Shown: positions 1 to 64,000 of the stretch, one piece after another
How positions within the stretch are numbered: the first letter of the stretch is position 1
How the letters are laid out: each line of letters starts with the position of its first letter
Assembly: GCA_012517065.1 (NCBI GenBank)
Contig: JAAYVR010000026.1
Location: 2,390-66,389 of the forward strand
Direction of reading: 5' to 3'
Source: Verrucomicrobiota bacterium
GTDB taxonomy: Bacteria > Verrucomicrobiota > Verrucomicrobiia > Limisphaerales > J093
DNA length: 64,000 bases
Translations under genes and position numbers: made by a program
The notes under the pieces: generated by a model
What the model was told of the DNA's origin: nothing
The model's database searches: none
The model's input: only the letters and a program-made list of their open reading frames with translations

Positions 1-34
1 CGCGGAGCAATTGTTGTGCGAGCCCTGGTTTCAT
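1..34 (-). CDS. 5' end (about 11 codons) of an unidentified gene coupled to the nucleotidyltransferase upstream; a HEPN-type toxin partner would be expected at this position
   Basis: ATG at 34-32 overlaps the TGA stop (33-31) of ORF 31..318 in an ATGA junction and reads MKPGLAQQLLR to the window edge. Too short to identify. Confidence 0.3.
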   Translation of the reverse strand, partial: MKPGLAQQLLR

Positions 35-318
35 ATCCTCAGTCCGGTGCTGAGACATAGCACGGCAAATGGGTCATCGAGCGCGTCGCGTCGCCGCACG
101 GTGAGATCAAGTTGCTGCCAGCCGATGCGATCGAGTATGGCGCGCCGGAGACGGACGATGTCGTGAAACGTCAACGTATCGGATACAACAAGGATGTCGA
201 TGTCGCCACCCCGGGCGGTGTCGTCCACTCGTGAGCCGTGGAGCCAGACCTGCGCCTGTGGATCGGCAGCTCGCACGGTATCGCCGATGACCTTGGCCAC
301 GTGCTCGCTTAATCGCAT
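31..318 (-). CDS. minimal nucleotidyltransferase (MNT/MntA-like antitoxin candidate)
   Basis: 95 aa. Pol-beta NTase signature HGSRVDDTARGGDIDILV (G-S...D-x-D), small size, ATGA coupling to a downstream gene. Confidence 0.8.
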   Translation of the reverse strand: MRLSEHVAKVIGDTVRAADPQAQVWLHGSRVDDTARGGDIDILVVSDTLTFHDIVRLRRAILDRIGWQQLDLTVRRRDALDDPFAVLCLSTGLRI

Positions 319-514
319 AACGCCAATTTCTCAGGAATGCGTTGTTAAGTCAACCGGCCGGACTGGCGAGCCCGGTGCCGGAAGACTTGGGAGGAGATAG
401 AATGTTGGAGTTTCGAAGCCTCGGAGTTTCAGAGGCCAGAGTTTCGGCGGCTGGCAAGAGAGTTGGCGATCACACCGAGAACCTCATCTCGCCAGAGACA
501 CTCTTCGAGAGTTT

Positions 515-642
515 AGCGTTGTACGTTGAAAGTTTCTATACGCCGACCATTTGGGTTGTCTGTTCGGGAACGCTCACCGCTCAATGTACAACGTACTACG
601 GTGTATTACTGCTCGACGAATGCTCGTTCCAAACCGCCTACC
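515..642. repeat. interspersed repeat, family G (CAACGTACAACG-type hairpin element)
   Basis: Related copies at 19430-19522 and 41482-41622. Inverted partners are cgttgtacgttgaa (517-530) and tcaatgtacaacg (581-593). Shared block ttactgctcgacgaatgctcgtt. Confidence 0.75.
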
Positions 643-706
643 GTGGAAATCTCACTGTCTGACCAGACCAAGACACACAAAGCTTCATTCCGGTGAGATT
701 CCAGGG
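643..706. repeat. hairpin MITE/REP-like element, family E (degenerate copy)
   Basis: Arms ggaaatctcactg / cggtgagattcc around the loop tctgaccagaccaagacacacaaagcttcattc. Same element at 18441-18505, 39043-39107, 41299-41363 and 44757-44822. Lies about 85 nt 3' of the GT2 stop. Confidence 0.8.
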
Positions 707-789
707 TCAGCAAAACTCTTGCCGCCGAAACTCCGCCCCCCTGAACCCCGTATGGCATACACGATCCATGTCTCGAGGCCGCCCAAGCA

Positions 790-2022
790 TCACGACTGCG
801 AGTCTTTTCTGATGCCAAGGATGCTCACAAGAAAACTGTTGAACACCGTCTGGATTGCAAGTGCAGTGAGAGTGGCGCCAGGGATGACGCGCCGCATCGT
901 GTGTGCGTAATCAAGACGACCGAAGTTCACCGAACGCCATTCGTTGACCGCACTCGCCAACAGAACAATACCGCCCACAAACGCAACGCCCGACAACACA
1001 AGACCGCGTTCAAGGGTTATCAGCTTTCGCAACCGGCTCAACCCCGGATCAGGCGGGAGCAATCCTTCGTTGACAGCGAACGTCTTCGTGAGCAGTGCAA
1101 AGATGATCGCCTGGTAACCACACAGTATGAACAGGCTCGCGAACAACAGCGTGTGCGCGTCAAGCGTCGCACGCCCTACCCTCGCGCCCGGGAGCGCAAG
1201 AGCGTATCCGATCAGACCCAACAACACGAGGCCCACCCCCGGCAGCAGGAACAGCCAACGCGGGCTGTAAATCAGCAAGACACGCAATGTCCGCCAGCCG
1301 TCGCGGAACGTTTTCAAATGCCGCGGGTGCGACTTTCGCCCATCGGCGTGGAGGGTTATCGGGACATCCACGATCTTTGCGTTGATCAAAGTTGCGCGGA
1401 TGACCATTTCGATGGCGAACTCCATGCCTGTGCTGCGCAAGCCCAGTTTGTTGTAAAGGTCTTTGCGGAATGCCCGAAACCCGCAATACACATCGTGCAC
1501 CGTAGCACCAAACCACCACCGCGCCATCATTGAGAACATCGGATTACCCCACCACCGATGCAAAAACGGCATCGCTCCGGGCAGAATCTGTCCCCCGCCA
1601 GACGGAAGCCTGCAGCCCTGGGCGTAATCGAATCCCTGCTGCAACGCCGCAATGAACTTCGGTATCTCCCTGAAATCGTAACTGTCATCCGCGTCTCCGA
1701 TGATGACGAACTGCCCTCGGGCTGCTTCGATGCCGGCACGCAAAGCGCGACCGTAACCGCGGCTGGGTTCACTGATCACGCGCGCGCCTGCGGCTTCCGC
1801 AAGCGCGGCTGAATTGTCCGTGCTGCCGTTGTCAGCGACAATTACCTCTCCCAGAACCCGGGCTGCGGCCAGGCCTTCCTTGGCCTTCTTTATGCAAGAC
1901 TCAATCGTGTCAGCCTCATTCAGGCAAGGGATGACCACAGACACTTCGATCCTGTCAGGCGAACCCGCGCTAACGGGTTCAAACCCATTCTCTGTTCCCG
2001 GTCCATAATCCTTTGCCACCAC
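790..2022 (-). CDS. family-2 glycosyltransferase with C-terminal transmembrane domain (polyprenyl-phosphate sugar transferase architecture, ArnC/GtrB/DPM1-like)
   Basis: GT-A motifs VSVVIPCLNEADTIE, DNGSTDNS and GDADDSYD, then about 4 hydrophobic helices. The longest ORF extends to 2178 (TTG), but its first 52 codons are Arg/Cys-rich and overlap the epimerase. GTG at 2022 is preferred; start uncertain. Confidence 0.85.
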   Translation of the reverse strand: MVAKDYGPGTENGFEPVSAGSPDRIEVSVVIPCLNEADTIESCIKKAKEGLAAARVLGEVIVADNGSTDNSAALAEAAGARVISEPSRGYGRALRAGIEAARGQFVIIGDADDSYDFREIPKFIAALQQGFDYAQGCRLPSGGGQILPGAMPFLHRWWGNPMFSMMARWWFGATVHDVYCGFRAFRKDLYNKLGLRSTGMEFAIEMVIRATLINAKIVDVPITLHADGRKSHPRHLKTFRDGWRTLRVLLIYSPRWLFLLPGVGLVLLGLIGYALALPGARVGRATLDAHTLLFASLFILCGYQAIIFALLTKTFAVNEGLLPPDPGLSRLRKLITLERGLVLSGVAFVGGIVLLASAVNEWRSVNFGRLDYAHTMRRVIPGATLTALAIQTVFNSFLVSILGIRKDSQS

Positions 2023-2143
2023 CTTTGTCGTTACATTTGCCGTTACCTTATCCGATCCGAAGGCGAGATCGCAGGACCGACAAAGGTTGCGGCCGGGACG
2101 ACGTTGAAGGCCGCACGATTGCCGGGATTGTACAAAGTGCCTG

Positions 2144-3151
2144 TCACCTTTTGTAGTATTCCTTGTACCAAGCCACAAACTTCGGAACGCCTTCTTCGAT
2201 CGACGTTGTCGGCCTGAATCCCGTGTCGCGCGTCAGATCGTCAATGTCGGCAAACGTTGCCGGGACATCGCCCGGTTGCATCGGCAACAGACGTCGTTCT
2301 GCGCGTTTGCCAAGAGCGCGCTCGAGTACGTCAATCAGATGGAGGAGTTCGACCGGCCGGTGATTGCCAATGTTGTAAATCTTGTATGGCGCGCGGCTCG
2401 TGCCGGGGTCAGGTCCGGCACCGTCCCAACCGGGATTGCCCGCAGGCACACGATCGATCACCCGGACAACGCCTTCGACGATGTCATCGACGTAGGTGAA
2501 ATCGCGCTGCATCCGGCCGTGGTTATAGACATCGATCGGCTGTCCTTCGAGGATCGCGCATGTGAACTTGAACAACGCCATGTCAGGCCGACCCCACGGA
2601 CCGTACACGGTGAAGAACCGCAACCCGGTAGTTGGCAGGCTGTAAAGGTGGCTGTAGGTATGCGCCATCAACTCGTTGGCTTTCTTTGTGGCCGCATACA
2701 GGCTGACCGGATGATCCACGTTGTCGTGCACGGAGAAGGGCAGCTTTGTGTTGGCGCCGTACACTGAACTGGATGACGCGTACACGAGGTGCTCGATGGC
2801 ATGTTTGCGGCAGCCCTCGAGAATGTTCATGAACCCCACCAGATTGGCCTCAACGTATGCATGTGGGTTCACAAGGGAATATCGCACGCCGGCCTGAGCC
2901 GCAAGATGCGCAACGCGATCGAACTTTTCCTCCGCGAACAGGCGGTCCATCGCCGGCCTGTCGGCCACATCGAGCTTGACGAACTTGAAGTTGGGCCGGC
3001 CGTCCATCAGCGCGAGGCGCGCGCGCTTGAGCGACACGTCATAGTAATCGTTCAGGTTGTCGAGGCCGATGACAGTGTCACCCCTGTCGAGCAAACGCCT
3101 GGCCAGATGGTACCCTATGAAACCTGCGGCGCCTGTAACCAGAATTCTCAT
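2144..3151 (-). CDS. NAD-dependent nucleotide-sugar 4-epimerase (UDP-glucuronate / UDP-GlcNAcA 4-epimerase-like, CapI/TviC group)
   Basis: 335 aa. Rossmann N-terminus [16 protein letters not shown], catalytic YAATKKANE (YxxxK). ATG at 3151 overlaps the hepT stop. Confidence 0.9.
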
Positions 3152-3558
3152 GTTTTGCTGCTAAGGATTGCGCTGATGAACGCCTCAAAATCCCCGAGAT
3201 GATGATCAAGGATTCTGGATAAGATGGGGAGTTGGATTTGCTGGTAACTGTGCACTGCTATGTTTCGGAATCCGACCATGGCCTGCATTCGCCGCGACAG
3301 TTCTGCAGCAATTACCCCGGCTTGTTCCAACATTGCGAATGCATCCCGTGAGGCTTGTGGAATGCCAAGGCGCCGTTTTGCCACTTCGTACATTGCCAGA
3401 TCTATGGCCGCTTCGCAGGCACGCAACAAGTTGAGCACAATTGCGTCCTGTTTGGTCCAATCCTCGAGATTCGACGTCTGCCCTCCGTACTCATCGCGAA
3501 TACGTTTGAGGCAGCGGCGGATAATATCCGCTTTGTTGAGCTGGGTGTCTTCAGGCAT
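3148..3558 (-). CDS. hepT: HEPN-domain (DUF86) toxin HepT
   Basis: R-x4-H HEPN motif in [13 protein letters not shown]. Internal ATG at 3558 overlaps the mntA stop by 8 nt (ATGCCTGA). Its TGA overlaps the epimerase ATG (ATGA). Confidence 0.85.
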
Positions 3559-3997
3559 GGCTATTGTATTCGTCAGCGATTGCGCGGAGGACCGGGGCTC
3601 GTTCCTCATTCAAGCGCGCGTAGTTACTGAGAGTGTACATTTCAAACTCGCTGACCTCATTGGGGCGCACGCGTGCTATACAACGACCCGTTCGAATAAC
3701 CTCTTTCCTCATCACGGTGCTGGCGCGACGCAGGTCAAGCAGTTCAACCTCGAGACCGAGCAACGATGAGAGTTCCTGGCTCGCAAGATAGACCTCCCAG
3801 ACATCGCATAGCTGCGACGACAGGAAAGCCACGTCAAGATCGCTTTGCGGCCCGGATGTGCCCTGGGCGCGCGACCCAAAAACATAGACTGCAGCGGGGT
3901 CGAATCGAGCGAGAGTGCGCAAGAGAACCCCGAGCTGATCGTTGTTCAGACGCAACAACTCAAGCGTGTCATTCGTTTCGTCGAGTTTGGCTGGCAT
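3551..3997 (-). CDS. mntA: nucleotidyltransferase antitoxin MntA
   Basis: 148 aa. NTase signature YVFGSRAQGTSGPQSDLDVAFL. Sits directly upstream of and overlaps the DUF86 gene. Confidence 0.85.
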   Translation of the reverse strand: MPAKLDETNDTLELLRLNNDQLGVLLRTLARFDPAAVYVFGSRAQGTSGPQSDLDVAFLSSQLCDVWEVYLASQELSSLLGLEVELLDLRRASTVMRKEVIRTGRCIARVRPNEVSEFEMYTLSNYARLNEERAPVLRAIADEYNSHA

Positions 3998-4057
3998 TTA
4001 CCCGTTTTGGGGGTCTTCCATTGGGAATGAAAGCGTTGGAATACGAGTCAAAGCCTG

Positions 4058-5347
4058 TCAAGCTTTCCACACTTGGCCGGGCTTTGTCTTGACGACGGCC
4101 ATGGCGTTGCGCGTATCGACAACACATTGAGCCCACTCGGCAAGTTCCTCGTAGTTGATGGCCTTGTGGTGAGTCGCGATCAAAACCACGTCGAAAGACG
4201 CGATTGTCTGGCGGTCCCATGAGACCGACCGCGTACCGGCCCAATGCGAATGCTCGCGGCTGGGCCGGATCACCGGGATGTGCGGATCGTAGTAGGCCAC
4301 TTCGGCGCCGCCTTCCTTCAAAAGGTCCATGAGAATGTAGCTGGGCGATTCGCGGTCGTCGTCCACATTTGGCTTGTAGGCAAGGCCGAGAACCAGCACG
4401 CGGCTGCCGTTAAGCGCCCTGCGCTGTGCATTCAACGCTTCGATGACGCGGCTGACGACGTACTTGGGCATTGACGTGTTGATTTCGCCTGCCAGTTCAA
4501 TAAACCGCGTGTGTTGACCATACTCGCGCGCTTTCCATGTCAGGTAGAACGGGTCTATCGGTATGCAGTGCCCGCCAAGGCCCGGCCCCGGATAAAACGC
4601 CATAAACCCGAACGGCTTCGTCTTCGCAGCTTCAATGACCTCCCAGATGTCAATCCCCATCGCGCCATAGACAAGCTTGAGTTCATTCACAAGTGCAATG
4701 TTAACGCTGCGAAAAATGTTCTCGAGCAGCTTGGTCGCTTCCGCAGCGCGACAGGATGAGACAGGGACAATTCGTTGTATTGCCCGGCCGTAGAGTTGCT
4801 TCGCCCGCTCGAGACACGCAGGGGTAAACCCGCCAATGACTTTCGGAATGCGCGCCACCTCGCTTTGTGGGTTGCCGGGGTCCTCACGTTCCGGACTGAA
4901 CGCAAGATGAAAATCCTTCCCCGCCTTCAACCCGGAGCCCGATTCGAGAACATTGCGGAGGTCCTCGTCGGTAGTCCCCGGATATGTCGTCGATTCGAGA
5001 ACAACCAAAGTCCCACGTTGAAGGTGCGGAGCAATGGTGCGTCCGGTCGCCAAAATATACGAAATATCAGGTTCGCGGTTCCGATTCAAAGGGGTCGGAA
5101 CACATATGATGATCGCTTCAACTTCGCGGACCCGGGAAAAATCGGTCGATGCTGCAAACGATCCGTTCTTTACAAGTTCAGCGACCGCGGCGGATGGGAT
5201 GTGTTGAATGTAACTGGTGCCCTGGTTGAGCGAGTCCACCTTGGCAGGATCAATGTCCAACCCGAGCACGCGCACACCCGATCGCGCAAACTGGAGCGAA
5301 AGAGGAAGTCCCACGTACCCGAGACCAACAACTGCGATTGTTTTCAT
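4058..5347 (-). CDS. nucleotide-sugar 6-dehydrogenase (UDP-glucose/GDP-mannose dehydrogenase family; TviB/WbpA/WecC-like)
   Basis: 429 aa. NAD-binding N-terminus MKTIAVVGLGYVGLPLSLQFA, catalytic-Cys block GLGGHCIPIDPFYL. Confidence 0.9.
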   Translation of the reverse strand: MKTIAVVGLGYVGLPLSLQFARSGVRVLGLDIDPAKVDSLNQGTSYIQHIPSAAVAELVKNGSFAASTDFSRVREVEAIIICVPTPLNRNREPDISYILATGRTIAPHLQRGTLVVLESTTYPGTTDEDLRNVLESGSGLKAGKDFHLAFSPEREDPGNPQSEVARIPKVIGGFTPACLERAKQLYGRAIQRIVPVSSCRAAEATKLLENIFRSVNIALVNELKLVYGAMGIDIWEVIEAAKTKPFGFMAFYPGPGLGGHCIPIDPFYLTWKAREYGQHTRFIELAGEINTSMPKYVVSRVIEALNAQRRALNGSRVLVLGLAYKPNVDDDRESPSYILMDLLKEGGAEVAYYDPHIPVIRPSREHSHWAGTRSVSWDRQTIASFDVVLIATHHKAINYEELAEWAQCVVDTRNAMAVVKTKPGQVWKA

Positions 5348-5452
5348 AGACTTATCTACTTATGAATGTTAGGGGATTCTGACAGGCTGCGTCTGTGCTT
5401 CGGCGCGCAGCGGAATGCACACCTTGTCGGCACTGCGCACAACCAAACGACC

Positions 5453-6289
5453 TTACTGTTGGCCGAACTGGTATGACAAGTACAATGCCACCCCGCGCTG
5501 GCGCGCGTATTCAGGCACGTCACGGCTCGAAACCATGTGCGCAACCAGTATGGGAAATACCTTGCCGCAGACCGCCTTCAGAGGTTCCACCCTGTTGCGA
5601 ATGAAACGGTCCACCTCGTTCTTGGACAATTGCGCCTTGGCTTCCCCGATTATCCAAACCGGCTCACTCCCTCGGGTCCCACGCCCCAAAATGTTGACCT
5701 CCAAATCCCGACCCCTTGCATCCGCGAGATAGTCGCGGCGAAGAGGTTCCGTAAGCTTGACTTGGTGGTCGCGTTCCAAGAGCACCGGCAAAGCCCGATA
5801 TGCCTCGTTTTCCAGAGTGTACCCCACAGTGATTGCCAGGCCGCCGAGTTGCTTGTTCGTGTCGTCCAGCCTTTCTGCGAGCTTTGCCAATGCTGATTCG
5901 GTTCGTTGCTGCGCCGCGGCAAGTTCCCCCAAACGAATCTCTGTACTTTTCTGCGCTTCGCTGAGTTCGTTTAACGACCGAGTAAGTTCCTCGACACGGG
6001 TCTCTGTGCGTTTCTGCGCTTCGGCGAGTTCTCCAAGCCGGATCTCGGTCTGCTTCTGTGCCGCACTGAGTTCTTCGACGCGAGCTTCGGTCCGCTTTTG
6101 TGCCTCGGCCAATTCCTTTTGCGACACTGCGAGCTCGCTAACAACACGTTGCAGGGCCTCGAAATCGGACCTCTTGACCGTGTCCTGAAGGTCCTCATAG
6201 ATCAGGCCCAGCACGGATGCGAGTTTCTGAGCAGGTCTCGGGTCCATGACCTCGCTCAGTTCCTCGTATATGCGCAAGGTGTTGATCAC
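5453..6289 (-). CDS. coiled-coil protein with C-terminal PD-(D/E)xK-like domain (DUF3782-like, function unknown)
   Basis: 278 aa. Repeated ELAEAQKRTExRVEEL units, then RDLEVNILG...IIGEAKAQL. The first codon at 6289 is GTG; an ATG alternative is at 6247. Confidence 0.7.
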   Translation of the reverse strand: MINTLRIYEELSEVMDPRPAQKLASVLGLIYEDLQDTVKRSDFEALQRVVSELAVSQKELAEAQKRTEARVEELSAAQKQTEIRLGELAEAQKRTETRVEELTRSLNELSEAQKSTEIRLGELAAAQQRTESALAKLAERLDDTNKQLGGLAITVGYTLENEAYRALPVLLERDHQVKLTEPLRRDYLADARGRDLEVNILGRGTRGSEPVWIIGEAKAQLSKNEVDRFIRNRVEPLKAVCGKVFPILVAHMVSSRDVPEYARQRGVALYLSYQFGQQ

Positions 6290-6320
6290 AGCTTTACTAT
6301 GCTTGATTCAGCGCGTCCGG

Positions 6321-6619
6321 TCAAGCTGTCGAATCCAGCGCGGCAGCCTCCAGCTTTCGTTGCAACCGGTTCAGGGCTTTCAACCTCTGAATGCAGACCT
6401 GGCGTATTGCGCCCCACGCGGCCAATCGTCGGGTGCCTGTACTTGCGCTGGCCTTGCTGATGCCAAGCAACCGAACAATGTCATCCAATGACAAAGGCGC
6501 CGCTGAAAAAATAGCAACCAATAAATCCGACCCAACGACCGCAGCAGGCCGAGTCGGCGGCACACATTGCCGGCTGTTTCGATGAATTTGAGCCTGCTTC
6601 GAGAGCGAAGGGGGGGCAT
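6321..6619 (-). pseudogene. GbsR/MarR-type winged-HTH regulator interrupted by a 1-nt frameshift
   Basis: Frame 1 (ATG 6619) reads MPPLRSRSRLKFIETAGNVCRRLGLLRSLGRIYWLLFF. Frame 2 continues SAAPLSLDDIVRLLGISKASASTGTRRLAAWGAIRQV. Together they match the GbsR-type N-terminus (FIE..G......GRIyglL....pLSlDdi...LgiSK.s.S...r.L..wGav). The junction is a 6-nt A/T homopolymer at 6506-6511. Confidence 0.6.
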
Positions 6620-6774
6620 GACGGACTCTTGCGGGGTATCAGACTGAATTGACACTTCGTGCTGGTCACTTCGCAGGTCGGCTCTGCTTTGGCGACCCGG
6701 TCTGGCGCGTGACAGCAGATTGTTCAAAACCGATTGAACGAAATATACAATCTGAACATTGACGTCAAGCAGAA

Positions 6775-6988
6775 AATGCCAGCCGCACCCCAAGCGCTTC
6801 GCGCCTGCCAACGCCCACTGCATCCGCGGCAGCGCGTGAGAAACCGTCGGGATCAGCGCGCTCTTCCTTGCGACGGAGTCGCAGGGCATATTGCCCAGCC
6901 CGGCGTGGCTGAAGGTCCGGGTGGTGCAAGAGCCGGGGGCGTTGTCCGTCAGGCGACCTTGGTTCCCGCTGCGCCGGGCTGCGAAATA
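6775..6988 (-). repeat. composite repeat, modules B + A in inverted orientation
   Basis: Reverse complement matches the A-B units at 17586-17830, 34470-34728 and 51715-51962. The long A hairpin (arms at about 6881-6902 and 6966-6988) ends 7 nt from the stop of the last hydrogenase gene. Confidence 0.85.
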
Positions 6989-6994
6989 TGCGGG

Positions 6995-7531
6995 CTAAAC
7001 CTTCTCAGCGTCCTTGTACACGATCTCAATTCCGGTCCCGACAAGTGATTCCGGGTGATAGCGAGGAATTGGTAACCTGCGCTGTTGTAATGTCACCGGA
7101 CACATCTTCTTCTCAACAAGACCCAGCGCAAGAGCAACCCCGTAAAGGATCGCTTCCGGCCGGGGCGGACATCCCGGGATGTAGTAATTAACGGGGATCA
7201 CCTTTTCAACAGGCCCGAGCACGTTGTATGAGTCGTGCCAAATCCCGCCGCCACACGCACACGAACCGATTGCAAACACCAGCTTCGGTTCCGGCATGGC
7301 TTCGTATGCGCGACGCAGTGCCGCTGCGGTGGGCCGCATTGCAGGACCCTGGCAAAGCATAACATCCGCGTGCCGCGGTGAACCCACCAGCTTTATGCCG
7401 AAGCGCTCGGCATCGTAGTAGGGCGTCAGAACGTTGAGGACTTCAATGTCACAACCGTTGCAACCGCCGCTGTTGGCATGGTAAACCCACAGCGATTTGC
7501 GAAACATCTTCCTGCAAAGTTGCTTGATCAT
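6995..7531 (-). CDS. [NiFe]-hydrogenase small subunit, NuoB/HycG-like (group 4 type)
   Basis: Motifs GGCNGCDIE, GSCACGGGIW and PGCPPRPEAI. ATG at 7531 gives an N-terminus parallel to HycG; the track ORF starts at a TTG at 7558. Confidence 0.9.
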   Translation of the reverse strand: MIKQLCRKMFRKSLWVYHANSGGCNGCDIEVLNVLTPYYDAERFGIKLVGSPRHADVMLCQGPAMRPTAAALRRAYEAMPEPKLVFAIGSCACGGGIWHDSYNVLGPVEKVIPVNYYIPGCPPRPEAILYGVALALGLVEKKMCPVTLQQRRLPIPRYHPESLVGTGIEIVYKDAEKV

Positions 7532-7558
7532 TTGTACACGACGGCAAACAACCGCCAA

Positions 7559-8083
7559 TCAGTCCAGATCAATCCTGATATCAGCCACTGTTGACTCGGT
7601 ATCAAGATAACCCTTCGAGTGGAATACCCATCTTTCACTGGCTACATCGTCGAATCTGTAACCCTTCAGTTTCAACCGTTCGAGCGGTGATGGTTCCGGG
7701 AAACACCTGCCACAACGCTGGCAAGTGCTCATGAACAGCTCGAGACGCTGGCTCAAATCGGCGATTGCGTTTGTCGCCGTTTCAAAGTCGTGGCTCATTG
7801 TGATGGCTTTTTCGGGGCAAACATCCGCACACCGGCCGCAGAATGTGCACCGCCTACCAAGGTACTGGATAATCCGCAGTTCCTGGCAAATGTCGTGCAC
7901 CAAAATCTCCCGAGCAGGACAGTTGTTCGCGCAACCCGCGCATCCGATGCATTTGGCCGCATCGAAAATCGGTCGGCCCCGAAACCGCGGCGGCACCGGC
8001 CGCGGCTCTGCCGGATAAGGCAGCGTCACGCGGCCAGCTTTGAGGCAAAGAACTGTTTCCCTGATTTTGCTCAGCAATGACAT
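7559..8083 (-). CDS. 2x[4Fe-4S] ferredoxin-like hydrogenase subunit (HycF/NuoI-like)
   Basis: 174 aa. CIGCAGCANNCP and CTFCGRCADVCP cluster motifs. Located within the hydrogenase operon. Confidence 0.9.
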   Translation of the reverse strand: MSLLSKIRETVLCLKAGRVTLPYPAEPRPVPPRFRGRPIFDAAKCIGCAGCANNCPAREILVHDICQELRIIQYLGRRCTFCGRCADVCPEKAITMSHDFETATNAIADLSQRLELFMSTCQRCGRCFPEPSPLERLKLKGYRFDDVASERWVFHSKGYLDTESTVADIRIDLD

Positions 8084-8185
8084 GACTTTGACTAGATTAT
8101 CCGCGGTGCAAACCCCGCAGTTCGTCCGGCTACAGCCGTGAAACCAACACGCGCCGCGGCTTCTGTTGGATTCGCCATGTTCGAC

Positions 8186-9109
8186 TCAGTACCCATACGT
8201 TGCAAGGATCAGCGCAAACACGGCAATCACCAGCATCCCGCCAAAGTACCGCACCGCCTGGTCCACCCGGTACCTCGCGTGTGTTGCCGCTACCAATGTC
8301 ACAAGCAGCACAAGAACCAACACCTTGCACCAGAACAGCACCCACCCAAGGGGAAACGGCAAGCCCGATCCCCACGGCACAAACAACGCCACAAACAGTG
8401 CCGCGTAAACCACCAGCTTTGCCATCCGCGCCCACTTGAACAACGCAAGTTTCGGACCCGAATACTCCGACAGCGGCCCTTCCATTATCTCAGTTTCAGC
8501 TTCCGGTATGTCGAACGGCACACGCTGTACCAGAGCTTGAAACGATGCCGCTGACACCACCAGCATCAGCAACCCGGACACTCCAAACCGCCCTTCATAG
8601 ACTGCACCCCCAAGGACCGCGTCCAGACGCAACGAGTTTGCGTGAACCGCTCCGACAATCATGGCCACCGCAAACAACGGTTCCAACGTGATCATCAGCA
8701 TCATCTCGCGGCTCATCCCCAAAAGCGAGTAGGTCGAACCCGCGGCAAGCCCCGCCATCAGCGTGCAAAGCCCACCCAGCATCAGCAAATAAATCAAGAC
8801 CAACGCATCGCCTGCCCCACCCAGCGGCGCATTAAATCCCATCGGAACAAAACAAACTGCGGCAAGCACCACGCCCATCGACAGCCACGCAGCGAATCGC
8901 TGTGCCCACGGCGCTTCCCCGGACTCGATGTCTTCCTTCCCGAGCAGCTTGAAAAGGTCGTAATAAGGCTGCAACAGCGGGGGGCCTTTTCTCGATTGCA
9001 CACGCGCCGTCACTTTCCTGAGAATGCCTTCGAACAAAGGCGCCAGCACCAGCACAAGTGCTGCGTTGCAGATGCATCCAATTATTGCCCAAAACCAACT
9101 CATGACCAT
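8186..9109 (-). CDS. integral membrane hydrogenase subunit (NuoH/HycD-like)
   Basis: 307 aa, polytopic. N-terminal block LAPLFEGILRKVTARVQSRKGPPLLQPYYDLFKLLGKE is typical of the NuoH/HycD family. Confidence 0.9.
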   Translation of the reverse strand: MVMSWFWAIIGCICNAALVLVLAPLFEGILRKVTARVQSRKGPPLLQPYYDLFKLLGKEDIESGEAPWAQRFAAWLSMGVVLAAVCFVPMGFNAPLGGAGDALVLIYLLMLGGLCTLMAGLAAGSTYSLLGMSREMMLMITLEPLFAVAMIVGAVHANSLRLDAVLGGAVYEGRFGVSGLLMLVVSAASFQALVQRVPFDIPEAETEIMEGPLSEYSGPKLALFKWARMAKLVVYAALFVALFVPWGSGLPFPLGWVLFWCKVLVLVLLVTLVAATHARYRVDQAVRYFGGMLVIAVFALILATYGY

Positions 9110-9116
9110 CAGTACC

Positions 9117-10814
9117 CTACGAATCCTTGATGTGGCGTCCGCTTTGCGCGCGTTTTGCCATTTCCCTGAGGTCGCGCGGCGTCCATACCTTGACCGCCCC
9201 AGACCTTACGTCCACAGCTTCGATCCGGTCCGTGCACGAAAAGCATGGATCGATGCTCCCCAAAGCAATTGTCATGTCCGCCAGTTGTGCGTCCCGAATC
9301 ATCGAAGGCACACCCTGCAGATTCTGGTAGGTCGGCGCTCTGACCCGCCACCGTCGAGGCCGGTTGTTCTCGCCCGTGATCACGAAATGATGCGATTCAC
9401 CACGTGGGGCTTCGACCGAAGACAGGCCGAACCGCCCGGCCGGGAGATCTTCCTTGATCGGGGTCTGGATCGGACCTGGCTCAAGTCGCGCGAGGCATTG
9501 GCGGATAATGCTTATTGATTCGAATACTTCGTCGGTTCGCACCACCAACCTGCCCCACACATCGGCGCTCTGGGCGGTTATCACTCGAAAATCGACCCTG
9601 TCATACGCCGCGTATGGATGATCGCGCCGGCAATCAATGTCAACGCCCGCTGCGCGCGCAACAGGTCCGATCAACCCCATTTCTTTCACAACACTCGCGT
9701 CAGCAACGCCAACGCCACACGTTCTTCTTTGGATGTTCTTGTCGTTCTTGACCGCCCTGGCCACGTTGTGCCATTCGCTTTCGAGCTTGTCCAAAACTGT
9801 TTTGAGCTCATCACTCAGCTCAGAGGTAATATCCCATCTTACCCCGCCAATCACGCACAAGCCGTAGGTCTTGCGATTGCCACTGATCTTCTCCGCAATC
9901 CACATCACCGGTTCCCGAACTCTGAAGGCCTGCATGAACAGCGTGTCAAACCCAACAATGTGACACGCCAAACCAACCCACAAAAGATGGCTGTGCAGCC
10001 GTTCCAGCTCCAGCATTATGGTGCGAATGTACTCCGCACGGGGCGGCGGACGCAAAGCAACGGCTTCCTCGACCGATTGCGCGTATGCAACGTTGTGCAC
10101 GCAGCCGCATATCCCGCAAATCCGCTCCGCCATGATCGGAATGTCATTGTACCCCAGCACGCTTTCAGCCAGTTTCTCGATCCCCCTGTGCACCATGAAA
10201 CCCCGATACTCGCACCCGCGAACGGTTTCCCCTTCAACGTACAGACGAAAATGTGCCGGCTCATCCAACGTCGGATGAAAAGGCCCAAACGGCACCACAG
10301 TGCAACCTTCCGGAGGATCATCGAAATCGTAGCCAGCCCCGCTCTCGTCACAATCCGGCGCCTCATCCCACTCGACATCCTTCCGCAAAGGATGCAGGCC
10401 TTCCGGCCAACCATCCGGCAAAACTAACCGCTTCGGATACGGATGCCCCACCGCCTCGATCCCAACAAGGTCACGCATTTCGCGTTCGGCCCAATTCGCC
10501 GCCGGCACAACATCGGAAATGCTCTCGATCCGCGGCGAGTCAGCCGGCAGCAGACACATCACGCTCACCAGCAACCGGTCCCGGTCAAACGCAAAGTTGT
10601 GCGCAACCATGAAACAACCCGACCACGGCCGATCGTCGGCCCCAATCGTTATCACGTACCGGGCGTCCAGCTCACGAAACAATGCCCGACACACCTCCTT
10701 CACCGATCTCGGCTCGACAAACACGTAAAGTCGGCGATCGCTCGTCAGGTCGGCGCGAATAATCGCCGCCCCAAACCGCTGCCGCAAAAAACCAAGTTTC
10801 TCTCTCGCCGCCAT
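9117..10814 (-). CDS. [NiFe]-hydrogenase large subunit fused to a NuoC-like domain (HycE-like, group 4)
   Basis: 565 aa. N-terminal NuoC-like part, then NiFe ligand motifs RICGICGCVH and DPCFSCTDR. Confidence 0.95.
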   Translation of the reverse strand: MAAREKLGFLRQRFGAAIIRADLTSDRRLYVFVEPRSVKEVCRALFRELDARYVITIGADDRPWSGCFMVAHNFAFDRDRLLVSVMCLLPADSPRIESISDVVPAANWAEREMRDLVGIEAVGHPYPKRLVLPDGWPEGLHPLRKDVEWDEAPDCDESGAGYDFDDPPEGCTVVPFGPFHPTLDEPAHFRLYVEGETVRGCEYRGFMVHRGIEKLAESVLGYNDIPIMAERICGICGCVHNVAYAQSVEEAVALRPPPRAEYIRTIMLELERLHSHLLWVGLACHIVGFDTLFMQAFRVREPVMWIAEKISGNRKTYGLCVIGGVRWDITSELSDELKTVLDKLESEWHNVARAVKNDKNIQRRTCGVGVADASVVKEMGLIGPVARAAGVDIDCRRDHPYAAYDRVDFRVITAQSADVWGRLVVRTDEVFESISIIRQCLARLEPGPIQTPIKEDLPAGRFGLSSVEAPRGESHHFVITGENNRPRRWRVRAPTYQNLQGVPSMIRDAQLADMTIALGSIDPCFSCTDRIEAVDVRSGAVKVWTPRDLREMAKRAQSGRHIKDS

Positions 10815-10838
10815 GTTAACAGTTTGTCACCTCGATTC

Positions 10839-12788
10839 TCACCCGCTTTTCCGGCCGTTTCCTCTTGATGCCACAGCCGATTCTTCAACCATGCTCCCGC
10901 GCCACCCGCCACCAACCCACCTGAACAGCCTCTTTATCTCCCCGTAATACCCGTGCGCTCGATAACGATTGTGTTCGCCTTCCCGCGCATAACCGCACAA
11001 CCACGGTTCAGCGATGCGCCGACTCGCGCCCCCCGCCCTGCTCACCCACAACGCAACCAGCAGCCCTCCCACCAACACCAAAGCAACACCCGCAGGAGCA
11101 AACACCGCCGCGCCATTGTCCAGTGTGACTCCCCACCATGCACCGCCGGAGGCTGTTGTTCCTGCTGCCAATGCTTCGCCCCAGCCCTGATGACTCTGCC
11201 GCAACGCCGTCCCAATCAGGACCACACCCAACGCGGGCCAAATTCCCAGCAATACGCAGGCCGCCGCAAGAAACACCTGCGGCACCTGCATCAATCCCCC
11301 GACCTCAAGCCGACCGCGGCTTGCAAACCGTTCTTTCACCAACTTGCTGCTGCGCGACAGGAAGCTCGCACCAAAGAACTTCATGAACGAAGCCAATGTA
11401 AGCGCGCTTGTAAGAATTGCTATCAGACCGCACACAGCAAGGTACTTGACGGCGCTGCTGCCGGTAATGCACGCCACATAAATGTGCCACTTGCTGGCAA
11501 ACCCGTTGAACAACGGCACCCCCGCAATCGAGAACGACGCAATGCACGCAGTCGCCGCCGTCAGCGGCATCAGGCGCACCAATCCTCCCATCCTATTCAG
11601 GTCTTGTGTGCCAGTGGCCCACAACAACGAGCCCGCGTTCAAAAACAGCAGCGCCTTGAACAGCCCGTGATTAAGCACGTGAAACAACGCGCCGCACAAA
11701 CCCACCGCCGCAAGCGTCGCGCCAATGCTACCCCCTTTGGCCAGCAGCACCATGCACGCCCCTGCCCCAAGCATGATGTAACCGATCTGCCCTATGCTGT
11801 GGAACGCCAGCAACCGCTTCGATTGTTCCTGTCGCAGCGCCTGCATCGTGCCGGTGAAAAGCGTGATCGTCCCCAGCGCTACAACCAATGCGCCCCACGA
11901 TGCCATCGGGAATTCTGCGCGCACCGCCGGCGACGGCAGCCACAGAAAATACCGCATCAGACCGTATGCGCCTGTCTTGATCATCACGCCCGAGAGCATC
12001 GCGCTCACTGGCGAAGGCGCCGCCGGGTGCGCGTCGGGCAGCCAAAACTGCCCAAACGGCCACATCCCCATCTTTATGCCAAACCCGATCAGGAACAAAC
12101 CAAACGCAATCGCCGATGCAGTCGGCCGCGTCTGCAACATGGCAGGCAAATTGCTCCTGACACTCTCGAAATCGTATTTCAGCCCGCCTGCGCCGGTGGC
12201 AGCCGCGCCGGTAAGCGCAAGGAGTTCCGCGCCAACCATCGTTGCCACACACGCAATCTGCATCATCAGAAGGTACTTGTTCGCTGCGCGGACGTTCTGG
12301 CGGATGCGGTGCTCGTATCTGATGAGCGCATAGCCCGGCATGGTCATCATTTGCCAGAAAATGAAGAAAAACCACATCATGTCCGTCGTGGTCAGCAACC
12401 CGTACATCGCCGCCAGAAAAACAAGAAAATAGGGATAGTACCTGCCAACACCGTACCCGCTGTAGTGGTCCATGTACCGGATGCCGTAAAGCGCTGCCGG
12501 CACCGCAACCAGCACCGACAACACCAAAAACACCGCGCTCAAACCGTCCACATGAAGCCGCAACGCAAATCCCAGTGCCGGCATCTGAAGGAACTGGGCC
12601 GGTTCTTCAGACGCTCCGCCCGCAAAAACCCGGGCCACAGCCGCCAGCACCAGAGCACCAGAAAGCGCCGTCACGAGAAACGCAGCCCAACCCGCCAGCC
12701 TCCTGCTGGAAGCAACAGCAGCGGTCAGCACCGCGCCGCCAAGGCACAGAAAAATCGCTCCTACGACTGCTTGTTCAGGCGTCAACAC
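10839..12788 (-). CDS. antiporter-like membrane subunit (NuoL/M/N, HycC/HyfB-like)
   Basis: 649 aa, about 14-16 TM. Conserved proton-pump blocks (WLPDAHPAAPSPVSAMLSGVMIKTGAYG, HSIGQIGYI). GTG start overlaps the stop of the protease gene. Confidence 0.9.
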   Translation of the reverse strand: MLTPEQAVVGAIFLCLGGAVLTAAVASSRRLAGWAAFLVTALSGALVLAAVARVFAGGASEEPAQFLQMPALGFALRLHVDGLSAVFLVLSVLVAVPAALYGIRYMDHYSGYGVGRYYPYFLVFLAAMYGLLTTTDMMWFFFIFWQMMTMPGYALIRYEHRIRQNVRAANKYLLMMQIACVATMVGAELLALTGAAATGAGGLKYDFESVRSNLPAMLQTRPTASAIAFGLFLIGFGIKMGMWPFGQFWLPDAHPAAPSPVSAMLSGVMIKTGAYGLMRYFLWLPSPAVRAEFPMASWGALVVALGTITLFTGTMQALRQEQSKRLLAFHSIGQIGYIMLGAGACMVLLAKGGSIGATLAAVGLCGALFHVLNHGLFKALLFLNAGSLLWATGTQDLNRMGGLVRLMPLTAATACIASFSIAGVPLFNGFASKWHIYVACITGSSAVKYLAVCGLIAILTSALTLASFMKFFGASFLSRSSKLVKERFASRGRLEVGGLMQVPQVFLAAACVLLGIWPALGVVLIGTALRQSHQGWGEALAAGTTASGGAWWGVTLDNGAAVFAPAGVALVLVGGLLVALWVSRAGGASRRIAEPWLCGYAREGEHNRYRAHGYYGEIKRLFRWVGGGWRGSMVEESAVASRGNGRKSG

Positions 12789-13330
12789 CTGGCCACCTCC
12801 AGCATCTCTCCAATCAACGACTCCAAAACGTTCAAGCTCTCTCTCACCGGCGCCGATAGACCGGTTCCGCGTTTCACTGACTCAGGTTTCACGCCCAAAA
12901 GCCACACTCGGGCCCCGCCAACTTCTTCGATATATTTCCCCAACAAACCTAGCCCGATTCTGTGAGTCGAAACCTCCAAACGCAATTCTTCCAACTCGTT
13001 GCAGTCCATCAGCACAATCGTCCCTGGGTCGCCTTCACACGCAACCGCATCCACAAACAACACCCGATCAAACCCGCCTTCAACCAGCCGACGCGAATGC
13101 CGCTCAGGTTCAACGCCCGCAACAATAAACTCGCAGTTCGCCCGCCCTCCAAACCCTCCAAATCGAGCGTCTTCGCCATCGTCGCCCAGAACACCAAGCC
13201 TGTTCATGAGCCCGTTCACCAGACACACTCCGAACCCGTCGTCGCCGCTCTCGGTGTTGCCGATGCCGACCACGGCCACGCGCCCTGGAGCGCCAAGGAT
13301 GCTGTGCAAGTGTTGTCTGATGTCGTTCAT
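12782..13330 (-). CDS. hydrogenase maturation endopeptidase (HycI/HyaD family)
   Basis: 182 aa. RVAVVGIGNTESGDDGFG and FVDAVACEGDPGTIVLMD motifs. Its ATG shares one base with the upstream stop (TGATG). Confidence 0.85.
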   Translation of the reverse strand: MNDIRQHLHSILGAPGRVAVVGIGNTESGDDGFGVCLVNGLMNRLGVLGDDGEDARFGGFGGRANCEFIVAGVEPERHSRRLVEGGFDRVLFVDAVACEGDPGTIVLMDCNELEELRLEVSTHRIGLGLLGKYIEEVGGARVWLLGVKPESVKRGTGLSAPVRESLNVLESLIGEMLEVARC

Positions 13331-14235
13331 CAGATGTCTTCGCCGAGTTTCTTGATTTGCTCGTAAGTGAAAACCGGCCCGTCAACGCAAACGTACGCAA
13401 CCCCGATGCAGCAATGGCCGCACTTGCCAACCCCGCATTTCATGTAGCGTTCAAGCGTCGAAACAATGTCGCGTTCCGCAAAACCGAGTTGCAGCAGGTC
13501 CTTGATCGCAAAACGAAACATCACGGGCGGTCCGCACACAAACGCCGTCGAGTTCGCCACCGCCACGTTGATCCCCGGTTTCTTCAGCAGGCTGCCCACC
13601 ACGCCAACATTCCCTTTCCACCCGTCCGCCGGGCGATCAACCGTGACATGGCACTCGAGCCCCGCAGATTCTTCCCACGCTTTCAAATCCCGCACGTACA
13701 TCAAATCTGACGGCGTCCTCGCCCCGTAAAAAACCTGAAGCCGACCGTAACGCTCCCGATGAGCCATCGCATATACAATGCAGGACCTCAACGGGATCAA
13801 ACCTATCCCGCCCGCCACAAACACAAGGTTCCGACCGTAGTATTGTTCCATCGGAAACCCGTTGCCATACGGACCACGCACGCCGAAAATCTCGCCCGGC
13901 TTCAGAGCATGAAGCGCAGCCGTGCAACTGCCCACATTCCGAACCGTGAAAAACAGTTCGTCCTCAGTCGGGCTCGGCGGCAACGAAGCCGGAAACTCCC
14001 CCACGCCAAACAATGAGACCTGCGCAAACTGACCCGGCCTGAACGCACGGAATTTCGCTTGCTCAGCCGCATCAACAAAATGCCAGTAAAAGGTTTTTAC
14101 TTCGGCAATTTCGTCCTGGACCCCGTCGAGCACGGCCAGTTTTGGCATATAAACGTTCTCAACCGGGCCGGGAATCGCGCCATCGAGCACGCCACGACCT
14201 TCAGCCGCTACGGTGATTTTGCCATTAACGCCCAT
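13330..14235 (-). CDS. FAD/NAD(P)-binding oxidoreductase with C-terminal [2Fe-2S] (sulfhydrogenase gamma / AsrB / PyrK-like)
   Basis: FNR-like fold blocks (RPGQFAQVSLFGVGEFP, LVFVAGGIGLIPL) and CGVGKCGHCCIG cluster motif. ATG at 14235; the track ORF begins at a TTG at 14265. Confidence 0.85.
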   Translation of the reverse strand: MGVNGKITVAAEGRGVLDGAIPGPVENVYMPKLAVLDGVQDEIAEVKTFYWHFVDAAEQAKFRAFRPGQFAQVSLFGVGEFPASLPPSPTEDELFFTVRNVGSCTAALHALKPGEIFGVRGPYGNGFPMEQYYGRNLVFVAGGIGLIPLRSCIVYAMAHRERYGRLQVFYGARTPSDLMYVRDLKAWEESAGLECHVTVDRPADGWKGNVGVVGSLLKKPGINVAVANSTAFVCGPPVMFRFAIKDLLQLGFAERDIVSTLERYMKCGVGKCGHCCIGVAYVCVDGPVFTYEQIKKLGEDI

Positions 14236-15325
14236 CAGCCGGAACAGGTTCGATCTTTTCTTCAAGCGCTGCAGCGCGCCTGATCATTTCTACAACGCTT
14301 GGCATGCCAACATCGCCGTGGCACACGGCGGCGCACCGGCCGCATCCCACGCATGCCATGCTCAATTCACGTTGAATGAAATAATGCGCCAGTTTCCTGA
14401 AAAACCGGCGGTTGCGCCTGTCGTGCACGCTCTTTCGCGGATTGTGCCCGCCTGCCATCCTCGTAAACCCGCCAAGCGCACACGAATCCCAAATCCGCAC
14501 ACGCTCGATCTCGTCGCGCCCTGTTGGCCTGTCCGACACAGTGAAACACGTGCAAGCCGGACAAACATAGGTGCATCCGCCGCACTCCAAACAACGGTTG
14601 CCAATTTCCTCCCATGTCCTCTCAGGCACGGACCCTTGGGACACATATCGGACCGTTGCACTGAACCAACAGGTGGTTGTCTTGAATCTCTTTCGCACTT
14701 CGCTGAGGATTTGCCGCCGGCGCTCGACATGTTCCTGTGCAGCTCTTGTGAAGATTGGTTCTTCGAACAGAGCTTCCCCCGCAGACGACCCTGCAACCGC
14801 AAGCAGCTCGCCTGCCCCAAGGTCCATCAGTTGCAGGTCGAAATGGTCCCTCGCCGCCGGCCCGGTATCAGTGCATACACAGAAACAGGCGTCGCTGATG
14901 TCCAACTCCGCATTCGTGCAGACAACGTTCACCAGCAACAGTTCCCGGCGCCGCCTCGCGTAGTACGTGTCCGGAAATTCACGGCCGAGATAAAACCGGT
15001 CAAGGTGGTATATCCCCGCCACATCGCATGAACGAATCCCAAATATCGCGCGCTTGGGCGCCTCATAGGTCGCCTGAATGTCATACGCGCCGTTGGCGCG
15101 TTTCACCCGCAGCAACCGCTCGATCGGCGGCAGCACAAACCGCTTCGGAGGATAATACGGATTCGGCACATGCAACCGCACACGGCCGATGTTCTCATCC
15201 GTCACCGTGTCATAGTAGGTGTCGCGCCCTTTGTTGCAGAAAGGCGCAACGACTTCGTACCCGCGCCGGCGAATCGCGTTCACCAGCATCGCAAGGTCTT
15301 CGCTGCGCATCAAACGCGCTTTCAT
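14225..15325 (-). CDS. 4Fe-4S dicluster protein (sulfhydrogenase beta / AsrA-like)
   Basis: 366 aa. CLECGGCTYVCPACTC and CVGCGRCAAVCH motifs. ATGA overlap with the upstream Mo-pterin gene. Confidence 0.85.
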   Translation of the reverse strand: MKARLMRSEDLAMLVNAIRRRGYEVVAPFCNKGRDTYYDTVTDENIGRVRLHVPNPYYPPKRFVLPPIERLLRVKRANGAYDIQATYEAPKRAIFGIRSCDVAGIYHLDRFYLGREFPDTYYARRRRELLLVNVVCTNAELDISDACFCVCTDTGPAARDHFDLQLMDLGAGELLAVAGSSAGEALFEEPIFTRAAQEHVERRRQILSEVRKRFKTTTCWFSATVRYVSQGSVPERTWEEIGNRCLECGGCTYVCPACTCFTVSDRPTGRDEIERVRIWDSCALGGFTRMAGGHNPRKSVHDRRNRRFFRKLAHYFIQRELSMACVGCGRCAAVCHGDVGMPSVVEMIRRAAALEEKIEPVPADGR

Positions 15326-17349
15326 TCTTTCACCTTTTCGATGCGCACTGGAATAAGTTGCTCGCCCGTGCCAGCACCGCGCATCTGCCGCTCGACTTCG
15401 CGCACAAAATACGGAACAAAAACCGTCCCACGACGCACTTCCTTGGTGACGCGCGCAACTGAAACCGCCTCGCCCGTGGAAGAACAGAGGCGAATCTTCG
15501 CCCCGTCTCTTACGCCGAGCATCGCCGCGTCTTCGGGATTGATTTCGACAAACCCATTCGGATAGTCCAGCAAAAGTATCCGATACTCCCGTTTCAGGGT
15601 CTCACTGTGGCGAATGAGCACATTCTGATGCCAGTAATAAAGCGAGTGCCCAAGTACCAACGTGAACGGGTATTCCTTTGACATTGCAGCGCCGCCAGAA
15701 GCTTCACGCGGCACGGGAACAAACTTGAAACGACGTGCCGGCCCGTCTTCCCCAAACAAAAACCGCGTGCCCAACGGCCGGTCTTTGGTGCATGGCCATT
15801 GCCGACCGTAATCCCGTGCCAGATTCTCGTACGACGCGCCACTGTAAAACGGAACCGCAGCGCCAATTTCTTCCATCACATCCGAACTGTCATTGTACCG
15901 CCAGTCCGCTCCCATCAATTGCGCGACGCGCGCAATCTGCTGCCACGCAGGCGTCAAACTCGGCGCCGATTCCAACACCTTTTCCGCAAGCTGAATCCGG
16001 CGCTCGGTGTTCGTGAAAGATACGCGCTCCTCACCAAAAGCAGTTGTCGGCAAAACCACATGCGCACGACGCGCTGTCTCTGTCAGAAAAATGTGCTGCA
16101 CAACAACCAACTCCATCCCGTCGAGCACCTTCGCCGCATCCCCAAACAACGCGGTGTTCACAGGGTCATACCGGCAGAGCCATAAAGCTCTAAGGTCTGA
16201 AGTGGAATTCCTCCCGAACAGTTCTCTCGCGCCCCGGCCGGGAACCGACGGAAGCCGCGCGCCCCAAAGCCGCTCGAAACGCGCACGCGCCTCATCGCAA
16301 ATGACAGGCTGGTACCCGGGGAACCGGTCCGGCAACATCCCCATGTCGCAAACACCCTGAAGATTGTTTTGCTCGGCAAGGGCGTAGATGCCCGCTCCTT
16401 CCTTTCCGACGTTTCCACACAGCAGCGCAAGGTTCACAATCGCGCGAATCGTTTCCTTGCTGCGCGCTTCCATCCCTGTCGAATAGAGCAGGGCCGCTCT
16501 TTTGGCGCGTGCGTAAATTAGGGCCGCTTCCTCGATCTGAGCAGGATTAACACCGCATTCCTCCGCTGCCGACCAAAGATCGTATTCCTGCAATCGCGCG
16601 AGAAACGCGCCGTAATCCTTGCAGTGCGCGCGGATGAAACCCAGATCGCGCAATCCCCGATCGTAAATCACCTTCGCCATCGCACCGTAAAGGACTGCCT
16701 CTGTTCCGGGATGCACTTGAAGGAACAGATCGGCGCTTTCGGCCACCCGATGTCGCCGGGCATCAATCACGATCAGTTTTGCCCCATTTAGTTTGGCCCG
16801 AATGACAACGCCCCCAACAGTGGGCAATTGCAGACCAAGGTCCACACCGTCCACCACAATCACATCACTCAGATCCAGCTCGCCAATCGAGTTGGTCGTG
16901 GCTGGCACTCCAATCATTTCGTCCAAAACCTGAATGCTGTTGTTGCAGTAGGCGCCTGTCCCGTGATCGACATTGTTCGTTCCCACAACCCCGCGCGCGA
17001 GTTTCTGCAGCAAATAGCTCTCCTCGTTCGAGCATCGTGGTGAATTGAAGAATGCAAGTGCATCTGGACCGTGCCGGTCTCGTATGCTTTTCAGCCGGTC
17101 TGCAACATAACCCAATGCCTCGTCCCACCCGACCTCGACAAGCTCCCTACCGCGCCGCATGAGCGGCATTTTCAATCGATCGGGTGAACTGGCCACCTCG
17201 TGCACGTGCCAGCCCCGAACGCAAATCCTTCCACGGTTCGCCGGATGCGACATGCTCGGATAAACGCCGGTGATCCGGTTTCCCTCGGTTTCGAGGTAAA
17301 TACCGCATCCGACACCGCAAAAAGTGCACGTGGTCAGTCGTTGGGCCAT
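15322..17349 (-). CDS. FdhF-like molybdopterin (bis-PGD) oxidoreductase subunit with non-canonical active-site residues
   Basis: 675 aa. N-terminal 4Fe-4S motif CTFCGVGCG, and strong block similarity to formate dehydrogenase H (GTNNVD, QNNLQGVCDMGMLPDRFPGYQ). However it has Tyr-Cys where FDH has (Sec/Cys)-His, and Ala where FDH has the catalytic Arg. No in-frame TGA. Confidence 0.85.
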   Translation of the reverse strand: MAQRLTTCTFCGVGCGIYLETEGNRITGVYPSMSHPANRGRICVRGWHVHEVASSPDRLKMPLMRRGRELVEVGWDEALGYVADRLKSIRDRHGPDALAFFNSPRCSNEESYLLQKLARGVVGTNNVDHGTGAYCNNSIQVLDEMIGVPATTNSIGELDLSDVIVVDGVDLGLQLPTVGGVVIRAKLNGAKLIVIDARRHRVAESADLFLQVHPGTEAVLYGAMAKVIYDRGLRDLGFIRAHCKDYGAFLARLQEYDLWSAAEECGVNPAQIEEAALIYARAKRAALLYSTGMEARSKETIRAIVNLALLCGNVGKEGAGIYALAEQNNLQGVCDMGMLPDRFPGYQPVICDEARARFERLWGARLPSVPGRGARELFGRNSTSDLRALWLCRYDPVNTALFGDAAKVLDGMELVVVQHIFLTETARRAHVVLPTTAFGEERVSFTNTERRIQLAEKVLESAPSLTPAWQQIARVAQLMGADWRYNDSSDVMEEIGAAVPFYSGASYENLARDYGRQWPCTKDRPLGTRFLFGEDGPARRFKFVPVPREASGGAAMSKEYPFTLVLGHSLYYWHQNVLIRHSETLKREYRILLLDYPNGFVEINPEDAAMLGVRDGAKIRLCSSTGEAVSVARVTKEVRRGTVFVPYFVREVERQMRGAGTGEQLIPVRIEKVKE

Positions 17350-17475
17350 ACCCAGACCGTCTTCCGGTCATGGCGGATTTCGTCGAATTCAAACTCGAGT
17401 TTTCCAACGCCGGTTCCGCCCCCGGTGAGTACGCCCAAAACCTAAAACCATCAATCAATTGAGCCAACCTTGCTT

Positions 17476-17501
17476 TGCCAAAACATCCACGTTTTTTGGC
17501 A
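17476..17501. promoter_or_regulatory. perfect 8-bp inverted repeat TGCCAAAA-N10-TTTTGGCA upstream of the hydrogenase operon (candidate operator/UAS)
   Basis: Read directly from the sequence. Centred about 140 nt upstream of the ATG at 17349, in otherwise unique DNA between the operon and the repeat field. Confidence 0.35.
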
Positions 17502-17585
17502 GCAACTCCTGGAATCTCCCACCGATTCACGACCGAACACTGATTGACTCCCCGGCCGTTGCCCCGGCTTCATTGGCCGGGCGCC

Positions 17586-17953
17586 CTAGCCCGCATATTT
17601 CCCAGCCCGGGGTAGCCGGAACCAAAGTCGCCCAACGGGCAACGCCCCCGGCTCTCGCACCCCCCGGACCTTCAGCCGCGCCGGGCTGGGAAATATGCCC
17701 TGCGACTCCGTCGCCGGGAAGAGCGCGCTGATCAAGCCCCCACTGCACGCGGCGCCGCCGCGGTTGCAGTGGGCGTTGGTAGGCGCGAAGCGCTTGGAGT
17801 GCGGCAGCTTGCTGCCGCTTTGTTTCTTATGCGCGAACAACGTGTCTGGCACTCTATTTACATCTCCACTGATGCATTCGGCGCGCCGGGCACGGCACTC
17901 CCTACCATTGATGAAATCTTGCGCAAGGCAGGGCGGGCGCTCCGCGCACACCG
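17586..17953 (+). repeat. composite repeat, modules A-B-C-K
   Basis: A is a long hairpin (cccgcatatttcccagcccgg ... ccgggctgggaaatatgccc). B contains gcgaagcgcttggagtgcggcagcttgctgccgctttg. C is the 25-nt joint. K is gatgaaatcttgcgcaaggcagggcgggcgctccgc. Each module recurs elsewhere in the window. Confidence 0.9.
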
Positions 17954-18192
17954 CAAACAAAGTGCCTGTCACCCTATTGCCGAGGCTGGCGCCGCAGCCA
18001 GCCACGAAGCTGCAGTTGGTTTGCGAGCTGGCTGATGGACAGCCGAAGGGGTCCGATGAGCAACAAAGTGCCTGTCACCCTATTGCCGAGGCTGGCGCTG
18101 CGGTCGGGCATGAAGCTGTAGTTGGTTTGCGAGCTGGCAGATGGACCGCCGCGGGAGCCTGATGAGCAACAAAGTGCCTGTCACCCTATTGC
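17954..18192 (+). repeat. tandem repeat, about 106-nt unit x 2.3
   Basis: Units start at 17954, 18061 and 18167, each beginning ca(a)acaaagtgcctgtcaccctattgc. The 80-nt remainders of units 1 and 2 are homologous to each other. Confidence 0.9.
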
Positions 18193-18440
18193 ATCATGAA
18201 AAACCCAGTGAGAGGGGCGTGCTCGAAAGGGCACAAAACTCTCAAACGGAACTCTGTGGGTAACCAATCCCACCCGGCAAAGGCTAACCACCAGCCGGAA
18301 GCGAGTTTTGCGTAGTTGTCAGCAATGGCAGCACGAAGCCGCCGACAGCCAGTGTCAAAGCCGTGTGATTGAGCCTCGAAATAAAGGTGTTGCTGGAGCC
18401 TTCGTTGTTAGAGTTGCGGGGGCGGCATCGAAGTCCCCAG

Positions 18441-18505
18441 CCCGGAAATCTCACCGCCTGACCAGACCAACAGACCGAGAGCTTCATTCCGGTGAGATTT
18501 CCGGG
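18441..18505. repeat. hairpin element, family E
   Basis: Perfect 16-nt arms cccggaaatctcaccg / cggtgagatttccggg with a 33-nt loop. Confidence 0.9.
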
Positions 18506-18738
18506 CTAGAAAGCCTGCGAACGGGGCCGCCCGAAGCCGGGGAGTAGGGAAGAGGCAGACACTGTTACGGAGCCGCCTTGAGGAAACACGATGGACACAC
18601 TGAGGTCCGGAGTCGTGTGAACGGAAAAACGGCGGATGGCAACTGCGGCGCGAAGCTGTAACTGGAAGAAGCGTGTGCGAGAAAACAGTTCGCACGGGTC
18701 TGTGGGGGAGCCGATGGAAAACCACCGGCTCTACCCGG

Positions 18739-19010
18739 ATCCGACTCACCCCCGAAGATCGTGCTGTTGTGAGCGCCTTACTTGCTGCCAAAGAAAGAGA
18801 TACAGAGAAACTGAGCAAACTCGCGGCGTGAAAATCTTCGCAAAGATGAGTGATTTTTCAATATAGCAATGCAGCCTGGCGCAGCCGGAGCCAAAGTTGC
18901 CCGATGGGCACTGATCCGGCGCCTGCGCACGCTGACCAGAGCCCTCTGCCACGCCGGGCTGCCAAATATCCGCTGCGACTCCGTCGCAGGCAAAACCACT
19001 CTGATCAAGC
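18739..19010 (+). repeat. composite repeat, 3' part of module D joined to module A
   Basis: Matches 26277-26415 and 34868-35000 (D, including the conserved 30-codon frame and AT-rich tail), then the A body gccggagccaaagttgcc ... ctgcgactccgtcgc. Confidence 0.85.
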
Positions 19011-19116
19011 CACGCACCGGACGTGTCACTGCCAGAGTATGTCCCAACCACATCTAACTCTTCCGCCCAAAGGCGGGACTCGAACAGCCCGGAGCGCGAA
19101 AACGTTGCTGTGATAG

Positions 19117-19413
19117 TCAGGGCTTTCAGCCCTTGGATTGTGGAAGGTGATGTCCAGATGGCCCTTGTCGTGGGGCTTCACCCCACGCTGGTATGGACCG
19201 CGCCCTTGGCGCTTCGATGACCGACCAAGACAACCGCGTTGTGCATGGCAGCGTAGTTGATTGTTTCAGCCATGAACGCCAATCACTGTGTTCGAGACCG
19301 TTGGTGTTCGTGGACCAATGACTCGAGGGCCGAAGGCCCCGCCCCATACCAGCCTGGGCCAGCGGCCCAGGTCAAAGGCGCCAGATCAGTATCAATAAGG
19401 GCTGAAAGCCCGT
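19117..19413. repeat. inverted pair of family J elements (gggctttcagccc type) flanking about 100 bp
   Basis: The left copy (19117-19218) and the reverse complement of 19325-19413 align: gggctttcagccctt ... ctggtatgg ... ccttnggc. Confidence 0.75.
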
Positions 19414-19429
19414 ATTATGCACGTTTACC

Positions 19430-19618
19430 GACGAATCACTGTTCGAGAACGTTCGACGTTCAACGTACAACGCTCAACGTACAACGTTCAGAGGTGTTAC
19501 TGCTCGACGAATGTTCGTTTCAAGGCCGCCTAAAGGCGGGACTCTAACGGCCGCGGGCACGGCAACGCCAAATGCCTGGAAATAACCCGCCGCCGTTAGA
19601 GTTCCGCGTTTAAGCGGA
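19430..19618 (+). repeat. composite repeat, modules G + F
   Basis: G carries tcaacgtacaacgctcaacgtacaacgttcagaggtgttactgctcgacgaatg. F is a nested stem-loop (ccgcctaaaggcgg, gactctaacgg ... ccgttagagtt, ccgcgtttaagcgg). Confidence 0.85.
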
Positions 19619-19639
19619 AACGAGAAGACTGTCTGTCAC

Positions 19640-19890
19640 AGCTCCGGCGCGCCAGGGACGGCGCGCCCTACCGTGGATGAAATCTTGCGCAAGGCATGGC
19701 GGGCGCTCCGCACACACAACAAACAACGTGTCTGTCCCCATATGGTCTCATTGGATCGCGCCGCTGATCCCGATGGTTTTTCACGCGCTGCCGCACATGC
19801 AGTGCGCGTTGGTAAACGCGAAGCGCTTGGAGTGCGGCAGCTTGCTGCCGCTTTGTTTTTGTGCGCAAACAACGTGCCTGCGCCCGTTGC
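19640..19890 (+). repeat. composite repeat, modules K-C-B-C'
   Basis: Same module sequences as at 17736-17980, in a different order. Abuts the 3' end of the EamA-like gene. Confidence 0.85.
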
Positions 19891-19931
19891 TGAGCGCTGC
19901 GCTTTCAAGCGTCGCACGTTGAAAGCTCCTT

Positions 19932-20363
19932 TCACTTGGCCGGCGTGGACTCCGAGCTGGGCGCGCTGGGTGGAAGCGCACTTTTTTGGTGCTCGGTCCA
20001 TGAAACAACCGCAGCGCCAAGCACGATGAGCAGCACGCCGCACCATCGCATGGCGGAAACCTGTTCGTGCAGAAGAAACCGTGCGGCCAAGGTCGTGAGG
20101 ACGAACCCTAACGACGTGAGGGGCCAGATAAAACTGACGTCGCTGCGCGACATCAGGTACAAAAGCCCGGCAAAAAAGAGCGCCTCGAAAAACACGCCCA
20201 ACAGAAAATTGCCGTTTGTCAGGCCCTGCCTTGCAACCCTCATGATCTCGGCGCCTGAGACTCTCTCGACGTTTCCGATTTGGTGAAGCCCTTTGCTCAA
20301 CAGGACGACGCCCGTGGCTTCGAGCACGAGGGCAACGAGCAATATGACAAGGAGTTTGGCCAT
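19932..20363 (-). CDS. small EamA/SMR-like membrane protein (ArnE/ArnF-like, 4 TM)
   Basis: 143 aa, four hydrophobic helices. Starts 1 nt after the YdjC-like stop. Confidence 0.7.
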   Translation of the reverse strand: MAKLLVILLVALVLEATGVVLLSKGLHQIGNVERVSGAEIMRVARQGLTNGNFLLGVFFEALFFAGLLYLMSRSDVSFIWPLTSLGFVLTTLAARFLLHEQVSAMRWCGVLLIVLGAAVVSWTEHQKSALPPSAPSSESTPAK

Positions 20364-20364
20364 C

Positions 20365-21198
20365 TCAGAGTTCTGAATAACGGATTAATCTGATGTTCAA
20401 CTGCCGCACCAGCTCGCGAACACGGCCGCTCACCAGCGCTTCGAGTTCGGCACGAGACTGATCGAGGGACGGATGCGAGTAAAGCTCGTAGTCGCCCGCC
20501 GACAGCCTTGGCATGAGACGCAAGATGTAGTCTTCATCGACGCGCCCGTTCTGAAGGAGGCCGAACACAGCATCTGTATGTCGGATGCCGGCTTTTCGAA
20601 GGCGTGGCCGTGCCCAGGCAGACAGGCAGGCAAAGATGATCGCATGACTGCTTCGGTAGAAGTACCGGCCGCGCGCGATTTGGTAATTGAGCCAAAAAAA
20701 GTCCCTTGTGAGGCGAATCGGCACCGGGCGCGGCATGGTGATGAAAGGGTACAACAGGGCTGTCACTGTCGGGTGAAGGTGGATGTTAAGGTGGCCGTTT
20801 ACATGATCCAATGGCAGGCCTGTTTCTTTGAAGCGATTGAACTGGGCTGCGATCTCGCCTGCCAACTGGTTGCGCAGTGTTCGGTTGAAAAAGTATCGCA
20901 GCCCTGTGCGCACCGGGTTGTCGCTGAATCTGCCCCGGTTGTCCACAAGGGTGGGTATCTCGTGCGGGGGCAAACAGGAGCGACCGCAGAGAAGCGTCAG
21001 GTGAAGGCCAACGCCCAGACCCGGGTTTGCTTTGGCGATTGCGACTGCTTCGTCGAAAGCGTCGCCTGTGACCATCAGACTGGCAGTTGTCAGAATGCCC
21101 TGCTGGTGCGCCATGGCTATGGCATGGTTTGCGGCCGAAGACTTGCCGAAGTCATCAGCGTTGACCACGAGGCGGATGCGCCGGTCACAGGAAACCAT
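20365..21198 (-). CDS. YdjC/ChbG/HpnK-family carbohydrate deacetylase
   Basis: RLVVNADDFGKSSAANHAIAMAHQQGILTTASLMV and GVGLHLTL motifs. Internal ATG at 21198 is preferred (the longer ORF overlaps the synthase by 110 nt). Confidence 0.85.
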   Translation of the reverse strand: MVSCDRRIRLVVNADDFGKSSAANHAIAMAHQQGILTTASLMVTGDAFDEAVAIAKANPGLGVGLHLTLLCGRSCLPPHEIPTLVDNRGRFSDNPVRTGLRYFFNRTLRNQLAGEIAAQFNRFKETGLPLDHVNGHLNIHLHPTVTALLYPFITMPRPVPIRLTRDFFWLNYQIARGRYFYRSSHAIIFACLSAWARPRLRKAGIRHTDAVFGLLQNGRVDEDYILRLMPRLSAGDYELYSHPSLDQSRAELEALVSGRVRELVRQLNIRLIRYSEL

Positions 21199-22060
21199 AG
21201 TTTGGCAGGGAGGAACATGTCCGAATCCGCCACCACGTCCGCAACACCAGATACAACTTCTCGGACTTGGGAAGGCGGGGACACTCAGGACCAAAGCAAT
21301 TGAAACCTGAGCGTTCCATCTTCAGCAGGAGACGCCAATAGACAGCTCCCATGAGCTCGGCTGCGATCATCGAAGGACGGTCTGTCGGCGGAAGGCAATC
21401 GTTTGCCTTGCGGTAAAACTCACGGGCGCGCCGGGCTGTTTCGGCGGCCAGCGAACGAAAACGGCCTGTGTACTTGTGATCGAGAATCTCCTCGGGCGCG
21501 ACATCGAACCGGCGCAGACATTCGTTGGGGAAATAAATGCGGCCCCGGTCGGCGTCGATTCGCACGTCTCTGAGGATGTTTGTGAGCTGGAGGGCCTTGC
21601 CCAGAAACACCGCGTATTCTTTGCAGACCGTATTCTGATAGCCAAAAATCTCGATGCTCAGCAGTCCAACAACCGATGCCACTCTGTAACAATACAACTC
21701 GAGGTCTTGCTGGGTTTCGTACCGCTGCTGATCAAGGTCCATGCCGACACCGTTGAGCAGTTCATCGAAAAGCTCCTTCGGGAGTGCGAACTGGCGGACA
21801 ACGCGCTGTAGCTCGCGATTGACCGCGAAACGCGGTTCGCCGCCGGAGTAGAGCGTTGCGATGTCATCGCGCCACGCGGCCAAGGCTTTCTTTCTTTCCT
21901 CGACGGGCTGGTTTGTCTCGTCGGCGATGTCGTCCACCTGGCGGCAGAAGGCGTACAAGGCCGCCATCGCAGCTCGTTTGGCCGGGGGCAACAGAATAAA
22001 ACCCAAAGCGAGATTGGATTCGCTCCGGCGCGTAATGGTTTGGCTGACGGACCCGCTCAA
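21185..22060 (-). CDS. squalene/phytoene synthase family protein (HpnD/HpnC-like)
   Basis: 291 aa. Asp-rich motifs FCRQVDDIADE and NILRDVRIDADRGRIYFP, plus YCYRVASVVG. TTG start overlaps the upstream stop (TTGA). Confidence 0.85.
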   Translation of the reverse strand: MSGSVSQTITRRSESNLALGFILLPPAKRAAMAALYAFCRQVDDIADETNQPVEERKKALAAWRDDIATLYSGGEPRFAVNRELQRVVRQFALPKELFDELLNGVGMDLDQQRYETQQDLELYCYRVASVVGLLSIEIFGYQNTVCKEYAVFLGKALQLTNILRDVRIDADRGRIYFPNECLRRFDVAPEEILDHKYTGRFRSLAAETARRAREFYRKANDCLPPTDRPSMIAAELMGAVYWRLLLKMERSGFNCFGPECPRLPKSEKLYLVLRTWWRIRTCSSLPNYGFL

Positions 22061-22419
22061 AGTGACGGAGGCAGTTCGTCCGTTTGCCGCGGCGGAGGCA
22101 GTCCGCCCGTTTCGGCAAGAGTAGGGTTGCGCGGTCGGTGTTCTCGCCGGTGGCGCCGCCGATGATGACGGTGTTTGTGCTCAGAGGACTCGGGCGTGTC
22201 TGTCTCCACAAGAACGTGTGAGGCAACTCTGAGATCGGCGTGCTTGCGGGAACGACGCCGGAAAAACCGCGCCCACAGCAGCAAGATCACAAGCAGCACC
22301 AGCGCGATCCCGATCAATACCGGCACATCCTGCAAAAACGCCGGAAGACGGAATCCTCCTGGCCCGCCTGATGGTGCAACAGGCAACTGGTCAAGCGACG
22401 ATTGTGCCAAGAGTTTCAT
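22057..22419 (-). CDS. small single-pass membrane protein with His/Arg-rich tail (hypothetical)
   Basis: 120 aa. One TM (VPVLIGIALVLLVILLLWARFF) and the tail HKHRHHRRRHRREHRPR. Coupled to the flanking genes at both ends (ATGA upstream, TTGA downstream), which argues for translation. Confidence 0.55.
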   Translation of the reverse strand: MKLLAQSSLDQLPVAPSGGPGGFRLPAFLQDVPVLIGIALVLLVILLLWARFFRRRSRKHADLRVASHVLVETDTPESSEHKHRHHRRRHRREHRPRNPTLAETGGLPPPRQTDELPPSL

Positions 22420-23843
22420 GACGACGACCTTCGGGTTGCCGCACCGGGCTCGTCTTCAGACAAATCCTTCATGCTGATCCCCAGACTGACCATGCGGTAC
22501 CGGAGTTGGTTGCGACTGATATTGAGGTATTCAGACGTTCTGGCAAGATTGTTGTTGTTTTCGCGAAGCGCAGCAAGGATCAGTTCACGCTGGTACCGAT
22601 CCACCATTTCATCCAATGAAAGCCGTCCCGGGCCGGGTATGGTGGGCCCTTTATGGAGCCGGTTTTCTACAATGAAGTCAGGGAGGTTTTCGGGCTGGAT
22701 GGTGTTCGAGGTCTCGAGGATTACGGCACGTTCAATGACATTCCGCAGTTCGCGCACGTTGCCCGGCCAGTGATGAGCCAGCAACTTGCGTTGCGCGGCG
22801 GGACTGATTCCGGTGATGTGCTTGTTCATTGAGGTCGAGTAGAGCGCGAGGAAATGTTCTGCGAGCAACAGCACGTCGTTGCCGCGCTCACGCAGTGGCG
22901 GGGGTTGAAACTGCACAACGTTCAACCGGTGGAAAAGGTCCTCTCGAAACTGGTCGTTTCGAATTGCCTGGACGATATCCCGGTTTGTGGCTGCTATGAG
23001 CCGCACGTCAACGCGCAGTTCCTGGTTTCCGCCCACCCGGGTGAATGTGCCGTCCTCCAGAAACCTCAGCAGCTTGGCCTGCAACGGCCGGCTCATGTCG
23101 CCAATCTCGTCAAGGAATATCGTCCCCCCATCGGCCTCTTCAACGCGCCCGATTTTCTGCCGCAGCGCGCCTGTGAACGCGCCTTTTTCGTGGCCGAACA
23201 ATTCGCTCTCGAGCAACGTGTCCGGGATAGCAGCACAATTGATCCGCACGTATGGCCGCTCACGCCGATGACTCAGCGTGTGCAGAGCGCCTGCAATCAG
23301 CTCTTTGCCGGTCCCGCTCTCGCCCAAAATAAGAACAGTCGCATTCGTTGGCGCCACGGTCTGGATCAATTGCCTCAAAGACCGCATTTTGGGTGATTCG
23401 CCGATTATCTGTTCGAGACCGTAGTTTTCTCCAGCCTTGGCTCTGAGGGCGGCGATTTCCTGTCTCTGCTGGTACTCACGTGCGCAGCGCTGGACTGCGT
23501 GGACGAGCTCTTCCGGAGCAAACGGTTTGGCCAGATAATCCTCGGCACCGGCCTTGATGGCTTCGACGGCGAGTTTCGGGGTGGCATAAGCGGTGATGAC
23601 CAAAACCGGCAGGTTCTGACGCCGGCTTTTGATTTCCTTCAGCAGATCGTATCCGCTCATTCCGCCGAGCCGCGCGTCCGTTATCACAAGAAAAAACTCT
23701 TCCTGGTTCAGAAGCTGGAGCGCTTGTTCTGCCGACTCGGCGGCTTCGACCTCGAAACCCTCGCCTTCCATGATCGTGCGCAGCGACGCGCGCATATTGC
23801 GCTCGTCGTCAACGATCAACAACGGTGGCAAAGGCCTTTTCAT
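22416..23843 (-). CDS. sigma-54-dependent response regulator (NtrC family)
   Basis: 475 aa. Receiver domain (LLIVDDERNMR), AAA+ (GESGTGKE, GAFTGA) and C-terminal Fis-type HTH. Confidence 0.95.
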   Translation of the reverse strand: MKRPLPPLLIVDDERNMRASLRTIMEGEGFEVEAAESAEQALQLLNQEEFFLVITDARLGGMSGYDLLKEIKSRRQNLPVLVITAYATPKLAVEAIKAGAEDYLAKPFAPEELVHAVQRCAREYQQRQEIAALRAKAGENYGLEQIIGESPKMRSLRQLIQTVAPTNATVLILGESGTGKELIAGALHTLSHRRERPYVRINCAAIPDTLLESELFGHEKGAFTGALRQKIGRVEEADGGTIFLDEIGDMSRPLQAKLLRFLEDGTFTRVGGNQELRVDVRLIAATNRDIVQAIRNDQFREDLFHRLNVVQFQPPPLRERGNDVLLLAEHFLALYSTSMNKHITGISPAAQRKLLAHHWPGNVRELRNVIERAVILETSNTIQPENLPDFIVENRLHKGPTIPGPGRLSLDEMVDRYQRELILAALRENNNNLARTSEYLNISRNQLRYRMVSLGISMKDLSEDEPGAATRRSSS

Positions 23844-25267
23844 TTTCGGATCGTCAACAGTGTCCTGGCGGGAAAGATTATTGTGAATCGCGATCCTTTT
23901 CCAAGCTCGGATTCGACATTGATTGTTCCGCCATAAGTCTCGACGTTGTGTTTGACTATTGACAAGCCCAGCCCGGTACCCTTTTCCCGCGTCGTAAAAT
24001 AGGGCTGAAATATCTTTTCGATGTTTTCCGGGGGAATCCCGGGACCGTCATCTGCTATGCTGATTTCCACGGACCGGTTTGGTCCATGGGCAATCCTAAC
24101 CCAGACATTGCCGCGGCCGTTCATCGCCTCTCGCGCGTTCTGGAGAACGTTCGCAAAAGCTTCCTGGATGTTGTTCCGATGCGCCAGCAGCGGCGGAATC
24201 CCAAGGGCATAGTCCCGGTGAATCTGGACCTCGTACTTGACCGCAGGCGGAAAAACGTTCCTGATCGCCCTGTCAAGTTCTTCCTGGAGATCGACCGCCT
24301 CGACGAGCCCCTCGTTGAGTTTGGCATAACCCATCAGATCGGTTATGAGCCGGTCCGATTTTTCGACTTCTTCGCGAATGATCTGTATTTGCTGGGTTAT
24401 GGTTTTACCTTCCCGGACGGTCTTTTGCAGTGTGTACGAAGCGTTGTTGATGACCGCAAGCGGGTTTTTCAACTGATGCGCGATTTCAGCGGCGAGCCTC
24501 GCAGCGGCTTCGAGTTGCTGGCGCCGCAGTTCAAGTTCGGCTTTCAAAGCCGACTCTCTCTGCTGTTTCTCGAGCAGAATCTGCAAGCCGCGGCACCATG
24601 CAGCCAAGCCAACCAACAGAGCCAGCCTGATCCACATCGTTGTGCCCATCTGGCGGATGTCATCCGAAGTAATCACCGGCCCCTCGAACTCGGTGCCGGG
24701 CGGGGTCGCATCAAGCTTGGTGATGGCGATGTCGGTCAATACGCCCGCCAAATAGAACAGCACCATCGAAACATTGAGAACATACTGTGGCAGAGCGGTG
24801 TTCATGCTGGCGCAATTGCGGATGATCAGCAGCACGTACAGCACATAAAGCGGGCTTTGCAACCCGCCGGTCATCGCAACCAAACCCGCAAGAAACAGCC
24901 CGTCCACCAAAGCAATAATGAAAACCGTCCACGGCACCACCGGGAATGAAACCTGCGCTATCCCCAAAAACACGAATGCAGCGCCAATGTTGAACGCAAG
25001 GTAAACCAGAAAAGCATGCTGCAAAACCCGCTGCGCAAAAACCCACGTCGGATTCTCAGGGACAAGGTTTGGGTTGAGCGAATAATCCGGCGCCCACTTG
25101 CTCCAGTAAAGGAAGTAGAAAAGGATCACCAACACAAGGCCCTTGACGACAAGCCCCACATCGCGCTCGACAAGGACGATCCTGCGCTCCATTTGAGCGG
25201 GTTCGGACGAGACGAGCGCCCGCAAATCTCCCACCGACCGCACAGGTTGTGTCCGGGCTTGGTGCAT
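23840..25267 (-). CDS. sensor histidine kinase with polytopic N-terminal membrane domain
   Basis: 475 aa. About 6-7 TM, H-box EIAHQLKNPLAVI, N/G boxes (DDGPGIPPE, GTGLGLSIV). ATGA overlap with the regulator. Confidence 0.9.
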   Translation of the reverse strand: MHQARTQPVRSVGDLRALVSSEPAQMERRIVLVERDVGLVVKGLVLVILFYFLYWSKWAPDYSLNPNLVPENPTWVFAQRVLQHAFLVYLAFNIGAAFVFLGIAQVSFPVVPWTVFIIALVDGLFLAGLVAMTGGLQSPLYVLYVLLIIRNCASMNTALPQYVLNVSMVLFYLAGVLTDIAITKLDATPPGTEFEGPVITSDDIRQMGTTMWIRLALLVGLAAWCRGLQILLEKQQRESALKAELELRRQQLEAAARLAAEIAHQLKNPLAVINNASYTLQKTVREGKTITQQIQIIREEVEKSDRLITDLMGYAKLNEGLVEAVDLQEELDRAIRNVFPPAVKYEVQIHRDYALGIPPLLAHRNNIQEAFANVLQNAREAMNGRGNVWVRIAHGPNRSVEISIADDGPGIPPENIEKIFQPYFTTREKGTGLGLSIVKHNVETYGGTINVESELGKGSRFTIIFPARTLLTIRK

Positions 25268-25277
25268 CCTTGCTCAA

Positions 25278-25844
25278 CTACACACTCTTTGCCGGCAATG
25301 CCAGCAGCTCGAGAGCTCTCGCTGCAATCTTGTTCACGTCATACAGTCTCCCAACACCTTCGTATCCGCAAGCCAGAGCACCCGCCTCCGGACCAATAAA
25401 CTCCACCCCCCGCTGTTGCAGTGTGGCAACGTTCTGTTGTGTGGCCGGGTGCAACCACATCTTGCCGTTCATGGCCGGCGCCACGAGGACCCGTGCCTGC
25501 GGATTGAGCGCAAGCGCAATGCAACTCAACGCGTCATTTGCAAGGCCGACCGCCATTTTGGCTATGAAGTTTGCCGTTGCCGGCGCCACAAGAAACAACC
25601 GCGCCTCATCTGCCAGTTTGATGTGCGCCGGCTGCCAGTCATCCACATCGTCGTACAGGTCGGTGATCACCTCGTTCCTTGATAATACCTTGAAGGGCAA
25701 TGGATTAACAAATTTCTGCGCGTCTGCGGTCATCACCACCCGCACATCCGCTCCGGCTTTTGTGAGCGTGCTGGCAAGATCGATTGCGCGATGCGCAGCG
25801 ATTGAACCGGTGACGCCCAGTATGACACATTTTGAATCTTGCAT
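25278..25844 (-). CDS. coaC: flavoprotein, phosphopantothenoylcysteine decarboxylase-type (stand-alone CoaC domain)
   Basis: ILGVTGSIAA, APAMNGKMWLHPATQ and GALACGYEGVGRL motifs. ATG at 25844 is preceded by AGGAAA. Confidence 0.8.
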   Translation of the reverse strand: MQDSKCVILGVTGSIAAHRAIDLASTLTKAGADVRVVMTADAQKFVNPLPFKVLSRNEVITDLYDDVDDWQPAHIKLADEARLFLVAPATANFIAKMAVGLANDALSCIALALNPQARVLVAPAMNGKMWLHPATQQNVATLQQRGVEFIGPEAGALACGYEGVGRLYDVNKIAARALELLALPAKSV

Positions 25845-25912
25845 CGGTTTTCCTGACATTCCATACACGATCACGATGATAAAATCCAGTGCGTAGCCCA
25901 CTTATTCCTGGT

Positions 25913-26500
25913 CGATATGGGGACAGACACGTAGTTTGCGCATCCCCAGCCGGTCAACGTTCAGGCGTCCGCTCTGTGGGATCGAAACCGATCGTACAAT
26001 CCGGGGTCAGATTGATGCGGCCGAGGACGACGCCGCGCCTTGCCGTTCATGAAACCGTGCACGGGTCAGGGCGGGCGCTCGGCGCACACCACAAACAAAG
26101 TGCCTGTCCCCATATCGGCATCCCCACAAACAATGTGCCTGTCCCCATATCGGCACCCATATCGTCAGCCGAGGGGTTCCTCCACAGACTTCAGCAGCCG
26201 CCGATTGGAACAAGGGGCAATCGGCTCGCCATGCCACGATCCTGGAGCAAAACCCAAACAAGGAGCCTGTCACTCTATCCGACTCACCCCCAAAGGCCGT
26301 GCTGTTGTAACCGCCTTATTGGCGGCCAGAGAAGCAGATACGGAGAAACTGACCAAACTGGCAGTCTGAAAATCTTCGCGAATATGAATGACTTTTCAAT
26401 ATGACAATGCAGCCCGACGTAGCCGACAGCCCTCATCAGACGACGTGGGAGCTTGGTCCACTCCCCGTCAGGCAACTTTGGTTCCGGCTATGCCGGGCTA
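25913..26500. repeat. composite repeat field: C (inverted), K, C, C, D, rearranged A
   Basis: 25913-25938 is the only inverted C motif. K-like at 26040-26090, C at 26092-26118 and 26127-26153, D at 26160-26415, A-derived sequence to about 26500. Confidence 0.85.
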
Positions 26501-26615
26501 CGAAGCATCCAAGACAAGGACCTCGGTAGAATTGGCTTGTTGTCTGCGAATGATGGCTTCATCATGCTTTGGACGTCCACGCGTAAGAAACGCTGCCGGA
26601 CGCGGCATTTTTGAA

Positions 26616-27740
26616 ATGGAGCAAGGTCCTATGCCATTGTACCGCCAACAACACTTGCAGGCGATTTCCCAGCAGTTCCAAATTTATGGTCAAATTCTGC
26701 ACGCCGAACCCTGCAAGATCGGCCATATCAACGAGACATACACCGCTACATACGACCAGGGCGGCATTTCCGTCAGGTACATCCACCAGAAAATCAACCG
26801 CGCCGTTTTTCAGAACCCAGCCGCCGTTATGGACAACGTCGTCCGAGTCACCTCCCACTTGCGAAAGAAGCTCGAGACCACAGGGGCACGACAAATCACA
26901 CGCAGAGCGCTCACGGTTGTACCCACTCGCGACGGCAAATCGTACTACTGCGATGGCAACGGCGACTTCTGGCGAACCTACGTTTTCGTCGAGCGTGTCC
27001 AGTCATTCGAAAGCGTCCAGAGCACCGCTCAGGCCTACGAAGCAGGGCGCGCATTTGGCGAATTCCAAGCGTTGCTGGCCGATTTGCCCGGGGAACGGCT
27101 CCACGAAACAATCCCCCATTTCCACGACACCCGCATGCGATTCGCCGCACTGAAAAAAGCGATTCAGGAAGACAGTCACGACCGCGCCCAGTTTGCCAAA
27201 CCGGAAATCGAGTTCGCGCTTGCACAGGAACCATGGATCGGGACCCTCCTCGACGCGCACGCGCGCGGCGATATCCCCGAGCGAATCACCCACAACGACA
27301 CCAAGTTCAATAATGTCATGCTCGATTGGGAAACCGGCAGAGCAGTGTGCGTCGTCGATCTTGATACGGTCATGCCCGGACTGGTTCATTACGATTTCGG
27401 CGACATGGTGCGCACCACGACCAGCCCGACCCTCGAAGACGAGACCGATCTCTCGAAGGTGCAGATGCAGATGCCCATGTTCAAAGAATTGGCCAGGGGA
27501 TACATCGATGCAACACGCAATTTCCTCACCCCGGCCGAGAAACAGTACCTTGCCTTTTCGGGGCGGCTCATAACATTCACAATCGGCATCCGGTTCCTCA
27601 CGGATTATCTCATGGGCGATACCTACTTCCGCGTGCACAGACCACATCACAACCTCGACAGGTGCCGCACCCAGTTCAAACTCGTCCGCTCGATAATGGA
27701 ACAAGAAGAAGCAATGCAAAAATATGTGGACAGCTTGTGA
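26616..27740 (+). CDS. APH/choline-kinase-fold phosphotransferase (sugar 1-kinase-like, NahK-type)
   Basis: GHINETY, catalytic loop HNDTKFNNVMLD, Mg site VVDLDT. The track ORF begins at 26388 inside repeat DNA; ATG at 26616 is preferred. Confidence 0.8.
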   Translation: MEQGPMPLYRQQHLQAISQQFQIYGQILHAEPCKIGHINETYTATYDQGGISVRYIHQKINRAVFQNPAAVMDNVVRVTSHLRKKLETTGARQITRRALTVVPTRDGKSYYCDGNGDFWRTYVFVERVQSFESVQSTAQAYEAGRAFGEFQALLADLPGERLHETIPHFHDTRMRFAALKKAIQEDSHDRAQFAKPEIEFALAQEPWIGTLLDAHARGDIPERITHNDTKFNNVMLDWETGRAVCVVDLDTVMPGLVHYDFGDMVRTTTSPTLEDETDLSKVQMQMPMFKELARGYIDATRNFLTPAEKQYLAFSGRLITFTIGIRFLTDYLMGDTYFRVHRPHHNLDRCRTQFKLVRSIMEQEEAMQKYVDSL

Positions 27741-27800
27741 GCCCGGCCAATAGCCGGCGTCTTCGATCGGATTCTGTTAACCCAAAACCCATCACACAAC

Positions 27801-29270
27801 ATGACAACACGATACCTTGCTTGCGACCTTGGCGCCGAAAGCGGCCGCCTGATCCTCGGCACAATCGAGAACGGAAAACTCCAGCTCGAAGAACTACACC
27901 GTTTCCCAAACGGCCCGGTCCAGTCCGGGAATTCGCTTCATTGGGACATCCCGAAGCTGTTCGACCAAGTGCGCGACGGACTGCGCGTCGCCTCGAAGCG
28001 CCAGGTGAAAATCGCAAGCATCAGCACTGATTCATGGGGCGTGGACTATCTCCTGTACGACGAACAAGGGAAGCTGATCGACCCGACCTTCCATTACAGG
28101 GATTCGCGGTGCCCCGTGGGCGTCAAAAACGCTTTTGCCAAAATCCCATGGGAAGAGATATTCGCAGAAACAGGCCTCCAGTTCCTCCAGTTCAACACAA
28201 TTTTTCAGCTCGCCGCAGAAACGCCAGAACGGCTCGCCCGGGCACGATTGATTCTCGGGATTGGAGACGGTTTCAACCATTGGCTCAGCGGCGTGGCGCG
28301 ATTCGAGGAATCTCTGGCCAGCACAACCCAGCTCTACAACCCCCGCACACGCGACTGGTCCCCAAAACTGCTGTCGGCTCTCGGCCTGCCGCCGTCCATT
28401 TTCCCAAAGATTGTGCCCTCAGGAACACGCCTCGGACCATTGCGTGCTGATCTGGCAAAAGAAACCGGGCTGGATGACGTCGAAGTTGTTGCCAGTTGTT
28501 CGCATGACACCGGAGCAGCCGTCGCAGCAGTTCCTGCTGAAGGCCAGGACTGGGCATATCTGAGCTCTGGTACATGGTCGCTCATGGGTGTGGAACTGGC
28601 GTCGCCGATTATCAACGACGCCTGTTTGTCTTTGAACTTCACGAACGAAATCGGGTTTGCCGGCTCGGTAAGGTTCCTCAAGAACATCATTGGCCTCTGG
28701 CTCGTTCAGGAGTGCAGGCGCGAATGGGCGCGCCAGGGCACAGAATACGATTATTCCACGCTGACCAATCTTGCGGCGAAAGCCGAGCCGTTCGTGTCGC
28801 TGATCAACCCGGCTGATCCGCGGTTTATAAGCCCGGGCGATATGCCGGGCAAAATTGCTGCTTTCTGCCGTGAACACGGTCAGCCTGTCCCCTCAACTCC
28901 CGGCGCCTATGTCAGATGCGCTCTCGAAAGTCTCGCCTTGCTCTACAAGCGGACTCTCATGCAAATCGAGAAGCTCATCGGCAGGCAAATCAGCCGGCTC
29001 CACATCGTCGGAGGCGGCAGTAAGAACGCTCTTCTCAATCAGTTTGCCGCCAACGCACTGCAAATCCCGGTTTACACCGGTCCGGTGGAAGCAACCGCCG
29101 CCGGCAATATTCTGGTGCAGGCGATTGGCCTGGGCGAACTCGATTCTCTGGCCCGTGCGCGCGCGGTGGTGCGCGCTTCATTCGAAATGGGCGTGGTCCA
29201 GCCGGCCGACAAACCCGCGTGGGAAACAGCGTACCGGCGCTTTGAAGATTTGCTGGCCACATCGCAATAG
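27801..29270 (+). CDS. rhaB: rhamnulokinase (FGGY carbohydrate kinase family)
   Basis: 489 aa. N-terminus YLACDLGAESGRLILG...LHRFPNGPV...HWDI parallels E. coli RhaB. Confidence 0.8.
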   Translation: MTTRYLACDLGAESGRLILGTIENGKLQLEELHRFPNGPVQSGNSLHWDIPKLFDQVRDGLRVASKRQVKIASISTDSWGVDYLLYDEQGKLIDPTFHYRDSRCPVGVKNAFAKIPWEEIFAETGLQFLQFNTIFQLAAETPERLARARLILGIGDGFNHWLSGVARFEESLASTTQLYNPRTRDWSPKLLSALGLPPSIFPKIVPSGTRLGPLRADLAKETGLDDVEVVASCSHDTGAAVAAVPAEGQDWAYLSSGTWSLMGVELASPIINDACLSLNFTNEIGFAGSVRFLKNIIGLWLVQECRREWARQGTEYDYSTLTNLAAKAEPFVSLINPADPRFISPGDMPGKIAAFCREHGQPVPSTPGAYVRCALESLALLYKRTLMQIEKLIGRQISRLHIVGGGSKNALLNQFAANALQIPVYTGPVEATAAGNILVQAIGLGELDSLARARAVVRASFEMGVVQPADKPAWETAYRRFEDLLATSQ

Positions 29271-29317
29271 CGGGTGTCATCTTTGGCACTGGCGATCCAA
29301 CGTATCAGCTTTACGGC

Positions 29318-30355
29318 ATGTCACTGTCCAGTTTCGGAGAGCACCGGCCGCAGATAGCATTGCTCCAGTCCAGCCTCGACGCAGGACGGTTGGGGCACGC
29401 TTATCTTTTCAGCGGCGATAGCGTGTCCGCCCTTGAAGCGGTCGCGCGCACACTTGCGAAAGTGGTCAACTGTCAAAGCCCGCCAACAGTCGGTCGGGCA
29501 GGTCTGCCGCTTGACTGCTGCGACGCCTGCTCATCGTGCAAGCGGATCGACGCCCATGAACATCCCGATGTCCACGAACTGCGCCCGGAATCAAAGCTCA
29601 GACAGATCAGAATAGAACAAATCCGAGAGCTCATCCGCGCCGTTCATCTCAAATCACACGAGGGACGGTTCAAGGTCGCCATCGTTTCGTGGGCGGATCG
29701 ACTCAACGATCAAGCCTCGAACGCTTTTCTCAAGACACTCGAAGAACCGCCCCCAACGTCGCTGCTCCTCCTGCTGACCACGGAACCATCCGCGCTCCTC
29801 GATACCATCCGGTCCAGATGCCTGCACCTCGCCTTCGGCGAAGGCCACGCCGCACCGCATGACCCCGCGGTCCTGGCATGGCTCACCAGTTTTGTTGACA
29901 CTGCCGCACAAGCAAAAGCTCAACCGCTGGCTCGGTACCGGCTCTTGAGCCTGCTGCTAAGTGAGCTCGCCAACCGCAGAAAAGCCATCGAGAAACAGCT
30001 CTCGGCAGATTCGCCGTTGCAGAAGTACGCCGATATAGAACCTGAAACAGAAGAGAAATTCGAAAGCGAGTTGAACGCCTCGATCGAGGCCGAATACCGC
30101 CAGCAACGCGGCGAAGTGCTGGGTGCTTTGCTTTGGTGGCTTCGCGATGTCTGGCTGCTGACCTCGGGCACAGGCGGTTCAGCTCTGGGATTCCCCGCCC
30201 TCGAAGAACAGTCCGCCGCAATTGCCCGGCGGATTTCTCCAAAGCAAGCCCTCGATAATCTGCGAATCGTCGAACAAACGCATCTGATGCTTGCGCGCTC
30301 GAATGTGCAGGAAACGCTTGCGCTGGAAACCAGCCTGTTGAAGCTTGATCTCTGA
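29318..30355 (+). CDS. holB: DNA polymerase III delta' subunit
   Basis: 345 aa. LGHAYLFSGDS, Zn module CDACSSCKRI, and the clamp-loader sensor block SNAFLKTLEEPP. Confidence 0.85.
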   Translation: MSLSSFGEHRPQIALLQSSLDAGRLGHAYLFSGDSVSALEAVARTLAKVVNCQSPPTVGRAGLPLDCCDACSSCKRIDAHEHPDVHELRPESKLRQIRIEQIRELIRAVHLKSHEGRFKVAIVSWADRLNDQASNAFLKTLEEPPPTSLLLLLTTEPSALLDTIRSRCLHLAFGEGHAAPHDPAVLAWLTSFVDTAAQAKAQPLARYRLLSLLLSELANRRKAIEKQLSADSPLQKYADIEPETEEKFESELNASIEAEYRQQRGEVLGALLWWLRDVWLLTSGTGGSALGFPALEEQSAAIARRISPKQALDNLRIVEQTHLMLARSNVQETLALETSLLKLDL

Positions 30356-30397
30356 TCGCCGCACACGGGTTACCTTGTCAGAACACTTTCAGGTTGA

Positions 30398-31780
30398 ATG
30401 CCAAGTCAGCGCCCCATGAAACAGTCCGGGAAAAACCGCACTGCCGGCGCATTCGCCCTGTGTGCAGGATTGTTTCTTGCCATTGCGCTGCTCAAGTTCG
30501 GGAATCCCGCAATCCTTGAACATGCGGTGCAGATTGCACAGACAGGGGCGCAGTCGTCGCCATCCAACGCTGGCCTCGCAGAAATCCTTATGGGCCGAAC
30601 TGGCAGGGGACCGGCCGACATCTATGAGTTGTTGTTTCAGGCATGGCCGCTTCACTGGGGGTACTGGATGCTCGGAGCGCTGGCCTGCCTCGGAGTTTGC
30701 GCAGCTCGTTGGCGATTGCCGAAACCAACATGGCTGGCCGCAACGCCATTGCTTTGGTTGATCTGGCTGTTCGTGAGCGCTGTCGATACGATCGATCCGG
30801 TATTAACCCGGCTCACCATGGTTCATTTGACCACGGTGGTCTTGTGCTACTGCCTTGGCCTTTTTGCACTGTCCAAGGTGGAATCAATCAGGCTGTTCTG
30901 GACGCCGATTTTGCTCGGTTTTCTGCTAATGATCTACATTGGGTTTGAACAGCATTTCGGCGGCCTCGAAGCAACCAGAAGGTTCATTTATTCACAGCCG
31001 GGCTGGGAAAACCTCTCCCCGGAGTATTTGAAACGCCTCGCGAGCAATAGAATCTTCGCCACAATGATCTACCCGAACGCGCTTGCCGGGGCACTCCTTT
31101 TGCTTCTGCCCGCAATGACCGTCGCAGCATGGCAAATCGGCCATTTCCTCACCAAACCAACACGCCTGGTTCTTGCAGGGCTTGTATTGATCGTTGGTTT
31201 GGCTTGTCTTTTTTGGTCCGGTTCCAAAGCTGGCTGGCTGTTTGCACTTGTCCAAGGGGTGGTGTTGTTGCTTGGCACGCGCTTGCAAAAGCGCTGGAAG
31301 ATCATGGTTGTGGTTGCCGTGATACTTGCGGGGCTGACTGTATTCGCTTTCAGGTTCTCCGAGTACTTCCAAAGAGGCGCCCCCAGCGCCAGCGCAAGAA
31401 TCGAATACTGGCGGGTGGCTGTGCGCGTTTTCCTCGATAACCCGGTCACTGGCACCGGGCCTGGCACGTTCAAGACGAACTATCAAAGGCTGAAACCACG
31501 CGAAGCTGAAATGGCGCGATTGACCCATAACGACTACTTGCAGCAAGCTTGTGATTCTGGGTTGCCGGGTGCGATAGCATACGCTGTTTTCATCTGGGGC
31601 ACATTGTACCAGTGCAGACGGGTGTCTTTGAGCGACAAAATGTCCCATGCCGTGTGGCTAGGGTTGATGGGATGGTCGCTCCAAGGGTTGACCGAGTTTG
31701 GTCTTTATGTGCCGGCGTCGAGTTGGACGGCCTTTTTTCTGTTTGGATGGTTGGTTGGCAAATCTGAATCGACAGAATAG
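30398..31780 (+). CDS. O-antigen ligase/polymerase family membrane protein (Wzy_C domain)
   Basis: 460 aa, about 10-12 TM. WSGSKAGWL and HNDYLQQACDSGLPG motifs. Confidence 0.8.
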   Translation: MPSQRPMKQSGKNRTAGAFALCAGLFLAIALLKFGNPAILEHAVQIAQTGAQSSPSNAGLAEILMGRTGRGPADIYELLFQAWPLHWGYWMLGALACLGVCAARWRLPKPTWLAATPLLWLIWLFVSAVDTIDPVLTRLTMVHLTTVVLCYCLGLFALSKVESIRLFWTPILLGFLLMIYIGFEQHFGGLEATRRFIYSQPGWENLSPEYLKRLASNRIFATMIYPNALAGALLLLLPAMTVAAWQIGHFLTKPTRLVLAGLVLIVGLACLFWSGSKAGWLFALVQGVVLLLGTRLQKRWKIMVVVAVILAGLTVFAFRFSEYFQRGAPSASARIEYWRVAVRVFLDNPVTGTGPGTFKTNYQRLKPREAEMARLTHNDYLQQACDSGLPGAIAYAVFIWGTLYQCRRVSLSDKMSHAVWLGLMGWSLQGLTEFGLYVPASSWTAFFLFGWLVGKSESTE

Positions 31781-31899
31781 GCGATTCGGGTAGTATTAGG
31801 TGCGTCTGAGAGATCAACGCGTGGGACAGTGACGGTTTTCAAGTGTGGGACTCGGGACATCGCTTTCAGCATGAGTGGCGCAGTCGCAAGCAAACGTTT

Positions 31900-32349
31900 A
31901 TGAAGATACTGTTCCTGAACGGACCGAATTTGAACCTGTTGGGGTCGCGTGAACCGGAGGTGTACGGTCGGCTCAGCTTGGCCGAGATAGAAGCCGAGGT
32001 GCGGAAGCGCGCTGCTGAACGCGGGGTGGAAGTGGAATTTGCGCAGTCGAATTCCGAGGGCGTCTTGGTGGATTTGATTCAGCAGGCGCGTGGCAGGTTC
32101 GACGTAATTGTTTTCAATCCAGCGGGTTACACGCATACCAGCGTTGCTTTACGGGACGCGATTGCGGCCTGCGGGATACCGGCCATTGAAATCCATCTGT
32201 CCAACATTCACGCGCGGGAACCGTTCAGGCGGGAATCACTGATTGCGCCTGTCTGTTGCGGGCAGGTGCTTGGTTTTGGGGCGGGGAGCTATGTGTTGGG
32301 GCTCGAAGCTGCGATCATGGTTGCCGGGCACAACAGAGCCGGGAATTGA
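31900..32349 (+). CDS. aroQ: type II 3-dehydroquinate dehydratase
   Basis: [23 protein letters not shown] and [12 protein letters not shown]. Start moved to the internal ATG. Confidence 0.9.
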
Positions 32350-32538
32350 ATTGCCGACGCAGAAGGCGGACTGACCGATTTCGTCCGAGAACGGAATGTT
32401 TGCTTGACGGGGGCCCGGGGTTTGCCTAGCTTCTTCGCCGATTCATACAGTTAGGGTTTGGAGCAGGGTCGGTTTTCGGCCTCTGCTCTTTTGCTTAATG
32501 AACGTGAATACTAGCAAGTCTAGGCCAAACCAACCAAC

Positions 32539-33024
32539 GTGGAGGCTGCTGTGGACCTCAAAGACATCAAGGCGATCATCGACCTGATGCGGAAGAACTC
32601 GATTTGTGAGTTCGAGCTCGAGAAAGAGGGGTTCAAAATCCGGCTGAAACGGGGTCCAAACGGCTCGAACGCAGGCGCTCAAGCCGATGAACAGGTCGGC
32701 GCAAACGCTGGCATCGGCCAGTTCCCGCCTTCTCAGCCCGTGCAACCGATGGTTCAACCGCCAAGGCCATCGCAACCGCCGGAAATTGAAATCAAATCAC
32801 CAATGATCGGCACTTTTTACCGTGCGCCTTCACCCGAAGCTGAGCCCTATGTTGATGTGGGCAGCGAAGTGAACCCTGACACGGTGGTTTGCATAATCGA
32901 AGCAATGAAGGTCATGAACGAGATCAGGGCCGAAGTCCATGGAGTTGTCACTCAGGTTCTGGTTGAAAATGGAAAACCGGTCGAGTTCGGCCAGCCGCTT
33001 TTCAAGATTCGACCGACAGAGTAA
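32539..33024 (+). CDS. accB: acetyl-CoA carboxylase biotin carboxyl carrier protein
   Basis: Pro/Gln-rich linker and biotinylation motif EAMKVMNEI. GTG start. Confidence 0.9.
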   Translation: MEAAVDLKDIKAIIDLMRKNSICEFELEKEGFKIRLKRGPNGSNAGAQADEQVGANAGIGQFPPSQPVQPMVQPPRPSQPPEIEIKSPMIGTFYRAPSPEAEPYVDVGSEVNPDTVVCIIEAMKVMNEIRAEVHGVVTQVLVENGKPVEFGQPLFKIRPTE

Positions 33025-33092
33025 GGTGTCACGGTTGCTTCTGAAACATGCCATGGACTTTCCGAAACGCCCCGTCCACCTCTGACACCCTG

Positions 33093-34454
33093 ATGTTCGA
33101 GAAGATTCTGATTGCGAACCGCGGCGAGATAGCAGTGCGGATAATCCGCACCTGCAAAGAGATGGGTATAAAGACCGTCGCGGTCTATTCCGAAGCCGAT
33201 GCCGACTCGATGCACGTCCAGATGGCTGACGAAGCAATATGCATCGGCCCGCCGCCCAGCAGCGAAAGTTATCTCCGAATTGACCGCTTGATAAGCGCCG
33301 CTGAAATCGCCGATGTCGATGCCATACATCCAGGGTACGGATTCTTGTCCGAGAACAGCCATTTCTCCGAAATATGCGAGAAGTGCAACATCAGGTTCAT
33401 CGGGCCAAGTTCACGCGCCATGGAAGCGCTTCGCGACAAGGCCGTAAGCCGCGCCCTTGCCAGAAAAGCCGGCGTGCCGGTCCCCCCGGGCTCTGAAGGC
33501 ACGGTGGAATCCGAAGAGGAAGCCTTGAGCGTGGCAAGGAAGATCGGGTATCCGGTATTGATCAAAGCCGTGGCTGGCGGCGGCGGCCGGGGCATGAGGA
33601 TTGCCCACAACGACATTTCGCTCAAGAAATGCTATCACACCGCCCGCACAGAGGCCGAAACGTGTTTTGGCAACTCCGGAGTCTATATCGAGCGGTACTT
33701 CGAAAACCCTCACCACATCGAGTTCCAAATCATTGCTGACACGCGCGGCAATGTCATCCATTTGGGCGAGCGCGATTGCTCGATCCAACGGCGCCATCAA
33801 AAGTTGATCGAAGAAACCCCTTCACCGCTTATCGAGAACAAATACAAGGACTTGCGCAAGAAAATGGGGCGCGCTGCCATCAAAATCATCGAGCTCGCCC
33901 AGTACAACAGCGCCGGTACTGTCGAGTTCATCGTGGACGACAACGGCAATTTCTACTTCCTCGAAGTTAACAAGCGCATCCAGGTCGAGCACCCAATCAC
34001 CGAGGAAGTCACCGGAATAGACATTATCAAGCAGCAAATCCTGATTGCGATGGGCGAGCCGCTCAAGATTTCCCAAGGAGATGTCCATCCGCGCGGCCAT
34101 GCAATCGAGTGCAGAATCAACGCCGAAGACCCGTACGACGATTTCAGACCGTCGCCGGGCCGTATTGAAATGTACTATCAGCCCGGCGGCCGGGGCGTGC
34201 GTGTGGACAGCCACGTCTATAGTGGTTACAGCATCCCCGCCACGTACGATTCCCTAATCTGCAAATTGATCACCTACGGGCGCGACCGACGCGAAGCCCT
34301 CGACCGCATGAGCCGCGCTTTGGGTGAGTATCTGATCGCCGGTATCAAGACTACCGTCCAATTCGAACAAAGCATCCTGCAAGACCCAGATTTCCGCCGC
34401 GGTGTCTATTCGACCGGTTTCGTTGATCAGCTCCTCCGCCGCGGGTCGCAGTGA
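33093..34454 (+). CDS. accC: acetyl-CoA carboxylase biotin carboxylase subunit
   Basis: [26 protein letters not shown] and ATP-grasp blocks. Start moved to the internal ATG. Confidence 0.95.
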
Positions 34455-34469
34455 GACCGCACATGCGCC

Positions 34470-35052
34470 GCACTTGCCTGCGCGGCCTAACCCGGAAATC
34501 TCGCAGCCCGGCGTAGCCGGAACCAAAGTGGCCCCACGGGCACCGCACGGCTCCTGCACCCCTTCGGACCGTCACCCGCGCCGGGCTGCGAAATATCTGC
34601 TGCGACTCCGCCGCTGGGAAAAGCGCGCTGATACCAATGGTTCTTCACGCGCTGCCGCGGATGCAGTGGGCGTTGGTAGGCGCGAAGCGCTTGGAGTGCG
34701 GCAGCTTGCTGCCGCTTTGTTTTTATGCGCAAACAACGTGCCTGTCCCCATATCGGTACCCGAGGGGTTCCTCCACGGACTTCGGCAAGCGCGGATTCGA
34801 ACAAGAGGCAATTTGCGGGCCAGGCCGGAATCAGAGTGCAAAACCCAAACAACGAGCCTGTCACTTTATCCGACTCACCCATAAAGGCCGTACCGTTGTG
34901 ACCGCCTTACTGGCTGCAAGAGAAGCAGATACGGAGAAACTGACCAAGCTGGCAGGTTGAGAATCTTCGCAAATATGAATGATTTTTAAATATAACAATA
35001 CAGCCTGACCACACCAAGAAACCCAAAGCCTCATTCCCTCGAGATTCCCGGG
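34470..35052 (+). repeat. composite repeat, modules A-B-C-D followed by a half E element
   Basis: A 34470-34625, B to 34728, C 34729-34755, D to 35000, E half (inverted) 35001-35052. Fills the whole accC / C_GCAxxG intergenic space. Confidence 0.9.
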
Positions 35053-35591
35053 GCCGGCGGCGGAGATGCGGATATCAAAACTTCGGCTGCCATTCGTGCC
35101 GCTTCGCGGGTGAACACGACACACTTTGCGCGAAGGTTGTTTTCAACGAAATATCGGTGGCCTTCCGGAGTGTCCAGCCTGCATCCGATGAGATCGCGAC
35201 AAAGCACTGTGCCGAAACGCGCCTCGAATTGGCGGATTACTTGCTGGATGAGTTTGCAGTTTTCGTCGCGTGGGTCGGTCGGACGGTTCCGGCCGGTGAA
35301 AAGGCTGAGCGCCATCACTGCGCCAGCAAGCGCGCCGCACACGTTCCCCGTACGCGCGATGCCACCGCAAAAGCCCGTGGCAATTCTGGGGATCAGGTCG
35401 GATTGGACCCCGCGGCTTTGCGCGACGGCCTGCAACACGCTTTCGGAACAACAAAAGCCCTTGTCGAAAAGCTCGGCAGCGCTTTCGGCGATATCATTAG
35501 ATTTGAGGTTCATGATGCAATCGTTGATCGGTTTCTTTCCATTGTGCGTGGCTTTCGACGTGGTTGGTAGGACAAACATTTGGTCGGTCAA
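35031..35591 (-). CDS. C_GCAxxG_C_C family protein
   Basis: GFCCSESVLQAV and CGGIARTGNVCGALAGAVMAL motifs. First codon is TTG (overlaps the ClC stop); an alternative ATG is at 35513. The last 6 codons and the stop lie in repeat E. Confidence 0.8.
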   Translation of the reverse strand: MTDQMFVLPTTSKATHNGKKPINDCIMNLKSNDIAESAAELFDKGFCCSESVLQAVAQSRGVQSDLIPRIATGFCGGIARTGNVCGALAGAVMALSLFTGRNRPTDPRDENCKLIQQVIRQFEARFGTVLCRDLIGCRLDTPEGHRYFVENNLRAKCVVFTREAARMAAEVLISASPPPAPGISRE

Positions 35592-37327
35592 ATAGCATGC
35601 GCACTCACGTCGCCGCCCAACGCCATCTCCGCCCGCAGTAAATCGTGAAGCGTCACCACGCCAGACACACCGTCGCCATCGGTTTCGCGGACCACCACAA
35701 GGCCCGTCGGCGATTCCAGCAATAGCTGCTGGAGTTCGCGCACGCTGGCATCGGGTGAGCAGATCACCGCCGGCACAAGGCGCGGTTGACGGTTTTCGGC
35801 CAGTGCCGCCAATGCCTCGGCACGCGTCAGCACGCCTTCGAGCCGGCCATTGGTCCAGACCGGAAAGCGCTCGTAAGGATGGTCGCGCAGCAGCTTTTGC
35901 ATGGCTTTTGGTTCGAGAGTCTGTGCCAATACCGGCGTTCGCGTGGCAAGCGCCGACACGGGTTGCTGCTGCCAGCCCGCAAGGTCGCGCGGTGGGATCA
36001 GGTGCTCGATGCGATGGCCGTCCTGCGTCAGGATGGCGTCGTAGAAATTGTGCCGTAGGAGCCGTCGGCTCAGTGCCTGGCTGACCAGCGCCCCAAGCAT
36101 CAACGCGGGCACGAGAGCAAACTCATGTGTCATTTCGAACACGATGAGGATGCCTGTGATCGGCGCACGCACAACCGCGCCCAGACACGCGCTCATGCCC
36201 ACCACCGCCAGGACCACATGGTCAGCCGCACTCACATGGCCCAACAACCCGGCCAGCCCGCCCAAAAACAGTCCGCACATCCCGCCGAAAAACAGTGTTG
36301 GCGAGAAAATGCCGCCGCAGCCGCCGAACCCATAACAGGCGATGGTCGCCACAAGCTTCGCTGCCAGCAATACGCCTGCGATTTTCCATGGCAATTGGTT
36401 AGCCAGCCCGGCCGACAAATCGTCGTAGCCAAGACTGAACACACCCAGATGCCCGGTCTTCATAAAAACCGTCACGCCCAGCGCCCACGTTACCAACGCC
36501 CCCAATGCCGGGCGCAGCCATAACGGCAAGCCCACCAGCGCGCGGTGCTGGCGTTGGTCGCGCAGCGCCAGCGTGGCTTTCTGAAACAGCACACCAATCA
36601 TCGCCGACACCGCCGCTACAACCGGCACGAGCAAATACACCGTCCATCCCGACGGCTCGACTGCGCCCAGTCTGAACGACGGCTGTTTGCCAATAACACC
36701 CTGCACCACGAACGCACCAAGCAACGACGCCAGCAATACACTGCCCAAAATCCGGCTGTTTAGGTCCTGGACAATTTCCTCCAAAACAAACGTCACCGCC
36801 GCCAACGGCGTGTTGAACGCCGCCGCCAACCCCGCCGCCGCGCCCGCTGCCGACGCCAGCCGACGATTCTGTTTCGGCTCTCCCAACAGCCCGGCAAGAT
36901 TCGACCCGACCGCACCGGCCAGTTGCACGCTTGGCCCTTCGCGGCCAAGGCTCGATCCGCCGCCAACGCTCAAAATGCCAGCAACGAACTTCACCCACGC
37001 CACCCGCCACGGCACATAACCGAAATCCTTCCAAAACGCTGCCTTGAGTTGTGGGATGCCACTGCCTCGGGCCTCACAGCAAAACGAATTCAACAACCAA
37101 CCGACAACAAGCGCGCTGCCCACAATGACCGCAAGGCTGCCGAGCAGGAACGTCGTTCGCGGTTGTGCCGACAACGGCACGAATGTGCCACGATACAGCC
37201 GGTTGATCCCGACCTGGAATGCAACCGTCGCCACGCCCGCGCCCAAGCCGAAGACACACGTCTGAACCACCACGCGTCCGCGCGGCGGAATGCGTTGCAA
37301 GAGCGAATGCAAAAAAGGCAGCTTCAC
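35588..37327 (-). CDS. ClC-family chloride channel/antiporter with C-terminal CBS pair
   Basis: Selectivity motifs GSGIPQ, GREGPSVQ and GIFSPT. GTG at 37327 (MKLPFLHSLLQR) overlaps the upstream stop (GTGA); the track ORF extends to 37444. Confidence 0.9.
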   Translation of the reverse strand: MKLPFLHSLLQRIPPRGRVVVQTCVFGLGAGVATVAFQVGINRLYRGTFVPLSAQPRTTFLLGSLAVIVGSALVVGWLLNSFCCEARGSGIPQLKAAFWKDFGYVPWRVAWVKFVAGILSVGGGSSLGREGPSVQLAGAVGSNLAGLLGEPKQNRRLASAAGAAAGLAAAFNTPLAAVTFVLEEIVQDLNSRILGSVLLASLLGAFVVQGVIGKQPSFRLGAVEPSGWTVYLLVPVVAAVSAMIGVLFQKATLALRDQRQHRALVGLPLWLRPALGALVTWALGVTVFMKTGHLGVFSLGYDDLSAGLANQLPWKIAGVLLAAKLVATIACYGFGGCGGIFSPTLFFGGMCGLFLGGLAGLLGHVSAADHVVLAVVGMSACLGAVVRAPITGILIVFEMTHEFALVPALMLGALVSQALSRRLLRHNFYDAILTQDGHRIEHLIPPRDLAGWQQQPVSALATRTPVLAQTLEPKAMQKLLRDHPYERFPVWTNGRLEGVLTRAEALAALAENRQPRLVPAVICSPDASVRELQQLLLESPTGLVVVRETDGDGVSGVVTLHDLLRAEMALGGDVSAHAI

Positions 37328-37515
37328 TGACCAAACGTTTCCCAATGGGACACAGCCACCGGACCAAGACCCTCGATGATCACCTGCCGCACGGACTCGG
37401 CATTGCAGTACAGTTTCGCCGCCTCCGCATCGCAAGACAACCACACGCTGCTCCGGGGCGATGCCTCCACTACCGGCACAAGCTTCAGAAACCCGTGTAC
37501 ATCGGTCACGGTCAT
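37324..37515 (-). CDS. DUF2283-like small protein (antitoxin-like partner)
   Basis: 63 aa. CDAEAAKLYC resembles the YDxEaDalYi signature. Overlaps both neighbours. Confidence 0.45.
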   Translation of the reverse strand: MTVTDVHGFLKLVPVVEASPRSSVWLSCDAEAAKLYCNAESVRQVIIEGLGPVAVSHWETFGQ

Positions 37516-37679
37516 AGTCGTTTTCTCCGCGTTAAAACCGCCACTCGGCGCGTCCAGAACGCCGTGACGAGGAACTCGCCGTTGTCCGATTCACGATAGA
37601 CCACCACCAAGGATTTGCCAGCTTCAAACTCCCGCACGGCCGACGGTTCACCTCCACCACCGGCCAGCACCCGCCCCAT
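37512..37679 (-). CDS. DUF4258/BrnT-like toxin fragment (possibly truncated)
   Basis: C-terminal pattern GKSLVVVYRESDNGEFLVTAFWT. The upstream part of the track ORF runs into C-motif repeats, so only about 55 aa are plausible. Confidence 0.35.
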   Translation of the reverse strand: MGRVLAGGGGEPSAVREFEAGKSLVVVYRESDNGEFLVTAFWTRRVAVLTRRKRL

Positions 37680-37733
37680 CGAGGTCACCGTCCCAACACC
37701 AACTCCCGGCACCCAGCGGGTTCGCAGTGCGCC

Positions 37734-37830
37734 CAAATAACGTGTCTGTCACCATATCGACACAACGCCCAAACAACGTGCCTGTCCCCATATCCGCGCT
37801 CGACAAACAAAGTGTCTGTCACTCTATTTG
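37734..37830 (+). repeat. mini-array of three C motifs (period 34-36 nt)
   Basis: caaataacgtgtctgtcaccatatcga, caaacaacgtgcctgtccccatatccg and caaacaaagtgtctgtcactctatttg. Confidence 0.9.
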
Positions 37831-37878
37831 GGTTTCCAACACAAACCCCTGGCAGCCAGCAAGTTCACAGCGCTGCAT

Positions 37879-38802
37879 TCATTTCTTTGTCAGCAGTGCC
37901 CTTTTGGCGGCAGCCAGCTCTTTTTGCTTGGCTGGCCCAACTTGAGGATACTTCAGGTCTAAATCAGCCAGCGTTTCGATGATGGCCGCGGCAACCACGA
38001 TGCGCGTGAACCATTTGTTGTCCGCAGGCACCACATACCACGGCGCCTCCGGAGTGGCGGTGTTCTGGATCATGTCTTCGTATGCCGCCATGTACTCGTC
38101 CCAATGCTCCCGCTCCGCGATGTCGCTGGCGGAAAACTTCCAATTCTTGTCCGGATCTTCAATCCGTTCCAGGAATCGGCGTTTCTGCTCCTTTTTCGAA
38201 ACGTGGAGGAAAAACTTGCGCACGATGATTCCGTTGTGCGTGAGGTAACGCTCGAAATGCCGGATGTCGGCGAAGCGCTCTTTCCAGATGTGTTTGCCAA
38301 CCAGTTGCGGCGGCAGTTTCTGCTTCTCGAGCAGTTCCGGATGCACCCGCACAACGAGTGTTTCCTCGTAATAACTGCGATTGAAAATGCCGATGTGGCC
38401 GCGGTTGGGCAGCCGTGTCACGCAGCGCCAGAGGTAATCGTGATCCAGTTCCTCCACTGACGGTGCCTTGAAAGAAAAGACCTGGCAACCCTGCGGGTTC
38501 ACTCCTGACATGACGTGTTTGATCGTGCTGTCCTTGCCGGCGGCGTCCATGGCTTGAAAGATGAGCAGTACGGCCCACTTGTCGTCAGCGTAAAGTTTGT
38601 CCTGCAACGCGGCCAGCATGCGAATCCCGTTGGCGGCGAGCCGCTCCTTGAGCTCCGCCTTGTCGTCGGGGGAAAAATCAAGTGTGTCGCCGGGGTCCAC
38701 GTCCTTGAGCCGGAATTTTGCGCCGTTGGTGATGCGAAACGGCCTTGCCAGTTTCCGGGCGGTCCTGATGATTTGTTTCTCCGTCATGTGCTTCCAGTTC
38801 AT
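37879..38802 (-). CDS. ppk2: polyphosphate kinase 2 family protein
   Basis: LLIFQAMDAAGKDSTIKHVMSGVNPQG (Walker A-like), and a PPK2-like arrangement of blocks across the rest of the protein. Start at the internal ATG (MNWKHM); uncertain by about 10 codons. Confidence 0.9.
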   Translation of the reverse strand: MNWKHMTEKQIIRTARKLARPFRITNGAKFRLKDVDPGDTLDFSPDDKAELKERLAANGIRMLAALQDKLYADDKWAVLLIFQAMDAAGKDSTIKHVMSGVNPQGCQVFSFKAPSVEELDHDYLWRCVTRLPNRGHIGIFNRSYYEETLVVRVHPELLEKQKLPPQLVGKHIWKERFADIRHFERYLTHNGIIVRKFFLHVSKKEQKRRFLERIEDPDKNWKFSASDIAEREHWDEYMAAYEDMIQNTATPEAPWYVVPADNKWFTRIVVAAAIIETLADLDLKYPQVGPAKQKELAAAKRALLTKK

Positions 38803-38878
38803 GATATGTCCCGTTGTAACAGGAGTTACTCCCAAAACAAAATCTTTAATCTCCGAGTTAGGTCTTAGGCGAGGTGAT

Positions 38879-39107
38879 TAAACAGTGTGTCTGTCACCCT
38901 ATTCTGCTTTCAAGCCGGACCAGGCTTGCAGCCCGATTCCCACGGGGCTGCATGGGCAGCTCCGGACCAAGACTCCCAGCGCCCAAACAGCGTGCCTGTC
39001 ACCCTATCCTCAGCACCTTTTCAGTGACGTCGCGGGCTCTGACCCGGGAATCTCACCAGAATGAAACTTTGAGTGTCTTGGTCTGGTCAGGCGGTAAGAT
39101 TTCCGGG
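38879..39107 (+). repeat. two C motifs plus a family E hairpin
   Basis: C at 38879-38904 and 38984-39009. E at 39043-39107 (arms cccgggaatctcacc / cggtaagatttccggg), ending 16 nt from the GH stop. Confidence 0.85.
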
Positions 39108-39123
39108 CGGGGTCTTGACACTT

Positions 39124-40512
39124 TTACCAGCCGGGGTCTGGTCGGGTGTTGGCTTTGGTTCCGGAGGCCCCGACGATATAAACCGGGCTCTCGCCCAGCG
39201 GCACGGGCAGATGACCAGTCCGGACTTTGTCGTAGGGAACATGGCGATAGGTGCCGAAGATGTCATAGAAATCCAAACCTCGGTCGGTGTTTGACACACG
39301 CACGTAGGCAAAGGGTTTGTTGGCCCAGGCGACCAGTGTATCTTCGCCGCTGGCTTCATCCCGAAAAACGCAGACAAACACATCGGGACCGAACGCGTCG
39401 TTGCGCAACCACCGCTTGCCTTCCAGCATTCGAGTCATGCAGGCATATGCGTAGTAGGAGTACTTGGGCGCGAGGTCTGCGCGCATGAGCCCCACCATGT
39501 CGGCCTGGTCAAACTGCCGCGTACCCTGATCCTTGAGTGTCCACCAGAACACCTTGTCGATTCGTTCGGACGCGATGGCCAGCACGTAGAGGCGCACCAG
39601 GAGATCGGCCTGGTGCAGCTCGGAAAGGCCATAGGGATGAATATGCGTGTTCCAGCACATTTCGGTAACCCAGAGCGGCTTTGCCGGGCCGAACTGGCGT
39701 ATCGTGCGGCTCAGCTCCTCTGCCTGTTCCAGCAAAGTCATCCGAATCAGCGGGTAATCGGTTGTCAGCGATTTCTTGTTCCAGCTCTTGACGTACTGGT
39801 CCAGCATCCACCAATCAAACTTGTCTTCGGGTGCGTTAGGTGGACGGTAGGGATGAAAGCAGGCGACGTCGAAGCAATCGTTTGGTACCTGCTTGAGCAC
39901 CGCCTCAGCAAAACGCACGTCGCAGAACGCGCTGTTCAGACCCAACACGCGGGCTTTCGGATTGGCTTGATGGATGGCTTTGCCGGCGGCCGCGAGCAAA
40001 CGCGCGTACTCATCGGCACTTCCCCTCCAGTAACCGCCGTTGGGTTCGTTCCAGATTTGCCAGTCGTCCACCTTGCCGGCGTACCGTTGGGCAGCGGTTC
40101 GGGCGAAGGCGCAGTAGGCCTCAACGCCGGCGGGGGTTCGGGGATCGTGGAAGGCTGGGGCGTACGTCAGATTTCCGAAGATCATCAAGCCATGCTGGTG
40201 GCAAAGATCGACCAACCGATCGTAACCTGACCAGTCGTATTCGCCTGGGGCCTTCTCGATGCGATGCCAGGTAAAATCCTGTCGGCCCCACTTGATGCCG
40301 GCCTGCTGGATGGCCTGGAGCCTTGGCACCAGATCGGGCGTCTCGGGACCGAAGGCGGTATTGATGCCGAATGGGGAGTCGGGTCGCAACGCGGTTGCAA
40401 ACTTGGGCGGGGGTAGCGAGACATGAAACGAATCTCGAGCGTTTTGGTTGGCGGCACAGAAGAGGTAGGCGCATGTTTCGGCGAGAAGGACTGTTAGGAG
40501 GAGACTTTTCAT
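39124..40512 (-). CDS. secreted glycoside hydrolase, clan GH-A (GH5/GH39-like)
   Basis: 462 aa. Signal peptide MKSLLLTVLLAETCAYLFCAA, acid/base motif QIWNEPN, (beta/alpha)8-type blocks. Confidence 0.75.
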   Translation of the reverse strand: MKSLLLTVLLAETCAYLFCAANQNARDSFHVSLPPPKFATALRPDSPFGINTAFGPETPDLVPRLQAIQQAGIKWGRQDFTWHRIEKAPGEYDWSGYDRLVDLCHQHGLMIFGNLTYAPAFHDPRTPAGVEAYCAFARTAAQRYAGKVDDWQIWNEPNGGYWRGSADEYARLLAAAGKAIHQANPKARVLGLNSAFCDVRFAEAVLKQVPNDCFDVACFHPYRPPNAPEDKFDWWMLDQYVKSWNKKSLTTDYPLIRMTLLEQAEELSRTIRQFGPAKPLWVTEMCWNTHIHPYGLSELHQADLLVRLYVLAIASERIDKVFWWTLKDQGTRQFDQADMVGLMRADLAPKYSYYAYACMTRMLEGKRWLRNDAFGPDVFVCVFRDEASGEDTLVAWANKPFAYVRVSNTDRGLDFYDIFGTYRHVPYDKVRTGHLPVPLGESPVYIVGASGTKANTRPDPGW

Positions 40513-40599
40513 AGACGTCTTCTACCCGCCTGGCAGAGCCGGCGCAAGTTTGGAGCAGAGTCAACTTCCACATCTCAGTACAAAGGTGTTTTTGACGCG

Positions 40600-40800
40600 G
40601 TAACCGAGGATGGGGGGGTCGTATGCGATGCCCTGCACGACGTGTTGCGGCACCCAGCGCAGCCGATCGCGTATGACGAGGGCAAGGGCCGTTTACAGGT
40701 CATGCGGTGTGACTGCTGAGGGCACGCGGCCCAAGGTGCAAAACAGGGTGTCCAGAAATGATTGCTTGAGATCAGCGACGGTTATGCCGGAGCGCAGGTC
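40600..40800 (-). pseudogene. relic of the N-terminus of an alpha-glucan (glycogen) phosphorylase
   Basis: Reads ITVADLKQSFLDTLFCTLGRVPSAVTPHDL-stop(TAA)-TALALVIRDRLRW, matching the GlgP N-terminal pattern (LK.s....L..tlGk.p..a...d.y.ALA..vRDRL..rW). There is an in-frame stop where Tyr is expected and no downstream catalytic domain. Confidence 0.45.
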
Positions 40801-41083
40801 ACCAGTCGATACGGGCAGAAGACAACCGTGCTTGCTGGATGAACTGGGCGGACTCGGCCTTGAGCGGCGTCGGCGTGATCCGGTTTTCGCAGCGGCCTCG
40901 TTCATTGGGCTTGACCTTTCCATCTCCAGTTGCGGATTTTGTTTCTCTTCCCGGCTGAACTCGAGCCGGACCAGCCAACACAACATCGGCAGCACCGGCC
41001 TTGACTGCTGAAACAGATGCTTACAAGGCGGAAACGAAGCAGTCAACACCGATGCGCGGCCCATGATCCTCGCGTAACGAGCC

Positions 41084-41155
41084 TAGCCCGCATATTTCAT
41101 ACCCTGAGCAGTCTGCGAAACGGGTGTCTTCAAGCAACAAAGGAATATGCGGGCT
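41084..41155. repeat. isolated hairpin made of module-A arm sequence
   Basis: tagcccgcatatttc (41084-41098) pairs with ggaatatgcgggct (41142-41155). Confidence 0.6.
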
Positions 41156-41298
41156 CTGGGAAACCCGCGCCAAACCGAACAAGTAGTGATATCTTCTACA
41201 GTGTGTCAGTAGTCGCGTTGCCGAAATCGGCTCCGGAGGGGAGCACGGTGTGAGGTCTGGAAACTGAGATTCTCTTGTTTGGGCGCGGGTTTCTTTGG

Positions 41299-41440
41299 CC
41301 CGGAAATCTCACCGGAATGAAGCTTTGGGTGTCTTGGGCTGGTCAAGCGGTGAGATTTCCGGGCTAGCCGCATATTTCCCAGCCCGGCGCAGCCGGAACC
41401 AAAGTCGCCTCACGGGCGGTGACACGGTGCCTGCTCTTCC
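41299..41440 (+). repeat. family E hairpin fused to the left half of module A
   Basis: E 41299-41363 (perfect arms cccggaaatctcaccg / cggtgagatttccggg), followed directly by ctagccgcatatttcccagcccggcgcagccggaaccaaagtcgcc. Confidence 0.9.
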
Positions 41441-41481
41441 GCGCGCCCATAAAGCCATTCGGTTGGCAAAACCGCGACCCG

Positions 41482-41862
41482 GTTGAACGCTGCGAGTTGA
41501 ACGTTGTACGTTGGAAGTTTTCGTAGGTTTATCAGCATGGTCGTCTTCTTGCGAACGTCCAACGTGCAACGCTCAACGTACAACCTTCAGAGGTGTTACT
41601 GCTCGATGAATGCCCGTTTCAAAGCCGCCTAAAGGCGGGACTCTCGCAGCCGTGGGCGCGGCATCGCCCGATGCACGCAACAACCTATCGCCGTCAGAGT
41701 TCCGCGTTTACGCGGAACACAGGCAGTTCACTGAAACAGTGCTCGTGGTCAGGTTCACGAAACTGTTCCGCCTAAAGGCGGGACTCTAACGGTCGTGGGT
41801 GCAGCATCGCCCGAAGCGCAGGACAACCTATCGCCGCCAGAGTCCCGCGTTTACGCGGAACA
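41482..41862 (+). repeat. composite repeat, module G followed by two tandem F stem-loop units
   Basis: G 41482-41622; F 41623-41718 and 41766-41862 (ccgcctaaaggcgg ... ccgcgtttacgcgg in each). Confidence 0.85.
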
Positions 41863-41940
41863 GTGAAAGTGTTCTGGTCCTGATTGTGGTACCCCAGCGC
41901 TCTACACCTCCGCCAATAGGCGGCCTGCCGCGCTCCGAGC

Positions 41941-42159
41941 CAATTACGTGTCAATTACGTGTCTGTCCCCATATGGCCTCATTCGATCTCGCCACTGATC
42001 CCAATGATTTTTCACGGGCTGCCGCGGATGCAGTGGGCGTTGGTAGGCGCGAAGCGCTTGGAGTGCGGCAGCTTACTGCCGCTTTGTTCTTATGCCCAAA
42101 CAACGTGCTTGGAACCAGATCCGCATAACGCCGAAAACAATGTGTCTGTCCCCATATCA
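41941..42159 (+). repeat. composite repeat, modules C-B-C'-C
   Basis: C 41952-41976 (with an 11-nt local duplication at 41941-41951), B 41977-42096, variant C 42097-42123, C 42133-42159. Confidence 0.85.
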
Positions 42160-42511
42160 CCCACCAGGTTCCACGAAACACCATTAAGCAGAAAACGTTG
42201 TGCATGGAATACGGAATACACAGTGGGGATGAACTGTCGCATGCCAAAGCGAGAGCAAGCTCTGCGGACTCTCTCCCGCGGGGGCGGGACTGGCGCGGCG
42301 ATTTTTTGCCGCACCCAACCCGTGTCTCCAGCCCAGTCAGATGCCCGGGATAGCGGCGCTCGATATGGGAGTCCAGTTGGTACCAAACGTGCCACTGTCA
42401 CAGAAAGCATGGCAGCCAGGCAGCCGGATGGTGTCTATTTGGTTATTGATGGCGGATTGGGAATGTGTAGATTCGTATTAGCCTACGAACCTGACCGGAA
42501 AATGCGCATTA

Positions 42512-43282
42512 GTGACCGGCGCCTGCAGCGGAATCGGTCGTGCAGTGTCCGTGGAGTTGGCGCGCAACGGGTGTGGGTTGCTTTTGACCGGATTCGAAGC
42601 CGAGGAGCTTGCCAGACTCGAAGTCGAGCTGAAGCCTTTTGCTGCGAGCCTGGCGACCAAAGCAGCCGATCTTGCTGATGCTCGAGAGCGGATGGCGCTT
42701 GTGGGCTGGCTGCGTGATCAAAGCACACCGCCTGACATTCTGATCAACAACGCGGGCATTGGCGGGCGGTTTGGTTCATTCGCTGCCTCCGAGATGGCTG
42801 ACATGGAGAAGGTGGTCGCGCTGAATGTGCTGGGGTTTCTGCATCTGACTCATGAGCTGATTCCATTGCTCCGAACCCGGCCCGAGGGCTGCATCGTCAA
42901 CATCAGTTCCGGCATTGGGCGGCTTCCTTATCCGGGTCTCGCTGTGTATGGGGCGACCAAAGCGTTCATCTCGAGTTTCAGCGAGTCGCTCGCATGCGAG
43001 CTTTCCGGAACACGCATCCGCGTGATGTGTTTCCATCCGGGGTTCACTTCGACCGGTTTCATGGCGCGGTCGGCCATGGATATGCGTCGTGTGCCAAGGT
43101 TCCTGGTGCATTCGCCCGAGCGCGTGGCACAGCGGTTGGTCAAGGCATTGCGAGCTGGCAGCAGATGGGTGTATTCGGACGTGCTCACAGGACTGAGCGC
43201 GCGACTTGGGATTCTGATTCCGCACCGTCTGCGAGTTCGGCTGTTCAAGAACCTTTTTTGGGAGTTGCCCGATGAACACTGA
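42512..43282 (+). CDS. short-chain dehydrogenase/reductase (classical SDR)
   Basis: TGACSGIGRAV (TGxxxGxG) and YGATKAF (YxxxK). The frame is open from 42482, but there is no ATG/GTG/TTG before the GTG at 42512 (see findings). Confidence 0.85.
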   Translation: MTGACSGIGRAVSVELARNGCGLLLTGFEAEELARLEVELKPFAASLATKAADLADARERMALVGWLRDQSTPPDILINNAGIGGRFGSFAASEMADMEKVVALNVLGFLHLTHELIPLLRTRPEGCIVNISSGIGRLPYPGLAVYGATKAFISSFSESLACELSGTRIRVMCFHPGFTSTGFMARSAMDMRRVPRFLVHSPERVAQRLVKALRAGSRWVYSDVLTGLSARLGILIPHRLRVRLFKNLFWELPDEH

Positions 43283-44756
43283 ACCGGAATCCGACGCCGA
43301 AACATCGCGGCCGCGTCACCTGGCGCTAAAGTCTCTGCTGGCCATTGGCGTTTTGGCACTGGGCGCACTTGGATTCGCGTACTGGTATATGGTCAGGTGT
43401 GATGGGCCGTGGCGGGGCGTTCCGCTGGAAGCCAGAGGCACGGCTGAGTTGGGCGCCATCGAGGCGCGATTAAAAAGCGACATTGCTTTTCTGCAAAGCC
43501 TTGGCCCGCGGCACATCGGCAATGAGACGGCTTGCGTTCAGCTACAACGATGCGCCGATTGGATCGAGAGAGAATGGCAGGCGCAAGGATACCATGTCCA
43601 ACGGCACGAATTCACCGTCAGCAACATTGCATGCGCCAACCTTGCAATCGAAATCCCCGGAACGGCTGCTGGGTCCGAAGTTGTGGTGATTTCGGCGCAA
43701 TATGACACTCTGCCGGATTCGCCCGGAGCCAACAACAATGGCTCGGGTGTGGCTGCACTGTTGCGGTTGAGCGAGCTGCTCAAGGGCCAGCGCCTGGACC
43801 GCACTGTGCGGTTGATCCAGTTCGTCAACGAAGAGGACCCGTTCTTTGGCACCGAGCAGATGGGCAGCTACGTGTACGCCAAAGCCTGTCATGAGCGCGG
43901 CGACGACATCCACGCAATGCTGTCGCTTGATTCCATCGGCATTTACAAGCACACGCCCGGATCGCAAAAGCTGCCGTGGCCGTTTTCTCTTTTCTATCCT
44001 GACCGGGGCAACTTTCTGGCTTTCATCGGCAACTTGTCCTCGAGGCAGTGTGTGAAGGTGGCCACCCTCGGGTTTCGGAAGTGGAGTTCATTCCCGATCG
44101 CAGCCGGGCTGGCGCCTGAATGGGTGGGTGGAGTGACGTGGTCCGACCACAGTTCATTTTGGGAATTCGGTTATTCTGGCGTGCAGGTGACCGATACCGG
44201 CGCCTTCAGAAGCGCGTCGCATACGACCAAGGACGACACAATGGAGAAGATCGACTTCGGCGCTCTGGCGCGGATCACTCTCGGGCTTTGCGGCGCTACC
44301 ATCGAATTGGCCAGCAAGCGCAACGAACCGGGCCGGCAGAATTTGCCGGGCCAATGGCTTCTGTTCAACAGTGCCATTGTGATGCTGGCGGGGTTGCTGG
44401 TCGGCTTGCCGCTGTGGCGGGCAATTGCACGAAATGAATCCGGCCCGGCCTGCCGTGCATGGCGGGTCGCACACGCCACGTTGATCGCTCAAGGACTGTG
44501 GATGCTGGCCGTGGCAGTGGCAATCCCACGGCTTGCCCTGAGTAATTCTGCGATCTGGATTGTTGTATGGAGTCTTGTTGCGGCTGGATACGGATTTGCT
44601 TTCGCAATGACGGTGGGTGCCTGGAGCGGGCGGCGTGGTCTTTCCCCAAAACCGTGGGGCGTCAACACATTGCTGTTTGCAGGGCACGCCGTCGGTGTCA
44701 TCGGCTCGATTGTGGCGGCTGGTCTGATTCTCTGTGGCGCACTCCGTGCCATTTAG
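43272..44756 (+). CDS. M28-family metallopeptidase with N-terminal anchor and C-terminal multi-TM domain
   Basis: 494 aa. NNNGSGVAALLRLSELL and HTTKDDT motifs; about 4 C-terminal TM helices. Confidence 0.8.
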   Translation: MNTEPESDAETSRPRHLALKSLLAIGVLALGALGFAYWYMVRCDGPWRGVPLEARGTAELGAIEARLKSDIAFLQSLGPRHIGNETACVQLQRCADWIEREWQAQGYHVQRHEFTVSNIACANLAIEIPGTAAGSEVVVISAQYDTLPDSPGANNNGSGVAALLRLSELLKGQRLDRTVRLIQFVNEEDPFFGTEQMGSYVYAKACHERGDDIHAMLSLDSIGIYKHTPGSQKLPWPFSLFYPDRGNFLAFIGNLSSRQCVKVATLGFRKWSSFPIAAGLAPEWVGGVTWSDHSSFWEFGYSGVQVTDTGAFRSASHTTKDDTMEKIDFGALARITLGLCGATIELASKRNEPGRQNLPGQWLLFNSAIVMLAGLLVGLPLWRAIARNESGPACRAWRVAHATLIAQGLWMLAVAVAIPRLALSNSAIWIVVWSLVAAGYGFAFAMTVGAWSGRRGLSPKPWGVNTLLFAGHAVGVIGSIVAAGLILCGALRAI

Positions 44757-44822
44757 CCCGGAAATCTCACCGGGACGAAAGCATGAGTGAGTCCGAGGGG
44801 GTGGCCGATGAGATTTCCGGGG
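44757..44822 (+). repeat. family E hairpin (diverged loop) starting right after the peptidase stop codon
   Basis: Arms cccggaaatctcaccgg / ccgatgagatttccgggg. The TAG stop at 44754-44756 is the tag of the element's tagcccgg boundary. Confidence 0.85.
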
Positions 44823-44990
44823 CCAGCGAGCCCGCGCCCAAACCAGAGAATCTCAATTCCAAGACCTAACAAAGGCCTGATCACCGTAGCCGATAGCGGC
44901 AAGCAGACTACTTACACACTGTAACCTTCATCATTCGCTTGTGGCTGCGCTGCGCTGTGTCAGTTGCGGCGCATGCATGCTGCAACCGGC

Positions 44991-45326
44991 TCAACTGACC
45001 ACGATGAGCGAAGCGGCTTCGTGCAATGGGTTCGGTTCGTGCACGACGCCTTGGGCGCGCGGGTCCAGCATCGGTTTTCCATCCACAAGAAACAAATAAC
45101 GATAGCTCCCGTGCCGAAGTTCCAAGCGCACCGTCCAGCACCCGTCCGGCATTCGTTGCATTGGATTGGCATCGGGCTGCCAGTTGTTGAAGTCGCCAAC
45201 CAACGACACGTTGTTGGCATGCGGAGCGTCACACGTGAAGAACACGACCGAATGTTTGGGGCGGCGGGCTGAATAGTTGCCCTCCGCGCCGCCGGTGCCT
45301 AAAGGGGGCGTTGGTTTTGAATTCAT
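44991..45326 (-). CDS. stand-alone CBM48 / early-set (glycogen-binding) domain protein
   Basis: VVFFTCDAPHANNVSLVGDFNNWQPDANPMQRMPDGCWTVRLELRHGSYRYLFLVDG. ATG at 45326 is preceded by AAAGGAAC. Confidence 0.75.
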   Translation of the reverse strand: MNSKPTPPLGTGGAEGNYSARRPKHSVVFFTCDAPHANNVSLVGDFNNWQPDANPMQRMPDGCWTVRLELRHGSYRYLFLVDGKPMLDPRAQGVVHEPNPLHEAASLIVVS

Positions 45327-45629
45327 ATGAGTTCCTTTTTCAGCTTCATGACCACGACTCTCCGTTAACAACGAAATGCTGGCGGCGCTCGCCGGGCGCG
45401 GACTCCCGTCCGCCGTCATTGTCCGCCGCAGACCTTTCGGTGTAACGCATCGAACACGCTGGACTGCACACCATCAACCATTCCTCCCCGCGCGTGGTGT
45501 TGCAAGCGAACTTTCTTCGAGCGAGTTGGCGTGACCACGGGCGTGGATTGTTTGGTCCGCTCTATGTTTGGTCCGTTCTATTCTTCTCCTCTTCCATTGT
45601 CCTTTCCATTCAATGAGGGTTGTGATTCG

Positions 45630-48600
45630 TCAAGCGTTTGGCGTGGTGGAAGGCTCAGCGGCGGTCCCTGCGAGTCCGCGGCGGGAGAGTCGGCGCCACA
45701 AATGTCCCAGAGCATTCTGCGCATCCTCGAACATCGAGTAGAGCACCGGCACATAAACCATCGTCAGGAATGTCGAAACCAGCAGCCCGCCGATCGCCAC
45801 CACCGCCAGTGGCGAGAGTCGTTCCAATCCAATGGCCCATTCCAGCGCGATCGGCACCATCCCAACCGCCGTGCCAACTGCGGTCATGAGAATCGGGCGC
45901 GTGCGGATGCGAACCGAATCGACGAGGGCGTCATACGTGCTTGCCCCGCGTTCCTTGGCGGCGGTGATGAAGTCGATCAGCAGAATCGAGTTCTTCACCA
46001 CAATGCCAGCCAGCAGGATCATGCCCATCATCGATGGCATGCAACCGTGTTTGTTGGCCAGCAACATCCCCCATGCCGCGCCGATCAACGCCAGCGGAAT
46101 GGCTGACATGATCGTCAGCGGGTGCAGCCACGACTTGAACGCCGGCACCAGCGAGAAGTACAGCAGCACAAGGCCGAGCAGGAGCGCTTTGCCCAGTAAA
46201 CCGAACGACTCGTTCATCTGCTTGATTTCGCCCTCGTGGCTCAAGCTGTAGCCCGGCGGCAGTTGCAGACCCTGAAGCGCCTTATCGACGTCTTCCTGCA
46301 GATGCGAGATCGTCTGCTTCGCGCGATAAGCCTGTATGTCCAACGTCCGCTGCAATCCCTGGCGTGTAATGACCGACGCCACGGGACGGCGGGTTACCTT
46401 GCCCAGTGCGGCCAGCGGCACGCTGCCGACTGGCGTCTGGATCGGATATGTTGCCATTTGGTCCGCGTGGGCACGCTGGTCCCGGGGCAATTGCAACCAC
46501 AGGGTCAGGCCGTCCTGGTTTGGCACACGAAAGATCGAGCCGGGCATGCCTCTCACCGCGCCAGCAAGCTGCCCCGCAACCGCAGCAGGGGAGATTTGGT
46601 AGAGCGCCAGTTTTTCCGGATTGGCAGCAAACTGCACCTCGAACGAGTCCAGCGTCCACGAACGCGTTATTGACGTGGCGCCGCGCAGGTTTTTCCGCAA
46701 GCGCTGTTCAACGTCGCGGCCAATGGCGTCCAGCGTCTCGAGGTCAGGCCCTGAAATCATCACGTCCACCGAAGAGCGAATGGTCGAGAGTGGTGTCGCG
46801 CCGAAGTCAAACACATCGACGCTTTTCAGCCCTGGCAGTTTTCGAAACTCGTCTCTGAATATGTCTTCGATCTCCCAAATGGACGTCTTACGGTGAAACC
46901 GATCGGTCAAATGCACCGTGATGTTGCCCTGCTGAGGTAGCCGGCCGGCGCCGAATGAAATCACCGCCGGCTCGGACCCGATCAATGACGAAGCCGATCT
47001 GACTTCGGGTCTTTGGCGGATGATCGCCTCGATGCGGTCCAGAAGGCGCTCGGTCTCTTCCAATGAAGTGTTCGCGTCTGTCTCGAAGTTGATCTTGATG
47101 ATGCCGGCATCCATCGGCGGCATCAGGTCACGCCCTATGAGTGGCATTTGCCGGGCTGAAACCGCCAACAGCAACAATCCGGGAATGAGAAAGAGCAGGC
47201 GGTGTTTCAAGGCCGTTCCGGTCAGACGAACGTAGAAATCTCGGACCGGTTCAACAACCCACGCGTCGAAACGGTAAATGATCCGCTCGAACCAATTCCG
47301 GCCCGCACCGGCTTTTCTGCGCAAGAACAACGGCGCCAGCAGCGGTATCACCGTCACGGAAATGACGTAGGACGCCGCCAACGCGATGCAGAGGCTCACC
47401 GACAACGGCCGCAGCACGGTCTGAACAAATCCGCCAATGAATATGATCGGCACCAGCACCATCACGGTTGCATAGGTGCCGGAGAAAATCGCGAGCATGA
47501 CCTCCTGCGTGCCGCCAACCACGGCCTTGTGTGCATCAACCCCTTTTTCGTGCAGATGTCGTTCGATGTTCTCGAGCACAACGATGGCGTCGTCCAACAG
47601 CATGCCCACGGCAATGATCACGCCGGTCAGAGTCACCATGTTGAACTCGTAGCCGATAAGCCACATGACGGCGAACGTGAGCAGGTAAGTGAACGGAATC
47701 GAAATCGCAGCCAAGGCCATTCCCCGCAGGTCCGCCAAAAACAGGAAAATGACGATCACTGTCATTATGATCGCGTCGCGCAGGGCATCGAGCATGTTGC
47801 CAACTGACAGTTCGATAAGTTCACCCTGTGTGTCGGGTACAGTGAATTCGATTCCGGGATAGCTTTTTTCAAGCTCCGGCAGCAGACCGGCCACGTCCGC
47901 AATGGTATGGAGCGAGTTGCCAGCAAGCGCGCGCTGAATGTTGACGGCAATTGCAGCACCGCTCCTTGCATCAGGCGCCGCGCCGAGGTTACCAACGTAT
48001 CCATGATAAGCGCTCTGCGGTTCAAGAACACCGCGCGAAATCGTTGCCACGTCGGCCAGATGCACATCGCCGTCGGGTCGATGCGCCACGACGATCCCGG
48101 CTATGTCGGACAGGCGCTCGAACTCGCCAGTGCGCTTGAACAGGAACTGGCTGTCGGACGTCAGCAACAGGCCGATGGGCTGGTTGGCATTGAAGGCCAC
48201 AAGCCGTTGGCTCACCTCCGCTGGCGTAAGACCGAAGCGCTGCAGTTTGTCACGGTCCAAGGTCACCCGTACCACCGGTTGATGCGCGCCGAAGACCTCG
48301 ACGTTCGCCACCTGGGGCAACTGCAACAACCGCTCCTTGATTTCGTTGTCGGCCAACTGGCGCACCATCGAAAGGTCAAGGGGAGAATCCTCTTTGGGCC
48401 GCAGTGCCAGCGTCAGCACAGCCGGTGTGGCCGACGAAACCTTGAAAACCATAGGCGGACGCGCTCCATCCGGTAGCAGCGCCTTGATTTTTTGCAGGCC
48501 GTTGGCGACGTCAGTTGCCGCTGAATCAAGGCCCTTGCTGTATTCGAACTCGACTGACACAGACGAGACCTCGTCCTTGCTCACAGAGGTAACGCGGCGT

Positions 48601-48830
48601 ACCTGTTCAATGGTGTTCAGCTCCTTTTCGATGGTGCGGCTGATTTCCGATTCGACATCCGCCGCGGACGCGCCCGGATAAACCGTTACAACGGCAATCT
48701 GAGGCCGTTCAGAATCCGGAAACAAGTTCACCGGCATGCGGCGATAGCCAACAAAACCAACCACCGCCGCCAACAGCACCAACGATGTGATCAAGTGCGG
48801 TTTCTTGAGATAACCTTCGACGAAGTTCAT
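45630..48830 (-). CDS. RND efflux transporter permease (AcrB-type)
   Basis: 1066 aa, 12 TM plus two large periplasmic loops. TM4 motif GMLLDDAIVVLEN. Confidence 0.95.
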   Translation of the reverse strand: MNFVEGYLKKPHLITSLVLLAAVVGFVGYRRMPVNLFPDSERPQIAVVTVYPGASAADVESEISRTIEKELNTIEQVRRVTSVSKDEVSSVSVEFEYSKGLDSAATDVANGLQKIKALLPDGARPPMVFKVSSATPAVLTLALRPKEDSPLDLSMVRQLADNEIKERLLQLPQVANVEVFGAHQPVVRVTLDRDKLQRFGLTPAEVSQRLVAFNANQPIGLLLTSDSQFLFKRTGEFERLSDIAGIVVAHRPDGDVHLADVATISRGVLEPQSAYHGYVGNLGAAPDARSGAAIAVNIQRALAGNSLHTIADVAGLLPELEKSYPGIEFTVPDTQGELIELSVGNMLDALRDAIIMTVIVIFLFLADLRGMALAAISIPFTYLLTFAVMWLIGYEFNMVTLTGVIIAVGMLLDDAIVVLENIERHLHEKGVDAHKAVVGGTQEVMLAIFSGTYATVMVLVPIIFIGGFVQTVLRPLSVSLCIALAASYVISVTVIPLLAPLFLRRKAGAGRNWFERIIYRFDAWVVEPVRDFYVRLTGTALKHRLLFLIPGLLLLAVSARQMPLIGRDLMPPMDAGIIKINFETDANTSLEETERLLDRIEAIIRQRPEVRSASSLIGSEPAVISFGAGRLPQQGNITVHLTDRFHRKTSIWEIEDIFRDEFRKLPGLKSVDVFDFGATPLSTIRSSVDVMISGPDLETLDAIGRDVEQRLRKNLRGATSITRSWTLDSFEVQFAANPEKLALYQISPAAVAGQLAGAVRGMPGSIFRVPNQDGLTLWLQLPRDQRAHADQMATYPIQTPVGSVPLAALGKVTRRPVASVITRQGLQRTLDIQAYRAKQTISHLQEDVDKALQGLQLPPGYSLSHEGEIKQMNESFGLLGKALLLGLVLLYFSLVPAFKSWLHPLTIMSAIPLALIGAAWGMLLANKHGCMPSMMGMILLAGIVVKNSILLIDFITAAKERGASTYDALVDSVRIRTRPILMTAVGTAVGMVPIALEWAIGLERLSPLAVVAIGGLLVSTFLTMVYVPVLYSMFEDAQNALGHLWRRLSRRGLAGTAAEPSTTPNA

Positions 48831-48917
48831 GGCTGAGCCCTCCAGCTTTGGCGGTTGCGAACCAGGCCTTGGTTTCCAGTGTTGCGGTGTACCGGAACAG
48901 ACGTTATTTCTGCAGCC

Positions 48918-49136
48918 ATGAAGTTGCCAGCCATCATCGAGCCGGATGATGATGGCGTTTTCGTTGCAGAGTGCCCCGCGCTGCCAGGCTGTGTCTCACA
49001 AGGAATAAAGCGCGAGGAGGCGATGGCCAACATGCGCGATACAATCCAGAGATACCTCGCCGGTCTCAAGAAACACGGTGAACCGATCCCGCTTGGCATT
49101 TTCATTGACCTCTCCCCCTGTCACCTGGCGTGCTGA
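48918..49136 (+). CDS. HicB-like (UPF0150) antitoxin-fold protein, orphan, antisense to the efflux operon
   Basis: MKLPAIIEPDDDGVFVAECPALPGCVSQGIKREEAMANMRDTIQRYLAGLKKHGEPIP matches the HicB N-domain pattern. Lies in the 271-nt gap between the MFP stop and the RND start; its 3' end overlaps the MFP stop region. Confidence 0.6.
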   Translation: MKLPAIIEPDDDGVFVAECPALPGCVSQGIKREEAMANMRDTIQRYLAGLKKHGEPIPLGIFIDLSPCHLAC

Positions 49137-50217
49137 TCGTTGTCACTTTCATTCCGGATGCCAGTGTCATCAGCCGCGATGGCCGCGCCACAATCACCCT
49201 GTCGCCAGCGCGCATATCGCCTTTGATCGCCACTTTGTCCAACGACCGGTCTAATACCTCGACCTTGACCGGGTTCACCACGCCGTTCTCAACCGCAAAC
49301 ACCCACGCGCCGGTCTCGCCTTCCAGCAATGCATCAGCAGGAACGACCAAGCCCTGCGCGGAACTCAATTGCACGTCCAAGCCAACAGTCGCACCGGACA
49401 CAAAACCCGGTGGCGGGTTCGTAATGTCACACTCGAAGCTCGCCAGATGGTTCTCACCCATTGCAGGAAACACGCGTGACACCGCAGCATCCAGAGAAAC
49501 GCCATCGGCCTTCACCGTGACTGCCTGACCAACGTGCAACCGGGCAAAATCTTCCGGTGGAAGCGACGCCCGAACTCGTACGCTATGCTGCGAAACAAGT
49601 TTGAGCAGTGGCTTGCCCGGCACGCCCAAGTCGCCCGGATCAGCCAGCCGCCGTGCCACCACACCGTTTGTCGGCGCAAGAAGCTGGCAGTACCCCAGCC
49701 GCGTGCGAGCCACATTCAGCCGTTGTTTGGCAGACTCGAGTTGAGCCAATGCCACGGCATCAGCGGCTTGCGAGCGATCCCACTGTTCCTGGGCTATGGC
49801 CTTCACCTCGAACAGCCGCTTGTCACGCGCAGTGATTTCATGTTGAGCCGCATACGACTTTTCCGCCGCGGCCAACGCTGCTTCCGACTCGAGGAGCACA
49901 TCCTGAAATTCGCGTTCGTCCAAACGCACCAGCAATTGCCCGGTTTTCACGTCGTCGCCTTCACGCACTTTGACCTCGACAACGCGCGCCATGACTTGTG
50001 GTGCAAGGTCGCTTTCCTCACCGCCAATCACCGTGCCCAGCACATGGCGGCTCCGCACAACCAGCCCTTCGCTGACTGATACAGTCTGAACGGCCACGGG
50101 TGTTTCTTTGACCAGCGGCGCACTTTCTTTCTGGCGGACGCGCTTGGCGCGCACCAGGATCAGCACCACTGCAATCGCAGCGATGACAACAATTCCGATG
50201 ATTCGACTTTTGTTCAC
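49102..50217 (-). CDS. RND efflux periplasmic adaptor (MFP/HlyD family)
   Basis: 371 aa. N-terminal anchor, coiled-coil hairpin, lipoyl and beta-barrel blocks. Confidence 0.9.
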   Translation of the reverse strand: MNKSRIIGIVVIAAIAVVLILVRAKRVRQKESAPLVKETPVAVQTVSVSEGLVVRSRHVLGTVIGGEESDLAPQVMARVVEVKVREGDDVKTGQLLVRLDEREFQDVLLESEAALAAAEKSYAAQHEITARDKRLFEVKAIAQEQWDRSQAADAVALAQLESAKQRLNVARTRLGYCQLLAPTNGVVARRLADPGDLGVPGKPLLKLVSQHSVRVRASLPPEDFARLHVGQAVTVKADGVSLDAAVSRVFPAMGENHLASFECDITNPPPGFVSGATVGLDVQLSSAQGLVVPADALLEGETGAWVFAVENGVVNPVKVEVLDRSLDKVAIKGDMRAGDRVIVARPSRLMTLASGMKVTTISTPGDRGRGQ

Positions 50218-51566
50218 GGCAGAATCTCCTTTTCCGCTATGGTGTTAATGCGCTCGGCGGAAATGACAAAATCGGCCCGGGCCGTTGCCAGTGCCGCGCG
50301 CGCGGCTTGTTCACGATAGCGCGCCCGCAACAGGTCCTCGATCGTGCTCGAGCCTGTGTCGTAGCGCACCTGCTCGATGCGCGCGGCTTCGGCGGCTGCA
50401 GTTACACGAGCCGCCGCGGCAGCCAGATTGGTTTGCGCGGCTTCGAGTTTCGCCACCGCATCCTGCCACGCCGCCAGGGTTTGCAATTGCGCCTGACGCA
50501 AGGCTTCCTCGGCGGCAGCCTGCCGCGCCCGAGCAGCGCTCACCCGCAGAAGGCGAGAACCACCCTCAAACAGCGGCAGAACCACCGACACGGTCGCGCC
50601 CCAGGTTTCCTCGTCGCGGTCGGTTCGCGTTCCGGTGTGCTCGAAGACGTTGGCACTGGCGATAACTCGGGGGAGCAGGTCGCTTCGGGCCACCTTCACC
50701 CCTCGTGCCGCCTGTTCGGCGGCCAGCTTGGCAGCGCGAATGGCGGAGTTGTCATCAACAGTCAATGGCAAGGCGCTGCCGCTTGTCGCTGCCATGGACG
50801 GTGCCGTCTGCGGATCCACTTCAAGCTCAATTGCCGGATCACGGCCAACAACGGACAACAACAGCGAAGCGACCTTGCGCCGGTCAGCACCCAGACTGGC
50901 GTGGCTGGCTCGCGCGGCTTCCAGTTCCTCGATCACCTTGAGCCGGTCCACCTCTGGCCGTTTGCCGATCGAAACCATCTGGTCAAGGTTTGTCCTGGTC
51001 TGGGTCAGCGCCGCGATTTGGCCGTCGAGCGCCAAAGCAGCTTGCTCGAGTGCCTGAAGCGAGGAGTAAAGCGAAACGACGTTGAAGCGGACCTGCCAAC
51101 GCGTGCCTTCGTGAAGTTCCGCCGACCTTTTGGCTTCGAGTTTGGCGATTTGAATCTGGTTGTGCAGCCGCCCGCCGAGATACAACGGGATTTCGTAGCT
51201 CAACCCGTAGTGCGCCTGGCTGCGATCCCACGGCGCGCCAAGGATACCGTTCGCCATCAACTCGCTCGACATGGGCCGAATGATCTGGTCATCGTTCAGG
51301 TAAGAATATGAACCGACGGCGTTGAGTGCGCCCCACCGCGAGCGATCAGCAGCCTTCGCTTCGCTCTCCGCAGCGCGACTCTGGTGGCCTCTGGCTTTGA
51401 GACTCGGATTCGCCTTGAGCGCTTCCTCGATCGCCTGTGCCAGTGTCAGATGCAGCGCCAACCCATTCCCTTGTGAAGAAGCTGCCTGCGCACAAACTTT
51501 GTCCGCCGCCCATGGTCCAAAGAAGACGCACAATCCCAGTGCCAATTCACAGAAACGCGCTTTCAT
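50214..51566 (-). CDS. TolC-family outer membrane efflux protein
   Basis: Two-repeat OEP architecture and signal peptide MKARFCELALGLCVFFGPWAA. Start moved to the internal ATG. Confidence 0.9.
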   Translation of the reverse strand: MKARFCELALGLCVFFGPWAADKVCAQAASSQGNGLALHLTLAQAIEEALKANPSLKARGHQSRAAESEAKAADRSRWGALNAVGSYSYLNDDQIIRPMSSELMANGILGAPWDRSQAHYGLSYEIPLYLGGRLHNQIQIAKLEAKRSAELHEGTRWQVRFNVVSLYSSLQALEQAALALDGQIAALTQTRTNLDQMVSIGKRPEVDRLKVIEELEAARASHASLGADRRKVASLLLSVVGRDPAIELEVDPQTAPSMAATSGSALPLTVDDNSAIRAAKLAAEQAARGVKVARSDLLPRVIASANVFEHTGTRTDRDEETWGATVSVVLPLFEGGSRLLRVSAARARQAAAEEALRQAQLQTLAAWQDAVAKLEAAQTNLAAAAARVTAAAEAARIEQVRYDTGSSTIEDLLRARYREQAARAALATARADFVISAERINTIAEKEILP

Positions 51567-51714
51567 TTCTTTGATCTCCCGCCATGGCTTTTTCACATTG
51601 CATAACAATTATCCCATTATTCAAAGCCGTCGGCAACGGTAAGCATATTTAGCAAAAATGCAAAACAGCTAATAATCAGGAGCCGTTACTCACAGAATAG
51701 TTACAGTTTTCTTA

Positions 51715-52040
51715 TCCGTAGCCCTCATGTTTCCCAGCCCGGCGAAGCCGGAACCAGAGTCGCCTGACGAGCAACGCCCCCCGGCTCTTGCACACCCCCT
51801 GACCTTCAGTCACGCCGGTTCGGGGAATATGCCCTGCGACTCCATCCCAAGGAAAAGCGCGCTGATACCAATGGTTTCTCACGCGCTGCCGCGGATGCAG
51901 TGGGCGTTGGTTGGCGCGAAGCGCTTGCAGTGCGGCAGCTTGCTGCCGCTTTGTTGTTATGCACAAACAACGTGCCTGGAACCAGATCGGCATGGTGTAG
52001 AAAATAACGTGTCTGTCCCCATATCGGCACCATATCGGCA
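51715..52040 (+). repeat. composite repeat, modules A-B-C'-C
   Basis: A 51715-51865, B to 51962, variant C 51963-51990, C 52000-52027 plus the short duplication caccatatcggca. Confidence 0.9.
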
Positions 52041-52055
52041 CTCCATTGGGTCCCC

Positions 52056-53399
52056 TCAAAACGAATAAACGAACTGGGCGAAGGCCCAATCGGCGCCGGT
52101 GTGACTGCCGGGAGTGGACCGCACGAAGCTGCCGGGGAAAAAGTGAGCATAGCCGAATAATAACTCCAGTTCCTTGTTCACCTGCCAGCGCGCAATGACG
52201 TCCAACTCGTGGCCGAGGTCTTGTCCGGCCTGGCCCGAGGGATCACGGCGCTCCGGTTTGCCGTTGACCCAGTACCAGGCGTCGCGCGCTTGGGCCAAAC
52301 GGAAATAGTGATAGTCCACGCTGACCTTGATGGATTTCGCCGGTTGAACGCTGAAGTTCAGCACGTAGTCCTCGAGATTCTTCCAGCTCACCACGTTCAT
52401 CCAGCCGTAGGGAATGTCCATCGCGCCAAAGATGCCGTCAAACGTGCCGGCCACGCCATCATGTGGGTCGCGGTCGCCGCTGGCGTAGTTGAACTCGACA
52501 CCGACCCGCGGCTTCCAGTCGGTCTTGAACGTGTAGCCTGCGCGCGCGATGACGCCAAAAGCCCGGATGTCGTCGCGGCCATACTCACCCAGTTGACCGG
52601 CGGCGAACAGGCCGTAATCCCAGCCCTTGCCGGCGGGCCGCTCGGTGAACAGGCCGAAGGTGTGGCGAATTTCGTCGCCCACGCCACTCTCGCCCTTGGC
52701 GCTGCCGGACCAGTCGTGTTTGACCACGTAGAAGGCGTCCAGCGTGACCGGTAGTTGTTTGACGCGGGCATAGACCGCACCCACGTGATAGGGCCAGTGA
52801 TCGAAGTTCCAGTCCTTGGGCTCGCTCAACACGCGTTGAGCGTAAAAGGCGTCCACCTTCACGGCGTCTGTGTCGTAATAAAGTTTGGCGCTGTCCCACC
52901 AGTAGTTGCCCACGTTGCCCCACTCGGCCGGGGCGAACACGCGGCGGTCGCCGTAGAGCAGGATCTGCCGGCCCAGCTTCACGCCGACCGGCGATGCACC
53001 GATGTGCTGCCACTCGAGGTAGGCCTGCCGCAGATCGAACCGGTCGAAGTACGAACTGCTACGCCCGAAGTCGGACAACGCGAGGTCGCTTAGCCAGTAG
53101 CGAGCATCTTGGAACTCAACGAACGCGTGCGCCTGATCCGTGAAGCAGTAATCGGCGCTCAAGCGGGTGCGGAGCAAGAGCACGTCATCATCCGCGCCCG
53201 TGCCGTAATGCAGGATGTTGAAATTGTCGAGATATTCGTAGCGACCGCGGACGTTGAGGCCGAGGTCCAGCCTGCCCGGACCGGCCTTGATGTCTTTGAG
53301 CGGCGAATACCAGGGCGAAGTGGCTTGGGGAGCAAGCGTGTCTGCCGCCTGCAACGAGATTGCTGCGCACACGAGCCACGGCAAGAAGTGCGCCGGCAC
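52056..53399 (-). CDS. outer-membrane beta-barrel porin (alginate-export/AlgE-like family)
   Basis: Alternating beta-strand pattern with aromatic girdles; blocks LGLNVRGRYEYLDNF and LLLRTRLSADY; terminal F. A GTG at 53399 gives the signal peptide VPAHFLPWLVCAAISLQA-AD. Start uncertain (the track ORF runs to 53609). Confidence 0.7.
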   Translation of the reverse strand: MPAHFLPWLVCAAISLQAADTLAPQATSPWYSPLKDIKAGPGRLDLGLNVRGRYEYLDNFNILHYGTGADDDVLLLRTRLSADYCFTDQAHAFVEFQDARYWLSDLALSDFGRSSSYFDRFDLRQAYLEWQHIGASPVGVKLGRQILLYGDRRVFAPAEWGNVGNYWWDSAKLYYDTDAVKVDAFYAQRVLSEPKDWNFDHWPYHVGAVYARVKQLPVTLDAFYVVKHDWSGSAKGESGVGDEIRHTFGLFTERPAGKGWDYGLFAAGQLGEYGRDDIRAFGVIARAGYTFKTDWKPRVGVEFNYASGDRDPHDGVAGTFDGIFGAMDIPYGWMNVVSWKNLEDYVLNFSVQPAKSIKVSVDYHYFRLAQARDAWYWVNGKPERRDPSGQAGQDLGHELDVIARWQVNKELELLFGYAHFFPGSFVRSTPGSHTGADWAFAQFVYSF

Positions 53400-53640
53400 C
53401 CTGCCGAGGCGAAACGGAGCGAAAACTGGAGGACAACGACAAAGGCGCTTTCGGCTGGAAAAGACGAAACGACAGGCCTCGGGCCGGAACGATGTCGCTC
53501 CCACCCGTGGGGCATTGTGGCCGCAGTCCAAGAGCATGCTGCCCGCCGCGTTGACTCGCCGGGCGCTTCCGCGACCAAACCGTCGCTTCGTTCCGGGGAT
53601 TGGTGTCATGCGCAGGCTGGCTGGACAATTCGCATGGCGG

Positions 53641-54264
53641 CTATTTCCTTTCGTAGCCGGAGCACGGAATGCACACCGGCTGGCCGTCTTTCATCCGTGC
53701 ATAGCGTTCAAAAACATATTCGCCGCACACGCTGCACTTGGTCTTGTTGAACGATCCCTTGATCGGCGTGTAGGTGAAGTCTGGTTTGTCCTCCACCTTG
53801 AATATCGCTTCGTCCGGCTGGGCGTAGGTCCACTGGATAACTTCCTGCCGCACCGGCAGCGGAATTTGCGACGGCTCGACGCCCTTTTTGCGATGAGCGA
53901 AAAACTCGAACTTGCCCAACGCGTCCACAAAGTCGGGACGGATGGAAACGCGCACCGCGCCCTTCTTCGGATGATAGAAAGTCGCCGCGAGCTTGCCGTA
54001 AAACGTCTTGGCGATGGTCAGCTTGCCGTAGGTCGCGCCGGTGGCAACCTGGATGCCGTCCATCAGGCAGGTCTGCGGATGCGCCTCGCCGAGCTCGGGA
54101 AAGACGTAAAAGCCGTGGTCTGGCTCGTGTTCAACACCCAGGCGCGCCATCGCGAGTTTCGCCATACGATAGCCCAGCGGCATGAATGGACATTGGTGGC
54201 CATGGAACTCGAACGCCCAGTCGGGCGGGATGTGATTGGTCCTTGCGGTTTGACTCGTACTCAT
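53641..54264 (-). CDS. FmdE/FwdE-family protein with C-terminal zinc ribbon
   Basis: FHGHQCPFMPLGYRM core and CSVCGEYV...CIPCSG ribbon. ATG at 54264 is preceded by AAAGGAGAG. Confidence 0.85.
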   Translation of the reverse strand: MSTSQTARTNHIPPDWAFEFHGHQCPFMPLGYRMAKLAMARLGVEHEPDHGFYVFPELGEAHPQTCLMDGIQVATGATYGKLTIAKTFYGKLAATFYHPKKGAVRVSIRPDFVDALGKFEFFAHRKKGVEPSQIPLPVRQEVIQWTYAQPDEAIFKVEDKPDFTYTPIKGSFNKTKCSVCGEYVFERYARMKDGQPVCIPCSGYERK

Positions 54265-54316
54265 AGTTCTGCTCTCCTTTCTTGTATTGTTGTTGCTTCG
54301 TGTCAGTTGACACGCC

Positions 54317-55081
54317 TTACACAATCCCCGCCAGCTTCAATGCGATTTGTGTGGCAAAAAACCACATGATGCCGGCGAAGGCTATCTTCACAAAGCCGGG
54401 GCTGGCCTTTACCGTGACGTGCGAGCCGACCGCAGAGCCCAAGACGCAGGCCACGGTCGTCACCGCCAAAAACTGCCAGTCCACATGGCCCAAAGCGAAG
54501 TGGCCGATCGTGCCCACGAAAGAGCTGACAGTTACGATCAGCGAGTTGGCGCCCGCTGCCATCTGTGCACCGTATTTCATGTAGAGCACGAGAAACGGGA
54601 AAATAATCAGCCCGCCGCCCACGCCGATGAGACTTGAAAGCACGCCCACGCCGAAGGCGAAAACTGTTACCAGCGCGATCATCTTTCCGGTGAGCTTTTT
54701 GACCTGCTGGCCGGGCTTCTCTTTGGCCGAAAAAACCATGAGCAGACCCACAACGTAAAGAAACACGGAGAAGATGCCGAGCAGGAGATTTTTGGGCGCC
54801 ATGCTGGAGAGCACGGCTCCCAAAAATGAACCCGCGACGGTCCCAGGCAAAAACACGAGGCAAAACCGGTAGTCCACCAGCTTGTTCCGCTGAAAGACAA
54901 TCGTGGCCACCAGCGAAGTCACCAGGTTTAAGAAGAGAGCGGTCGAGATGGCCGGACCGACCGCCATGCCGAGCATCACCAGCACCGGTGTGTAGAGCGA
55001 ACCGCCGCCCTTGCCGAACATCGAGAAGACCCCCGAGATCAGCAACACCACGAAGAAAGCGATGAGCAGAGTCGTGTTCAT
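54317..55081 (-). CDS. TauE/SafE-family anion exporter (DUF81)
   Basis: About 254 aa, 7-8 TM. N-terminus MNTTLLIAFFVVLLISGVFSMFGKGGGSLYTPVLV. Confidence 0.9.
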   Translation of the reverse strand: MNTTLLIAFFVVLLISGVFSMFGKGGGSLYTPVLVMLGMAVGPAISTALFLNLVTSLVATIVFQRNKLVDYRFCLVFLPGTVAGSFLGAVLSSMAPKNLLLGIFSVFLYVVGLLMVFSAKEKPGQQVKKLTGKMIALVTVFAFGVGVLSSLIGVGGGLIIFPFLVLYMKYGAQMAAGANSLIVTVSSFVGTIGHFALGHVDWQFLAVTTVACVLGSAVGSHVTVKASPGFVKIAFAGIMWFFATQIALKLAGIV

Positions 55082-55130
55082 CCTGTTCCTTGACGGGCGG
55101 GCGCTGATTCCGCGCCGGGCTGTTGCGTTC

Positions 55131-57590
55131 TCATGTCTCCAGCGGCTGCCCCTTACCAATTCCCGGCTCTGCCGGGACGGTTACAGCCAGCCGCAACAAC
55201 AACGTGACGATGGACACGAGCGCCACTAGTGTCAGGCCAAGGTCAAACCCCGTGTAAGCCAACCGGGTCACCGTGGCGAGCCAGTCGAACTTCACCAGCA
55301 TCGAAGCCCCGCACACGCCGGTCCAGAGGAGGAGCACCCACAGTGCGCCCGCGAGGGGCGCCGGTGTGGCTGCCACCGTTCCCTTGTTGCGGCGTTGCAA
55401 GGCCAGAACTAAGCCCAGCAACAGGATGCCGATGCCGATCCAGAAATGTGCCGCATCCAGCGTGAACCGCCGGGCGGTCATGTATTCCGCCAAGCCATGC
55501 GTGCGCACGACCAGCAATCCGCCCACGACCATGCCCACAAAGGCAAGCCAGGATAGCGCGACGGCCGTTTGCGGTGTCACGACGCCATGCCGCAGCGCCA
55601 CGTTTCGCAAGCCAAGGATGACCAGCAAGCCCGCCAGCAACGCCAGCAGCCCGTAGAGGATCGGCTTAAGCGTCGCCTCCCGAAAAGCGCCCAGCCGCAC
55701 GGAGTCGGTCGAATAGCCGAGGATCGTGTAATTCGGCCCCCATACAGGTCGGGCGTCGCCAGGCGAGAACGCGGCCAGCAGCACTGGCTGATCGAAAAAG
55801 CGCGAGTTAAACGAATGGCAGTCCACGCAACCACCCGAGCCGAGAGCGGCCCGTGCGGGGGCGATGTCGTGGTTGTATTTGTGGACGTTGGCGTAGGGCG
55901 AGGCTTCCCACTCGGTCTTGGCGAGCGCGCGGAATTCGGTGCCCGAACTATAAACGCGCTCATTTGAGACCCACACCACGCGTTTGCCTTCGAGGTCGTA
56001 GCCGAGCGATTTGAGATGGCGTGTGGTTGCAGCGATCAGTGCGTCAATTTCCTCGGGCCGGTTGATCTCCGGACGGCCGTCGCCGTTGTCGTCCTTGATG
56101 CGCGTCAGTTCGGCGTATTGGTTGGTGTCGGCCAGATGGGCCTTCCACATCGCCACGATATCGGGCGGCCGCGGTTGCATGAGGCCGGGTTTACCGGGCG
56201 TTTCGATACCGGGCCAGGCGGAATGGATGCGGTTGACGGGATAAATCTTGCCCTTGTAGCGGGCGAGCACGGGCCGGAAGGTCTCGGTGGGTTTGTCGTC
56301 GTAACCCATGACCTTGAGCAGGCCGTAGTGATTGCGATACGCGCCGTCCACGCCATAGAAAGTCCAGAGCTGCTTGCCGCCGGGATCAATCCACGCGTCG
56401 GTGTTAAACACATCACTGGCCTGAACCTGGATGGGCATGACCTGTTTTTCGGGTGTGTGACAGGTCTGGCAGGCGATCTTTTCCAAATGCAACGGCGGCA
56501 GCCATAGATGCGTGGCAACGGGCGCGCCAAAGCGGCCTGTTGTGTGACAACTGGTGCAATCCCGCACGGTGTTGTCGAGGTCATCACGCACGCGACCGCC
56601 GGGATCATCTCCCTTGCCGAATTGATGCACCTCTTGGCCGTGGATGCGCAGGTCATCGGCATTGCTGCCGGCGGGGTGGCAATCCACGCAGCGCAGCCCC
56701 GCGCGGAAATGAACGTCTGTGCGAGCGCGATAATCCGCGCCGCGTTTCTTCCAGCCCGGCTGCGCGTGGCAGGCCAAGCAGGTTTCATTACGCGGCTGGG
56801 CCACCACGCGGACCTTCACGTTGCCTGCGGCGTCGAAATGGCCGAGGTCGTAAGTGACCTGCGGCACTTGATTGCTGGCGACCGCGCCGGTCACCTGGCC
56901 AAAACCAGCCCCTACAGTTGCGGCCCAACGAAAGTTCAGCTTGGCGAGCTGGTCGTTGCGTTTCTTCATGTCGTATTCGGGCAGGTGGCAAAGCAAGCAA
57001 TCGGCCTCGACCACGCCGGTTTCGGTCCAGCGGGCCTTGTAGTAATCGCCGTCGAAACGGTTGTCGCCGCCCGGTGTCAGTCCATTGGCCGGGTCGCGCA
57101 TCCAGATGTCGTAGCGTTTGCCGTTCCGGTCAAACTCGAGCGGCCCGCCGCCCGGATGACAATTGCCGCAACCCGCCGTGATGAACGTGGCCGAGGTCAT
57201 GTCAATGGTGACCGCTGACGCATTTGTCTTGGGCGCGAGGTAACGGTAAAGCGGTGCGGGCGAACACCACGTGCCGCCGTAGTTGCCGGGTGACGTTACC
57301 CACTGATAACGCGCCGCCATGTCGGCGGGCACAGCTTCGCCCTTGCCCTGCATGAAATGGTAGCCCTGCGTGACCTTGTCGTAGTCGTGGCAACCGGCCG
57401 CGCCGCAGGTTTGGCGCGGCGAGTAAGGCGTGGTGGCGTTGATACCTTTAACCGGGTTGATGACGTTGCCCTGCTCGTCCTTGAGTTGATAGGGCGGACA
57501 AACCCGCACGGGCGGTTTGGGGGTGTCACCAGCCCCAAGAACAGCGCCAGCGGAGGCGAAAGTGACGAGCAAGCCCAGGCCGGATAGCAT
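55131..57590 (-). CDS. membrane-anchored octahaem c-type cytochrome (large periplasmic domain + 5 C-terminal TM helices)
   Basis: Signal peptide MLSGLGLLVTFASAGAVLG. Seven CxxCH (CGNCH, CLLCH, CLACH, CVDCH, CTSCH, CQTCH, CVDCH) plus one CGAAGCH (CX4CH). Five hydrophobic helices in the last ~190 aa. The track ORF extends to 57896 through repeat DNA. Confidence 0.85.
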   Translation of the reverse strand: MLSGLGLLVTFASAGAVLGAGDTPKPPVRVCPPYQLKDEQGNVINPVKGINATTPYSPRQTCGAAGCHDYDKVTQGYHFMQGKGEAVPADMAARYQWVTSPGNYGGTWCSPAPLYRYLAPKTNASAVTIDMTSATFITAGCGNCHPGGGPLEFDRNGKRYDIWMRDPANGLTPGGDNRFDGDYYKARWTETGVVEADCLLCHLPEYDMKKRNDQLAKLNFRWAATVGAGFGQVTGAVASNQVPQVTYDLGHFDAAGNVKVRVVAQPRNETCLACHAQPGWKKRGADYRARTDVHFRAGLRCVDCHPAGSNADDLRIHGQEVHQFGKGDDPGGRVRDDLDNTVRDCTSCHTTGRFGAPVATHLWLPPLHLEKIACQTCHTPEKQVMPIQVQASDVFNTDAWIDPGGKQLWTFYGVDGAYRNHYGLLKVMGYDDKPTETFRPVLARYKGKIYPVNRIHSAWPGIETPGKPGLMQPRPPDIVAMWKAHLADTNQYAELTRIKDDNGDGRPEINRPEEIDALIAATTRHLKSLGYDLEGKRVVWVSNERVYSSGTEFRALAKTEWEASPYANVHKYNHDIAPARAALGSGGCVDCHSFNSRFFDQPVLLAAFSPGDARPVWGPNYTILGYSTDSVRLGAFREATLKPILYGLLALLAGLLVILGLRNVALRHGVVTPQTAVALSWLAFVGMVVGGLLVVRTHGLAEYMTARRFTLDAAHFWIGIGILLLGLVLALQRRNKGTVAATPAPLAGALWVLLLWTGVCGASMLVKFDWLATVTRLAYTGFDLGLTLVALVSIVTLLLRLAVTVPAEPGIGKGQPLET

Positions 57591-57609
57591 CCGGCACCCA
57601 GCTTGTAGC

Positions 57610-57826
57610 GCAGACTTCCAGTCTGCCGTATCGCGGATTTCCAATCCGCAAAAGCTGCAAACTCTCCGAAGCGCCTCGAGTGACCACGCCCTGCCGACTA
57701 GAAGTCGGCGATACAGCAGGTTGGAAACCTTCGCTACAGTAGCGCGGGCTGGCAGCCTGCTGTGTCGCGCATTGGCAACAGCCGAGATGTTTCCGTTCTT
57801 GAGCGGTTCGCCGACCGCCCGTCGGC
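57610..57826. repeat. cluster of short 6-bp-stem / 5-nt-loop hairpins (family I)
   Basis: gcagacTTCCAgtctgc (57610-57626), gcggatTTCCAatccgc (57633-57649), gccgacTAGAAgtcggc (57693-57709) and gccgacCGCCCgtcggc (57810-57826). Confidence 0.8.
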
Positions 57827-57874
57827 CATGCGGCAGATTGTCAAACTGCGCTATGACTTCTTCAGAGTGCTCTT

Positions 57875-58180
57875 TCATGGCTTTTGTCCTTTCCATGCTG
57901 TGGGGGTTAAAGTCCTGGATGAAAAGCCGCCGCCCAGCGATTTGACCAGAGCCACAGCCGCAGCAAACCGCTGTCCGCGCAGCCTCGCCACGGCGCGGTT
58001 CTGCGCCTGGTCGCGGCCCACAATCTGGATGTCAAACGGCGCGGGCAGTCCGAAGTTGATGGTCTGGCTGACGATGTCCGTCGGCATCCGCAGCAGCACG
58101 AACGGCGTGAGCAGCAACAACACCAGCGCGGCCACCACGAAGGTGTAAGGCCGGCGAAGAGCTAGGCGGACGATCCACAT
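57875..58180 (-). pseudogene. relic of an RND efflux permease (N-terminal 35 aa fused to a mid-protein segment, then out of frame)
   Basis: MWIVRLALRRPYTFVVAALVLLLLTPFVLLRMPTDI is a typical RND N-terminus/TM1. It is followed directly by VSQTINFGLPAPFDIQIVGRDQAQNRAVA, a block normally about 500 residues further on. Total length is 101 codons. Confidence 0.6.
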
Positions 58181-58186
58181 GGCGCG

Positions 58187-58519
58187 TCACGTTTGGGTAA
58201 TGGCGATGTGAACGTCCTTGGGCAGAGCCAGTCCTGCGGCGACCTGCATGGCCTTGAACAGGCCCACCGGCACGGCGCATCCGGCACAACAGCCCGGCAA
58301 TGACTCACGCACGTTTTCCAACAGGCGACTCCCCCTGGCCGGATTAATTTCCTGAAAAGCATCCAGCGGACCGAGCGCCTGAAGGCGCGCGTTCAACTGC
58401 TGGATTTTGTCGCAGTCGGTTTCCAGCTCGAACGTCACGTATTGTGCATCGTCGCTGCGTGCCCGCACGGTCGTGCGGAATCCGCAGATTCCGGCTTGGA
58501 TTTCAGCCATGGCATTCAT
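58187..58519 (-). CDS. small Cys-rich protein of unknown function
   Basis: 110 aa. GICGF near the N-terminus, DCDKI, PGCCAGCAVPVGLFKAMQVAAGLALPKDV. Resembles an uncharacterised DUF family seen next to thiol-redox genes (from memory, unverified). Confidence 0.6.
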   Translation of the reverse strand: MNAMAEIQAGICGFRTTVRARSDDAQYVTFELETDCDKIQQLNARLQALGPLDAFQEINPARGSRLLENVRESLPGCCAGCAVPVGLFKAMQVAAGLALPKDVHIAITQT

Positions 58520-58669
58520 TGGTTGTCAAAACCGGTATTTGCTACTCGCAGTCTGTCTCCGACTCGGCGTTTGCTCCTCCGAGGCAGACCAGCGGAACTT
58601 GCGGGCGGCTGAGTCGTCTGCGTCCAGCCAATGTGGCTGGCCGCCCGGCAGCCCGGACAACCGCGCTGC

Positions 58670-59347
58670 TCAGCTCTTGCCCTCGAGGCGAAGGGCCACT
58701 TCGCCCACATGCTTGCCAAGCTGGGCGGCGGTTTTCAGGCCGAGCTCGTCGTCCGCGATGCTGTCCTTGGTCGAAAGCAGCGTCGCACCCTGAAATGCAG
58801 GCGCGTGGCCGCCGACAGGAATCATGCCGAAGCAGAGCAGGATGGCCTGCACCTGCTCGATGGCCATTTCCTGACCGCCGTTGCGGAACGCCCCTACCGT
58901 CACCACGCCGAACGGTTTGCCGGCCAGAACCATCTGCGGCTCACGCAACGGGGCGAGTCGTTCGAGGAAACATTTGGCCAGGCCGCTCAGGCTGCGGAAA
59001 TAGCAGGGCGTGCCGATGATCAGGCCGCCCAGGGCCGGGTCGCGGAACTTGGGCAGGACGGTCTTCATGTCGTCGTCGGGCGGCTGGGGCGACCATGGCG
59101 CGATGTTGAGCCCGCCCAGGTCGATCAGTTCAGTTTGAATCCGCGTGTCCACACTCTTGGCAGCGTCCAGTGCGGCTTGAACGGCTTTGGCTGTGGTCAT
59201 GCCCTTGCGCGGGCTGCACGAGACGCCGAGGATTCTGACGATACCCTGGCCGGGTGCTTCCGCCGCCCGGGCCGAGGTTGACGTTGCGGCCAACGCGGCA
59301 ACGCTGGCGCTGGCCAGGAAGTTCCGACGGTTGATTTGGTCTTTCAT
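58670..59347 (-). CDS. Tat-exported flavodoxin-fold NAD(P)H-dependent FMN reductase-like protein
   Basis: Twin-arginine signal MKDQINRRNFLASASVAALAATSTSARA, then ILGVSCSPRKGMTTAKAV (FMN_red-type P-loop). ATG at 59347 is preceded by AAAGGA. Confidence 0.8.
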   Translation of the reverse strand: MKDQINRRNFLASASVAALAATSTSARAAEAPGQGIVRILGVSCSPRKGMTTAKAVQAALDAAKSVDTRIQTELIDLGGLNIAPWSPQPPDDDMKTVLPKFRDPALGGLIIGTPCYFRSLSGLAKCFLERLAPLREPQMVLAGKPFGVVTVGAFRNGGQEMAIEQVQAILLCFGMIPVGGHAPAFQGATLLSTKDSIADDELGLKTAAQLGKHVGEVALRLEGKS

Positions 59348-59420
59348 GGGATGTCCTTTCGGTTTGAGGTTCAACTTTCACGCATCACGTTTCACGCATC
59401 AAGTTTCACTCTTCACGCCT
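59348..59420 (-). repeat. 7-nt periodic GTGAA-rich intergenic leader
   Basis: The minus strand reads GCGTGAA GAGTGAA ACTTGAT GCGTGAA ACGTGAT GCGTGAA AGTTGAA CCTCAAA CCGAAAG GACATCC before the ATG. Confidence 0.8.
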
Positions 59421-60119
59421 TCATGGCGCGCTGTAGATCAGCCACACGCCGCCGAGCATCACGAGGATGCCGCAGACGATTTTCAGCGCAGTGAGGCCCT
59501 TGGATTGCTCGTTCCATTTGAGCCAGCGCTCGACCAGTTCGGTGGATGTGCCCGCGGCCACTATCACACTGCAATGCCCCACGCCGTAGGCCAGTAGCAG
59601 CACGGCGCCGTAAAGGAAATTGGTCGCAGCCAGCTTGAACGTCACCGCCAACATCGGCGCCATGTACGCAAATGTGCACGGCCCAAGCGCGATGCCAAAG
59701 ATCAGTCCCAACATAAACGCCGCCAGCAGGCCCTTGCGCTTCATGCCCACTTGCCCCGGTCCGGACCACGGCATGGGAATCACGCCAACCAGATACAGGC
59801 CTACGGCAAAAAAGATCAGCGCCACGAAGTAGTTTCCGTAGCGGCCCACGTCGCCCATCAAACGCCCCGCCGCGGCCGTGATGATGCCGATGAATGCGAT
59901 GGTCGTCAGGATGCCCACCGCAAAGAGAGCCGATGTCCAGAACGCGCGCTTCGCCGTCACCGGGCCCTGCTCGCTGATGAAACCGACGATGAGCGGGATG
60001 CTGGCGAGATGGCAAGGGCTGAGGATGATGCTCAACACCCCCCAGACCGCCGCCGCGCTCAGCGCCAGCAACGGCGCCCCTTCCACCGCACGACTGAGGT
60101 TGGTGAAGAGTTGTTCCAT
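59421..60119 (-). CDS. CcdA/DsbD-type transmembrane thiol:disulfide electron transporter (possibly the ArsG-like branch)
   Basis: 232 aa, 6 TM. Membrane-embedded Cys motifs LSPCHLASIPL and LGPCTFAYMAP. Confidence 0.85.
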   Translation of the reverse strand: MEQLFTNLSRAVEGAPLLALSAAAVWGVLSIILSPCHLASIPLIVGFISEQGPVTAKRAFWTSALFAVGILTTIAFIGIITAAAGRLMGDVGRYGNYFVALIFFAVGLYLVGVIPMPWSGPGQVGMKRKGLLAAFMLGLIFGIALGPCTFAYMAPMLAVTFKLAATNFLYGAVLLLAYGVGHCSVIVAAGTSTELVERWLKWNEQSKGLTALKIVCGILVMLGGVWLIYSAP

Positions 60120-60122
60120 AAA

Positions 60123-60701
60123 TCATTGCTGGTCCAGACGCTGCGGAAAACCCGTTTGACCGGTGCTTATGGGCTGCTCTTGGCCGTCAATGAGGTTGCG
60201 CATTTCCGTTTCCACGTAGTTGCTTAACTTGGCGGGTTCATGCACCAGTTGCCATGTGTTAGCCAGCAGCTTCCACTCTTGCGGCTGGCCTTCCCGCAGC
60301 AGAACCAGCACCAGCGACGGGCACGGCAGGTTGTAGTCGGCCAGATAATGCTGGTTCTCCGGCAGATCATAATTGACCGATTCCCAAATCACACGGTTTG
60401 CCGCCACCTCGGCACCGAACTGCTGCTCCACCACCGCTTGGGCCAGCGCTTCGATCTGGAGGCACGTCTCGCAGCGGACCGTGCCGTGAAAGTAGTAGGC
60501 CATCAGGGTGCAAATCGCGTCATTGGTGGCCTCTGGATCGGCGTGGCGGGCAACGGTCTCCGCAGGCGGGGCAGGCACAGGAGAACAGCATGAGCCGTTG
60601 TCTTGCGTGCGACTCGCACTGCCCCGGCGCTTCATCGAAGATACTGCCCCCACCAGCACTAGTGCCCCGAGCAAGAAGACGATCTGCGTGCGGGGTTTCA
60701 T
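60123..60701 (-). CDS. membrane-anchored thioredoxin-fold protein with CxxC (resembles proteins RefSeq labels ArsF family; unverified)
   Basis: N-terminal TM (IVFLLGALVLVGAV). YYFHGTVRCETCLQIE motif followed by a thioredoxin-like pattern. Start moved to the ATG at 60701. Confidence 0.65.
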   Translation of the reverse strand: MKPRTQIVFLLGALVLVGAVSSMKRRGSASRTQDNGSCCSPVPAPPAETVARHADPEATNDAICTLMAYYFHGTVRCETCLQIEALAQAVVEQQFGAEVAANRVIWESVNYDLPENQHYLADYNLPCPSLVLVLLREGQPQEWKLLANTWQLVHEPAKLSNYVETEMRNLIDGQEQPISTGQTGFPQRLDQQ

Positions 60702-60865
60702 TTGCCTATCCGAATCTCGCCCACCAACGGCGCCGCTTCCCTCACGAACCGGGCGCATTTCTCGCGCAGTCTGCGTTCACCGGAGAACCGCGGCCCTCTT
60801 GGCGAACGGTCCGCCGCTCCGTTAGGCAGCAGATCAGGTGCGGACTTCATGGAATTTCGTTCCGG

Positions 60866-62194
60866 TCACTTGCACTCGCCGAGCTTGCATGCCTTCGCGA
60901 TTTGCTCAGGCGTCAGTTTCATTTTGTCCGCCAGCGCCTGCGCAATCGTGATTTGGCGCCCCGTCATCGCGGGACGGGCGTCCAGCCACTTCCGCAGGTT
61001 GTCCTGGTTGACGAAGAATCCCTGCTTGAAGCAGCCGGCCGAAACCCACTGGCCTTCGGCGTTTTTCGTTTGGCCAAACCAGGCAATGGCCGTCGGGGGG
61101 GCGATAGAGGCAATCTGGCCATCGAGCGTCTTCACCCGTATTGGTTCACCGGTCAGACCGTCATTTGCTTCGACCTCGATATCCTGCTTGAACCGTGCGG
61201 CCACACCGAGCGAGCAATGGGTACAACAGCCGTAGCCTCGTGTGGTCCCGAACTTCACCACGCAGGCGTCTTCGGGATACACCGCGCGGTCGCAGAAAGC
61301 GCACCGCGTGGCCAGTTCTTTGGACCGAAGCACGTCCCAGGCGAGCAGGTTGCCGCCGCTCGACCGCTGTTCATTCGTCGCGGCTTCCTTCTCACCGAAT
61401 GCCTTTATCGTTGGCCGCCCTTTGGCATCCATGCCGTAGATATAGACCGCCGCGGAGGCGGGCACGAGATTACCGCTGACCCAATCCGTTACGCTTACTT
61501 TGGAATCCTCGGTCTTCGGGTCTGCGCCCACAAGGCTCGAGAAGTAAATGAAGTAACAATGGGGGCTGCAGAAAATGCGTTGTTCGCTCTGCCCCTTAAC
61601 CACGGTCCTTGTCTTGGGGTCAACGTCCCCATCGCACATGAAACAGACCTTGTCGCGCGGGCGGGTATCAGGTTTGACAGGTTCCTCGCGAACGACGCCG
61701 GCGGACTGCTTGGCCAGTAAATCCACGCCCAGTTCCTTCCACTTGGCCAGGATGTCTTCCTTGCCAAAAAAGCCCACGTGGCGAAACCGTTCCTTGCCCT
61801 CTGCGTCGTAGAAAATCTGTGTGGGAATCATTTGAATGCCGTAGGCCCGGCCCGCAGCAGGATTCTTCCACACGTCAATGAACTCGACTTCCAGTCGTCC
61901 GGCATACTCGCGCTTCAGCTCTTCCAGGATCGGCGCCATCATCTTGCACGGGATGCACTTGTCCGCACCAAGATCGATCAGCTTCGGCAACTTCGCGGCA
62001 ACTGTCTGGGTGGAAGCCGGCGCTGCTGAAGCGGCCGTGGCGCTGGGGGCAGCCGCCGACTGTGCCGCCGCCGGGGGAGAATCGCCTGCACCGGCTGCAG
62101 ATTTCTTGTGGTTTTGTTTCAGCGCTACCGCGGCGATGACCGCCACCGCCAGCGCGGCGATGATGAGGAGTTTGGCGGATGTTTTCATGCTCAC
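60866..62194 (-). CDS. membrane-anchored thioredoxin fused to two TRASH-type Cys4 modules with NosL-like segments
   Basis: TM anchor; Trx domain with CIPC. CFMC-x21-CSPHC and CAFC-x21-CCTHC both fit the TRASH pattern C-x2-C-x19-22-C-x3-C. C-terminal tail CKLGEC. Confidence 0.8.
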   Translation of the reverse strand: MSMKTSAKLLIIAALAVAVIAAVALKQNHKKSAAGAGDSPPAAAQSAAAPSATAASAAPASTQTVAAKLPKLIDLGADKCIPCKMMAPILEELKREYAGRLEVEFIDVWKNPAAGRAYGIQMIPTQIFYDAEGKERFRHVGFFGKEDILAKWKELGVDLLAKQSAGVVREEPVKPDTRPRDKVCFMCDGDVDPKTRTVVKGQSEQRIFCSPHCYFIYFSSLVGADPKTEDSKVSVTDWVSGNLVPASAAVYIYGMDAKGRPTIKAFGEKEAATNEQRSSGGNLLAWDVLRSKELATRCAFCDRAVYPEDACVVKFGTTRGYGCCTHCSLGVAARFKQDIEVEANDGLTGEPIRVKTLDGQIASIAPPTAIAWFGQTKNAEGQWVSAGCFKQGFFVNQDNLRKWLDARPAMTGRQITIAQALADKMKLTPEQIAKACKLGECK

Positions 62195-62249
62195 TTGGTA
62201 TTCCCGGTTTTCTGAAACATTGGCTGTTGGTTGCAGCTTTCCATGGGTC

Positions 62250-62753
62250 TCATTCTGAACCGGCCCGGCAGCAGCAGCCTCCAGCAGGGGACGGTGTCAT
62301 GCCACCTTTTGCTTGGTGGACGAGCCGCTGAACATTGCCCAAACAGCAAGACCCTTGTGGGTTGGTACGCTCGCATGCATCCAGCCCTTGAGAGCACTTG
62401 GACTTGATGTCTTGCAGGATGCTGGAAGAGCCTGTTTCGCGCACCTCGCTCTGAATCGCTCGCACTGTGTGCCCGAAGCAGTAGCAAACCAACCGATCCG
62501 GGTTGGTGCTCTTTTGGAAAACCTCGACGCGCACTTCATTCAAACGCACGAGGTCGCTCGACCCCGGCTGGTAGTAAACGACCTCGCACTCCGGGCTTTG
62601 GCAGAACAAAAAGCCGGGCTTTGAAGGCAGACGGCTGCTTACTTCTGGCACGAGCATGGCTGACACTGTTGTTGGAGAAACAGGCCTGCCTCGCTGGCCA
62701 CAGCTTGGGCACCTGTCGTCAATGGCCCTTGAACAGCACGATGTGAGGTTCAC
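62250..62753 (-). CDS. CopZ-N-terminal-domain-like metallochaperone (Zn-ribbon + BFD-like [2Fe-2S] motif) with poly-Cys tail
   Basis: CCSRAIDDRCPSCG, FCQSPECEVVYY, VCYCFGHT...CERTNPQGSCC and the tail GGCCCRAG. Confidence 0.65.
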   Translation of the reverse strand: MNLTSCCSRAIDDRCPSCGQRGRPVSPTTVSAMLVPEVSSRLPSKPGFLFCQSPECEVVYYQPGSSDLVRLNEVRVEVFQKSTNPDRLVCYCFGHTVRAIQSEVRETGSSSILQDIKSKCSQGLDACERTNPQGSCCLGNVQRLVHQAKGGMTPSPAGGCCCRAGSE

Positions 62754-63526
62754 GGCTTGATCTTCTGGTAAATGGCCGGCAGGCGGGTGCGATACAGCTC
62801 ACTCACCTGCGCCTCCATCTCGGCCAATGGTTTCACCGGGATCAGGTCCATCACCTCTGACGGGCTCAGACCCGACTCGAGCAACGTGCGCGTGCCGCCG
62901 CAAACCATGCGTTTCATTGCCGGCACAATCTCGGCGTCCGTCAAACCAAAACCCGCAGCCACCTCGCGCAAGGTCTGCAATTGAAACCACAGGTACGTCG
63001 GCCCCATCCCAGACAAGATTGCGTATGCCTCGAGCTTTTCCTCGGCCACTTCCGGACACTCACCCAATGGCCCGAGCAATGATTTGACTTCAGCACGATC
63101 ACCGGCGCTCAACGCAGAACCTAACACCGTGGGATTGTAACCCTGGCCGATAATCGATGGCGCGTTTGGTATCACACGGGCGATCCGTGCAAATCCCCCA
63201 AGGATTTCTGTCAGCTTCGAGACCGTAAACTTTGGCGCCAACGACACAAGAATTGCATCGGGTTTGAGATTGGCTTTCACGCCGCCGCAGACCTCGACCA
63301 TCACGGGCGGGTGAACTGCCAGGAATACAATGTCCTGGGCTGCCACCGCCGAGCTCGAGGCCCCAACCTCGATGTTCGGGAACCTGTCCTTCAACTTCGC
63401 AAGCGCTTCTTGATTACAGTCGCAAACCGTCACTCTGGCTGGCATTGCGTTTGCGCGTTTCCAGCCCTCGAGAAAAATGCGGGTCACCCGCCCGCCGCCA
63501 ATGAACCCGATACTTTTGTGGTGCAT
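62750..63526 (-). CDS. pyrroline-5-carboxylate reductase-family NAD(P)H oxidoreductase
   Basis: 258 aa. IGFIGGGRVTRIF dinucleotide fold and a ProC-like C-terminal dimerisation domain. Overlaps the next gene by 4 nt. Confidence 0.8.
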   Translation of the reverse strand: MHHKSIGFIGGGRVTRIFLEGWKRANAMPARVTVCDCNQEALAKLKDRFPNIEVGASSSAVAAQDIVFLAVHPPVMVEVCGGVKANLKPDAILVSLAPKFTVSKLTEILGGFARIARVIPNAPSIIGQGYNPTVLGSALSAGDRAEVKSLLGPLGECPEVAEEKLEAYAILSGMGPTYLWFQLQTLREVAAGFGLTDAEIVPAMKRMVCGGTRTLLESGLSPSEVMDLIPVKPLAEMEAQVSELYRTRLPAIYQKIKP

Positions 63527-63619
63527 TTGTCCCTCCAGAGTCTGATTGTTTACTCTTTACCTCACACGTCTCACGTCTCCCGAATCACGTATTACGCATC
63601 ACTTTTCACGTCTCGCGTC
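63527..63619 (-). repeat. 7-nt periodic ACGTGA-rich intergenic leader
   Basis: The minus strand reads GACGCGA GACGTGA AAAGTGA TGCGTAA TACGTGA TTCGGGA GACGTGA GACGTGT GAGGTAA AGAGTAA, then ...GGAGGGACAA ATG. Confidence 0.8.
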
Positions 63620-63880
63620 TCAGCTACTCTTCTCCCCTTCAGCCGCCTGACTCAACATTGTCTTGAGTTCGGCTACGCTCGGCACTTTGCCGACCACTTT
63701 TATTGTCCCGTTGATTGCGAGCGCCGGCGTCATCATTACGCCGAGGGCCATGATCTGCTGGAGATCCGTGACCTTGTTGAGTTCATATTGCAGACCGAGC
63801 TCTTTTGCAGCCTGTTCAGCAAACTGCGCCAGCGTCCTGCACCGCGCGCATCCAGGTCCAATCACAAGCAAACTAATCAT
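63620..63880 (-). CDS. small thioredoxin-fold protein (redox-active disulfide protein, TM0996/MTH895-like)
   Basis: 86 aa. MISLLVIGPGCARC CxxC at the N-terminus and TPALAINGTIKVVGKVPS. Confidence 0.85.
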   Translation of the reverse strand: MISLLVIGPGCARCRTLAQFAEQAAKELGLQYELNKVTDLQQIMALGVMMTPALAINGTIKVVGKVPSVAELKTMLSQAAEGEKSS

Positions 63881-63952
63881 ACGCTTTCTCCTTTCACGCT
63901 CTCCATTTCATTGTTCACGTTTTACTTATCACGTTTCACGTTTCACGTTTCA
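63881..63952 (-). repeat. heptanucleotide tandem repeat (TGAAACG)n forming the whole leader of the thioredoxin-like gene
   Basis: The minus strand, from the stop codon of the upstream gene, reads TGAAACG TGAAACG TGAAACG TGATAAG TAAAACG TGAACAA TGAAATG GAGAGCG TGAAAGG AGAAAGC GT-ATG. Confidence 0.9.
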
Positions 63953-64000
63953 CTTCACCGCACCATATACCATGCCCGTGATCGTCGCCATGACGACGGT
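63950..64000 (-). CDS. 3' end of a membrane protein gene (permease-like; partial)
   Basis: The open frame reads ...TVVMATITGMVYGAVK-TGA. Hydrophobic C-terminus. Small thioredoxin-fold genes of this type usually sit beside a DUF318/ArsP-like permease (from memory). Confidence 0.4.
   Translation of the reverse strand, partial: TVVMATITGMVYGAVK

Follow-up and report, generated by a model that had tools for sequence, protein, structure and literature searches.

A conserved nine-gene [NiFe]-hydrogenase operon combining a formate hydrogenlyase-like core, a sulfhydrogenase-type beta/gamma pair and an FdhF-like subunit without the formate dehydrogenase catalytic triad

A nine-gene operon for a membrane-bound [NiFe]-hydrogenase

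Which electron partner serves a membrane-bound hydrogenase whose genes resemble those of the Escherichia coli formate hydrogenlyase (FHL) but include a flavoprotein module of the sulfhydrogenase type? This question is raised by a stretch of 64,000 nucleotides from a Verrucomicrobiota bacterium (contig JAAYVR010000026.1 of assembly GCA_012517065.1), referred to here as the window. A sequence-only reading had proposed nine co-directional genes for a possibly ion-translocating hydrogenase wired to NAD(P)(H) and/or an unknown Mo-enzyme substrate, and every testable part of this interpretation was supported. The operon is real: all nine open reading frames lie on the minus strand between positions 6995 and 17349, and each has strong matches to the family claimed for it.

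15322..17349, minus strand: FdhF-like subunit, 675 aa (Pfam and NCBIfam matches)
14225..15325, minus strand: beta subunit, 366 aa, HydB/ShyB/AsrA-like poly-FeS protein (Fer4_22)
13330..14235, minus strand: gamma subunit, about 286-301 aa, HydG/ShyC/AsrB/PyrK-like (NAD_binding_1 and DHODB_Fe-S_bind)
12782..13330, minus strand: HycI-type large-subunit C-terminal endopeptidase, 182 aa (PF01750 and TIGR00072)
10839..12788, minus strand: HyfB/HycC/NuoL-like antiporter-type membrane subunit, 649 aa (Proton_antipo_M)
9117..10814, minus strand: [NiFe] large subunit, 565 aa, HycE-type NuoC-NuoD fusion (Complex1_30kDa, NiFeSe_Hases, Complex1_49kDa)
8186..9109, minus strand: HycD/HyfC/NuoH-like membrane subunit, 307 aa (NADHdh, PF00146 at 212 bits)
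7559..8083, minus strand: HycF/HyfH/NuoI-like 2x[4Fe-4S] subunit, 174 aa (FHL iron-sulfur subunit; PRK12387, PRK08222)
6995..7558, minus strand: HycG/HyfI/NuoB-like small subunit, 187 aa, or about 178 aa if started from an internal ATG (Oxidored_q6, PF01058)

The three overlapping junctions described previously (ATGA, TGATG and GTGTTGA) are exactly as reported, but the accompanying claim that the gaps measure 0-25 nt fails at 8084-8185, an interval of 102 nt. The longest reading frame of the gamma gene starts with a TTG codon at 14265; since conservation of the N-terminus sets in near residue 35, either the ATG at 14235 or the GTG at 14190 is the more likely start.

The hydrogenase core resembles formate hydrogenlyase

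The proposed FHL-like character of the core is borne out by its large subunit, which is 39% identical to E. coli HycE and HyfG over the full length including the NuoC fusion, finds its best PDB match in 7z0s_E, and carries a C-terminal extension of the type cleaved by HycI. Its NiFe ligands are intact, the L1 (RICGICGCVH) and L2 (DPCFSCTDR) motifs being invariant across 81 large-subunit sequences. Identities of the core subunits to their Hyc/Hyf counterparts range from 32 to 47%. The highest value belongs to the small subunit (47% to HycG), which possesses the four [4Fe-4S] cysteines and is the most conserved subunit of all (75-82% identity). The HycF-like protein is 37-42% identical to HycF and HyfH and has an additional CxxCxxC motif (residues 121-127), the HycD-like protein is 34-36% identical to HycD and HyfC, and the antiporter-like subunit, best matched by hydrogenase-4 subunit B (PRK06521, 386 bits), is 32% identical to HyfB. 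In the latter, the channel Glu of TM5 is replaced by Gln, while the Lys/His residues of TM7, TM8, and TM12 are kept. The HycI-type protease is 25% identical to E. coli HycI.

The operon shares with E. coli FHL-1 and FHL-2 (Hyc and Hyf; group 4a; PDB 7z0s) the NuoC-NuoD-fused large subunit with its NiFe CxxC motifs, the HycI-cleaved extension, and the HycG-, HycF-, HycD-, and HycC/HyfB-like subunits, together with an FdhF-like gene that here lies within the same module. It differs from them in lacking HycH, HycA, and the four-cluster ferredoxin HycB/HyfA, of which no homologue was found among the operon's genes, in having gained the beta and gamma subunits, and in the form of the small subunit, which has no Tat signal region and, being shorter at its C-terminus, lacks the extension of HycG.

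The beta and gamma subunits form a sulfhydrogenase-type module

The beta and gamma proteins had been assigned to the sulfhydrogenase type, and both are indeed homologous to subunits of the NADPH-linked group 3b sulfhydrogenase I of Pyrococcus furiosus (144 bits to PDB 9nez_B for beta and 194 bits to 9nez_C for gamma), with their cofactor motifs conserved. Beta shares with this enzyme and with AsrA the Fer4_22 domain and the Cys motifs; it has two CxxCxxCxxxC motifs and a conserved CFCxC motif, and its cysteines are conserved in 61 sequences. Gamma has FAD/NAD(P) domains and a C-terminal [2Fe-2S] motif in common with the P. furiosus enzyme and AsrB, and is further akin to 4ylf_A, a subunit of the NfnA/PyrK type. 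Its nucleotide-binding (GGIGLIPLRS) and [2Fe-2S] (CGVGKCGHCC...C) motifs are invariant within the family, the protein is among the most conserved subunits (71-80% identity across phyla), and it carries predicted sites for FAD, NAD(P)(H), and a [2Fe-2S] cluster. Scores that fall well short of the NCBIfam equivalog cutoffs (161 bits for beta against 750 for NF040833, HydB; 198 against 650 for the other equivalog score of the pair) mark the two proteins as paralogues, not orthologues, of the HydB/HydG-type proteins. They also differ in context, since they accompany a membrane-bound group 4 hydrogenase instead of a cytosolic alpha/delta pair or the sirohaem protein AsrC. Neither the FAD and NAD(P) motifs nor those of the NiFe site are degenerate, and no characterised subgroup was found in which these accessory genes occur with a known function.

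The FdhF-like subunit has lost the catalytic residues of formate dehydrogenases

The FdhF-like protein retains the Molybdop_Fe4S4, Molybdopterin, and Molydop_binding domains, scores 434 bits against 7qv7_S, and has TIGR01591 (Fdh-alpha) as its top NCBIfam match, at 561 bits and hence under the trusted cutoff of 666. We aligned it to the FdhF protein of HDCR and to E. coli FdhH and scored residue conservation in 55 sequences. The four N-terminal [4Fe-4S] cysteines are invariant, but the triad of Sec/Cys140, His141, and Arg333, which as far as is known is essential in characterised formate dehydrogenases (FDHs), is missing in all 55 family members. The position of FdhH U140 is occupied by an invariant Tyr (Tyr134), that of H141 by Cys (32 sequences), Ser (12), Gly (5), Ala (3), or Thr (2), with Arg in one representative, that of R333 by Thr (39), Ser (9), Ala (6), or Met (1), and that of K44 by an invariant Arg. 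The replacement residues Tyr134, Asn136, Asn137, Ser138, Glu326, and Arg45 are strongly conserved.

The losses extend beyond the triad. Of 196 columns with at least 95% invariance among 113 canonical relatives, only 107 are kept (45% lost), and the lost columns cluster in GxNxxxxHP, DPR, MGITQH, GENP, D478, R581, and the C-terminal N..LT..DP..PE.K motif; they include motifs that probably contact the bis-MGD cofactor in FdhH. The FTNTERRIQ motif is retained, as are several Gly/Pro/Trp landmarks. What is new here is a hydrogenase-linked FdhF-like subunit that keeps its [4Fe-4S] cysteines but not the FDH catalytic triad. It probably does not function as a molybdoenzyme of the known kind, and the absence of the FDH catalytic residues justifies the hedge of the sequence-only reading about the Mo-enzyme substrate. 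Among the 150 cluster representatives nearest to this protein, roughly half are likewise devoid of the triad, so that catalytically dead FDH-like subunits are a common occurrence.

Canonical relatives, cofactor genes and the case for a new active site

On the canonical side, the triad is conserved in 113 of the 120 nearest relatives. The nearest canonical FDHs, with CARLCH and PLRGQNNVQ motifs, are encoded in stand-alone FdhF-beta-gamma operons of Margulisbacteria, Omnitrophica, and Latescibacterota, which are predicted to specify soluble NAD(P)-linked formate dehydrogenases. These operons encode the same three-protein input module (the Margulisbacteria proteins of locus L088 are 39% [FdhF], 36% [beta], and 48% [gamma] identical to those of the window) but keep the Cys-His...Arg active site and lack hydrogenase genes. 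MobA adjoins the module in all three hydrogenase-free loci examined; FocA, FdhD, MoeA, MoaA, MoaC, MOSC, a Moco riboswitch, and transporter genes with a ModA-like binding protein each occur in one or more of them. No MobA, FocA, FdhD, molybdate-transport, or Moco genes were found in 80 hydrogenase-linked loci (1.34 Mb) or in the window, and no Moco riboswitch was detected in the window or in the seven hydrogenase-linked loci tested.

A sister lineage of the same architecture (FdhF-like protein 41% and large subunit 51% identical, NiFe motifs intact) likewise lacks the catalytic Cys, His, and Arg; its FdhF-like protein keeps most of the canonical bis-MGD motifs, so that cofactor loss may not hold in every lineage.

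These data also bear on the possibility of a functional Mo/W-bis-PGD enzyme, in which the FdhF-like subunit would oxidise or reduce another substrate at a new kind of active site. The metal would then have no Cys/Sec ligand but perhaps Tyr134 or a hydroxo group, with Glu326, Asn136, and Asn137 lining the pocket; beta and gamma would replace HycB as the wire, with NAD(P)(H) as second electron partner. The near invariance of the substituted residues across phyla and the retention of the subunit in 52 of 52 complete loci (59-70% identity) would also fit a new catalytic site, and the high overall similarity to FDHs, the retained landmarks, the motifs of the sister lineage, and the failure of Matheus Carnevali et al. 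to place a related Mo-pterin protein in a known class point in the same direction. We nevertheless consider this possibility unlikely, at perhaps one chance in several: the residue beside Tyr134 varies, 45% of the canonical invariants are lost and the C-terminal domain IV motif is missing, and of the features that accompany canonical relatives, the MobA, FdhD, Mod, and Moa genes were not found near the 80 loci, nor the riboswitch in the window and the seven loci tested. A Mo-bisPGD enzyme in which Tyr serves as ligand is not known.

A possible route from NAD(P)H to hydrogen

The loss of the formate-oxidising residues, together with the presence of an NAD(P)H-binding flavoprotein module, suggests that the operon probably links NAD(P)H, and not formate, to hydrogen. 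We give about an even chance to an NAD(P)H:H+ oxidoreductase, possibly ion-coupled, that descends from FHL and uses a dead FDH as a NuoG-like FeS adaptor. NADH or NADPH would bind to gamma, and electrons would pass via FAD and the [2Fe-2S] cluster to the [4Fe-4S] clusters of beta, then through the single [4Fe-4S] cluster of the FdhF-like subunit to HycF, HycG, and the NiFe site. The FdhF-like protein would be an FDH relic, devoid of the catalytic Sec/Cys, His, and Arg and probably also of bis-MGD, that persists as an FeS-bearing adaptor where HycB is missing, in a role comparable to that of NuoG in complex I. Ion movement may be coupled to the reaction by the two membrane subunits (HycD-like and HyfB-like), which the Glu-to-Gln replacement in TM5 makes uncertain. 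Making H2 by the reaction NAD(P)H + H+ <-> NAD(P)+ + H2 costs about 18 kJ/mol under standard conditions; either the proton-motive force could drive fermentative H2 release, or H2 oxidation could build a gradient.

The arrangement recalls the N-module of complex I (NuoE/F/G) in concept, with a flavoprotein NAD(P)H site, FeS wires, and, in NuoG, a domain that derives from an FDH and lacks the cofactor, leading into a module of the NuoB/C/D/H/I/L type. However, the flavoprotein is here of the FNR/PyrK type (FAD) and not NuoF (FMN), and the acceptor is a NiFe site and not a quinone; the parallel is one of analogy and not of homology of the input module.

Another reading is a confurcating or ferredoxin-dependent enzyme, in which protons would be reduced jointly by NAD(P)H, via gamma, and by ferredoxin or another low-potential donor; ferredoxin might dock on beta or on the FdhF-like relic. 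The kinship of gamma with 4ylf_A is compatible with this, as is the fact that NAD(P)H as sole donor yields H2 only endergonically, and the occurrence of beta/gamma homologues in sulfhydrogenases and Asr would also suit a sulfur or polysulfide reductase, a role once proposed for sulfhydrogenase. Both variants, taken together, strike us as improbable, since only a single flavin site is predicted, neither the operon nor its conserved flanks contain a second flavoprotein or ferredoxin gene, and sulfur-metabolism genes are not linked to the operon. Least probable is a genuine FHL (formate to CO2 and H2), the usual annotation, with beta/gamma standing in for HycB: the gene order, the core, the Fdh-alpha match, and the label given by Hausmann et al. 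to an acidobacterial "fdhF, hyf operon," which may be a different locus, speak for it, but the triad is missing throughout the family and its sister lineage, the TIGR01591 score is under the trusted cutoff, and FocA and FdhD were not found near the 80 loci or in the window.

The arrangement is widespread

A related arrangement has already been flagged as "enigmatic" in Saganbacteria RX5A, where AsrA-like and AsrB-like proteins and an FdhH-like Mo-pterin protein that could not be classed accompany a membrane-bound NiFe hydrogenase of group 4, to which the authors assigned no function (Matheus Carnevali et al., 2019; PMC6349859). Compared by description only, that system differs in that it is given as of the Mrp-Mbh type with a CooF-like subunit.

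Far from being rare, the arrangement found in the window is very common. Relatives of the large subunit are encoded in at least 536 species genomes, and the nine-gene synteny recurs in identical order in 52 of the best 80 loci, from Verrucomicrobiota, Acidobacteriota, Nitrospirota, and others; a further 27 are incomplete but in order, nearly all of them at a contig end. The operon is common in soil and peat bacteria.

An Operon Encoding a Formate Hydrogenlyase-Type Hydrogenase Core

Nine ORFs on the minus strand of the window, between positions 6995 and 17349, can each be assigned to a protein family and bear out the nine co-directional genes proposed by the sequence-only reading.

Genes of the operon (window coordinates, strand, and family as assigned by Pfam and NCBIfam)
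15322–17349, minus: FdhF-like Mo-pterin protein
14225–15325, minus: beta, HydB/ShyB/AsrA-like Fer4_22 protein
13330–14265, minus: gamma, HydG/ShyC/AsrB/PyrK-like NAD-binding and [2Fe-2S] protein
12782–13330, minus: HycI protease
10839–12788, minus: HyfB/NuoL-like antiporter subunit
9117–10814, minus: NuoC-NuoD-fused [NiFe] large subunit
8186–9109, minus: NuoH/HycD-like subunit
7559–8083, minus: HycF-like 2x[4Fe-4S] subunit
6995–7558, minus: NuoB/HycG-like small subunit

The start/stop overlaps given in the sequence-only reading are exact, but its statement that all gaps measure 0–25 nt does not hold, as 102 nt separate two of the genes (8084–8185). Because the conserved N-terminus of gamma starts near residue 35 of the longest ORF, ATG 14235 or GTG 14190 is the probable start of this gene, rather than that of the longest ORF. 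A promoter and terminator scan was uninformative, with counts near the shuffle expectation, and no convincing sigma-54 promoter was found upstream of the operon, though a gene for a sigma-54 activator is present at 22416–23843. Pfam scans of the remaining window detected neither hyp nor Mo/W cofactor (Moco) genes.

Compared with the proteins of E. coli K-12, the large subunit is 39% identical over its full length to both HycE and HyfG, the small subunit 47% to HycG, the HycF-like subunit 37–42% to HycF/HyfH, the NuoH-like subunit 34–36% to HycD/HyfC, and the antiporter-like subunit 32% to HyfB. The alignment of the large subunit with HycE runs from the NuoC-like N-terminal domain through RICGICGCVH and DPCFSCTDR to the C-terminal tail that HycI removes (R|xxxVDVR), and both of these CxxC NiFe-binding motifs are invariant in 81 large-subunit sequences. 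Among PDB chains, HycE (7z0s_E) matches the large subunit with 424 bits, far above MbhL (227 bits) and also far above the NuoD subunits of complex I. On account of the E. coli identities, the end-to-end alignment with HycE and the scores of HycE over MbhL and NuoD, we regard the core as formate hydrogenlyase (FHL)-type, with intact NiFe ligands, in agreement with the sequence-only reading. On the comparison with HycE and MbhL among PDB chains, we describe the large subunit at group level only, as a group 4 protein of the HycE/HyfG type ("4a-like"). The label Group 4f (Ehf) was considered and set aside; papers on 4f describe other complexes, some of them without NiFe ligands.

In the FHL complex of E. 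coli, the poly-ferredoxin HycB/HyfA connects FdhF to HycF. No protein of the window matches HycB/HyfA, and the operon holds no such gene. The complex thus differs from FHL in lacking both this link and the catalytic residues of FdhH.

The FdhF-Like Subunit Has Probably Lost the Formate Dehydrogenase Active Site

We aligned the FdhF-like protein with FdhF of the HDCR (7qv7_S) and with E. coli FdhH, whose catalytic triad is U140 (Sec or Cys), H141 and R333. The catalytic segment VD-CCARV-U140-H141-GPS of FdhH corresponds to VD-HGTGA-Y134-C135-NNS, the arginine segment PVR333GQNNVQG to ALAEQNNLQG, and the lysine segment CLK44G to CVRG. Across 55 sequences of the FdhF-like family, the position of U140 is an invariant Tyr (Tyr134) and that of K44 an invariant Arg; the position of H141 (residue 135) is occupied by Cys (32), Ser (12), Gly (5), Ala (3) or Thr (2), and that of R333 by Thr (39), Ser (9), Ala (6) or Met (1), followed by an invariant Glu. 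The cysteines for the [4Fe-4S] cluster (C8, C11, C15 and C43) are invariant in the same 55 sequences.

As a reference we used 196 alignment columns that are each at least 95% invariant across 113 closely related canonical formate dehydrogenases (FDHs). The window protein keeps 107 of them and has changed 89, with the losses concentrated in GxNxxxxHP (now GVDLxxxLP), DPR, MGITQH, GENP (now RYDP), D478 and R581; the C-terminal segment N..LT..DP..PE.K is absent. These are positions that we take to be bis-MGD contacts in FdhH. The protein also misses the equivalog cutoff of TIGR01591 (Fdh-alpha), with 560.9 versus 666.25 bits. Collectively, the alignments argue that the FdhF-like subunit has lost the FDH active site and is not a canonical formate dehydrogenase. 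The interpretation reached in the sequence-only reading is supported and, in this respect, sharpened. With the FDH site lost, the NAD(P)H flavoprotein gamma is the only recognisable substrate site left in the complex.

Beta and Gamma Are Related to the Sulfhydrogenase and Asr Electron-Transfer Pair

The sole solved homologue of beta is the beta subunit of P. furiosus sulfhydrogenase I (9nez_B; 144 bits), and the best solved match of gamma is the gamma subunit of the same enzyme (9nez_C; 194 bits); next in rank are NqrF, NfnA/PyrK-type proteins and further reductases of the FNR family. Beta contains a Fer4_22 domain along with Cys clusters that are conserved, and gamma combines FAD/NAD(P) domains with a [2Fe-2S] motif at its C-terminus. 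Across 61–66 beta/gamma orthologues, the motifs CFCxCxDTGPAA, CLECGGCTYVCPACTCF and CxGCGRCxxVCHG are invariant in beta, as are GGIGLIPLRS and CGVGKCGHCC...C in gamma. For the FAD-domain motif of sulfhydrogenase gamma, GEVPISICSSP, the aligned segment here is GEFPxSLPPSP. The scores against the NCBIfam equivalogs HydB and HydG are far below cutoff (161 versus 750 and 198 versus 650), and those against AsrA and AsrB are below their cutoffs as well. Neither the operon nor its flanks contain AsrC, the sirohaem catalytic subunit, and group 3b alpha/delta hydrogenase genes are not present; unlike in sulfhydrogenase, the partner of beta and gamma is here a group 4 hydrogenase. On these comparisons, beta and gamma are paralogues of the sulfhydrogenase/Asr electron-transfer pair that stand outside those systems proper.

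Canonical Relatives of the Input Module Occur Without a Hydrogenase

An exhaustive profile-free search among 1.84 billion cluster representatives delimited a discrete FdhF-like family, with representatives at 61% and 52% identity and the next only at 38%; the C/U-H...R triad is missing in about half of the nearest 150. The nearest outgroup, the P0125 clade, carries the active-site segments DHGAH[LF][AS]SSAS and L[AIV]EHNN and the K44 motif CLRGW. Its loci L085 and L086 encode an FdhF-like protein, beta, gamma, HycI, two antiporter-like proteins, a fused large subunit (51% identical to that of the window, with intact NiFe motifs) and NuoH-like, HycF-like and NuoK-like proteins. Since this clade and the window family are both linked to a hydrogenase, there are two deep FdhF-like lineages without the catalytic residues.

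Of the 120 sequences that match P0125 best, 113 have the canonical site (CARLCH, PLRGQNNVQ, CVKGW). The three canonical loci with beta and gamma neighbours that we examined, from Omnitrophica (L087), Margulisbacteria (L088) and Latescibacterota (L089), are FdhF-beta-gamma operons without a hydrogenase, and MobA adjoins each of them. A ModA-like binding protein is encoded at all three; the loci from Margulisbacteria and Latescibacterota add transporter genes, MoeA, MoaA, MoaC and MOSC, and that from Margulisbacteria also FocA and FdhD. The Margulisbacteria module would seem to be a soluble NAD(P)-linked formate dehydrogenase that has yet to be described. A Moco riboswitch lies beside it, at L088 7527–7644, 5' of the molybdate-transport and Moco-biosynthesis genes. 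The window and the seven hydrogenase-linked loci tested for it show no such riboswitch. Searched by tblastn (E ≤ 1e-5), neither the window nor the 80 hydrogenase-linked loci (1.34 Mb in total) yielded a homologue of the seven accessory proteins of the canonical loci. Along with the 89 altered columns, these absences are indirect evidence on whether the FdhF-like subunit binds Mo/W-bis-MGD. The simplest history would be that a soluble NAD(P)-linked FdhF-beta-gamma FDH joined an FHL-type hydrogenase, and that its FDH site then decayed.

Some features of the FdhF-like subunit would also suit a new Mo/W active site that acts on an unidentified substrate: the substituted residues Tyr134, Asn136, Asn137, Ser138 and Glu326 are strongly conserved, and the sister lineage has better-preserved bis-MGD motifs. 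We weigh these points against the loss of FDH residues described for the window family, and consider a new active site unlikely.

The Nine Genes Form a Widespread, Self-Contained Module

More than 5000 proteins of the collection searched are homologous to the large subunit, headed by one of 97% identity from a Verrucomicrobiota MAG, and relatives were found in at least 536 genomes when one genome per species was scanned. Many of the MAGs with the operon derive from the SPRUCE and Stordalen data sets. The best 80 loci come from MAGs only, and represent Verrucomicrobiota, Acidobacteriota (Terriglobales, Acidiferrales, Korobacteraceae), Nitrospirota, Planctomycetaceae, Chthonomonadales, Syntrophobacteraceae, Desulfobacteraceae and Baltobacteraceae. 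In 52 of these 80, all nine genes are present and colinear on a single strand, and a further 27 are incomplete yet colinear, nearly all of them through a contig end. Locus L040 has no matches to the NuoH, HycF and NuoB genes 3' of the large subunit despite a long contig, and L072 is the one locus among the 80 without a detectable HycI; each could be an assembly frameshift or a real variant. Across phyla, identity to the window proteins amounts to 75–82% for the small subunit, 71–80% for gamma, 70–77% for the large subunit, 65–77% for beta, 63–79% for HycF, 59–70% for the FdhF-like subunit, 49–69% for the antiporter and 28–44% for HycI.

When the ORFs within 6 kb on each side of the operon were clustered for the 80 loci, no flanking family recurred in more than eight of them. 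Genes for hyp, Moco, FocA or regulators are therefore not linked to the operon, and the nine genes represent a self-contained module, which has probably been transferred horizontally. A tblastn search of plasmids with beta returned only distant homologues (~30% identity), whose annotations are 4Fe-4S protein or AsrA, and did not lead to a cultured host of the operon.

Directly 5' of the operon, about seven to eight loci carry genes for an HdrB-like protein (CCG domain, Pfam) and an apparently HdrC-like protein (for example L008 2517–3437, L012 716–1606 and L020 69–713, these three from Verrucomicrobia MAGs). A 990-aa NuoG/FdsA-type FDH alpha subunit is encoded 3' of the operon in an Acidiferrales MAG (L003 17832–20801); its active site reads RYCQSP, with Cys-Gln where Cys-His is expected.

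The Membrane Arm

Subunits of the NuoL/M/N type share a Glu in TM5, a Lys in TM7, His/Lys in TM8 and Lys/Glu in TM12. The antiporter-like subunit keeps the equivalents of K229, H334, H338, K342 and K399 (NuoL numbering). The TM5 glutamate (NuoL E144), which is conserved in NuoL/M/N, HycC and HyfB, is replaced by Gln (WQMM versus WEMM) in 38 of 40 family members, and ion coupling is therefore uncertain.

At L012 7849–9984, a further antiporter-like gene (Proton_antipo_N/M) separates the first from the large-subunit gene, and the same extra spacing of ~2 kb is seen in about seven more loci (L010, L019, L020, L022, L026, L037, L064). L085, from the sister lineage, carries two antiporter genes together with its NuoK-like gene.

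Previous Descriptions of Related Loci

No characterised member of the operon family was found in the literature. Literature searches on FHL in Verrucomicrobia and Acidobacteria, on FDHs with sulfhydrogenase beta/gamma subunits and on the 9nez structure brought up no description of the architecture beyond the report of Matheus Carnevali et al. (PMC6349859). In Saganbacteria, these authors noted a group 4 hydrogenase region that they called "enigmatic", with genes for an unclassifiable FdhH-like Mo-pterin protein and for AsrA-like, AsrB-like and CooF-like proteins; they left its function open and suggested that an oxidoreductase module could be made up of the accessory proteins (PMC6349859). Papers on Staphylothermus, Anaerosomatales and Nitrospira NS4 and that of Nobu et al. 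deal with subjects other than this complex. An acidobacterial "fdhF, hyf operon" annotated as FHL by Hausmann et al. (PMC6018796), which we set beside the window operon by annotation alone, exemplifies how such loci are usually read. In public records, the large subunit is named "NADH-quinone oxidoreductase subunit C" or "Ni,Fe-hydrogenase III large subunit".

A Tentative Model for the Complex and Its Implications

The operon is real and widespread, and represents a variant of the FHL-type membrane-bound hydrogenases that has yet to be characterised. In the mechanism that we tentatively favour, at about even confidence, NAD(P)H would give or take electrons at gamma (FAD, [2Fe-2S]), and these would then travel via the clusters of beta and the retained [4Fe-4S] cluster of the FdhF-like subunit, which would act as an adaptor replacing the missing HycB, before reaching the NiFe site by way of HycF and HycG. 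Such a role, which parallels that of NuoG in complex I, would account for the retention, in all complete loci, of a 675-aa subunit that is catalytically dead and has invariant cysteines for its cluster. The most far-reaching reading, at somewhat less than even confidence, is a complex I-like, ion-coupled NAD(P)H:proton oxidoreductase that would pass electrons between NAD(P)H and H2 and consume or generate an ion gradient in doing so; a soluble NAD(P)-linked FdhF-beta-gamma FDH would have been grafted onto an FHL core, its FDH subunit then decaying to a cofactor-less, NuoG-like FeS adaptor. The HycD-like and HyfB-like subunits of the membrane arm may link electron transfer to a flow of ions. 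Under standard conditions, making H2 from NAD(P)H is ~18 kJ/mol uphill; either a gradient would drive H2 release, or the enzyme would run towards NAD(P)+ reduction.

A ferredoxin-assisted (confurcating) or a sulfur-reducing variant of the complex appears rather improbable to us. Still less probable is a genuine FHL, for all three catalytic residues are lost and neither FocA nor FdhD is present.

It has long been asked how fermenters and syntrophs get rid of NAD(P)H electrons as H2 when thermodynamics opposes this, and the known solutions are confurcating [FeFe]-hydrogenases or H2 at very low pressure. An [NiFe]-hydrogenase that is bound to the membrane, coupled to a gradient and linked to NAD(P)H would add a new one, and, if the proposed oxidoreductase is real, abundant Acidobacteriota and Verrucomicrobiota of soil and peat would have a new NAD(P)H-dependent way to produce or consume H2. 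Since the operon is so widespread, with many of its hosts being Verrucomicrobiota and Acidobacteriota recovered from peat, soil and groundwater, it is relevant to how H2 and carbon move through wetlands. The residue evidence indicates that the naming of such loci as "formate dehydrogenase" plus "NADH-quinone oxidoreductase subunit C", or their counting as FHL, is probably wrong; many "formate hydrogenlyase/group 4a" calls in metagenomes would then be misassigned. From an evolutionary viewpoint, the complex would be an independent replay of a step proposed for the origin of complex I, and a testable analogue of the FHL-to-complex I transition with an FDH fossil in the role of NuoG.

Other Features of the Window

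About 1 kb upstream of the operon, the plus strand carries a match to domains D1–D4 of group II introns at 18264–18451 (RF02005; 66 bits, above gathering) and a weak domain 5/6 match at 18666–18740 (RF00029; 19 bits). No ORF near them has a reverse-transcriptase or any other Pfam hit, and the element may therefore be an ORF-less or degenerate group II intron. A sub-threshold match to the Acido-Lenti-1 sRNA follows at 19169–19213 (plus; 25.8 bits versus a gathering threshold of 37).

The remaining features are on the minus strand. Just downstream of the operon, a 278-aa ORF (5453–6289) without a Pfam family contains tandem coiled-coil repeats of the AEAQKRTE type and is not kept beside the operon at other loci. 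A HepT-like RNase, the toxin in toxin-antitoxin pairs of the HepT/MNT type, is encoded at 3148–3609 amid sugar-nucleotide and glycosyltransferase genes. A 921-aa multihaem c-type cytochrome with weak MtrC/NrfB/c554-like matches (55131–57896) adjoins a gene of the TauE/SafE sulfite-exporter family (54317–55159), and an unusual fusion protein at 60866–62194 combines thioredoxin, NosL and MerB (alkylmercury lyase) domains.

What the first reader, a model, noticed from the sequence alone, without database searches (positions are those of the whole stretch)
16375..16950. FdhF-like subunit lacks the (Sec/Cys)-His pair and the catalytic Arg of formate dehydrogenases
I aligned by eye to the E. coli FdhF blocks as I recall them: GTNNVDCCARVUHGPSV and [21 protein letters not shown]. 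This protein reads GTNNVDHGTGAYCNNSI and GIYALAEQNNLQGVCDMGMLP. Sec140-His141 correspond to Tyr134-Cys135 (codons 16950-16945) and Arg333 to Ala325 (16377-16375). The flanking blocks and the N-terminal 4Fe-4S motif CTFCGVGCG are well conserved. FDHs keep both features. Their loss suggests either a different substrate, with a Cys ligand shifted by one position, or a NuoG-like non-catalytic electron-transfer scaffold. Calling this operon a formate hydrogenlyase would then be wrong.
Basis: partly seen in the sequence, partly recalled or inferred. Interest (0 to 1): 0.65.

Follow-up and report, generated by a model that had tools for sequence, protein, structure and literature searches.

The report
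Catalytically dead FdhF-like hydrogenase subunit
This gene looks like a formate dehydrogenase but has lost its catalytic and most of its molybdenum-cofactor-binding residues, keeping only its iron-sulfur cluster, and it sits in a nine-gene operon found in hundreds of uncultured bacteria that probably encodes an NAD(P)H-linked membrane hydrogenase, not the formate hydrogenlyase it is usually annotated as.

Summary
The 675-aa protein (15322-17349, minus strand) has an FdhF fold and all four [4Fe-4S] cysteines. It has Tyr134-Cys135 where FdhF has Sec140-His141, Ala325-Glu326 for Arg333-Gly334, and Arg45 for Lys44.

Of 75 columns at least 90% conserved in 64 canonical FDHs, the protein keeps 71%. 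The 22 lost positions include 11 that E. coli nitrate reductase NapA (a true Mo-bisMGD enzyme) keeps. E. coli NuoG (cofactor-less) lacks ten of those 11. Cys135 is not conserved, so a shifted Cys ligand is not supported.

The gene always heads one operon: FdhF-like, sulfhydrogenase-beta-like, sulfhydrogenase-gamma-like (FAD/NAD(P)H), HycI, then a HycCDEFG-type [NiFe]-hydrogenase, with no HycB. This order holds in 128 species genomes of this clade and 129 of a sister clade. The two clades share the FeS site but not the residues that replaced the former pocket.

Canonical FdhA-beta-gamma modules occur widely without hydrogenase genes.

Best reading: a Mo-free FeS adaptor or scaffold, NuoG-like, in an NAD(P)H-linked energy-converting hydrogenase. 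"Formate hydrogenlyase" is a misannotation. This is a new variant of a known kind.

The parts
15322..17349 (-). FdhF-like subunit A (675 aa): DMSO-reductase-family fold, no Tat signal, lacks the FDH catalytic residues
   Evidence: Pfam Molybdop_Fe4S4, Molybdopterin and Molydop_binding. PDB phmmer: HDCR FdhF 5.6e-129, E. coli FdhF 1.5e-111. TIGR01591 Fdh-alpha scores 560.9 bits, below its 666.25 cutoff. Foldseek TM 0.76-0.80 to ForC and FdhF.
17221..17328 (-). [4Fe-4S] motif Cys8, Cys11, Cys15, Cys43, plus Arg45 just downstream of Cys43 (codons 17217-17215), replacing Lys44
   Evidence: All four Cys and Arg45 are invariant in 158/158 genomes of both hydrogenase-linked clades.
16945..16950 (-). 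Tyr134-Cys135 at the Sec140-His141 position
   Evidence: Tyr is invariant in 120 homologues and is Y75/F3/H1/S1 in 80 genomes. Cys135 is variable.
16372..16377 (-). Ala325-Glu326 at the Arg333-Gly334 position
   Evidence: Position 333 is Thr/Ala/Ser/Gly across the clade and never Arg. Glu326 is invariant in clade 1, but the sister clade has Gly.
16168..16173 (-). Arg393-Tyr394 replacing Gly402-Glu403 of the conserved G-E-(N/D)-P cofactor-binding motif
   Evidence: R78/H2 in clade 1; D75/E3 in the sister clade.
15550..15651 (-). Remodelled domain IV segment (G-H-S-L-Y-Y-W-H-Q-N ... R-E-Y-R-I-L-L-L-D-Y-P) with a 5-residue insertion. Arg581 is lost, and the C-terminal N...D...P..K motif is missing further downstream
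   Evidence: The Pfam Molydop_binding match ends at profile position 78/110.
14225..15325 (-). Beta subunit: HydB/ShyB/AsrA-like poly-FeS protein (Fer4_22). Its start overlaps the stop of A
   Evidence: Pfam. NCBIfam sulfhyd_HydB 2.9e-47. PDB 9nez_B sulfhydrogenase I beta 3.2e-41.
13330..14265 (-). Gamma subunit: HydG/ShyC/AsrB-like FAD/NAD(P)H-binding protein with a C-terminal [2Fe-2S] motif
   Evidence: Pfam NAD_binding_1 and DHODB_Fe-S_bind. PDB 9nez_C 3.7e-56, with GGxGxxPLRS and CGxGKCGHC...C aligned.
12782..13330 (-). HycI-type hydrogenase maturation endopeptidase
   Evidence: Pfam HycI, TIGR00142.
10839..12788 (-). HyfB/HycC-like antiporter-type membrane subunit
   Evidence: Proton_antipo_M; hydrogenase 4 subunit B 2.6e-115.
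9117..10814 (-). HycE-like [NiFe] large subunit (fused NuoC+NuoD). It has the RICGICGCVH and DPCFSCTDR motifs and a C-terminal extension for HycI cleavage
   Evidence: PDB 7z0s_E (E. coli HycE) 6.6e-126. Pfam. Motifs read from the translation.
8186..9109 (-). HycD/NuoH-like membrane subunit
   Evidence: Pfam NADHdh 1.5e-62.
7559..8083 (-). HycF/NuoI-like 2x[4Fe-4S] subunit
   Evidence: NCBIfam FHL iron-sulfur subunit 1.5e-30.
6995..7558 (-). HycG/NuoB-like small subunit
   Evidence: Pfam Oxidored_q6 2.2e-31.

Best explanation
The protein is a paralogue of cytoplasmic FdhF/FdhA-type formate dehydrogenases that no longer oxidises formate and most probably no longer binds Mo/W-bis-pyranopterin guanine dinucleotide. 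It keeps the N-terminal [4Fe-4S] cluster and the overall fold. It is the first gene of a nine-gene operon. Its products are inferred to form one complex: gamma (FAD, [2Fe-2S], NAD(P)H site), beta (poly-[4Fe-4S]), the FdhF-like subunit ([4Fe-4S]), and a HycF-HycG-HycE [NiFe] hydrogenase on a HycD/HyfB-like membrane arm.

The FdhF-like subunit would act as the adaptor, and possibly as an electron relay through its single cluster. It would join the NAD(P)H-oxidising beta-gamma module to the hydrogenase, taking the place that FdhF plus HycB occupy in E. coli FHL-1. It would be analogous to the cofactor-less FDH-like domain of NuoG in complex I. The complex would then interconvert NAD(P)H and H2, with ion translocation driven by, or driving, the reaction.

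Shown: the residue losses, the FeS retention, the subunit identities, the invariant synteny and the obligate retention of the gene. Inferred: absence of the cofactor, physical association of the subunits, the electron path, and the NAD(P)H/H2 chemistry and its direction.
For: 1. Sec/Cys140, His141, Arg333, Lys44 and Arg138 are all replaced.
2. The protein keeps 71% of the 75 columns that are at least 90% conserved in 64 canonical FDHs, against a canonical mean of 96% and minimum of 88%.
3. The 22 lost positions include K44, R138, C140, H181, G305, G453, D478, R581, N662, D670 and K679. NapA, a different Mo-bisMGD enzyme, keeps all 11; NuoG lacks all but G453.
4. Gly402->Arg and Gly453->Val put bulky residues at conserved glycines.
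5. Asp179 and Ser180, which hydrogen-bond the pterin in EcFdhF (PMC12176258), align with Leu173 and Gln174 in the query; across the clade these positions are mostly Arg and Gln.
6. The Molydop_binding match covers profile 11-78 at 55 bits, like NuoG (18-81, 31 bits). FdhF, NapA and P0141 score 86-99 bits over the full profile.
7. Former cofactor positions D202, P203, G305, R581 and K679 are variable within the clade, which indicates relaxed constraint.
8. The FeS Cys and the K44R positive charge are invariant in 158/158 genomes. The K44R variant of EcFdhF partly retains its cluster.
9. The gene order ABCDEFGHI is complete in 56/80 loci of the query clade and 54/80 loci of the sister clade; most of the other loci are cut at contig ends.
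10. The two clades differ at the former pocket positions: Y/G at 140, E/G at 334, R/D at 402, L/N at 181, H/G at 429. No common new active site is conserved.
11. A is the fastest-evolving redox subunit between the clades (35% identity against 40-67% for the others). It is never lost: 33/33 loci found through HycE carry it.
12. Beta and gamma are closest to P. furiosus NADPH-sulfhydrogenase I beta and gamma, with nucleotide and [2Fe-2S] motifs intact.
13. Canonical FdhA-beta-gamma modules without a hydrogenase are common (about 50/80 loci). Degenerate A occurs only with the hydrogenase genes.
14. There is precedent for inactive FdhF-like domains in StnC and NuoG (PMC10482914).
Against: No direct evidence shows that the cofactor is absent. 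The protein keeps far more FDH-like residues than NuoG (71% against 40%), including N108-E109, Q327, N329, Q331-G332, E440, R450 and Q453. One pterin, or a remodelled cofactor site, therefore cannot be excluded. Several replacement residues are invariant within the clade (Tyr134, Glu326, Arg393, His419, Tyr571-Tyr572-Trp573), which could also mean a new functional site. The AF2 model is only moderately confident (pLDDT 74) and is weakest in the pocket loops. Coordinates could not be inspected. Complex formation and the electron path are inferred from synteny only. NAD(P)H->H2 is endergonic under standard conditions. No expression data were found.
Confidence: 0.6

Rival explanations
1. The subunit still binds a pterin cofactor, perhaps with no protein ligand as in arsenite oxidase or with Tyr134 near the metal. 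It would catalyse oxidation or reduction of a substrate other than formate, feeding electrons to the hydrogenase and/or to NAD(P)+ through beta-gamma.
For: Overall similarity to real FDHs is high (E 1e-129; 32-40% identity). Tyr134, Glu326 and Arg393 are invariant within the clade. Many FDH-conserved residues are retained. Tyr recurs at position 140 in at least 10 independent non-canonical clusters, and one of them (P0191) otherwise looks cofactor-competent.
Against: Eleven positions shared by FDH and NapA are lost, including Gly->Arg and Gly->Val substitutions and the C-terminal N/D/K motif. Three clade members have Phe instead of Tyr134, so the hydroxyl is dispensable. The sister clade with the identical operon has Gly at 140 and different residues throughout the former pocket. 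Cys135 is not conserved.
Confidence: 0.2
2. The operon encodes two separate enzymes that are only co-transcribed: a soluble A-beta-gamma NAD(P)H-dependent oxidoreductase of unknown function, and an Ech-like ferredoxin-dependent membrane hydrogenase.
For: The HycI gene separates ABC from the hydrogenase genes. A-beta-gamma modules exist on their own elsewhere. Ech-type hydrogenases need no extra input module (established knowledge).
Against: Degenerate A-beta-gamma was seen only next to the hydrogenase genes, and canonical A-beta-gamma only without them. Gene order is fixed across more than 10 phyla and two clades only 35% identical. Adjacent genes overlap, e.g. the stop of A and the start of B. 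A soluble A-beta-gamma with a dead A would have no evident substrate.
Confidence: 0.13
3. It is a genuine formate dehydrogenase with an unconventional active site, and the operon is a formate hydrogenlyase as usually annotated.
For: HMM-based annotation calls it FDH alpha or FdhF (JGI names). Hausmann et al. 2018 call an acidobacterial fdhF+hyf cluster an FHL, though I did not check that it is this operon. The hydrogenase core is closest to E. coli HycE.
Against: Every residue known to be needed for FDH catalysis is missing: Sec/Cys140, His141, Arg333 and Lys44. K44R alone cuts EcFdhF activity to 7%. The score is below the NCBIfam Fdh-alpha cutoff. HycB is absent.
Confidence: 0.03

Closest known systems
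E. coli formate hydrogenlyase-1 (FdhF-HycBCDEFG, PDB 7Z0S/7Z0T)
   Same: HycE-like fused NuoC/NuoD large subunit (6.6e-126 to 7z0s_E). HycD, HycF, HycG, one antiporter-like subunit and the HycI protease are present. A cytoplasmic FdhF-fold subunit carries one [4Fe-4S].
   Different: The FdhF-like subunit lacks Sec/Cys-His-Arg-Lys and the cofactor-binding residues. There is no HycB. Two extra subunits are homologous to NADPH-sulfhydrogenase beta and gamma.
Cofactor-less FDH-like domains: NuoG/Nqo3 C-terminal domain of complex I, and the StnC FdhF-like domain (PDB 8OH5)
   Same: FDH fold with ligand and pterin-binding residues lost, an N7-type [4Fe-4S] kept, and a truncated Molydop_binding match. 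It sits in an NAD(P)H-oxidising FeS module of a complex-I-like or FeS enzyme.
   Different: It is a stand-alone FdhF-sized protein, not fused to N-terminal 2Fe-2S/4Fe-4S domains. It is much less degenerate (71% against 40% of FDH-invariant columns). Its partner flavoprotein is PyrK/HydG-type (FAD), not NuoF-type (FMN). By the NJ tree it is an independent lineage.
Pyrococcus furiosus soluble sulfhydrogenase I (group 3b, PDB 9NEZ)
   Same: Beta (3.2e-41) and gamma (3.7e-56) homologues with FAD/NAD(P)H and [2Fe-2S] motifs. This suggests NAD(P)(H)-coupled H2 metabolism.
   Different: The hydrogenase part here is a membrane-bound Hyc-type group 4 enzyme rather than a soluble alpha-delta dimer, and an FdhF-like subunit is interposed.
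Canonical FdhA-beta-gamma three-gene modules (putative NAD(P)+-dependent formate dehydrogenases) in Nitrospirota, Thermodesulfobacteriota, Desulfuromonadales, Saganbacteria and Methanothrix MAGs
   Same: Same three-gene module and order, A-B-C or C-A-B.
   Different: There A keeps K44/R138/Cys or Sec140/H141/R333/G334 and no hydrogenase genes follow. I found no biochemical characterisation in the library searched.
The 'enigmatic' group 4 hydrogenase cluster of Saganbacteria RX5A (Matheus Carnevali et al. 2019, PMC6349859)
   Same: [quoted passage not shown] Its function was left open.
   Different: That cluster also has cooF and Mrp-like subunits. No residue-level analysis of the Mo subunit appears in the main text. 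I did not compare sequences directly.

Membership tests
Mo/W-bisPGD formate dehydrogenase, FdhF/FdhA type (TIGR01591) | Sec or Cys metal ligand at FdhF position 140 | tested here: not met
   Tyr134. Y75/F3/H1/S1 in 80 genomes.
Mo/W-bisPGD formate dehydrogenase, FdhF/FdhA type (TIGR01591) | Catalytic His141 and Arg333 | tested here: not met
   Cys135 (variable) and Ala325 (Thr/Ala/Ser/Gly in the clade).
Mo/W-bisPGD formate dehydrogenase, FdhF/FdhA type (TIGR01591) | Strictly conserved Lys44 between the [4Fe-4S] cluster and the pterin | tested here: not met
   Arg45, invariant. K44R in EcFdhF retains 7% activity (PMC12176258).
Mo/W-bisPGD formate dehydrogenase, FdhF/FdhA type (TIGR01591) | Score above NCBIfam's curated cutoff | tested here: not met
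   560.9 bits against a cutoff of 666.25.
Mo/W-bisPGD formate dehydrogenase, FdhF/FdhA type (TIGR01591) | N-terminal CxxCxxxC...C [4Fe-4S] motif | tested here: met
   C8, C11, C15 and C43 are invariant.
DMSO-reductase superfamily enzymes that bind bis-PGD | Cofactor-contacting residues shared by FDH and NapA (R138, H181, G305, G453, D478, R581, N662, D670, K679) and a full-length Molydop_binding domain | tested here: not met
   All are replaced. The Pfam match stops at profile 78/110, against 110/110 in FdhF, NapA and P0141. Actual cofactor content cannot be tested with these tools.
DMSO-reductase superfamily (fold) | Four-domain Mo-oxidoreductase fold | tested here: met
   Pfam PF04879, PF00384 and PF01568. 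Foldseek TM 0.76-0.80 to ForC, FdhF and NapA; the model has pLDDT 74.
Cofactor-less FDH-like scaffold domains (NuoG/Nqo3, StnC type) | FDH fold without the metal ligand or pterin-binding residues, with the FeS cluster retained, inside an NAD(P)H-linked FeS complex | tested here: met
   for residues. Beta-gamma NAD(P)H module in the same operon. The degree of degeneration is smaller than in NuoG.
Cofactor-less FDH-like scaffold domains (NuoG/Nqo3, StnC type) | Experimentally shown absence of Mo/W-pterin | not testable with these tools
   Needs purified protein (ICP-MS, pterin analysis) or a solved structure.
Formate hydrogenlyase (FHL-1/FHL-2) complex | Catalytic FdhF plus the HycB/HyfA FeS connector | tested here: not met
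   FdhF-like is non-canonical (above). No HycB-like gene lies between 6995 and 17349; all nine ORFs are assigned otherwise.
Formate hydrogenlyase (FHL-1/FHL-2) complex | Hyc-type group 4 [NiFe] hydrogenase core with NiFe-binding cysteines and the HycI protease | tested here: met
   HycE 6.6e-126. CGICGCVH and DPCFSCTDR motifs in the translation. HycI, HycD, HycF, HycG and a HyfB-like subunit.

The most novel reading that the evidence does not exclude
The operon encodes a so far uncharacterised class of respiratory or fermentative enzyme: an ion-translocating NAD(P)H:H+ oxidoreductase. It would be built from an FHL-type hydrogenase, a sulfhydrogenase-type NAD(P)H flavoprotein module, and a formate dehydrogenase subunit that degenerated into an FeS adaptor. 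That would be an independent, still sequence-traceable replay of the step by which complex I acquired its cofactor-less NuoG domain. The enzyme would be widespread among uncultured Verrucomicrobiota, Acidobacteriota, Methylomirabilota, Nitrospirota, Spirochaetota and Aminicenantes from peat, soil and sludge.
Probability: 0.35. Interest if true: 0.8.

Novelty: new variant of a known kind. Interest (0 to 1): 0.62.

Why it matters
Genome-resolved metagenomics often reads an FdhF-like gene next to hyc/hyf-like genes as a formate hydrogenlyase. One acidobacterial example is in the literature, although I did not check that it is this operon. Here that reading would be wrong for at least 257 species-level genomes in more than 10 phyla that are prominent in peat, wetlands, soils and anaerobic digesters. 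That would distort models of formate and H2 flux in methane-producing ecosystems.

If the complex is an NAD(P)H-linked membrane hydrogenase, it fills a gap. Known group 4 hydrogenases use ferredoxin, formate or CO-derived electrons, not NAD(P)H.

It also offers a young, alignable example of a catalytic molybdoenzyme turning into an FeS scaffold, the process assumed for NuoG in complex I evolution. The canonical relatives (FdhA-beta-gamma) are available for comparison.

Tried and rejected
1. Group 4f/Ehf literature was not relevant; the large subunit is closest to HycE.
2. A Cys ligand shifted to position 135 is rejected because it is not conserved.
3. Moco-biosynthesis genes could not be tested. 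None was found among the window ORFs scanned, but 64 kb is uninformative and whole MAGs cannot be fetched. These phyla have other Mo enzymes, so presence would not discriminate anyway.
4. Structure prediction gave pLDDT 74 and pTM 0.79. Confidence was lowest in the FeS domain and the former cofactor loops. Foldseek only confirms the fold.
5. No RNA runs were found. DNA runs show the organism in sludge and wastewater.
6. The inverted repeats that bracket the operon looked like a mobile-element boundary. They belong to a dispersed roughly 220-nt repeat family with at least 7 copies in the window.
7. Scans meant to recover the genomic context of the less degenerate neighbours P0125, P0127 and P0128 returned mostly canonical FDHs. 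Only L248 (P0128-like) was recovered: A followed by beta, then the contig ends.
8. The NJ tree is crude, and long-branch effects may group the non-canonical sequences artificially.
9. Literature searches found no biochemical work on FdhA-HydB-HydG-type enzymes.
Full report
OBSERVATION

The gene at 15322-17349 (minus strand) encodes a 675-aa protein with the three Pfam domains of Mo-bisPGD oxidoreductases. Its best solved relatives are formate dehydrogenases: HDCR FdhF 5.6e-129, F420 FdhA 5.9e-121 and E. coli FdhF 1.5e-111.

I fetched E. coli fdhF from NC_000913 and aligned it with the query and 120 database homologues.
- Sec140->Tyr134 and His141->Cys135 (codons 16950-16945).
- Arg333->Ala325 (codons 16377-16375).
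- In addition Gly334->Glu326, Lys44->Arg45 and Arg138->Gly132.
- The four [4Fe-4S] cysteines are intact.

The protein scores 560.9 bits against NCBIfam Fdh-alpha, below the curated cutoff of 666.25.

HOW DEEP THE LOSS GOES

An exhaustive search of 50%-identity representatives shows a discrete clade (P0121 at 61% identity, P0123 at 52%). Identity then drops to 40% or less.

I aligned 130 near-full-length representatives with FdhF. 64 had the canonical K44/R138/C(U)140/H141/R333/G334 signature. I then took the 75 columns that are at least 90% conserved in those 64:

| Protein | Share of the 75 columns kept |
|---|---|
| Canonical FDHs | 96% mean, 88% minimum |
| Query | 71% |
| E. coli NapA (true Mo-bisMGD nitrate reductase) | 67% |
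| E. coli NuoG (cofactor-less) | 40% |

The informative part is which columns are lost. The query lacks K44, R138, C140, H181, G305, G453, D478, R581, N662, D670 and K679. NapA keeps all of these. NuoG lacks all of them except G453. These positions therefore serve the cofactor and electron transfer, not formate chemistry.

Other changes point the same way:
- Gly402->Arg393 and Gly453->Val443 put bulky side chains at conserved glycines.
- Asp179 and Ser180 hydrogen-bond the pterin in EcFdhF (PMC12176258). They align with Leu173 and Gln174 in the query, and are mostly Arg and Gln across the clade.
- The Pfam Molydop_binding match covers only profile positions 11-78 of 110 (55 bits). NuoG behaves the same way (18-81, 31 bits). 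FdhF, NapA and a canonical representative match the full profile at 86-99 bits.
- Several former cofactor positions vary within the clade (D202, P203, G305, R581, K679), a sign of relaxed constraint.
- Cys135, the candidate shifted ligand, is not conserved (C/S/G/R/T).
- Three genomes have Phe in place of Tyr134.

CONTEXT

The gene heads a nine-gene operon, all on the minus strand from 17349 to 6995:
- A: the FdhF-like subunit.
- B (beta): HydB/ShyB/AsrA-like poly-FeS protein.
- C (gamma): HydG/ShyC/AsrB-like protein with FAD, an NAD(P)H site and [2Fe-2S].
- D: HycI protease.
- E: HyfB/HycC-like membrane subunit.
- F: HycE-like large subunit.
- G, H, I: HycD, HycF and HycG.

Beta and gamma are closest to P. 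furiosus NADPH-sulfhydrogenase I beta and gamma (9nez_B 3.2e-41; 9nez_C 3.7e-56), with the nucleotide-binding and [2Fe-2S] motifs aligned. The large subunit is closest to E. coli HycE (6.6e-126). It carries both NiFe cysteine motifs and a C-terminal extension, consistent with HycI processing. There is no HycB.

DISTRIBUTION AND SYNTENY

A scan of one genome per species found 128 genomes carrying the clade. All are MAGs: Verrucomicrobiota, Acidobacteriota, Methylomirabilota, Nitrospirota, Tepidisphaeraceae, Thermodesulfobacteriota and Rectinemataceae. Many come from bogs, fens, peat and soil. The window itself is 95% identical to a Verrucomicrobiota MAG and occurs in sludge and wastewater metagenomes.

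The order ABCDEFGHI is complete in 56 of the 80 loci fetched. Nearly all the others are prefixes of that order, cut by contig ends.

In an NJ tree the clade is sister to a second group (P0126, P0130, P0208), inside a wider radiation of short FdhF-likes that lack the triad. That sister clade occurs in 129 genomes (Spirochaetota/Leptospirales, Aminicenantes, Eubacteriales and others). It has the same nine-gene order, complete in 54 of 80 loci.

Between the two clades A is the most diverged redox subunit:

| Subunit | Identity between clades |
|---|---|
| A | 35% |
| B | 40% |
| C | 52% |
| F | 52% |
| H | 54% |
| I | 67% |

Starting instead from the HycE-like protein, 33 of 33 metagenome loci with enough upstream DNA carry A. 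The subunit is therefore never dispensed with.

THE TWO CLADES COMPARED

Across 80 + 78 genomes the FeS cysteines and Arg at position 44 are 158/158. There is no Cys/Sec at 140 and no Arg at 333 anywhere. The residues that replaced the pocket differ between the clades:

| FdhF position | Query clade | Sister clade |
|---|---|---|
| 140 | Tyr | Gly |
| 334 | Glu | Gly |
| 402 | Arg | Asp |
| 181 | Leu | Asn |
| 429 | His | Gly |
| 478 | Ala | Gly |

Two complexes with the same architecture but no shared residues in the former active site argue against a conserved new catalytic centre. They favour a role that depends on the fold and the FeS cluster.

ORIGIN

A scan intended for the less degenerate neighbours returned canonical FDHs instead. 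About 50 of those 80 loci have the order FdhA-beta-gamma (or gamma-FdhA-beta), with no hydrogenase genes within 10 kb. A-beta-gamma is thus a widespread stand-alone module, presumably a formate:NAD(P)+ oxidoreductase.

Degenerate A was seen only where the module is joined to the Hyc-type genes. Canonical A with beta-gamma was seen only without them. The simplest history is that an FdhA-beta-gamma module was recruited to a Hyc-type hydrogenase and A then lost its molybdenum site.

MECHANISM (INFERRED)

In the canonical module electrons should run Mo -> A[4Fe-4S] -> beta -> gamma(FAD) -> NAD(P)+. In E. coli FHL, FdhF docks through its cluster onto HycB, which connects to HycF.

Here HycB is absent and A has kept only its cluster. 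I propose the chain gamma-beta-A-HycF-HycG-HycE, or alternatively A as a dead-end scaffold like NuoG's N7 or StnC's C1/C2 clusters. The net reaction would be NAD(P)H + H+ <-> NAD(P)+ + H2 on a membrane arm that couples it to an ion gradient.

By established thermodynamics, H2 evolution from NAD(P)H is favourable only at low H2 or with input from the gradient. The source habitats (peat, sludge) fit fermenters that dispose of reductant next to H2 consumers. Direction and coupling remain untested.

RIVALS

1. A retains a pterin cofactor and does new chemistry (0.2). The high within-clade conservation of Tyr134, Glu326 and Arg393 and the recurrent Tyr at position 140 in other lineages keep this alive. 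The lost NapA-shared positions, the Phe variants and the divergent sister clade speak against it.
2. Two separate enzymes are merely co-transcribed (0.13).
3. It is a true FDH/FHL (0.03).

KNOWN WORK

Inactive FDH-like domains are known in NuoG and StnC. Matheus Carnevali et al. noted an 'enigmatic' group 4 hydrogenase in Saganbacteria with an unclassifiable Mo-oxidoreductase plus asrA/asrB, and left the function open. Hausmann et al. read an acidobacterial fdhF+hyf cluster as an FHL; I did not check whether it is this operon. I found no residue-level or biochemical treatment of this operon family.

VERDICT

- This is a new variant of a known kind.
- Caveats: no cofactor measurement, a moderate AF2 model, a crude tree, a less certain C-terminal alignment (backed by the Pfam controls), and no expression data.

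Noticed in passing
window 6782-6997, 17573-17825, 18934-19011, 19679-19892, 34474-34756, 41350-41422/41910-42123, 51705-51990: A dispersed intergenic repeat family of about 220 nt has at least 7 copies in 64 kb. Two inverted copies (6851-6997 and 17587-17733; 147 nt, 90% complementary) bracket the hydrogenase operon. The ORFs beginning MPCDSVA.KSALI at 6380-6889(-) and 17695-18162(+) are translations of the repeat, not genes. Whether it is a MITE or REP-like element, or has any role in moving the operon, is unknown.
   Followed up: partly
window 17956-18167: Tandem duplication of a 106-nt unit (87% identical), just upstream of the operon's promoter region.
   Followed up: no
representative proteins P0128, P0132, P0158, P0163, P0175, P0191, P0196, P0199, P0234, P0268: Tyr at the Sec/Cys140 position recurs in at least 10 separate 50%-identity clusters of FdhF-like proteins. 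P0191 (K44, R138, Y140, H141) keeps 89% of the FDH-invariant columns and may still bind the cofactor. A Tyr at the ligand position is not among the ligands I know for this enzyme family (Sec, Cys, Ser, Asp, or none).
   Followed up: no
loci L168-L247 (e.g. L172, L178, L238, L244): Canonical FdhA followed by sulfhydrogenase-beta-like and gamma-like genes, with no hydrogenase. This three-gene module occurs in Nitrospirota, Thermodesulfobacteriota, Desulfuromonadales, Saganbacteria and Methanothrix MAGs and is presumably an NAD(P)+-dependent FDH. I found no characterisation of it.
   Followed up: partly
representatives P0125, P0127, P0128; locus L248: These neighbours lack the triad but keep H181, G402, G453, D478 and D670, so they are less degenerate and may be intermediates or ligand-free pterin enzymes. 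The P0128-like gene in L248 is followed by a beta-like gene before the contig ends.
   Followed up: partly
window 3148-3609 (-): A 153-aa ORF carries the Rx4HxY motif (FRNIAVHSY) typical of HepT/DUF86 toxins, between sugar-nucleotide genes. This is read from the translation only; it was not scanned.
   Followed up: no
window 53641-57896 (-): An FmdE-domain protein (53641-54324), a TauE/SafE exporter (54317-55159) and a 921-aa multihaem cytochrome (55131-57896) lie in a row.
   Followed up: no
window 60866-62194 (-): A 442-aa protein combines a thioredoxin domain with a MerB (alkylmercury lyase) domain.
   Followed up: no

What the first reader, a model, noticed from the sequence alone, without database searches (positions are those of the whole stretch)
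52056..57590. Porin - FmdE - TauE - octahaem cytochrome: a four-gene envelope module of unknown function
The four co-directional genes have 49-, 52- and about 240-nt gaps. First is a membrane-anchored octahaem cytochrome c. Next is a TauE/SafE-type anion exporter (the family is linked to sulfite, sulfoacetate and similar anions). Third is an FmdE-family protein with a Zn ribbon (a cytoplasmic domain of unclear role outside methanogens). Last is an AlgE-like outer-membrane barrel. The module thus combines an outer-membrane channel, a periplasmic multihaem redox protein tied to the inner membrane, and an inner-membrane anion carrier. That layout fits a respiratory or detoxifying pathway for an oxyanion (S, Se, Te, As or N species), but it does not match any characterised system I can name. 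It lies directly beside the thiol-redox island.
Basis: inference. Interest (0 to 1): 0.7.

Follow-up and report, generated by a model that had tools for sequence, protein, structure and literature searches.

The report
Arsenic-island cytochrome, porin and transporter cassettes
The four neighbouring envelope genes are real, but they are two separate gene pairs: an eight-haem membrane cytochrome with an outer-membrane anion channel, and an anion transporter with a metal-binding partner. Both pairs recur inside arsenic-resistance gene islands of many anaerobic microbes, which points to an undescribed haem-based step in arsenic handling.

Summary
Four co-directional minus-strand genes, with gaps of 49, 52 and 241 nt, encode an inner-membrane-anchored octahaem cytochrome c, a TauE/TSUP permease, an FmdE protein with a zinc ribbon, and an AlgE-like porin.

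The "four-gene module" reading is only partly right. Comparison with 59 cytochrome loci and 85 FmdE loci shows two independent cassettes.
- Cytochrome and porin are directly adjacent in about 14 loci, including the closest relatives.
- TauE and FmdE are together in 68 of 85 FmdE loci, including archaea.
- The four-gene order occurs only in near-identical relatives (L065, L072). There, TauE-FmdE sits between cytochrome and porin.

Both cassettes lie in ArsR-controlled arsenic islands. Of 59 cytochrome loci, 45 carry ars-type genes within 10 kb (ArsR, ArsP-like permease, ArsE/F/G, ArsC, ArsM, Acr3). The neighbouring "thiol-redox island" is part of the same roughly 18-kb island in this window.

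The cytochrome family is large, unnamed, and has no sequence or fold relative in the PDB, even with an AlphaFold model of pLDDT 92.6. Its haem density is enzyme-like.

Best reading: an arsenic-responsive periplasmic redox protein, most likely reductive, working with an anion channel. Beside it sits a transporter with a His2Cys2 metal-binding partner. The mechanism is inferred, not shown.

The parts
55131..57590 (-). Octahaem cytochrome c (819 aa): signal peptide, periplasmic domain of about 600 aa with 8 haem motifs (CX4CH at aa 62-68; CXXCH at 141, 198, 271, 301, 345, 374, 588), and a C-terminal anchor of 5 TM helices (aa 628-801)
   Evidence: AF2 model pLDDT 92.6. No PDB sequence match or fold match. 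45 of 59 homologous loci carry ars-type genes.
54317..55081 (-). TauE/SafE (TSUP) family inner-membrane anion permease, 254 aa
   Evidence: PF01925, 145 bits, E 3e-42. Adjacent to FmdE in 68 of 85 FmdE loci.
53641..54264 (-). FmdE-family protein (207 aa) with a His2Cys2 metal site (H21, H23, C25, C66) and a C-terminal treble-clef zinc ribbon (C177, C180, C198, C201)
   Evidence: PF02663, E 5e-25. PDB 2GVI, E 3.5e-53. The ligand residues are 99-100% conserved in a 157-sequence alignment. Ligand identities from PMC2954224 Table 5.
52056..53399 (-). AlgE-like (Alginate_exp) outer-membrane beta-barrel channel, 447 aa; the start at GTG 53399 is probable
   Evidence: PF13372, 236 bits. Directly adjacent to the cytochrome in about 14 related loci. 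Relatives at 45-49% identity sit in anion ABC-uptake clusters.
57875..58180 (-). Deletion scar: a 101-codon ORF that fuses the N-terminus of an RND pump to the C-terminus of a TolC-like protein
   Evidence: phmmer hits to both the RND gene and the TolC gene of L005, which lie at this position between DUF6951 and the cytochrome.
58187..58519 (-). DUF6951 small Cys-rich protein
   Evidence: PF22263, E 2e-26. Recurs in L005, L044, L058 and five FmdE loci.
58670..59374 (-). FMN_red flavoprotein with a Tat signal (predicted periplasmic)
   Evidence: PF03358, E 1e-21, plus TAT_signal. Present in 13 of 59 cytochrome loci. Immediately upstream of the cytochrome in L060.
59421..60119 (-). DsbD/CcdA-type transmembrane thiol-disulfide electron carrier
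   Evidence: PF02683. Present in 16 of 59 cytochrome loci.
60123..60758 (-). ArsF-family protein
   Evidence: NF040494, 100.4 bits against a cut-off of 60. Present in 13 of 59 loci.
60866..62194 (-). Membrane-anchored fusion protein: thioredoxin (CIPC), NosL-like domain and MerB-like domain
   Evidence: PF00085, PF05573 and PF03243. Present in 19 of 59 cytochrome loci and the commonest labelled gene immediately upstream of the cytochrome.
62250..62753 (-). CopZ-N-terminal-type putative 2Fe-2S metallochaperone
   Evidence: NF047645, 108 bits against a cut-off of 100.
62750..63526 (-). P5C-reductase-like NADP oxidoreductase
   Evidence: PF03807; TIGR00112 hit below its cut-off. Present in 11 of 59 loci.
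63620..63880 (-). ArsE / MTH895-family thioredoxin-like protein (86 aa)
   Evidence: TIGR00412, 96.5 bits against a cut-off of 62. Present in 20 of 59 cytochrome loci and 33 of 85 FmdE loci.
63953..64000 (-). C-terminal end of an ArsP_1-type permease gene that runs off the window
   Evidence: The translation ...TVVMATITGMVYGAVK* matches the C-terminus of the ArsP_1 gene of L060.
45630..51608 (-). TolC-like (50214..51608), RND adaptor (49102..50217) and RND permease (45630..48830), downstream on the same strand
   Evidence: NCBIfam. RND/MFP sets recur next to the cytochrome in about 10 of 59 loci, and in L060, L062 and L145.

Best explanation
The four genes are two independent, mobile cassettes nested in one ArsR-type arsenic or metalloid island of about 18 kb. 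The island covers window 45630 to beyond 64000, all on the minus strand.

Cassette A is the cytochrome plus the porin. The cytochrome is exported, held in the inner membrane by five C-terminal helices, and carries eight c-haems in a large periplasmic domain of about 75 residues per haem, an enzyme-like density. I propose that it is induced by As(III) through ArsR. I propose further that it moves electrons between the membrane (the quinol pool, or a membrane-proximal haem) and periplasmic arsenic chemistry.

The most likely direction is reductive. The electrons would go either directly to an anionic pentavalent arsenic species (arsenate or an arsonate) or to the co-encoded periplasmic redox proteins: the Tat-exported FMN reductase, the Trx-NosL-MerB fusion and ArsF. 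The anionic species would cross the outer membrane through the AlgE-like anion channel.

Cassette B is TauE plus FmdE. It would be an inner-membrane TSUP anion or metalloid permease working with a cytoplasmic His2Cys2 and zinc-ribbon metal-binding partner that acts as a chaperone or gate. This cassette does not need the cytochrome or an outer membrane.

Shown: gene identities, cassette structure, the ars linkage, and the lack of any characterised relative. Inferred: ArsR control, electron direction, substrate, and the role of FmdE.
For: Gene calls.

Ars linkage of the cytochrome across at least 10 phyla:
- 45 of 59 cytochrome loci carry at least one ars-type gene within 10 kb: ArsR 32, ArsP_1 22, ArsE 20, Trx-NosL-MerB 19, ArsM 18, Acr3 18, ArsC 17, DsbD 16, ArsF 13, FMN_red 13.
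- Neighbour identities rest on curated cut-offs: ArsM 321 bits against 263, ArsG 288 against 200, ArsE 96.5 against 62, ArsF 100 against 60.
- Minimal ArsR-cytochrome(-porin) arrangements occur in L018, L028, L033, L035, L048 and L053. Most of these ArsR proteins carry the CVC motif.

Cytochrome-porin coupling: an 11-nt gap in L003, a 4-nt overlap in L061, a 17-nt gap in L002, and adjacency in about 14 loci.

TauE-FmdE pairing: 68 of 85 loci. The typical order is ArsR, ArsP_1, ArsE, TauE, FmdE. The pair also occurs in Bathyarchaeia.

Porin relatives sit in NitT/TauT-type and ModA-type anion ABC-uptake clusters.

The FmdE ligand residues are conserved and match the Zn site of 2GVI. The structure paper notes that FmdE genes usually sit next to metal-ion transporter genes.

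Five of nine distant relatives scanned, plus two of the 30 close homologues, carry a genuine PF01292 dihaem-b quinone-interacting domain. This ties the superfamily to the quinone pool.

Haem density is 75 aa per haem, against 28 aa per haem in the pure relay CbcL.

Clade-specific residues fit a specialised site: C31 (Cys or His in relatives, as expected of a haem axial ligand), C109, R290, H421 and H456.

Precedent: the membrane tetrahaem CymA feeds the periplasmic arsenate reductase in Shewanella (PMC2762525 abstract).
Against: There are no expression, biochemical or genetic data. All functional links come from gene neighbourhood.

- The C-terminal anchor in the window lacks the four-His signature. 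It is not significantly similar to the b561 domain (hhalign probability 0.4%; PF01292 found in only 2 of 30 close homologues). Coupling to the quinone pool is therefore unproven for this clade.
- Eight invariant non-motif His residues could make all eight haems bis-His, which would mean a relay rather than an enzyme.
- 14 of 59 cytochrome loci show no ars-type gene, though many of these contigs are short.
- ArsP_1/PF03773, ArsR and thioredoxin-like genes are not strictly arsenic-specific. The best NCBIfam hits for the permease are Cu/Zn efflux and SaoE models, both below their cut-offs.
- For the FmdE loci, hard arsenic markers are rarer: Acr3 in 14, ArsC in 4 and ArsM in 2 of 85. NifX-like, ChrA and ModA-linked contexts hint at other oxyanions such as Mo, W or Cr.
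Confidence: 0.55

Rival explanations
1. One reading: the four genes form one self-contained respiratory or detoxifying module for an oxyanion. Porin lets the substrate in, the cytochrome reduces it, TauE moves the anion, and FmdE assists.
For: The four genes are co-directional and tightly spaced. The same order recurs in L065 and L072, and partly in L066. The porin associates with both the cytochrome and TauE-FmdE (L063). A shared substrate is therefore possible.
Against: The four-gene order is confined to near-identical relatives (FmdE 92-99% identity). Other close relatives have cytochrome and porin alone. TauE-FmdE occurs without the cytochrome in 81 of 85 loci, and in archaea that have no outer membrane.
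Confidence: 0.12
2. The cytochrome is an oxidase. It would oxidise As(III) or methyl-As(III) in the periplasm, perhaps at a Cys-ligated haem as in TsdA or SoxA, and pass the electrons to the membrane. That would be an anaerobic counterpart of ArsH or Aio.
For: ArsR regulators of this kind sense As(III), and As(III) dominates in anoxic habitats (established knowledge). Position 31 alternates between Cys and His, and there is an extra clade-specific Cys109. FdnI/HydC-type b domains in relatives normally take electrons from periplasmic oxidation into quinone (plus established knowledge). ArsM and ArsP-like genes are in the islands.
Against: The carriers are mostly anaerobes that typically use menaquinone. 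As(III) oxidation to menaquinone is endergonic (established redox potentials; inference). The b domain is absent in this clade. There is no coordinate-level evidence that C31 ligates a haem.
Confidence: 0.15
3. The pair acts on sulfur chemistry rather than arsenic. The substrate would be sulfite, thiosulfate, polysulfide or thioarsenate. The ArsR-family regulator would sense persulfide, and TauE would export sulfite.
For: TauE is annotated as a sulfite exporter. CoA-disulfide reductase-rhodanese genes occur in 5 cytochrome loci. DsrE, TusA, OsmC and AhpD occur in FmdE loci. A possible His/Cys haem is typical of sulfur-oxidising cytochromes (plus established knowledge).
Against: ArsC, ArsM and Acr3 are each in about 30% of cytochrome loci. 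The adjacent ArsR proteins carry the CVC As(III)-type motif.
Confidence: 0.1
4. The cytochrome and porin form a porin-cytochrome conduit for extracellular electron transfer, as in MtrAB or Pcc. Alternatively, the cytochrome is a generic respiratory quinol dehydrogenase whose ars neighbours are coincidental.
For: Porin and multihaem cytochrome are adjacent. There are weak Pfam hits to MtrC/MtrF domains II/IV. Relatives have a CbcL-like bc architecture.
Against: The porin is an Alginate_exp-type small channel of about 440 aa, and its relatives serve anion uptake systems. The cytochrome is fixed in the inner membrane by five helices. Ars linkage in 45 of 59 loci across many phyla is far above what chance placement would give. 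Haem density is unlike that of electron wires.
Confidence: 0.06

Closest known systems
CbcL (GSU0274) and related bc-type inner-membrane quinol oxidoreductases of Geobacter
   Same: A periplasmic multihaem c domain is followed by a C-terminal membrane domain. Five of nine distant relatives of the window protein scanned carry the same PF01292 (HydC/FdnI-type) dihaem-b domain, as do two of the 30 close homologues aligned.
   Different: CbcL packs 9 haems into 250 residues and has 6 TM helices with 2 b-haems (PMC9129911). The window protein has 8 haems in about 600 residues and 5 TM helices. Only one conserved His remains in the anchor, and there is no significant similarity to the b domain. CbcL is not ars-linked.
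CymA feeding ArrAB (arsenate respiration, Shewanella sp. ANA-3)
   Same: A membrane-anchored multihaem c cytochrome supplies quinol electrons to periplasmic arsenic reduction within an arsenic-regulated context (PMC2762525 abstract).
   Different: CymA is a small tetrahaem NapC/NirT protein with an N-terminal anchor. The catalytic partner there is a molybdoenzyme. No Arr, Aio or Arx gene was seen in the loci examined here.
Octahaem enzymes OTR, MccA and HAO/ONR, and pentahaem NrfA
   Same: Periplasmic multihaem proteins with enzyme-like haem density that reduce or oxidise small (oxy)anions. One haem motif is non-standard (CX4CH here).
   Different: A family profile finds no PDB match at E<=1. 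A pLDDT-92.6 model finds no fold match (best E about 1, TM below 0.13). NCBIfam octaheme_Shew scores 31.7 bits against a cut-off of 375. There is no CXXCK or CX15CH motif.
ArsEFG / ArsR-ArsP-type organoarsenical resistance clusters
   Same: ArsE-family thioredoxin-like, ArsF-family and ArsP_1-type permease genes are in the window. ArsG-family genes are in related loci.
   Different: As far as I know and could find, the described clusters contain no cytochrome, porin, TauE or FmdE. The window has a DsbD_TM gene in place of a recognised ArsG.
FmdE family structures (TA1109/2GVI, DSY1837/2GLZ)
   Same: About 50% identical to 2GVI over 191 residues. The same His2Cys2 tetrahedral metal site and treble-clef zinc finger are present. 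The family is noted to sit next to metal-ion transporter genes.
   Different: It is not in an fmd/fwd operon. Here it is partnered specifically with a TauE/TSUP permease inside ArsR-type islands.
AlgE alginate export porin
   Same: The same Pfam family (PF13372, 236 bits), an outer-membrane barrel whose founding member AlgE conducts an anionic polymer.
   Different: No alginate biosynthesis genes are nearby. The partners are a cytochrome, TauE-FmdE, or anion ABC importers. phmmer finds no PDB match at E<=0.1.

Membership tests
OTR / MccA / HAO-ONR / NrfA multihaem enzymes | Detectable sequence homology to solved members | tested here: not met
   Family profile against all PDB sequences: 0 hits at E<=1. 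NCBIfam TIGR04315 31.7 bits against 375; NrfB/NrfH models far below their cut-offs.
OTR / MccA / HAO-ONR / NrfA multihaem enzymes | Shared fold | tested here: not met
   Foldseek of the AF2 model (pLDDT 92.6, pTM 0.88) against the PDB: best E 0.96, TM below 0.13. Caveat: the model has no haems, and Foldseek may be less sensitive on proteins that are poor in secondary structure.
OTR / MccA / HAO-ONR / NrfA multihaem enzymes | Signature active-site haem motif (CXXCK in NrfA, CX15CH in MccA) | tested here: not met
   The only motifs are seven CXXCH and one CX4CH.
CbcL-type bc quinol oxidoreductase | N-terminal periplasmic multihaem c domain joined to a C-terminal membrane domain | tested here: met
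CbcL-type bc quinol oxidoreductase | HydC/FdnI (PF01292) dihaem-b domain with four His ligands | tested here: not met
   PF01292 is absent from the window protein and from 28 of 30 close homologues. One conserved His (H715) remains. hhalign against the b domain gives probability 0.4%. The feature is met in five of nine distant relatives scanned.
CbcL-type bc quinol oxidoreductase | Wire-like haem density (about 28 aa per haem) | tested here: not met
   About 75 aa per haem here, against 28 in CbcL.
Porin-cytochrome EET conduit (MtrAB / Pcc) | Large MtrB/Pcc-type porin that sheathes a periplasmic multihaem cytochrome | tested here: not met
   The porin is Alginate_exp (PF13372, 447 aa). The cytochrome is anchored in the inner membrane by 5 TM helices.
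TauE/SafE (TSUP) permeases | Pfam PF01925 above the gathering score | tested here: met
   145.3 bits against 32.6.
TauE/SafE (TSUP) permeases | Sulfite or sulfonate export activity | not testable with these tools
   Only context is available. The partner is FmdE inside ArsR-type islands.
FmdE (PF02663) | Pfam match, conserved His2Cys2 site and treble-clef zinc finger | tested here: met
   88.5 bits against 22.9. 2GVI E 3.5e-53. H21, H23, C25 and C66, and C177, C180, C198 and C201, are 99-100% conserved in a 157-sequence alignment and map to Table 5 of PMC2954224.
FmdE (PF02663) | Location in a formylmethanofuran dehydrogenase operon | tested here: not met
   No fmd/fwd genes were noted in the window or in the gene maps of the 85 FmdE loci.
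AlgE / Alginate_exp porins | Pfam PF13372 above the gathering score | tested here: met
   236.1 bits against 25.2.
AlgE / Alginate_exp porins | Association with alginate biosynthesis genes | tested here: not met
   No alginate biosynthesis genes were noted in the window or the related loci inspected.
ArsEFG-type arsenical system | ArsE, ArsF and ArsG family genes together | tested here: inconclusive
   ArsE (96.5 against 62) and ArsF (100.4 against 60) are met in the window. ArsG is not recognised in the window, where there is a DsbD_TM gene instead. A bona fide ArsG (288 against 200) occurs in 8 related loci.
Arsenic (ars) island | ArsR-family regulator plus arsenic-specific genes (ArsC, Acr3 or ArsB, ArsM) in the same cluster | tested here: inconclusive
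   Met in related loci, for example L001, L008, L013, L016, L049 and L072. Within the window only ArsE, ArsF and the ArsP_1 end are visible. The island runs off the window at 64000.

The most novel reading that the evidence does not exclude
The ars-linked octahaem cytochrome is itself a molybdenum-free, haem-based arsenic oxidoreductase. It would be a quinol-driven periplasmic reductase for arsenate or methyl/aryl-arsonates, possibly using a Cys-ligated haem and the clade-specific Cys and Arg residues. The AlgE-like anion channel would supply its substrate. Such an enzyme could explain arsenate respiration, or organoarsenical reduction, in anaerobes that lack Arr.
Probability: 0.15. Interest if true: 0.9.

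Novelty: new variant of a known kind. Interest (0 to 1): 0.66.

Why it matters
All known respiratory arsenic redox enzymes (Arr, Aio, Arx) are molybdoenzymes. No gene is known for anaerobic reduction of methylated or aromatic As(V) species. Some arsenate respirers lack arr, for example Anaeromyxobacter PSR-1 (PMC4432346) and Melioribacter (PMC5492636).

The family described here is large and spans many phyla. It is structurally unassigned, and it sits in ArsR-type islands, often with its own outer-membrane anion channel. That makes it a concrete, testable candidate for a missing step in anoxic arsenic cycling in sediments, paddy soils and aquifers.

The work also shows that the TauE-FmdE pair is a conserved two-gene unit in bacteria and archaea. 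This gives the long-unexplained FmdE family outside methanogens a specific partner and a specific context.

Tried and rejected
- The first AlphaFold run used 30 close homologues and gave a poor model (pLDDT 58.7). Its fold search was meaningless.
- Adding distant relatives from the representative search gave a confident model. It still has no PDB fold match.
- I tested the idea that the C-terminal anchor is a degenerate cytochrome b561 domain. A MAFFT alignment suggests two matching motifs, but hhalign does not support homology. I therefore do not claim b-haems.
- Literature searches found no description of this cytochrome family or of the TauE-FmdE pair. The queries covered multihaem cytochromes in ars operons, ArsEFG, MerB/ArsP/cytochrome, FmdE with TauE, TauE with arsenic, and arr-less arsenate respiration.
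- The Melioribacter paper attributes arsenate respiration to Ttr- and Psr-like molybdoenzymes, not to a cytochrome.
- Promoter, terminator and repeat scans of 51500..58700 gave nothing informative.
- A suspected repeat element upstream of the cytochrome start occurs only once in the window.
- A look-up of the window's own contig to read beyond position 64000 found no record.
- An early labelling run used an out-of-frame porin query and undercounted porins. The porin counts are taken instead.

Full report
**1.

Region 52056..57590 carries four minus-strand genes.
- The cytochrome ORF is open to 57896. Homologues align from the ATG at 57590 (MLSGLG...), which gives 819 aa.
- TauE starts at 55081, FmdE at 54264, and the porin most probably at GTG 53399. 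A 98%-identical database protein (P0390) is also 447 aa.

Pfam confirms three of the four genes: TauE (145 bits, E 3e-42), FmdE (E 5e-25) with a zinc ribbon, and Alginate_exp (236 bits, E 8e-70).

The cytochrome has seven CXXCH motifs and one CX4CH motif. All eight are invariant in 119 homologues. It also has a signal-like N-terminus and five C-terminal helices.

**2. The surroundings: one arsenic-type island, not a module beside an island.**

Upstream on the same strand, from the window end inwards, lie these genes:
- the end of an ArsP_1 permease gene that runs off the window
- an ArsE/MTH895-family thioredoxin-like gene (96.5 bits against a cut-off of 62)
- a P5C-reductase-like gene
- a CopZ-N-type 2Fe-2S metallochaperone
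- a membrane-anchored Trx-NosL-MerB fusion
- an ArsF-family gene (100.4 against 60)
- a DsbD_TM gene
- a Tat-signal FMN reductase
- a DUF6951 gene

Downstream lie TolC, an RND adaptor and an RND pump.

Between DUF6951 and the cytochrome is a 101-codon ORF. It fuses an RND N-terminus to a TolC C-terminus. In L005 and L006 an intact RND-MFP-TolC set occupies that position, so this ORF is a deletion scar.

**3. What is conserved with the cytochrome.**

The family is large. The word-indexed search found 1380 hits at E<=1e-5, and the top 120 are at least 56% identical. Their only names are "multiheme c-type cytochrome" or "hypothetical".

A scan of one genome per species returned 55 loci. They come from Verrucomicrobiota, Planctomycetota, Latescibacterota, Sumerlaeota, Calditrichota, Ignavibacteria, Bacteroidota, Desulfobacterota, Omnitrophota, Anaerolineales, Acidobacteriota and others.

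I clustered the ORFs of these loci and labelled them against reference proteins. Of 59 cytochrome loci, 45 hold at least one ars-type gene within 10 kb.

| Gene | Loci (of 59) |
|---|---|
| ArsR | 32 |
| ArsP_1 | 22 |
| ArsE | 20 |
| Trx-NosL-MerB | 19 |
| ArsM | 18 |
| Acr3 | 18 |
| ArsC | 17 |
| DsbD | 16 |
| ArsF | 13 |
| FMN_red | 13 |
| P5CR-like | 11 |
| DGC | 11 |
| ArsG | 8 |

Curated models confirm the neighbour identities: ArsM 321 bits against 263, ArsG 288 against 200, and a thioredoxin-type ArsC hit.

Several loci reduce to ArsR-cytochrome, with or without the porin: L018, L028, L033, L035, L048 and L053. Most of the adjacent ArsR proteins carry a CVC motif like the As(III) site of classical ArsR, plus a C-terminal Cys pair.

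A typical verrucomicrobial order is ArsR, ArsP_1, ArsE, P5CR-like, Trx-NosL-MerB, cytochrome, porin, ArsF, DsbD, FMN_red (L011, L012, L049).

**4. The four genes are two cassettes.**

The porin is found in about 17 of the 59 loci. It is directly adjacent to the cytochrome in about 14 loci, often with signs of translational coupling: an 11-nt gap in L003, a 17-nt gap in L002 and a 4-nt overlap in L061.

The closest cytochrome relatives (82-83% identity) have cytochrome then porin with nothing between them (L060, L061).

FmdE appears in only 2 of the first 60 loci, and TauE only in the window.

FmdE homologues are abundant and strikingly conserved: 72-89% identity across Bathyarchaeia, Thorarchaeota, Saccharicenans and Burkholderiales. 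In 85 FmdE loci, TauE is present in 68, and most of the remaining loci are cut by contig ends.

The usual order is ArsR, ArsP_1, ArsE, TauE, FmdE, sometimes a second FmdE, then a NifX-like gene. Frequent further neighbours are DGC, GcvH-like, OsmC, AhpD-like, SBF/Acr3 and ChrA genes.

Only four of the 85 loci hold the cytochrome. The window's order (cytochrome, TauE, FmdE, porin) recurs only in near-identical relatives:
- L065, FmdE 99% identical
- L072, 92% identical: Acr3, ArsR, ArsP_1, P5CR, Trx-NosL-MerB, cytochrome, TauE, FmdE, porin, ArsF, DsbD
- L066, 94% identical, is compatible with this order

So in this lineage a TauE-FmdE cassette was inserted between cytochrome and porin.

The porin can also follow FmdE-TauE without a cytochrome nearby (L063). 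It may therefore serve both cassettes.

**5. The cytochrome itself.**

No curated family claims it. Pfam hits are generic haem-motif families. NCBIfam scores are far below their cut-offs, for example octaheme_Shew at 31.7 against 375. A family profile finds nothing in the PDB at E<=1.

The exhaustive representative search found 943 clusters at E<=1e-3. Its distant relatives (25-45% identical) share the haem-rich N-terminal half.

Adding those relatives to the alignment raised the AlphaFold model from pLDDT 58.7 to 92.6, with pTM 0.88. Foldseek still finds no PDB match: the best E is about 1 and TM is below 0.13. I could therefore place it in none of OTR, MccA, HAO/ONR, NrfA or the MtrC-type families.

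Five of nine distant relatives scanned end in a true PF01292 (HydC/FdnI-type) cytochrome-b domain, as do two of the 30 close homologues. The superfamily thus has the bc architecture of CbcL.

The window clade has a different or degenerate five-helix anchor. It keeps one conserved His (H715) and shows no significant similarity to the b domain.

Haem density is about 75 residues per haem, against 28 in CbcL. The periplasmic part includes an alpha/beta insertion between haems 7 and 8.

Six non-motif His residues are conserved across the superfamily: 78, 294, 322, 361, 368 and 574. H421 and H456 are specific to the ars-linked clade.

Other clade-specific residues are C109 (in a WCSP motif), M164, W280 and R290. 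Position 31 is Cys in the clade and Cys or His in relatives, a pattern expected of a haem axial ligand. I could not check spatial proximity because model coordinates are not exposed.

**6. FmdE, TauE and the porin.**

FmdE is about 50% identical to TA1109 (PDB 2GVI, E 3.5e-53). It keeps that protein's tetrahedral His2Cys2 site (H21, H23, C25, C66) and its treble-clef zinc finger. These residues are 99-100% conserved in a 157-sequence alignment (ligands from PMC2954224 Table 5).

The same paper noted that FmdE genes mostly sit next to metal-ion transporter genes.

Porin relatives at 45-49% identity lie in a NitT/TauT-type ABC uptake operon (L146). Another lies in a ModA-like SBP, TauE and ABC cluster (L147). 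This fits a small-anion channel rather than a polymer exporter.

**7. Most likely mechanism (inferred).**

The island is an As(III)-responsive set of envelope functions.

Cassette A would place a redox protein in the periplasm, tethered to the inner membrane, together with a dedicated outer-membrane anion channel. I favour electron flow from the membrane outward, for four reasons:
- The carriers are mostly anaerobes.
- Menaquinol-to-As(V) transfer is exergonic, whereas As(III)-to-menaquinone is not (established potentials).
- Relatives carry quinone-interacting b domains.
- CymA-ArrAB is a precedent.

The acceptor would be an anionic As(V) species, or the co-encoded periplasmic redox proteins. 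The Tat-FMN reductase lies 9 nt upstream of the cytochrome in L060.

Cassette B would be a TSUP permease with a His2Cys2 metal-binding partner acting as chaperone or gate. By analogy it resembles ArsD-ArsA, but there is no homology.

None of these steps has been tested.

**8. Rivals.**

In order of my confidence, the rivals are:
- an As(III) or MAs(III) oxidase
- sulfur or thioarsenate chemistry
- an EET conduit or a generic quinol dehydrogenase

They are weighed in the Rival explanations section. The main weakness of every reading is that the evidence is gene neighbourhood only. The arsenic specificity of cassette B is weaker than that of cassette A.

**9. Novelty and verdict.**

The library searches found no description of this cytochrome family in ars islands or of the TauE-FmdE pair.

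I rate the finding a new variant of a known kind: an arsenic island with an undescribed haem and porin accessory and a transporter-FmdE accessory. There is a 15% chance that the cytochrome is a categorically new, molybdenum-free arsenic oxidoreductase.

Noticed in passing
window 57875-58180 (-): A 101-codon ORF has an N-terminal half that matches the start of an RND pump and a C-terminal half that matches the end of a TolC-like protein. In L005 and L006 an intact RND-MFP-TolC operon sits at this place, so this is a deletion scar.
   Followed up: partly
window 60866-62194 (-): A membrane-anchored fusion of thioredoxin (CIPC), a NosL-like domain and a MerB-like domain. It occurs in 19 of 59 cytochrome loci, usually just upstream of the cytochrome. 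It is a candidate periplasmic, oxygen-independent organo-metal(loid) lyase or carrier. The catalytic Cys/Asp residues were not checked.
   Followed up: partly
window 58670-59374 (-): An FMN_red-family flavoprotein carries a twin-arginine signal, so it is predicted to be periplasmic, where NAD(P)H is not available. It would need a periplasmic electron donor such as the cytochrome. It is not an ArsH by NCBIfam.
   Followed up: partly
window 63953-64000 (-): The last 16 codons of an ArsP_1-type permease gene. The island continues beyond the window end, presumably with ArsR and perhaps Acr3, as in L072.
   Followed up: partly
window 53641-54264 (-) and P0121-P0240: This FmdE subfamily is 72-89% identical between Verrucomicrobia, Bathyarchaeia, Thorarchaeota, Saccharicenans and Burkholderiales. 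That is unusually high for such distant hosts and suggests recent horizontal spread of the TauE-FmdE cassette, very strong constraint, or both.
   Followed up: partly
window 48855-49136 (+): A small plus-strand ORF in the gap between the RND adaptor and the RND pump genes. Its sequence (…DDDGVFVAECPALPGCVSQG…) looks like a HicB-type antitoxin. Similar ORFs cluster with it in L008 and L013. No family search was run.
   Followed up: no
window 57591-57896 (-) and L005 9617-10000: The open frame upstream of the supported cytochrome start encodes …VSNLLYRRLLVGRAW…GLEIRDTADWKSALQ…. A very similar stretch precedes the L005 cytochrome, and related peptides recur in other L005 intergenic ORFs. This suggests a repeat element, but only one copy is found in this window.
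   Followed up: partly
window 62250-62753 (-) and 62750-63526 (-): A CopZ-N-terminal-type putative 2Fe-2S metallochaperone and a P5C-reductase-like NADP oxidoreductase overlap by 4 nt inside the island. The P5CR-like gene recurs in 11 of 59 cytochrome loci. Its role is unknown.
   Followed up: no
L063, L076-L141 (FmdE loci): A small NifX/NafY-like (Nitro_FeMo-Co) gene follows TauE-FmdE in 34 of 85 loci. ChrA-type transporters occur in 13. ModA-like binding proteins flank a porin-TauE pair in L147. This hints that cassette B may handle group-6 oxyanions (Mo, W, Cr) rather than, or as well as, arsenic.
   Followed up: partly
cytochrome residue 31 (window about 57498-57500, -): The invariant Cys31 of the ars-linked clade aligns with either Cys or His in distant relatives that carry a b561 domain. 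This pattern is expected for a haem axial ligand, so one haem may be His/Cys-ligated.
   Followed up: partly
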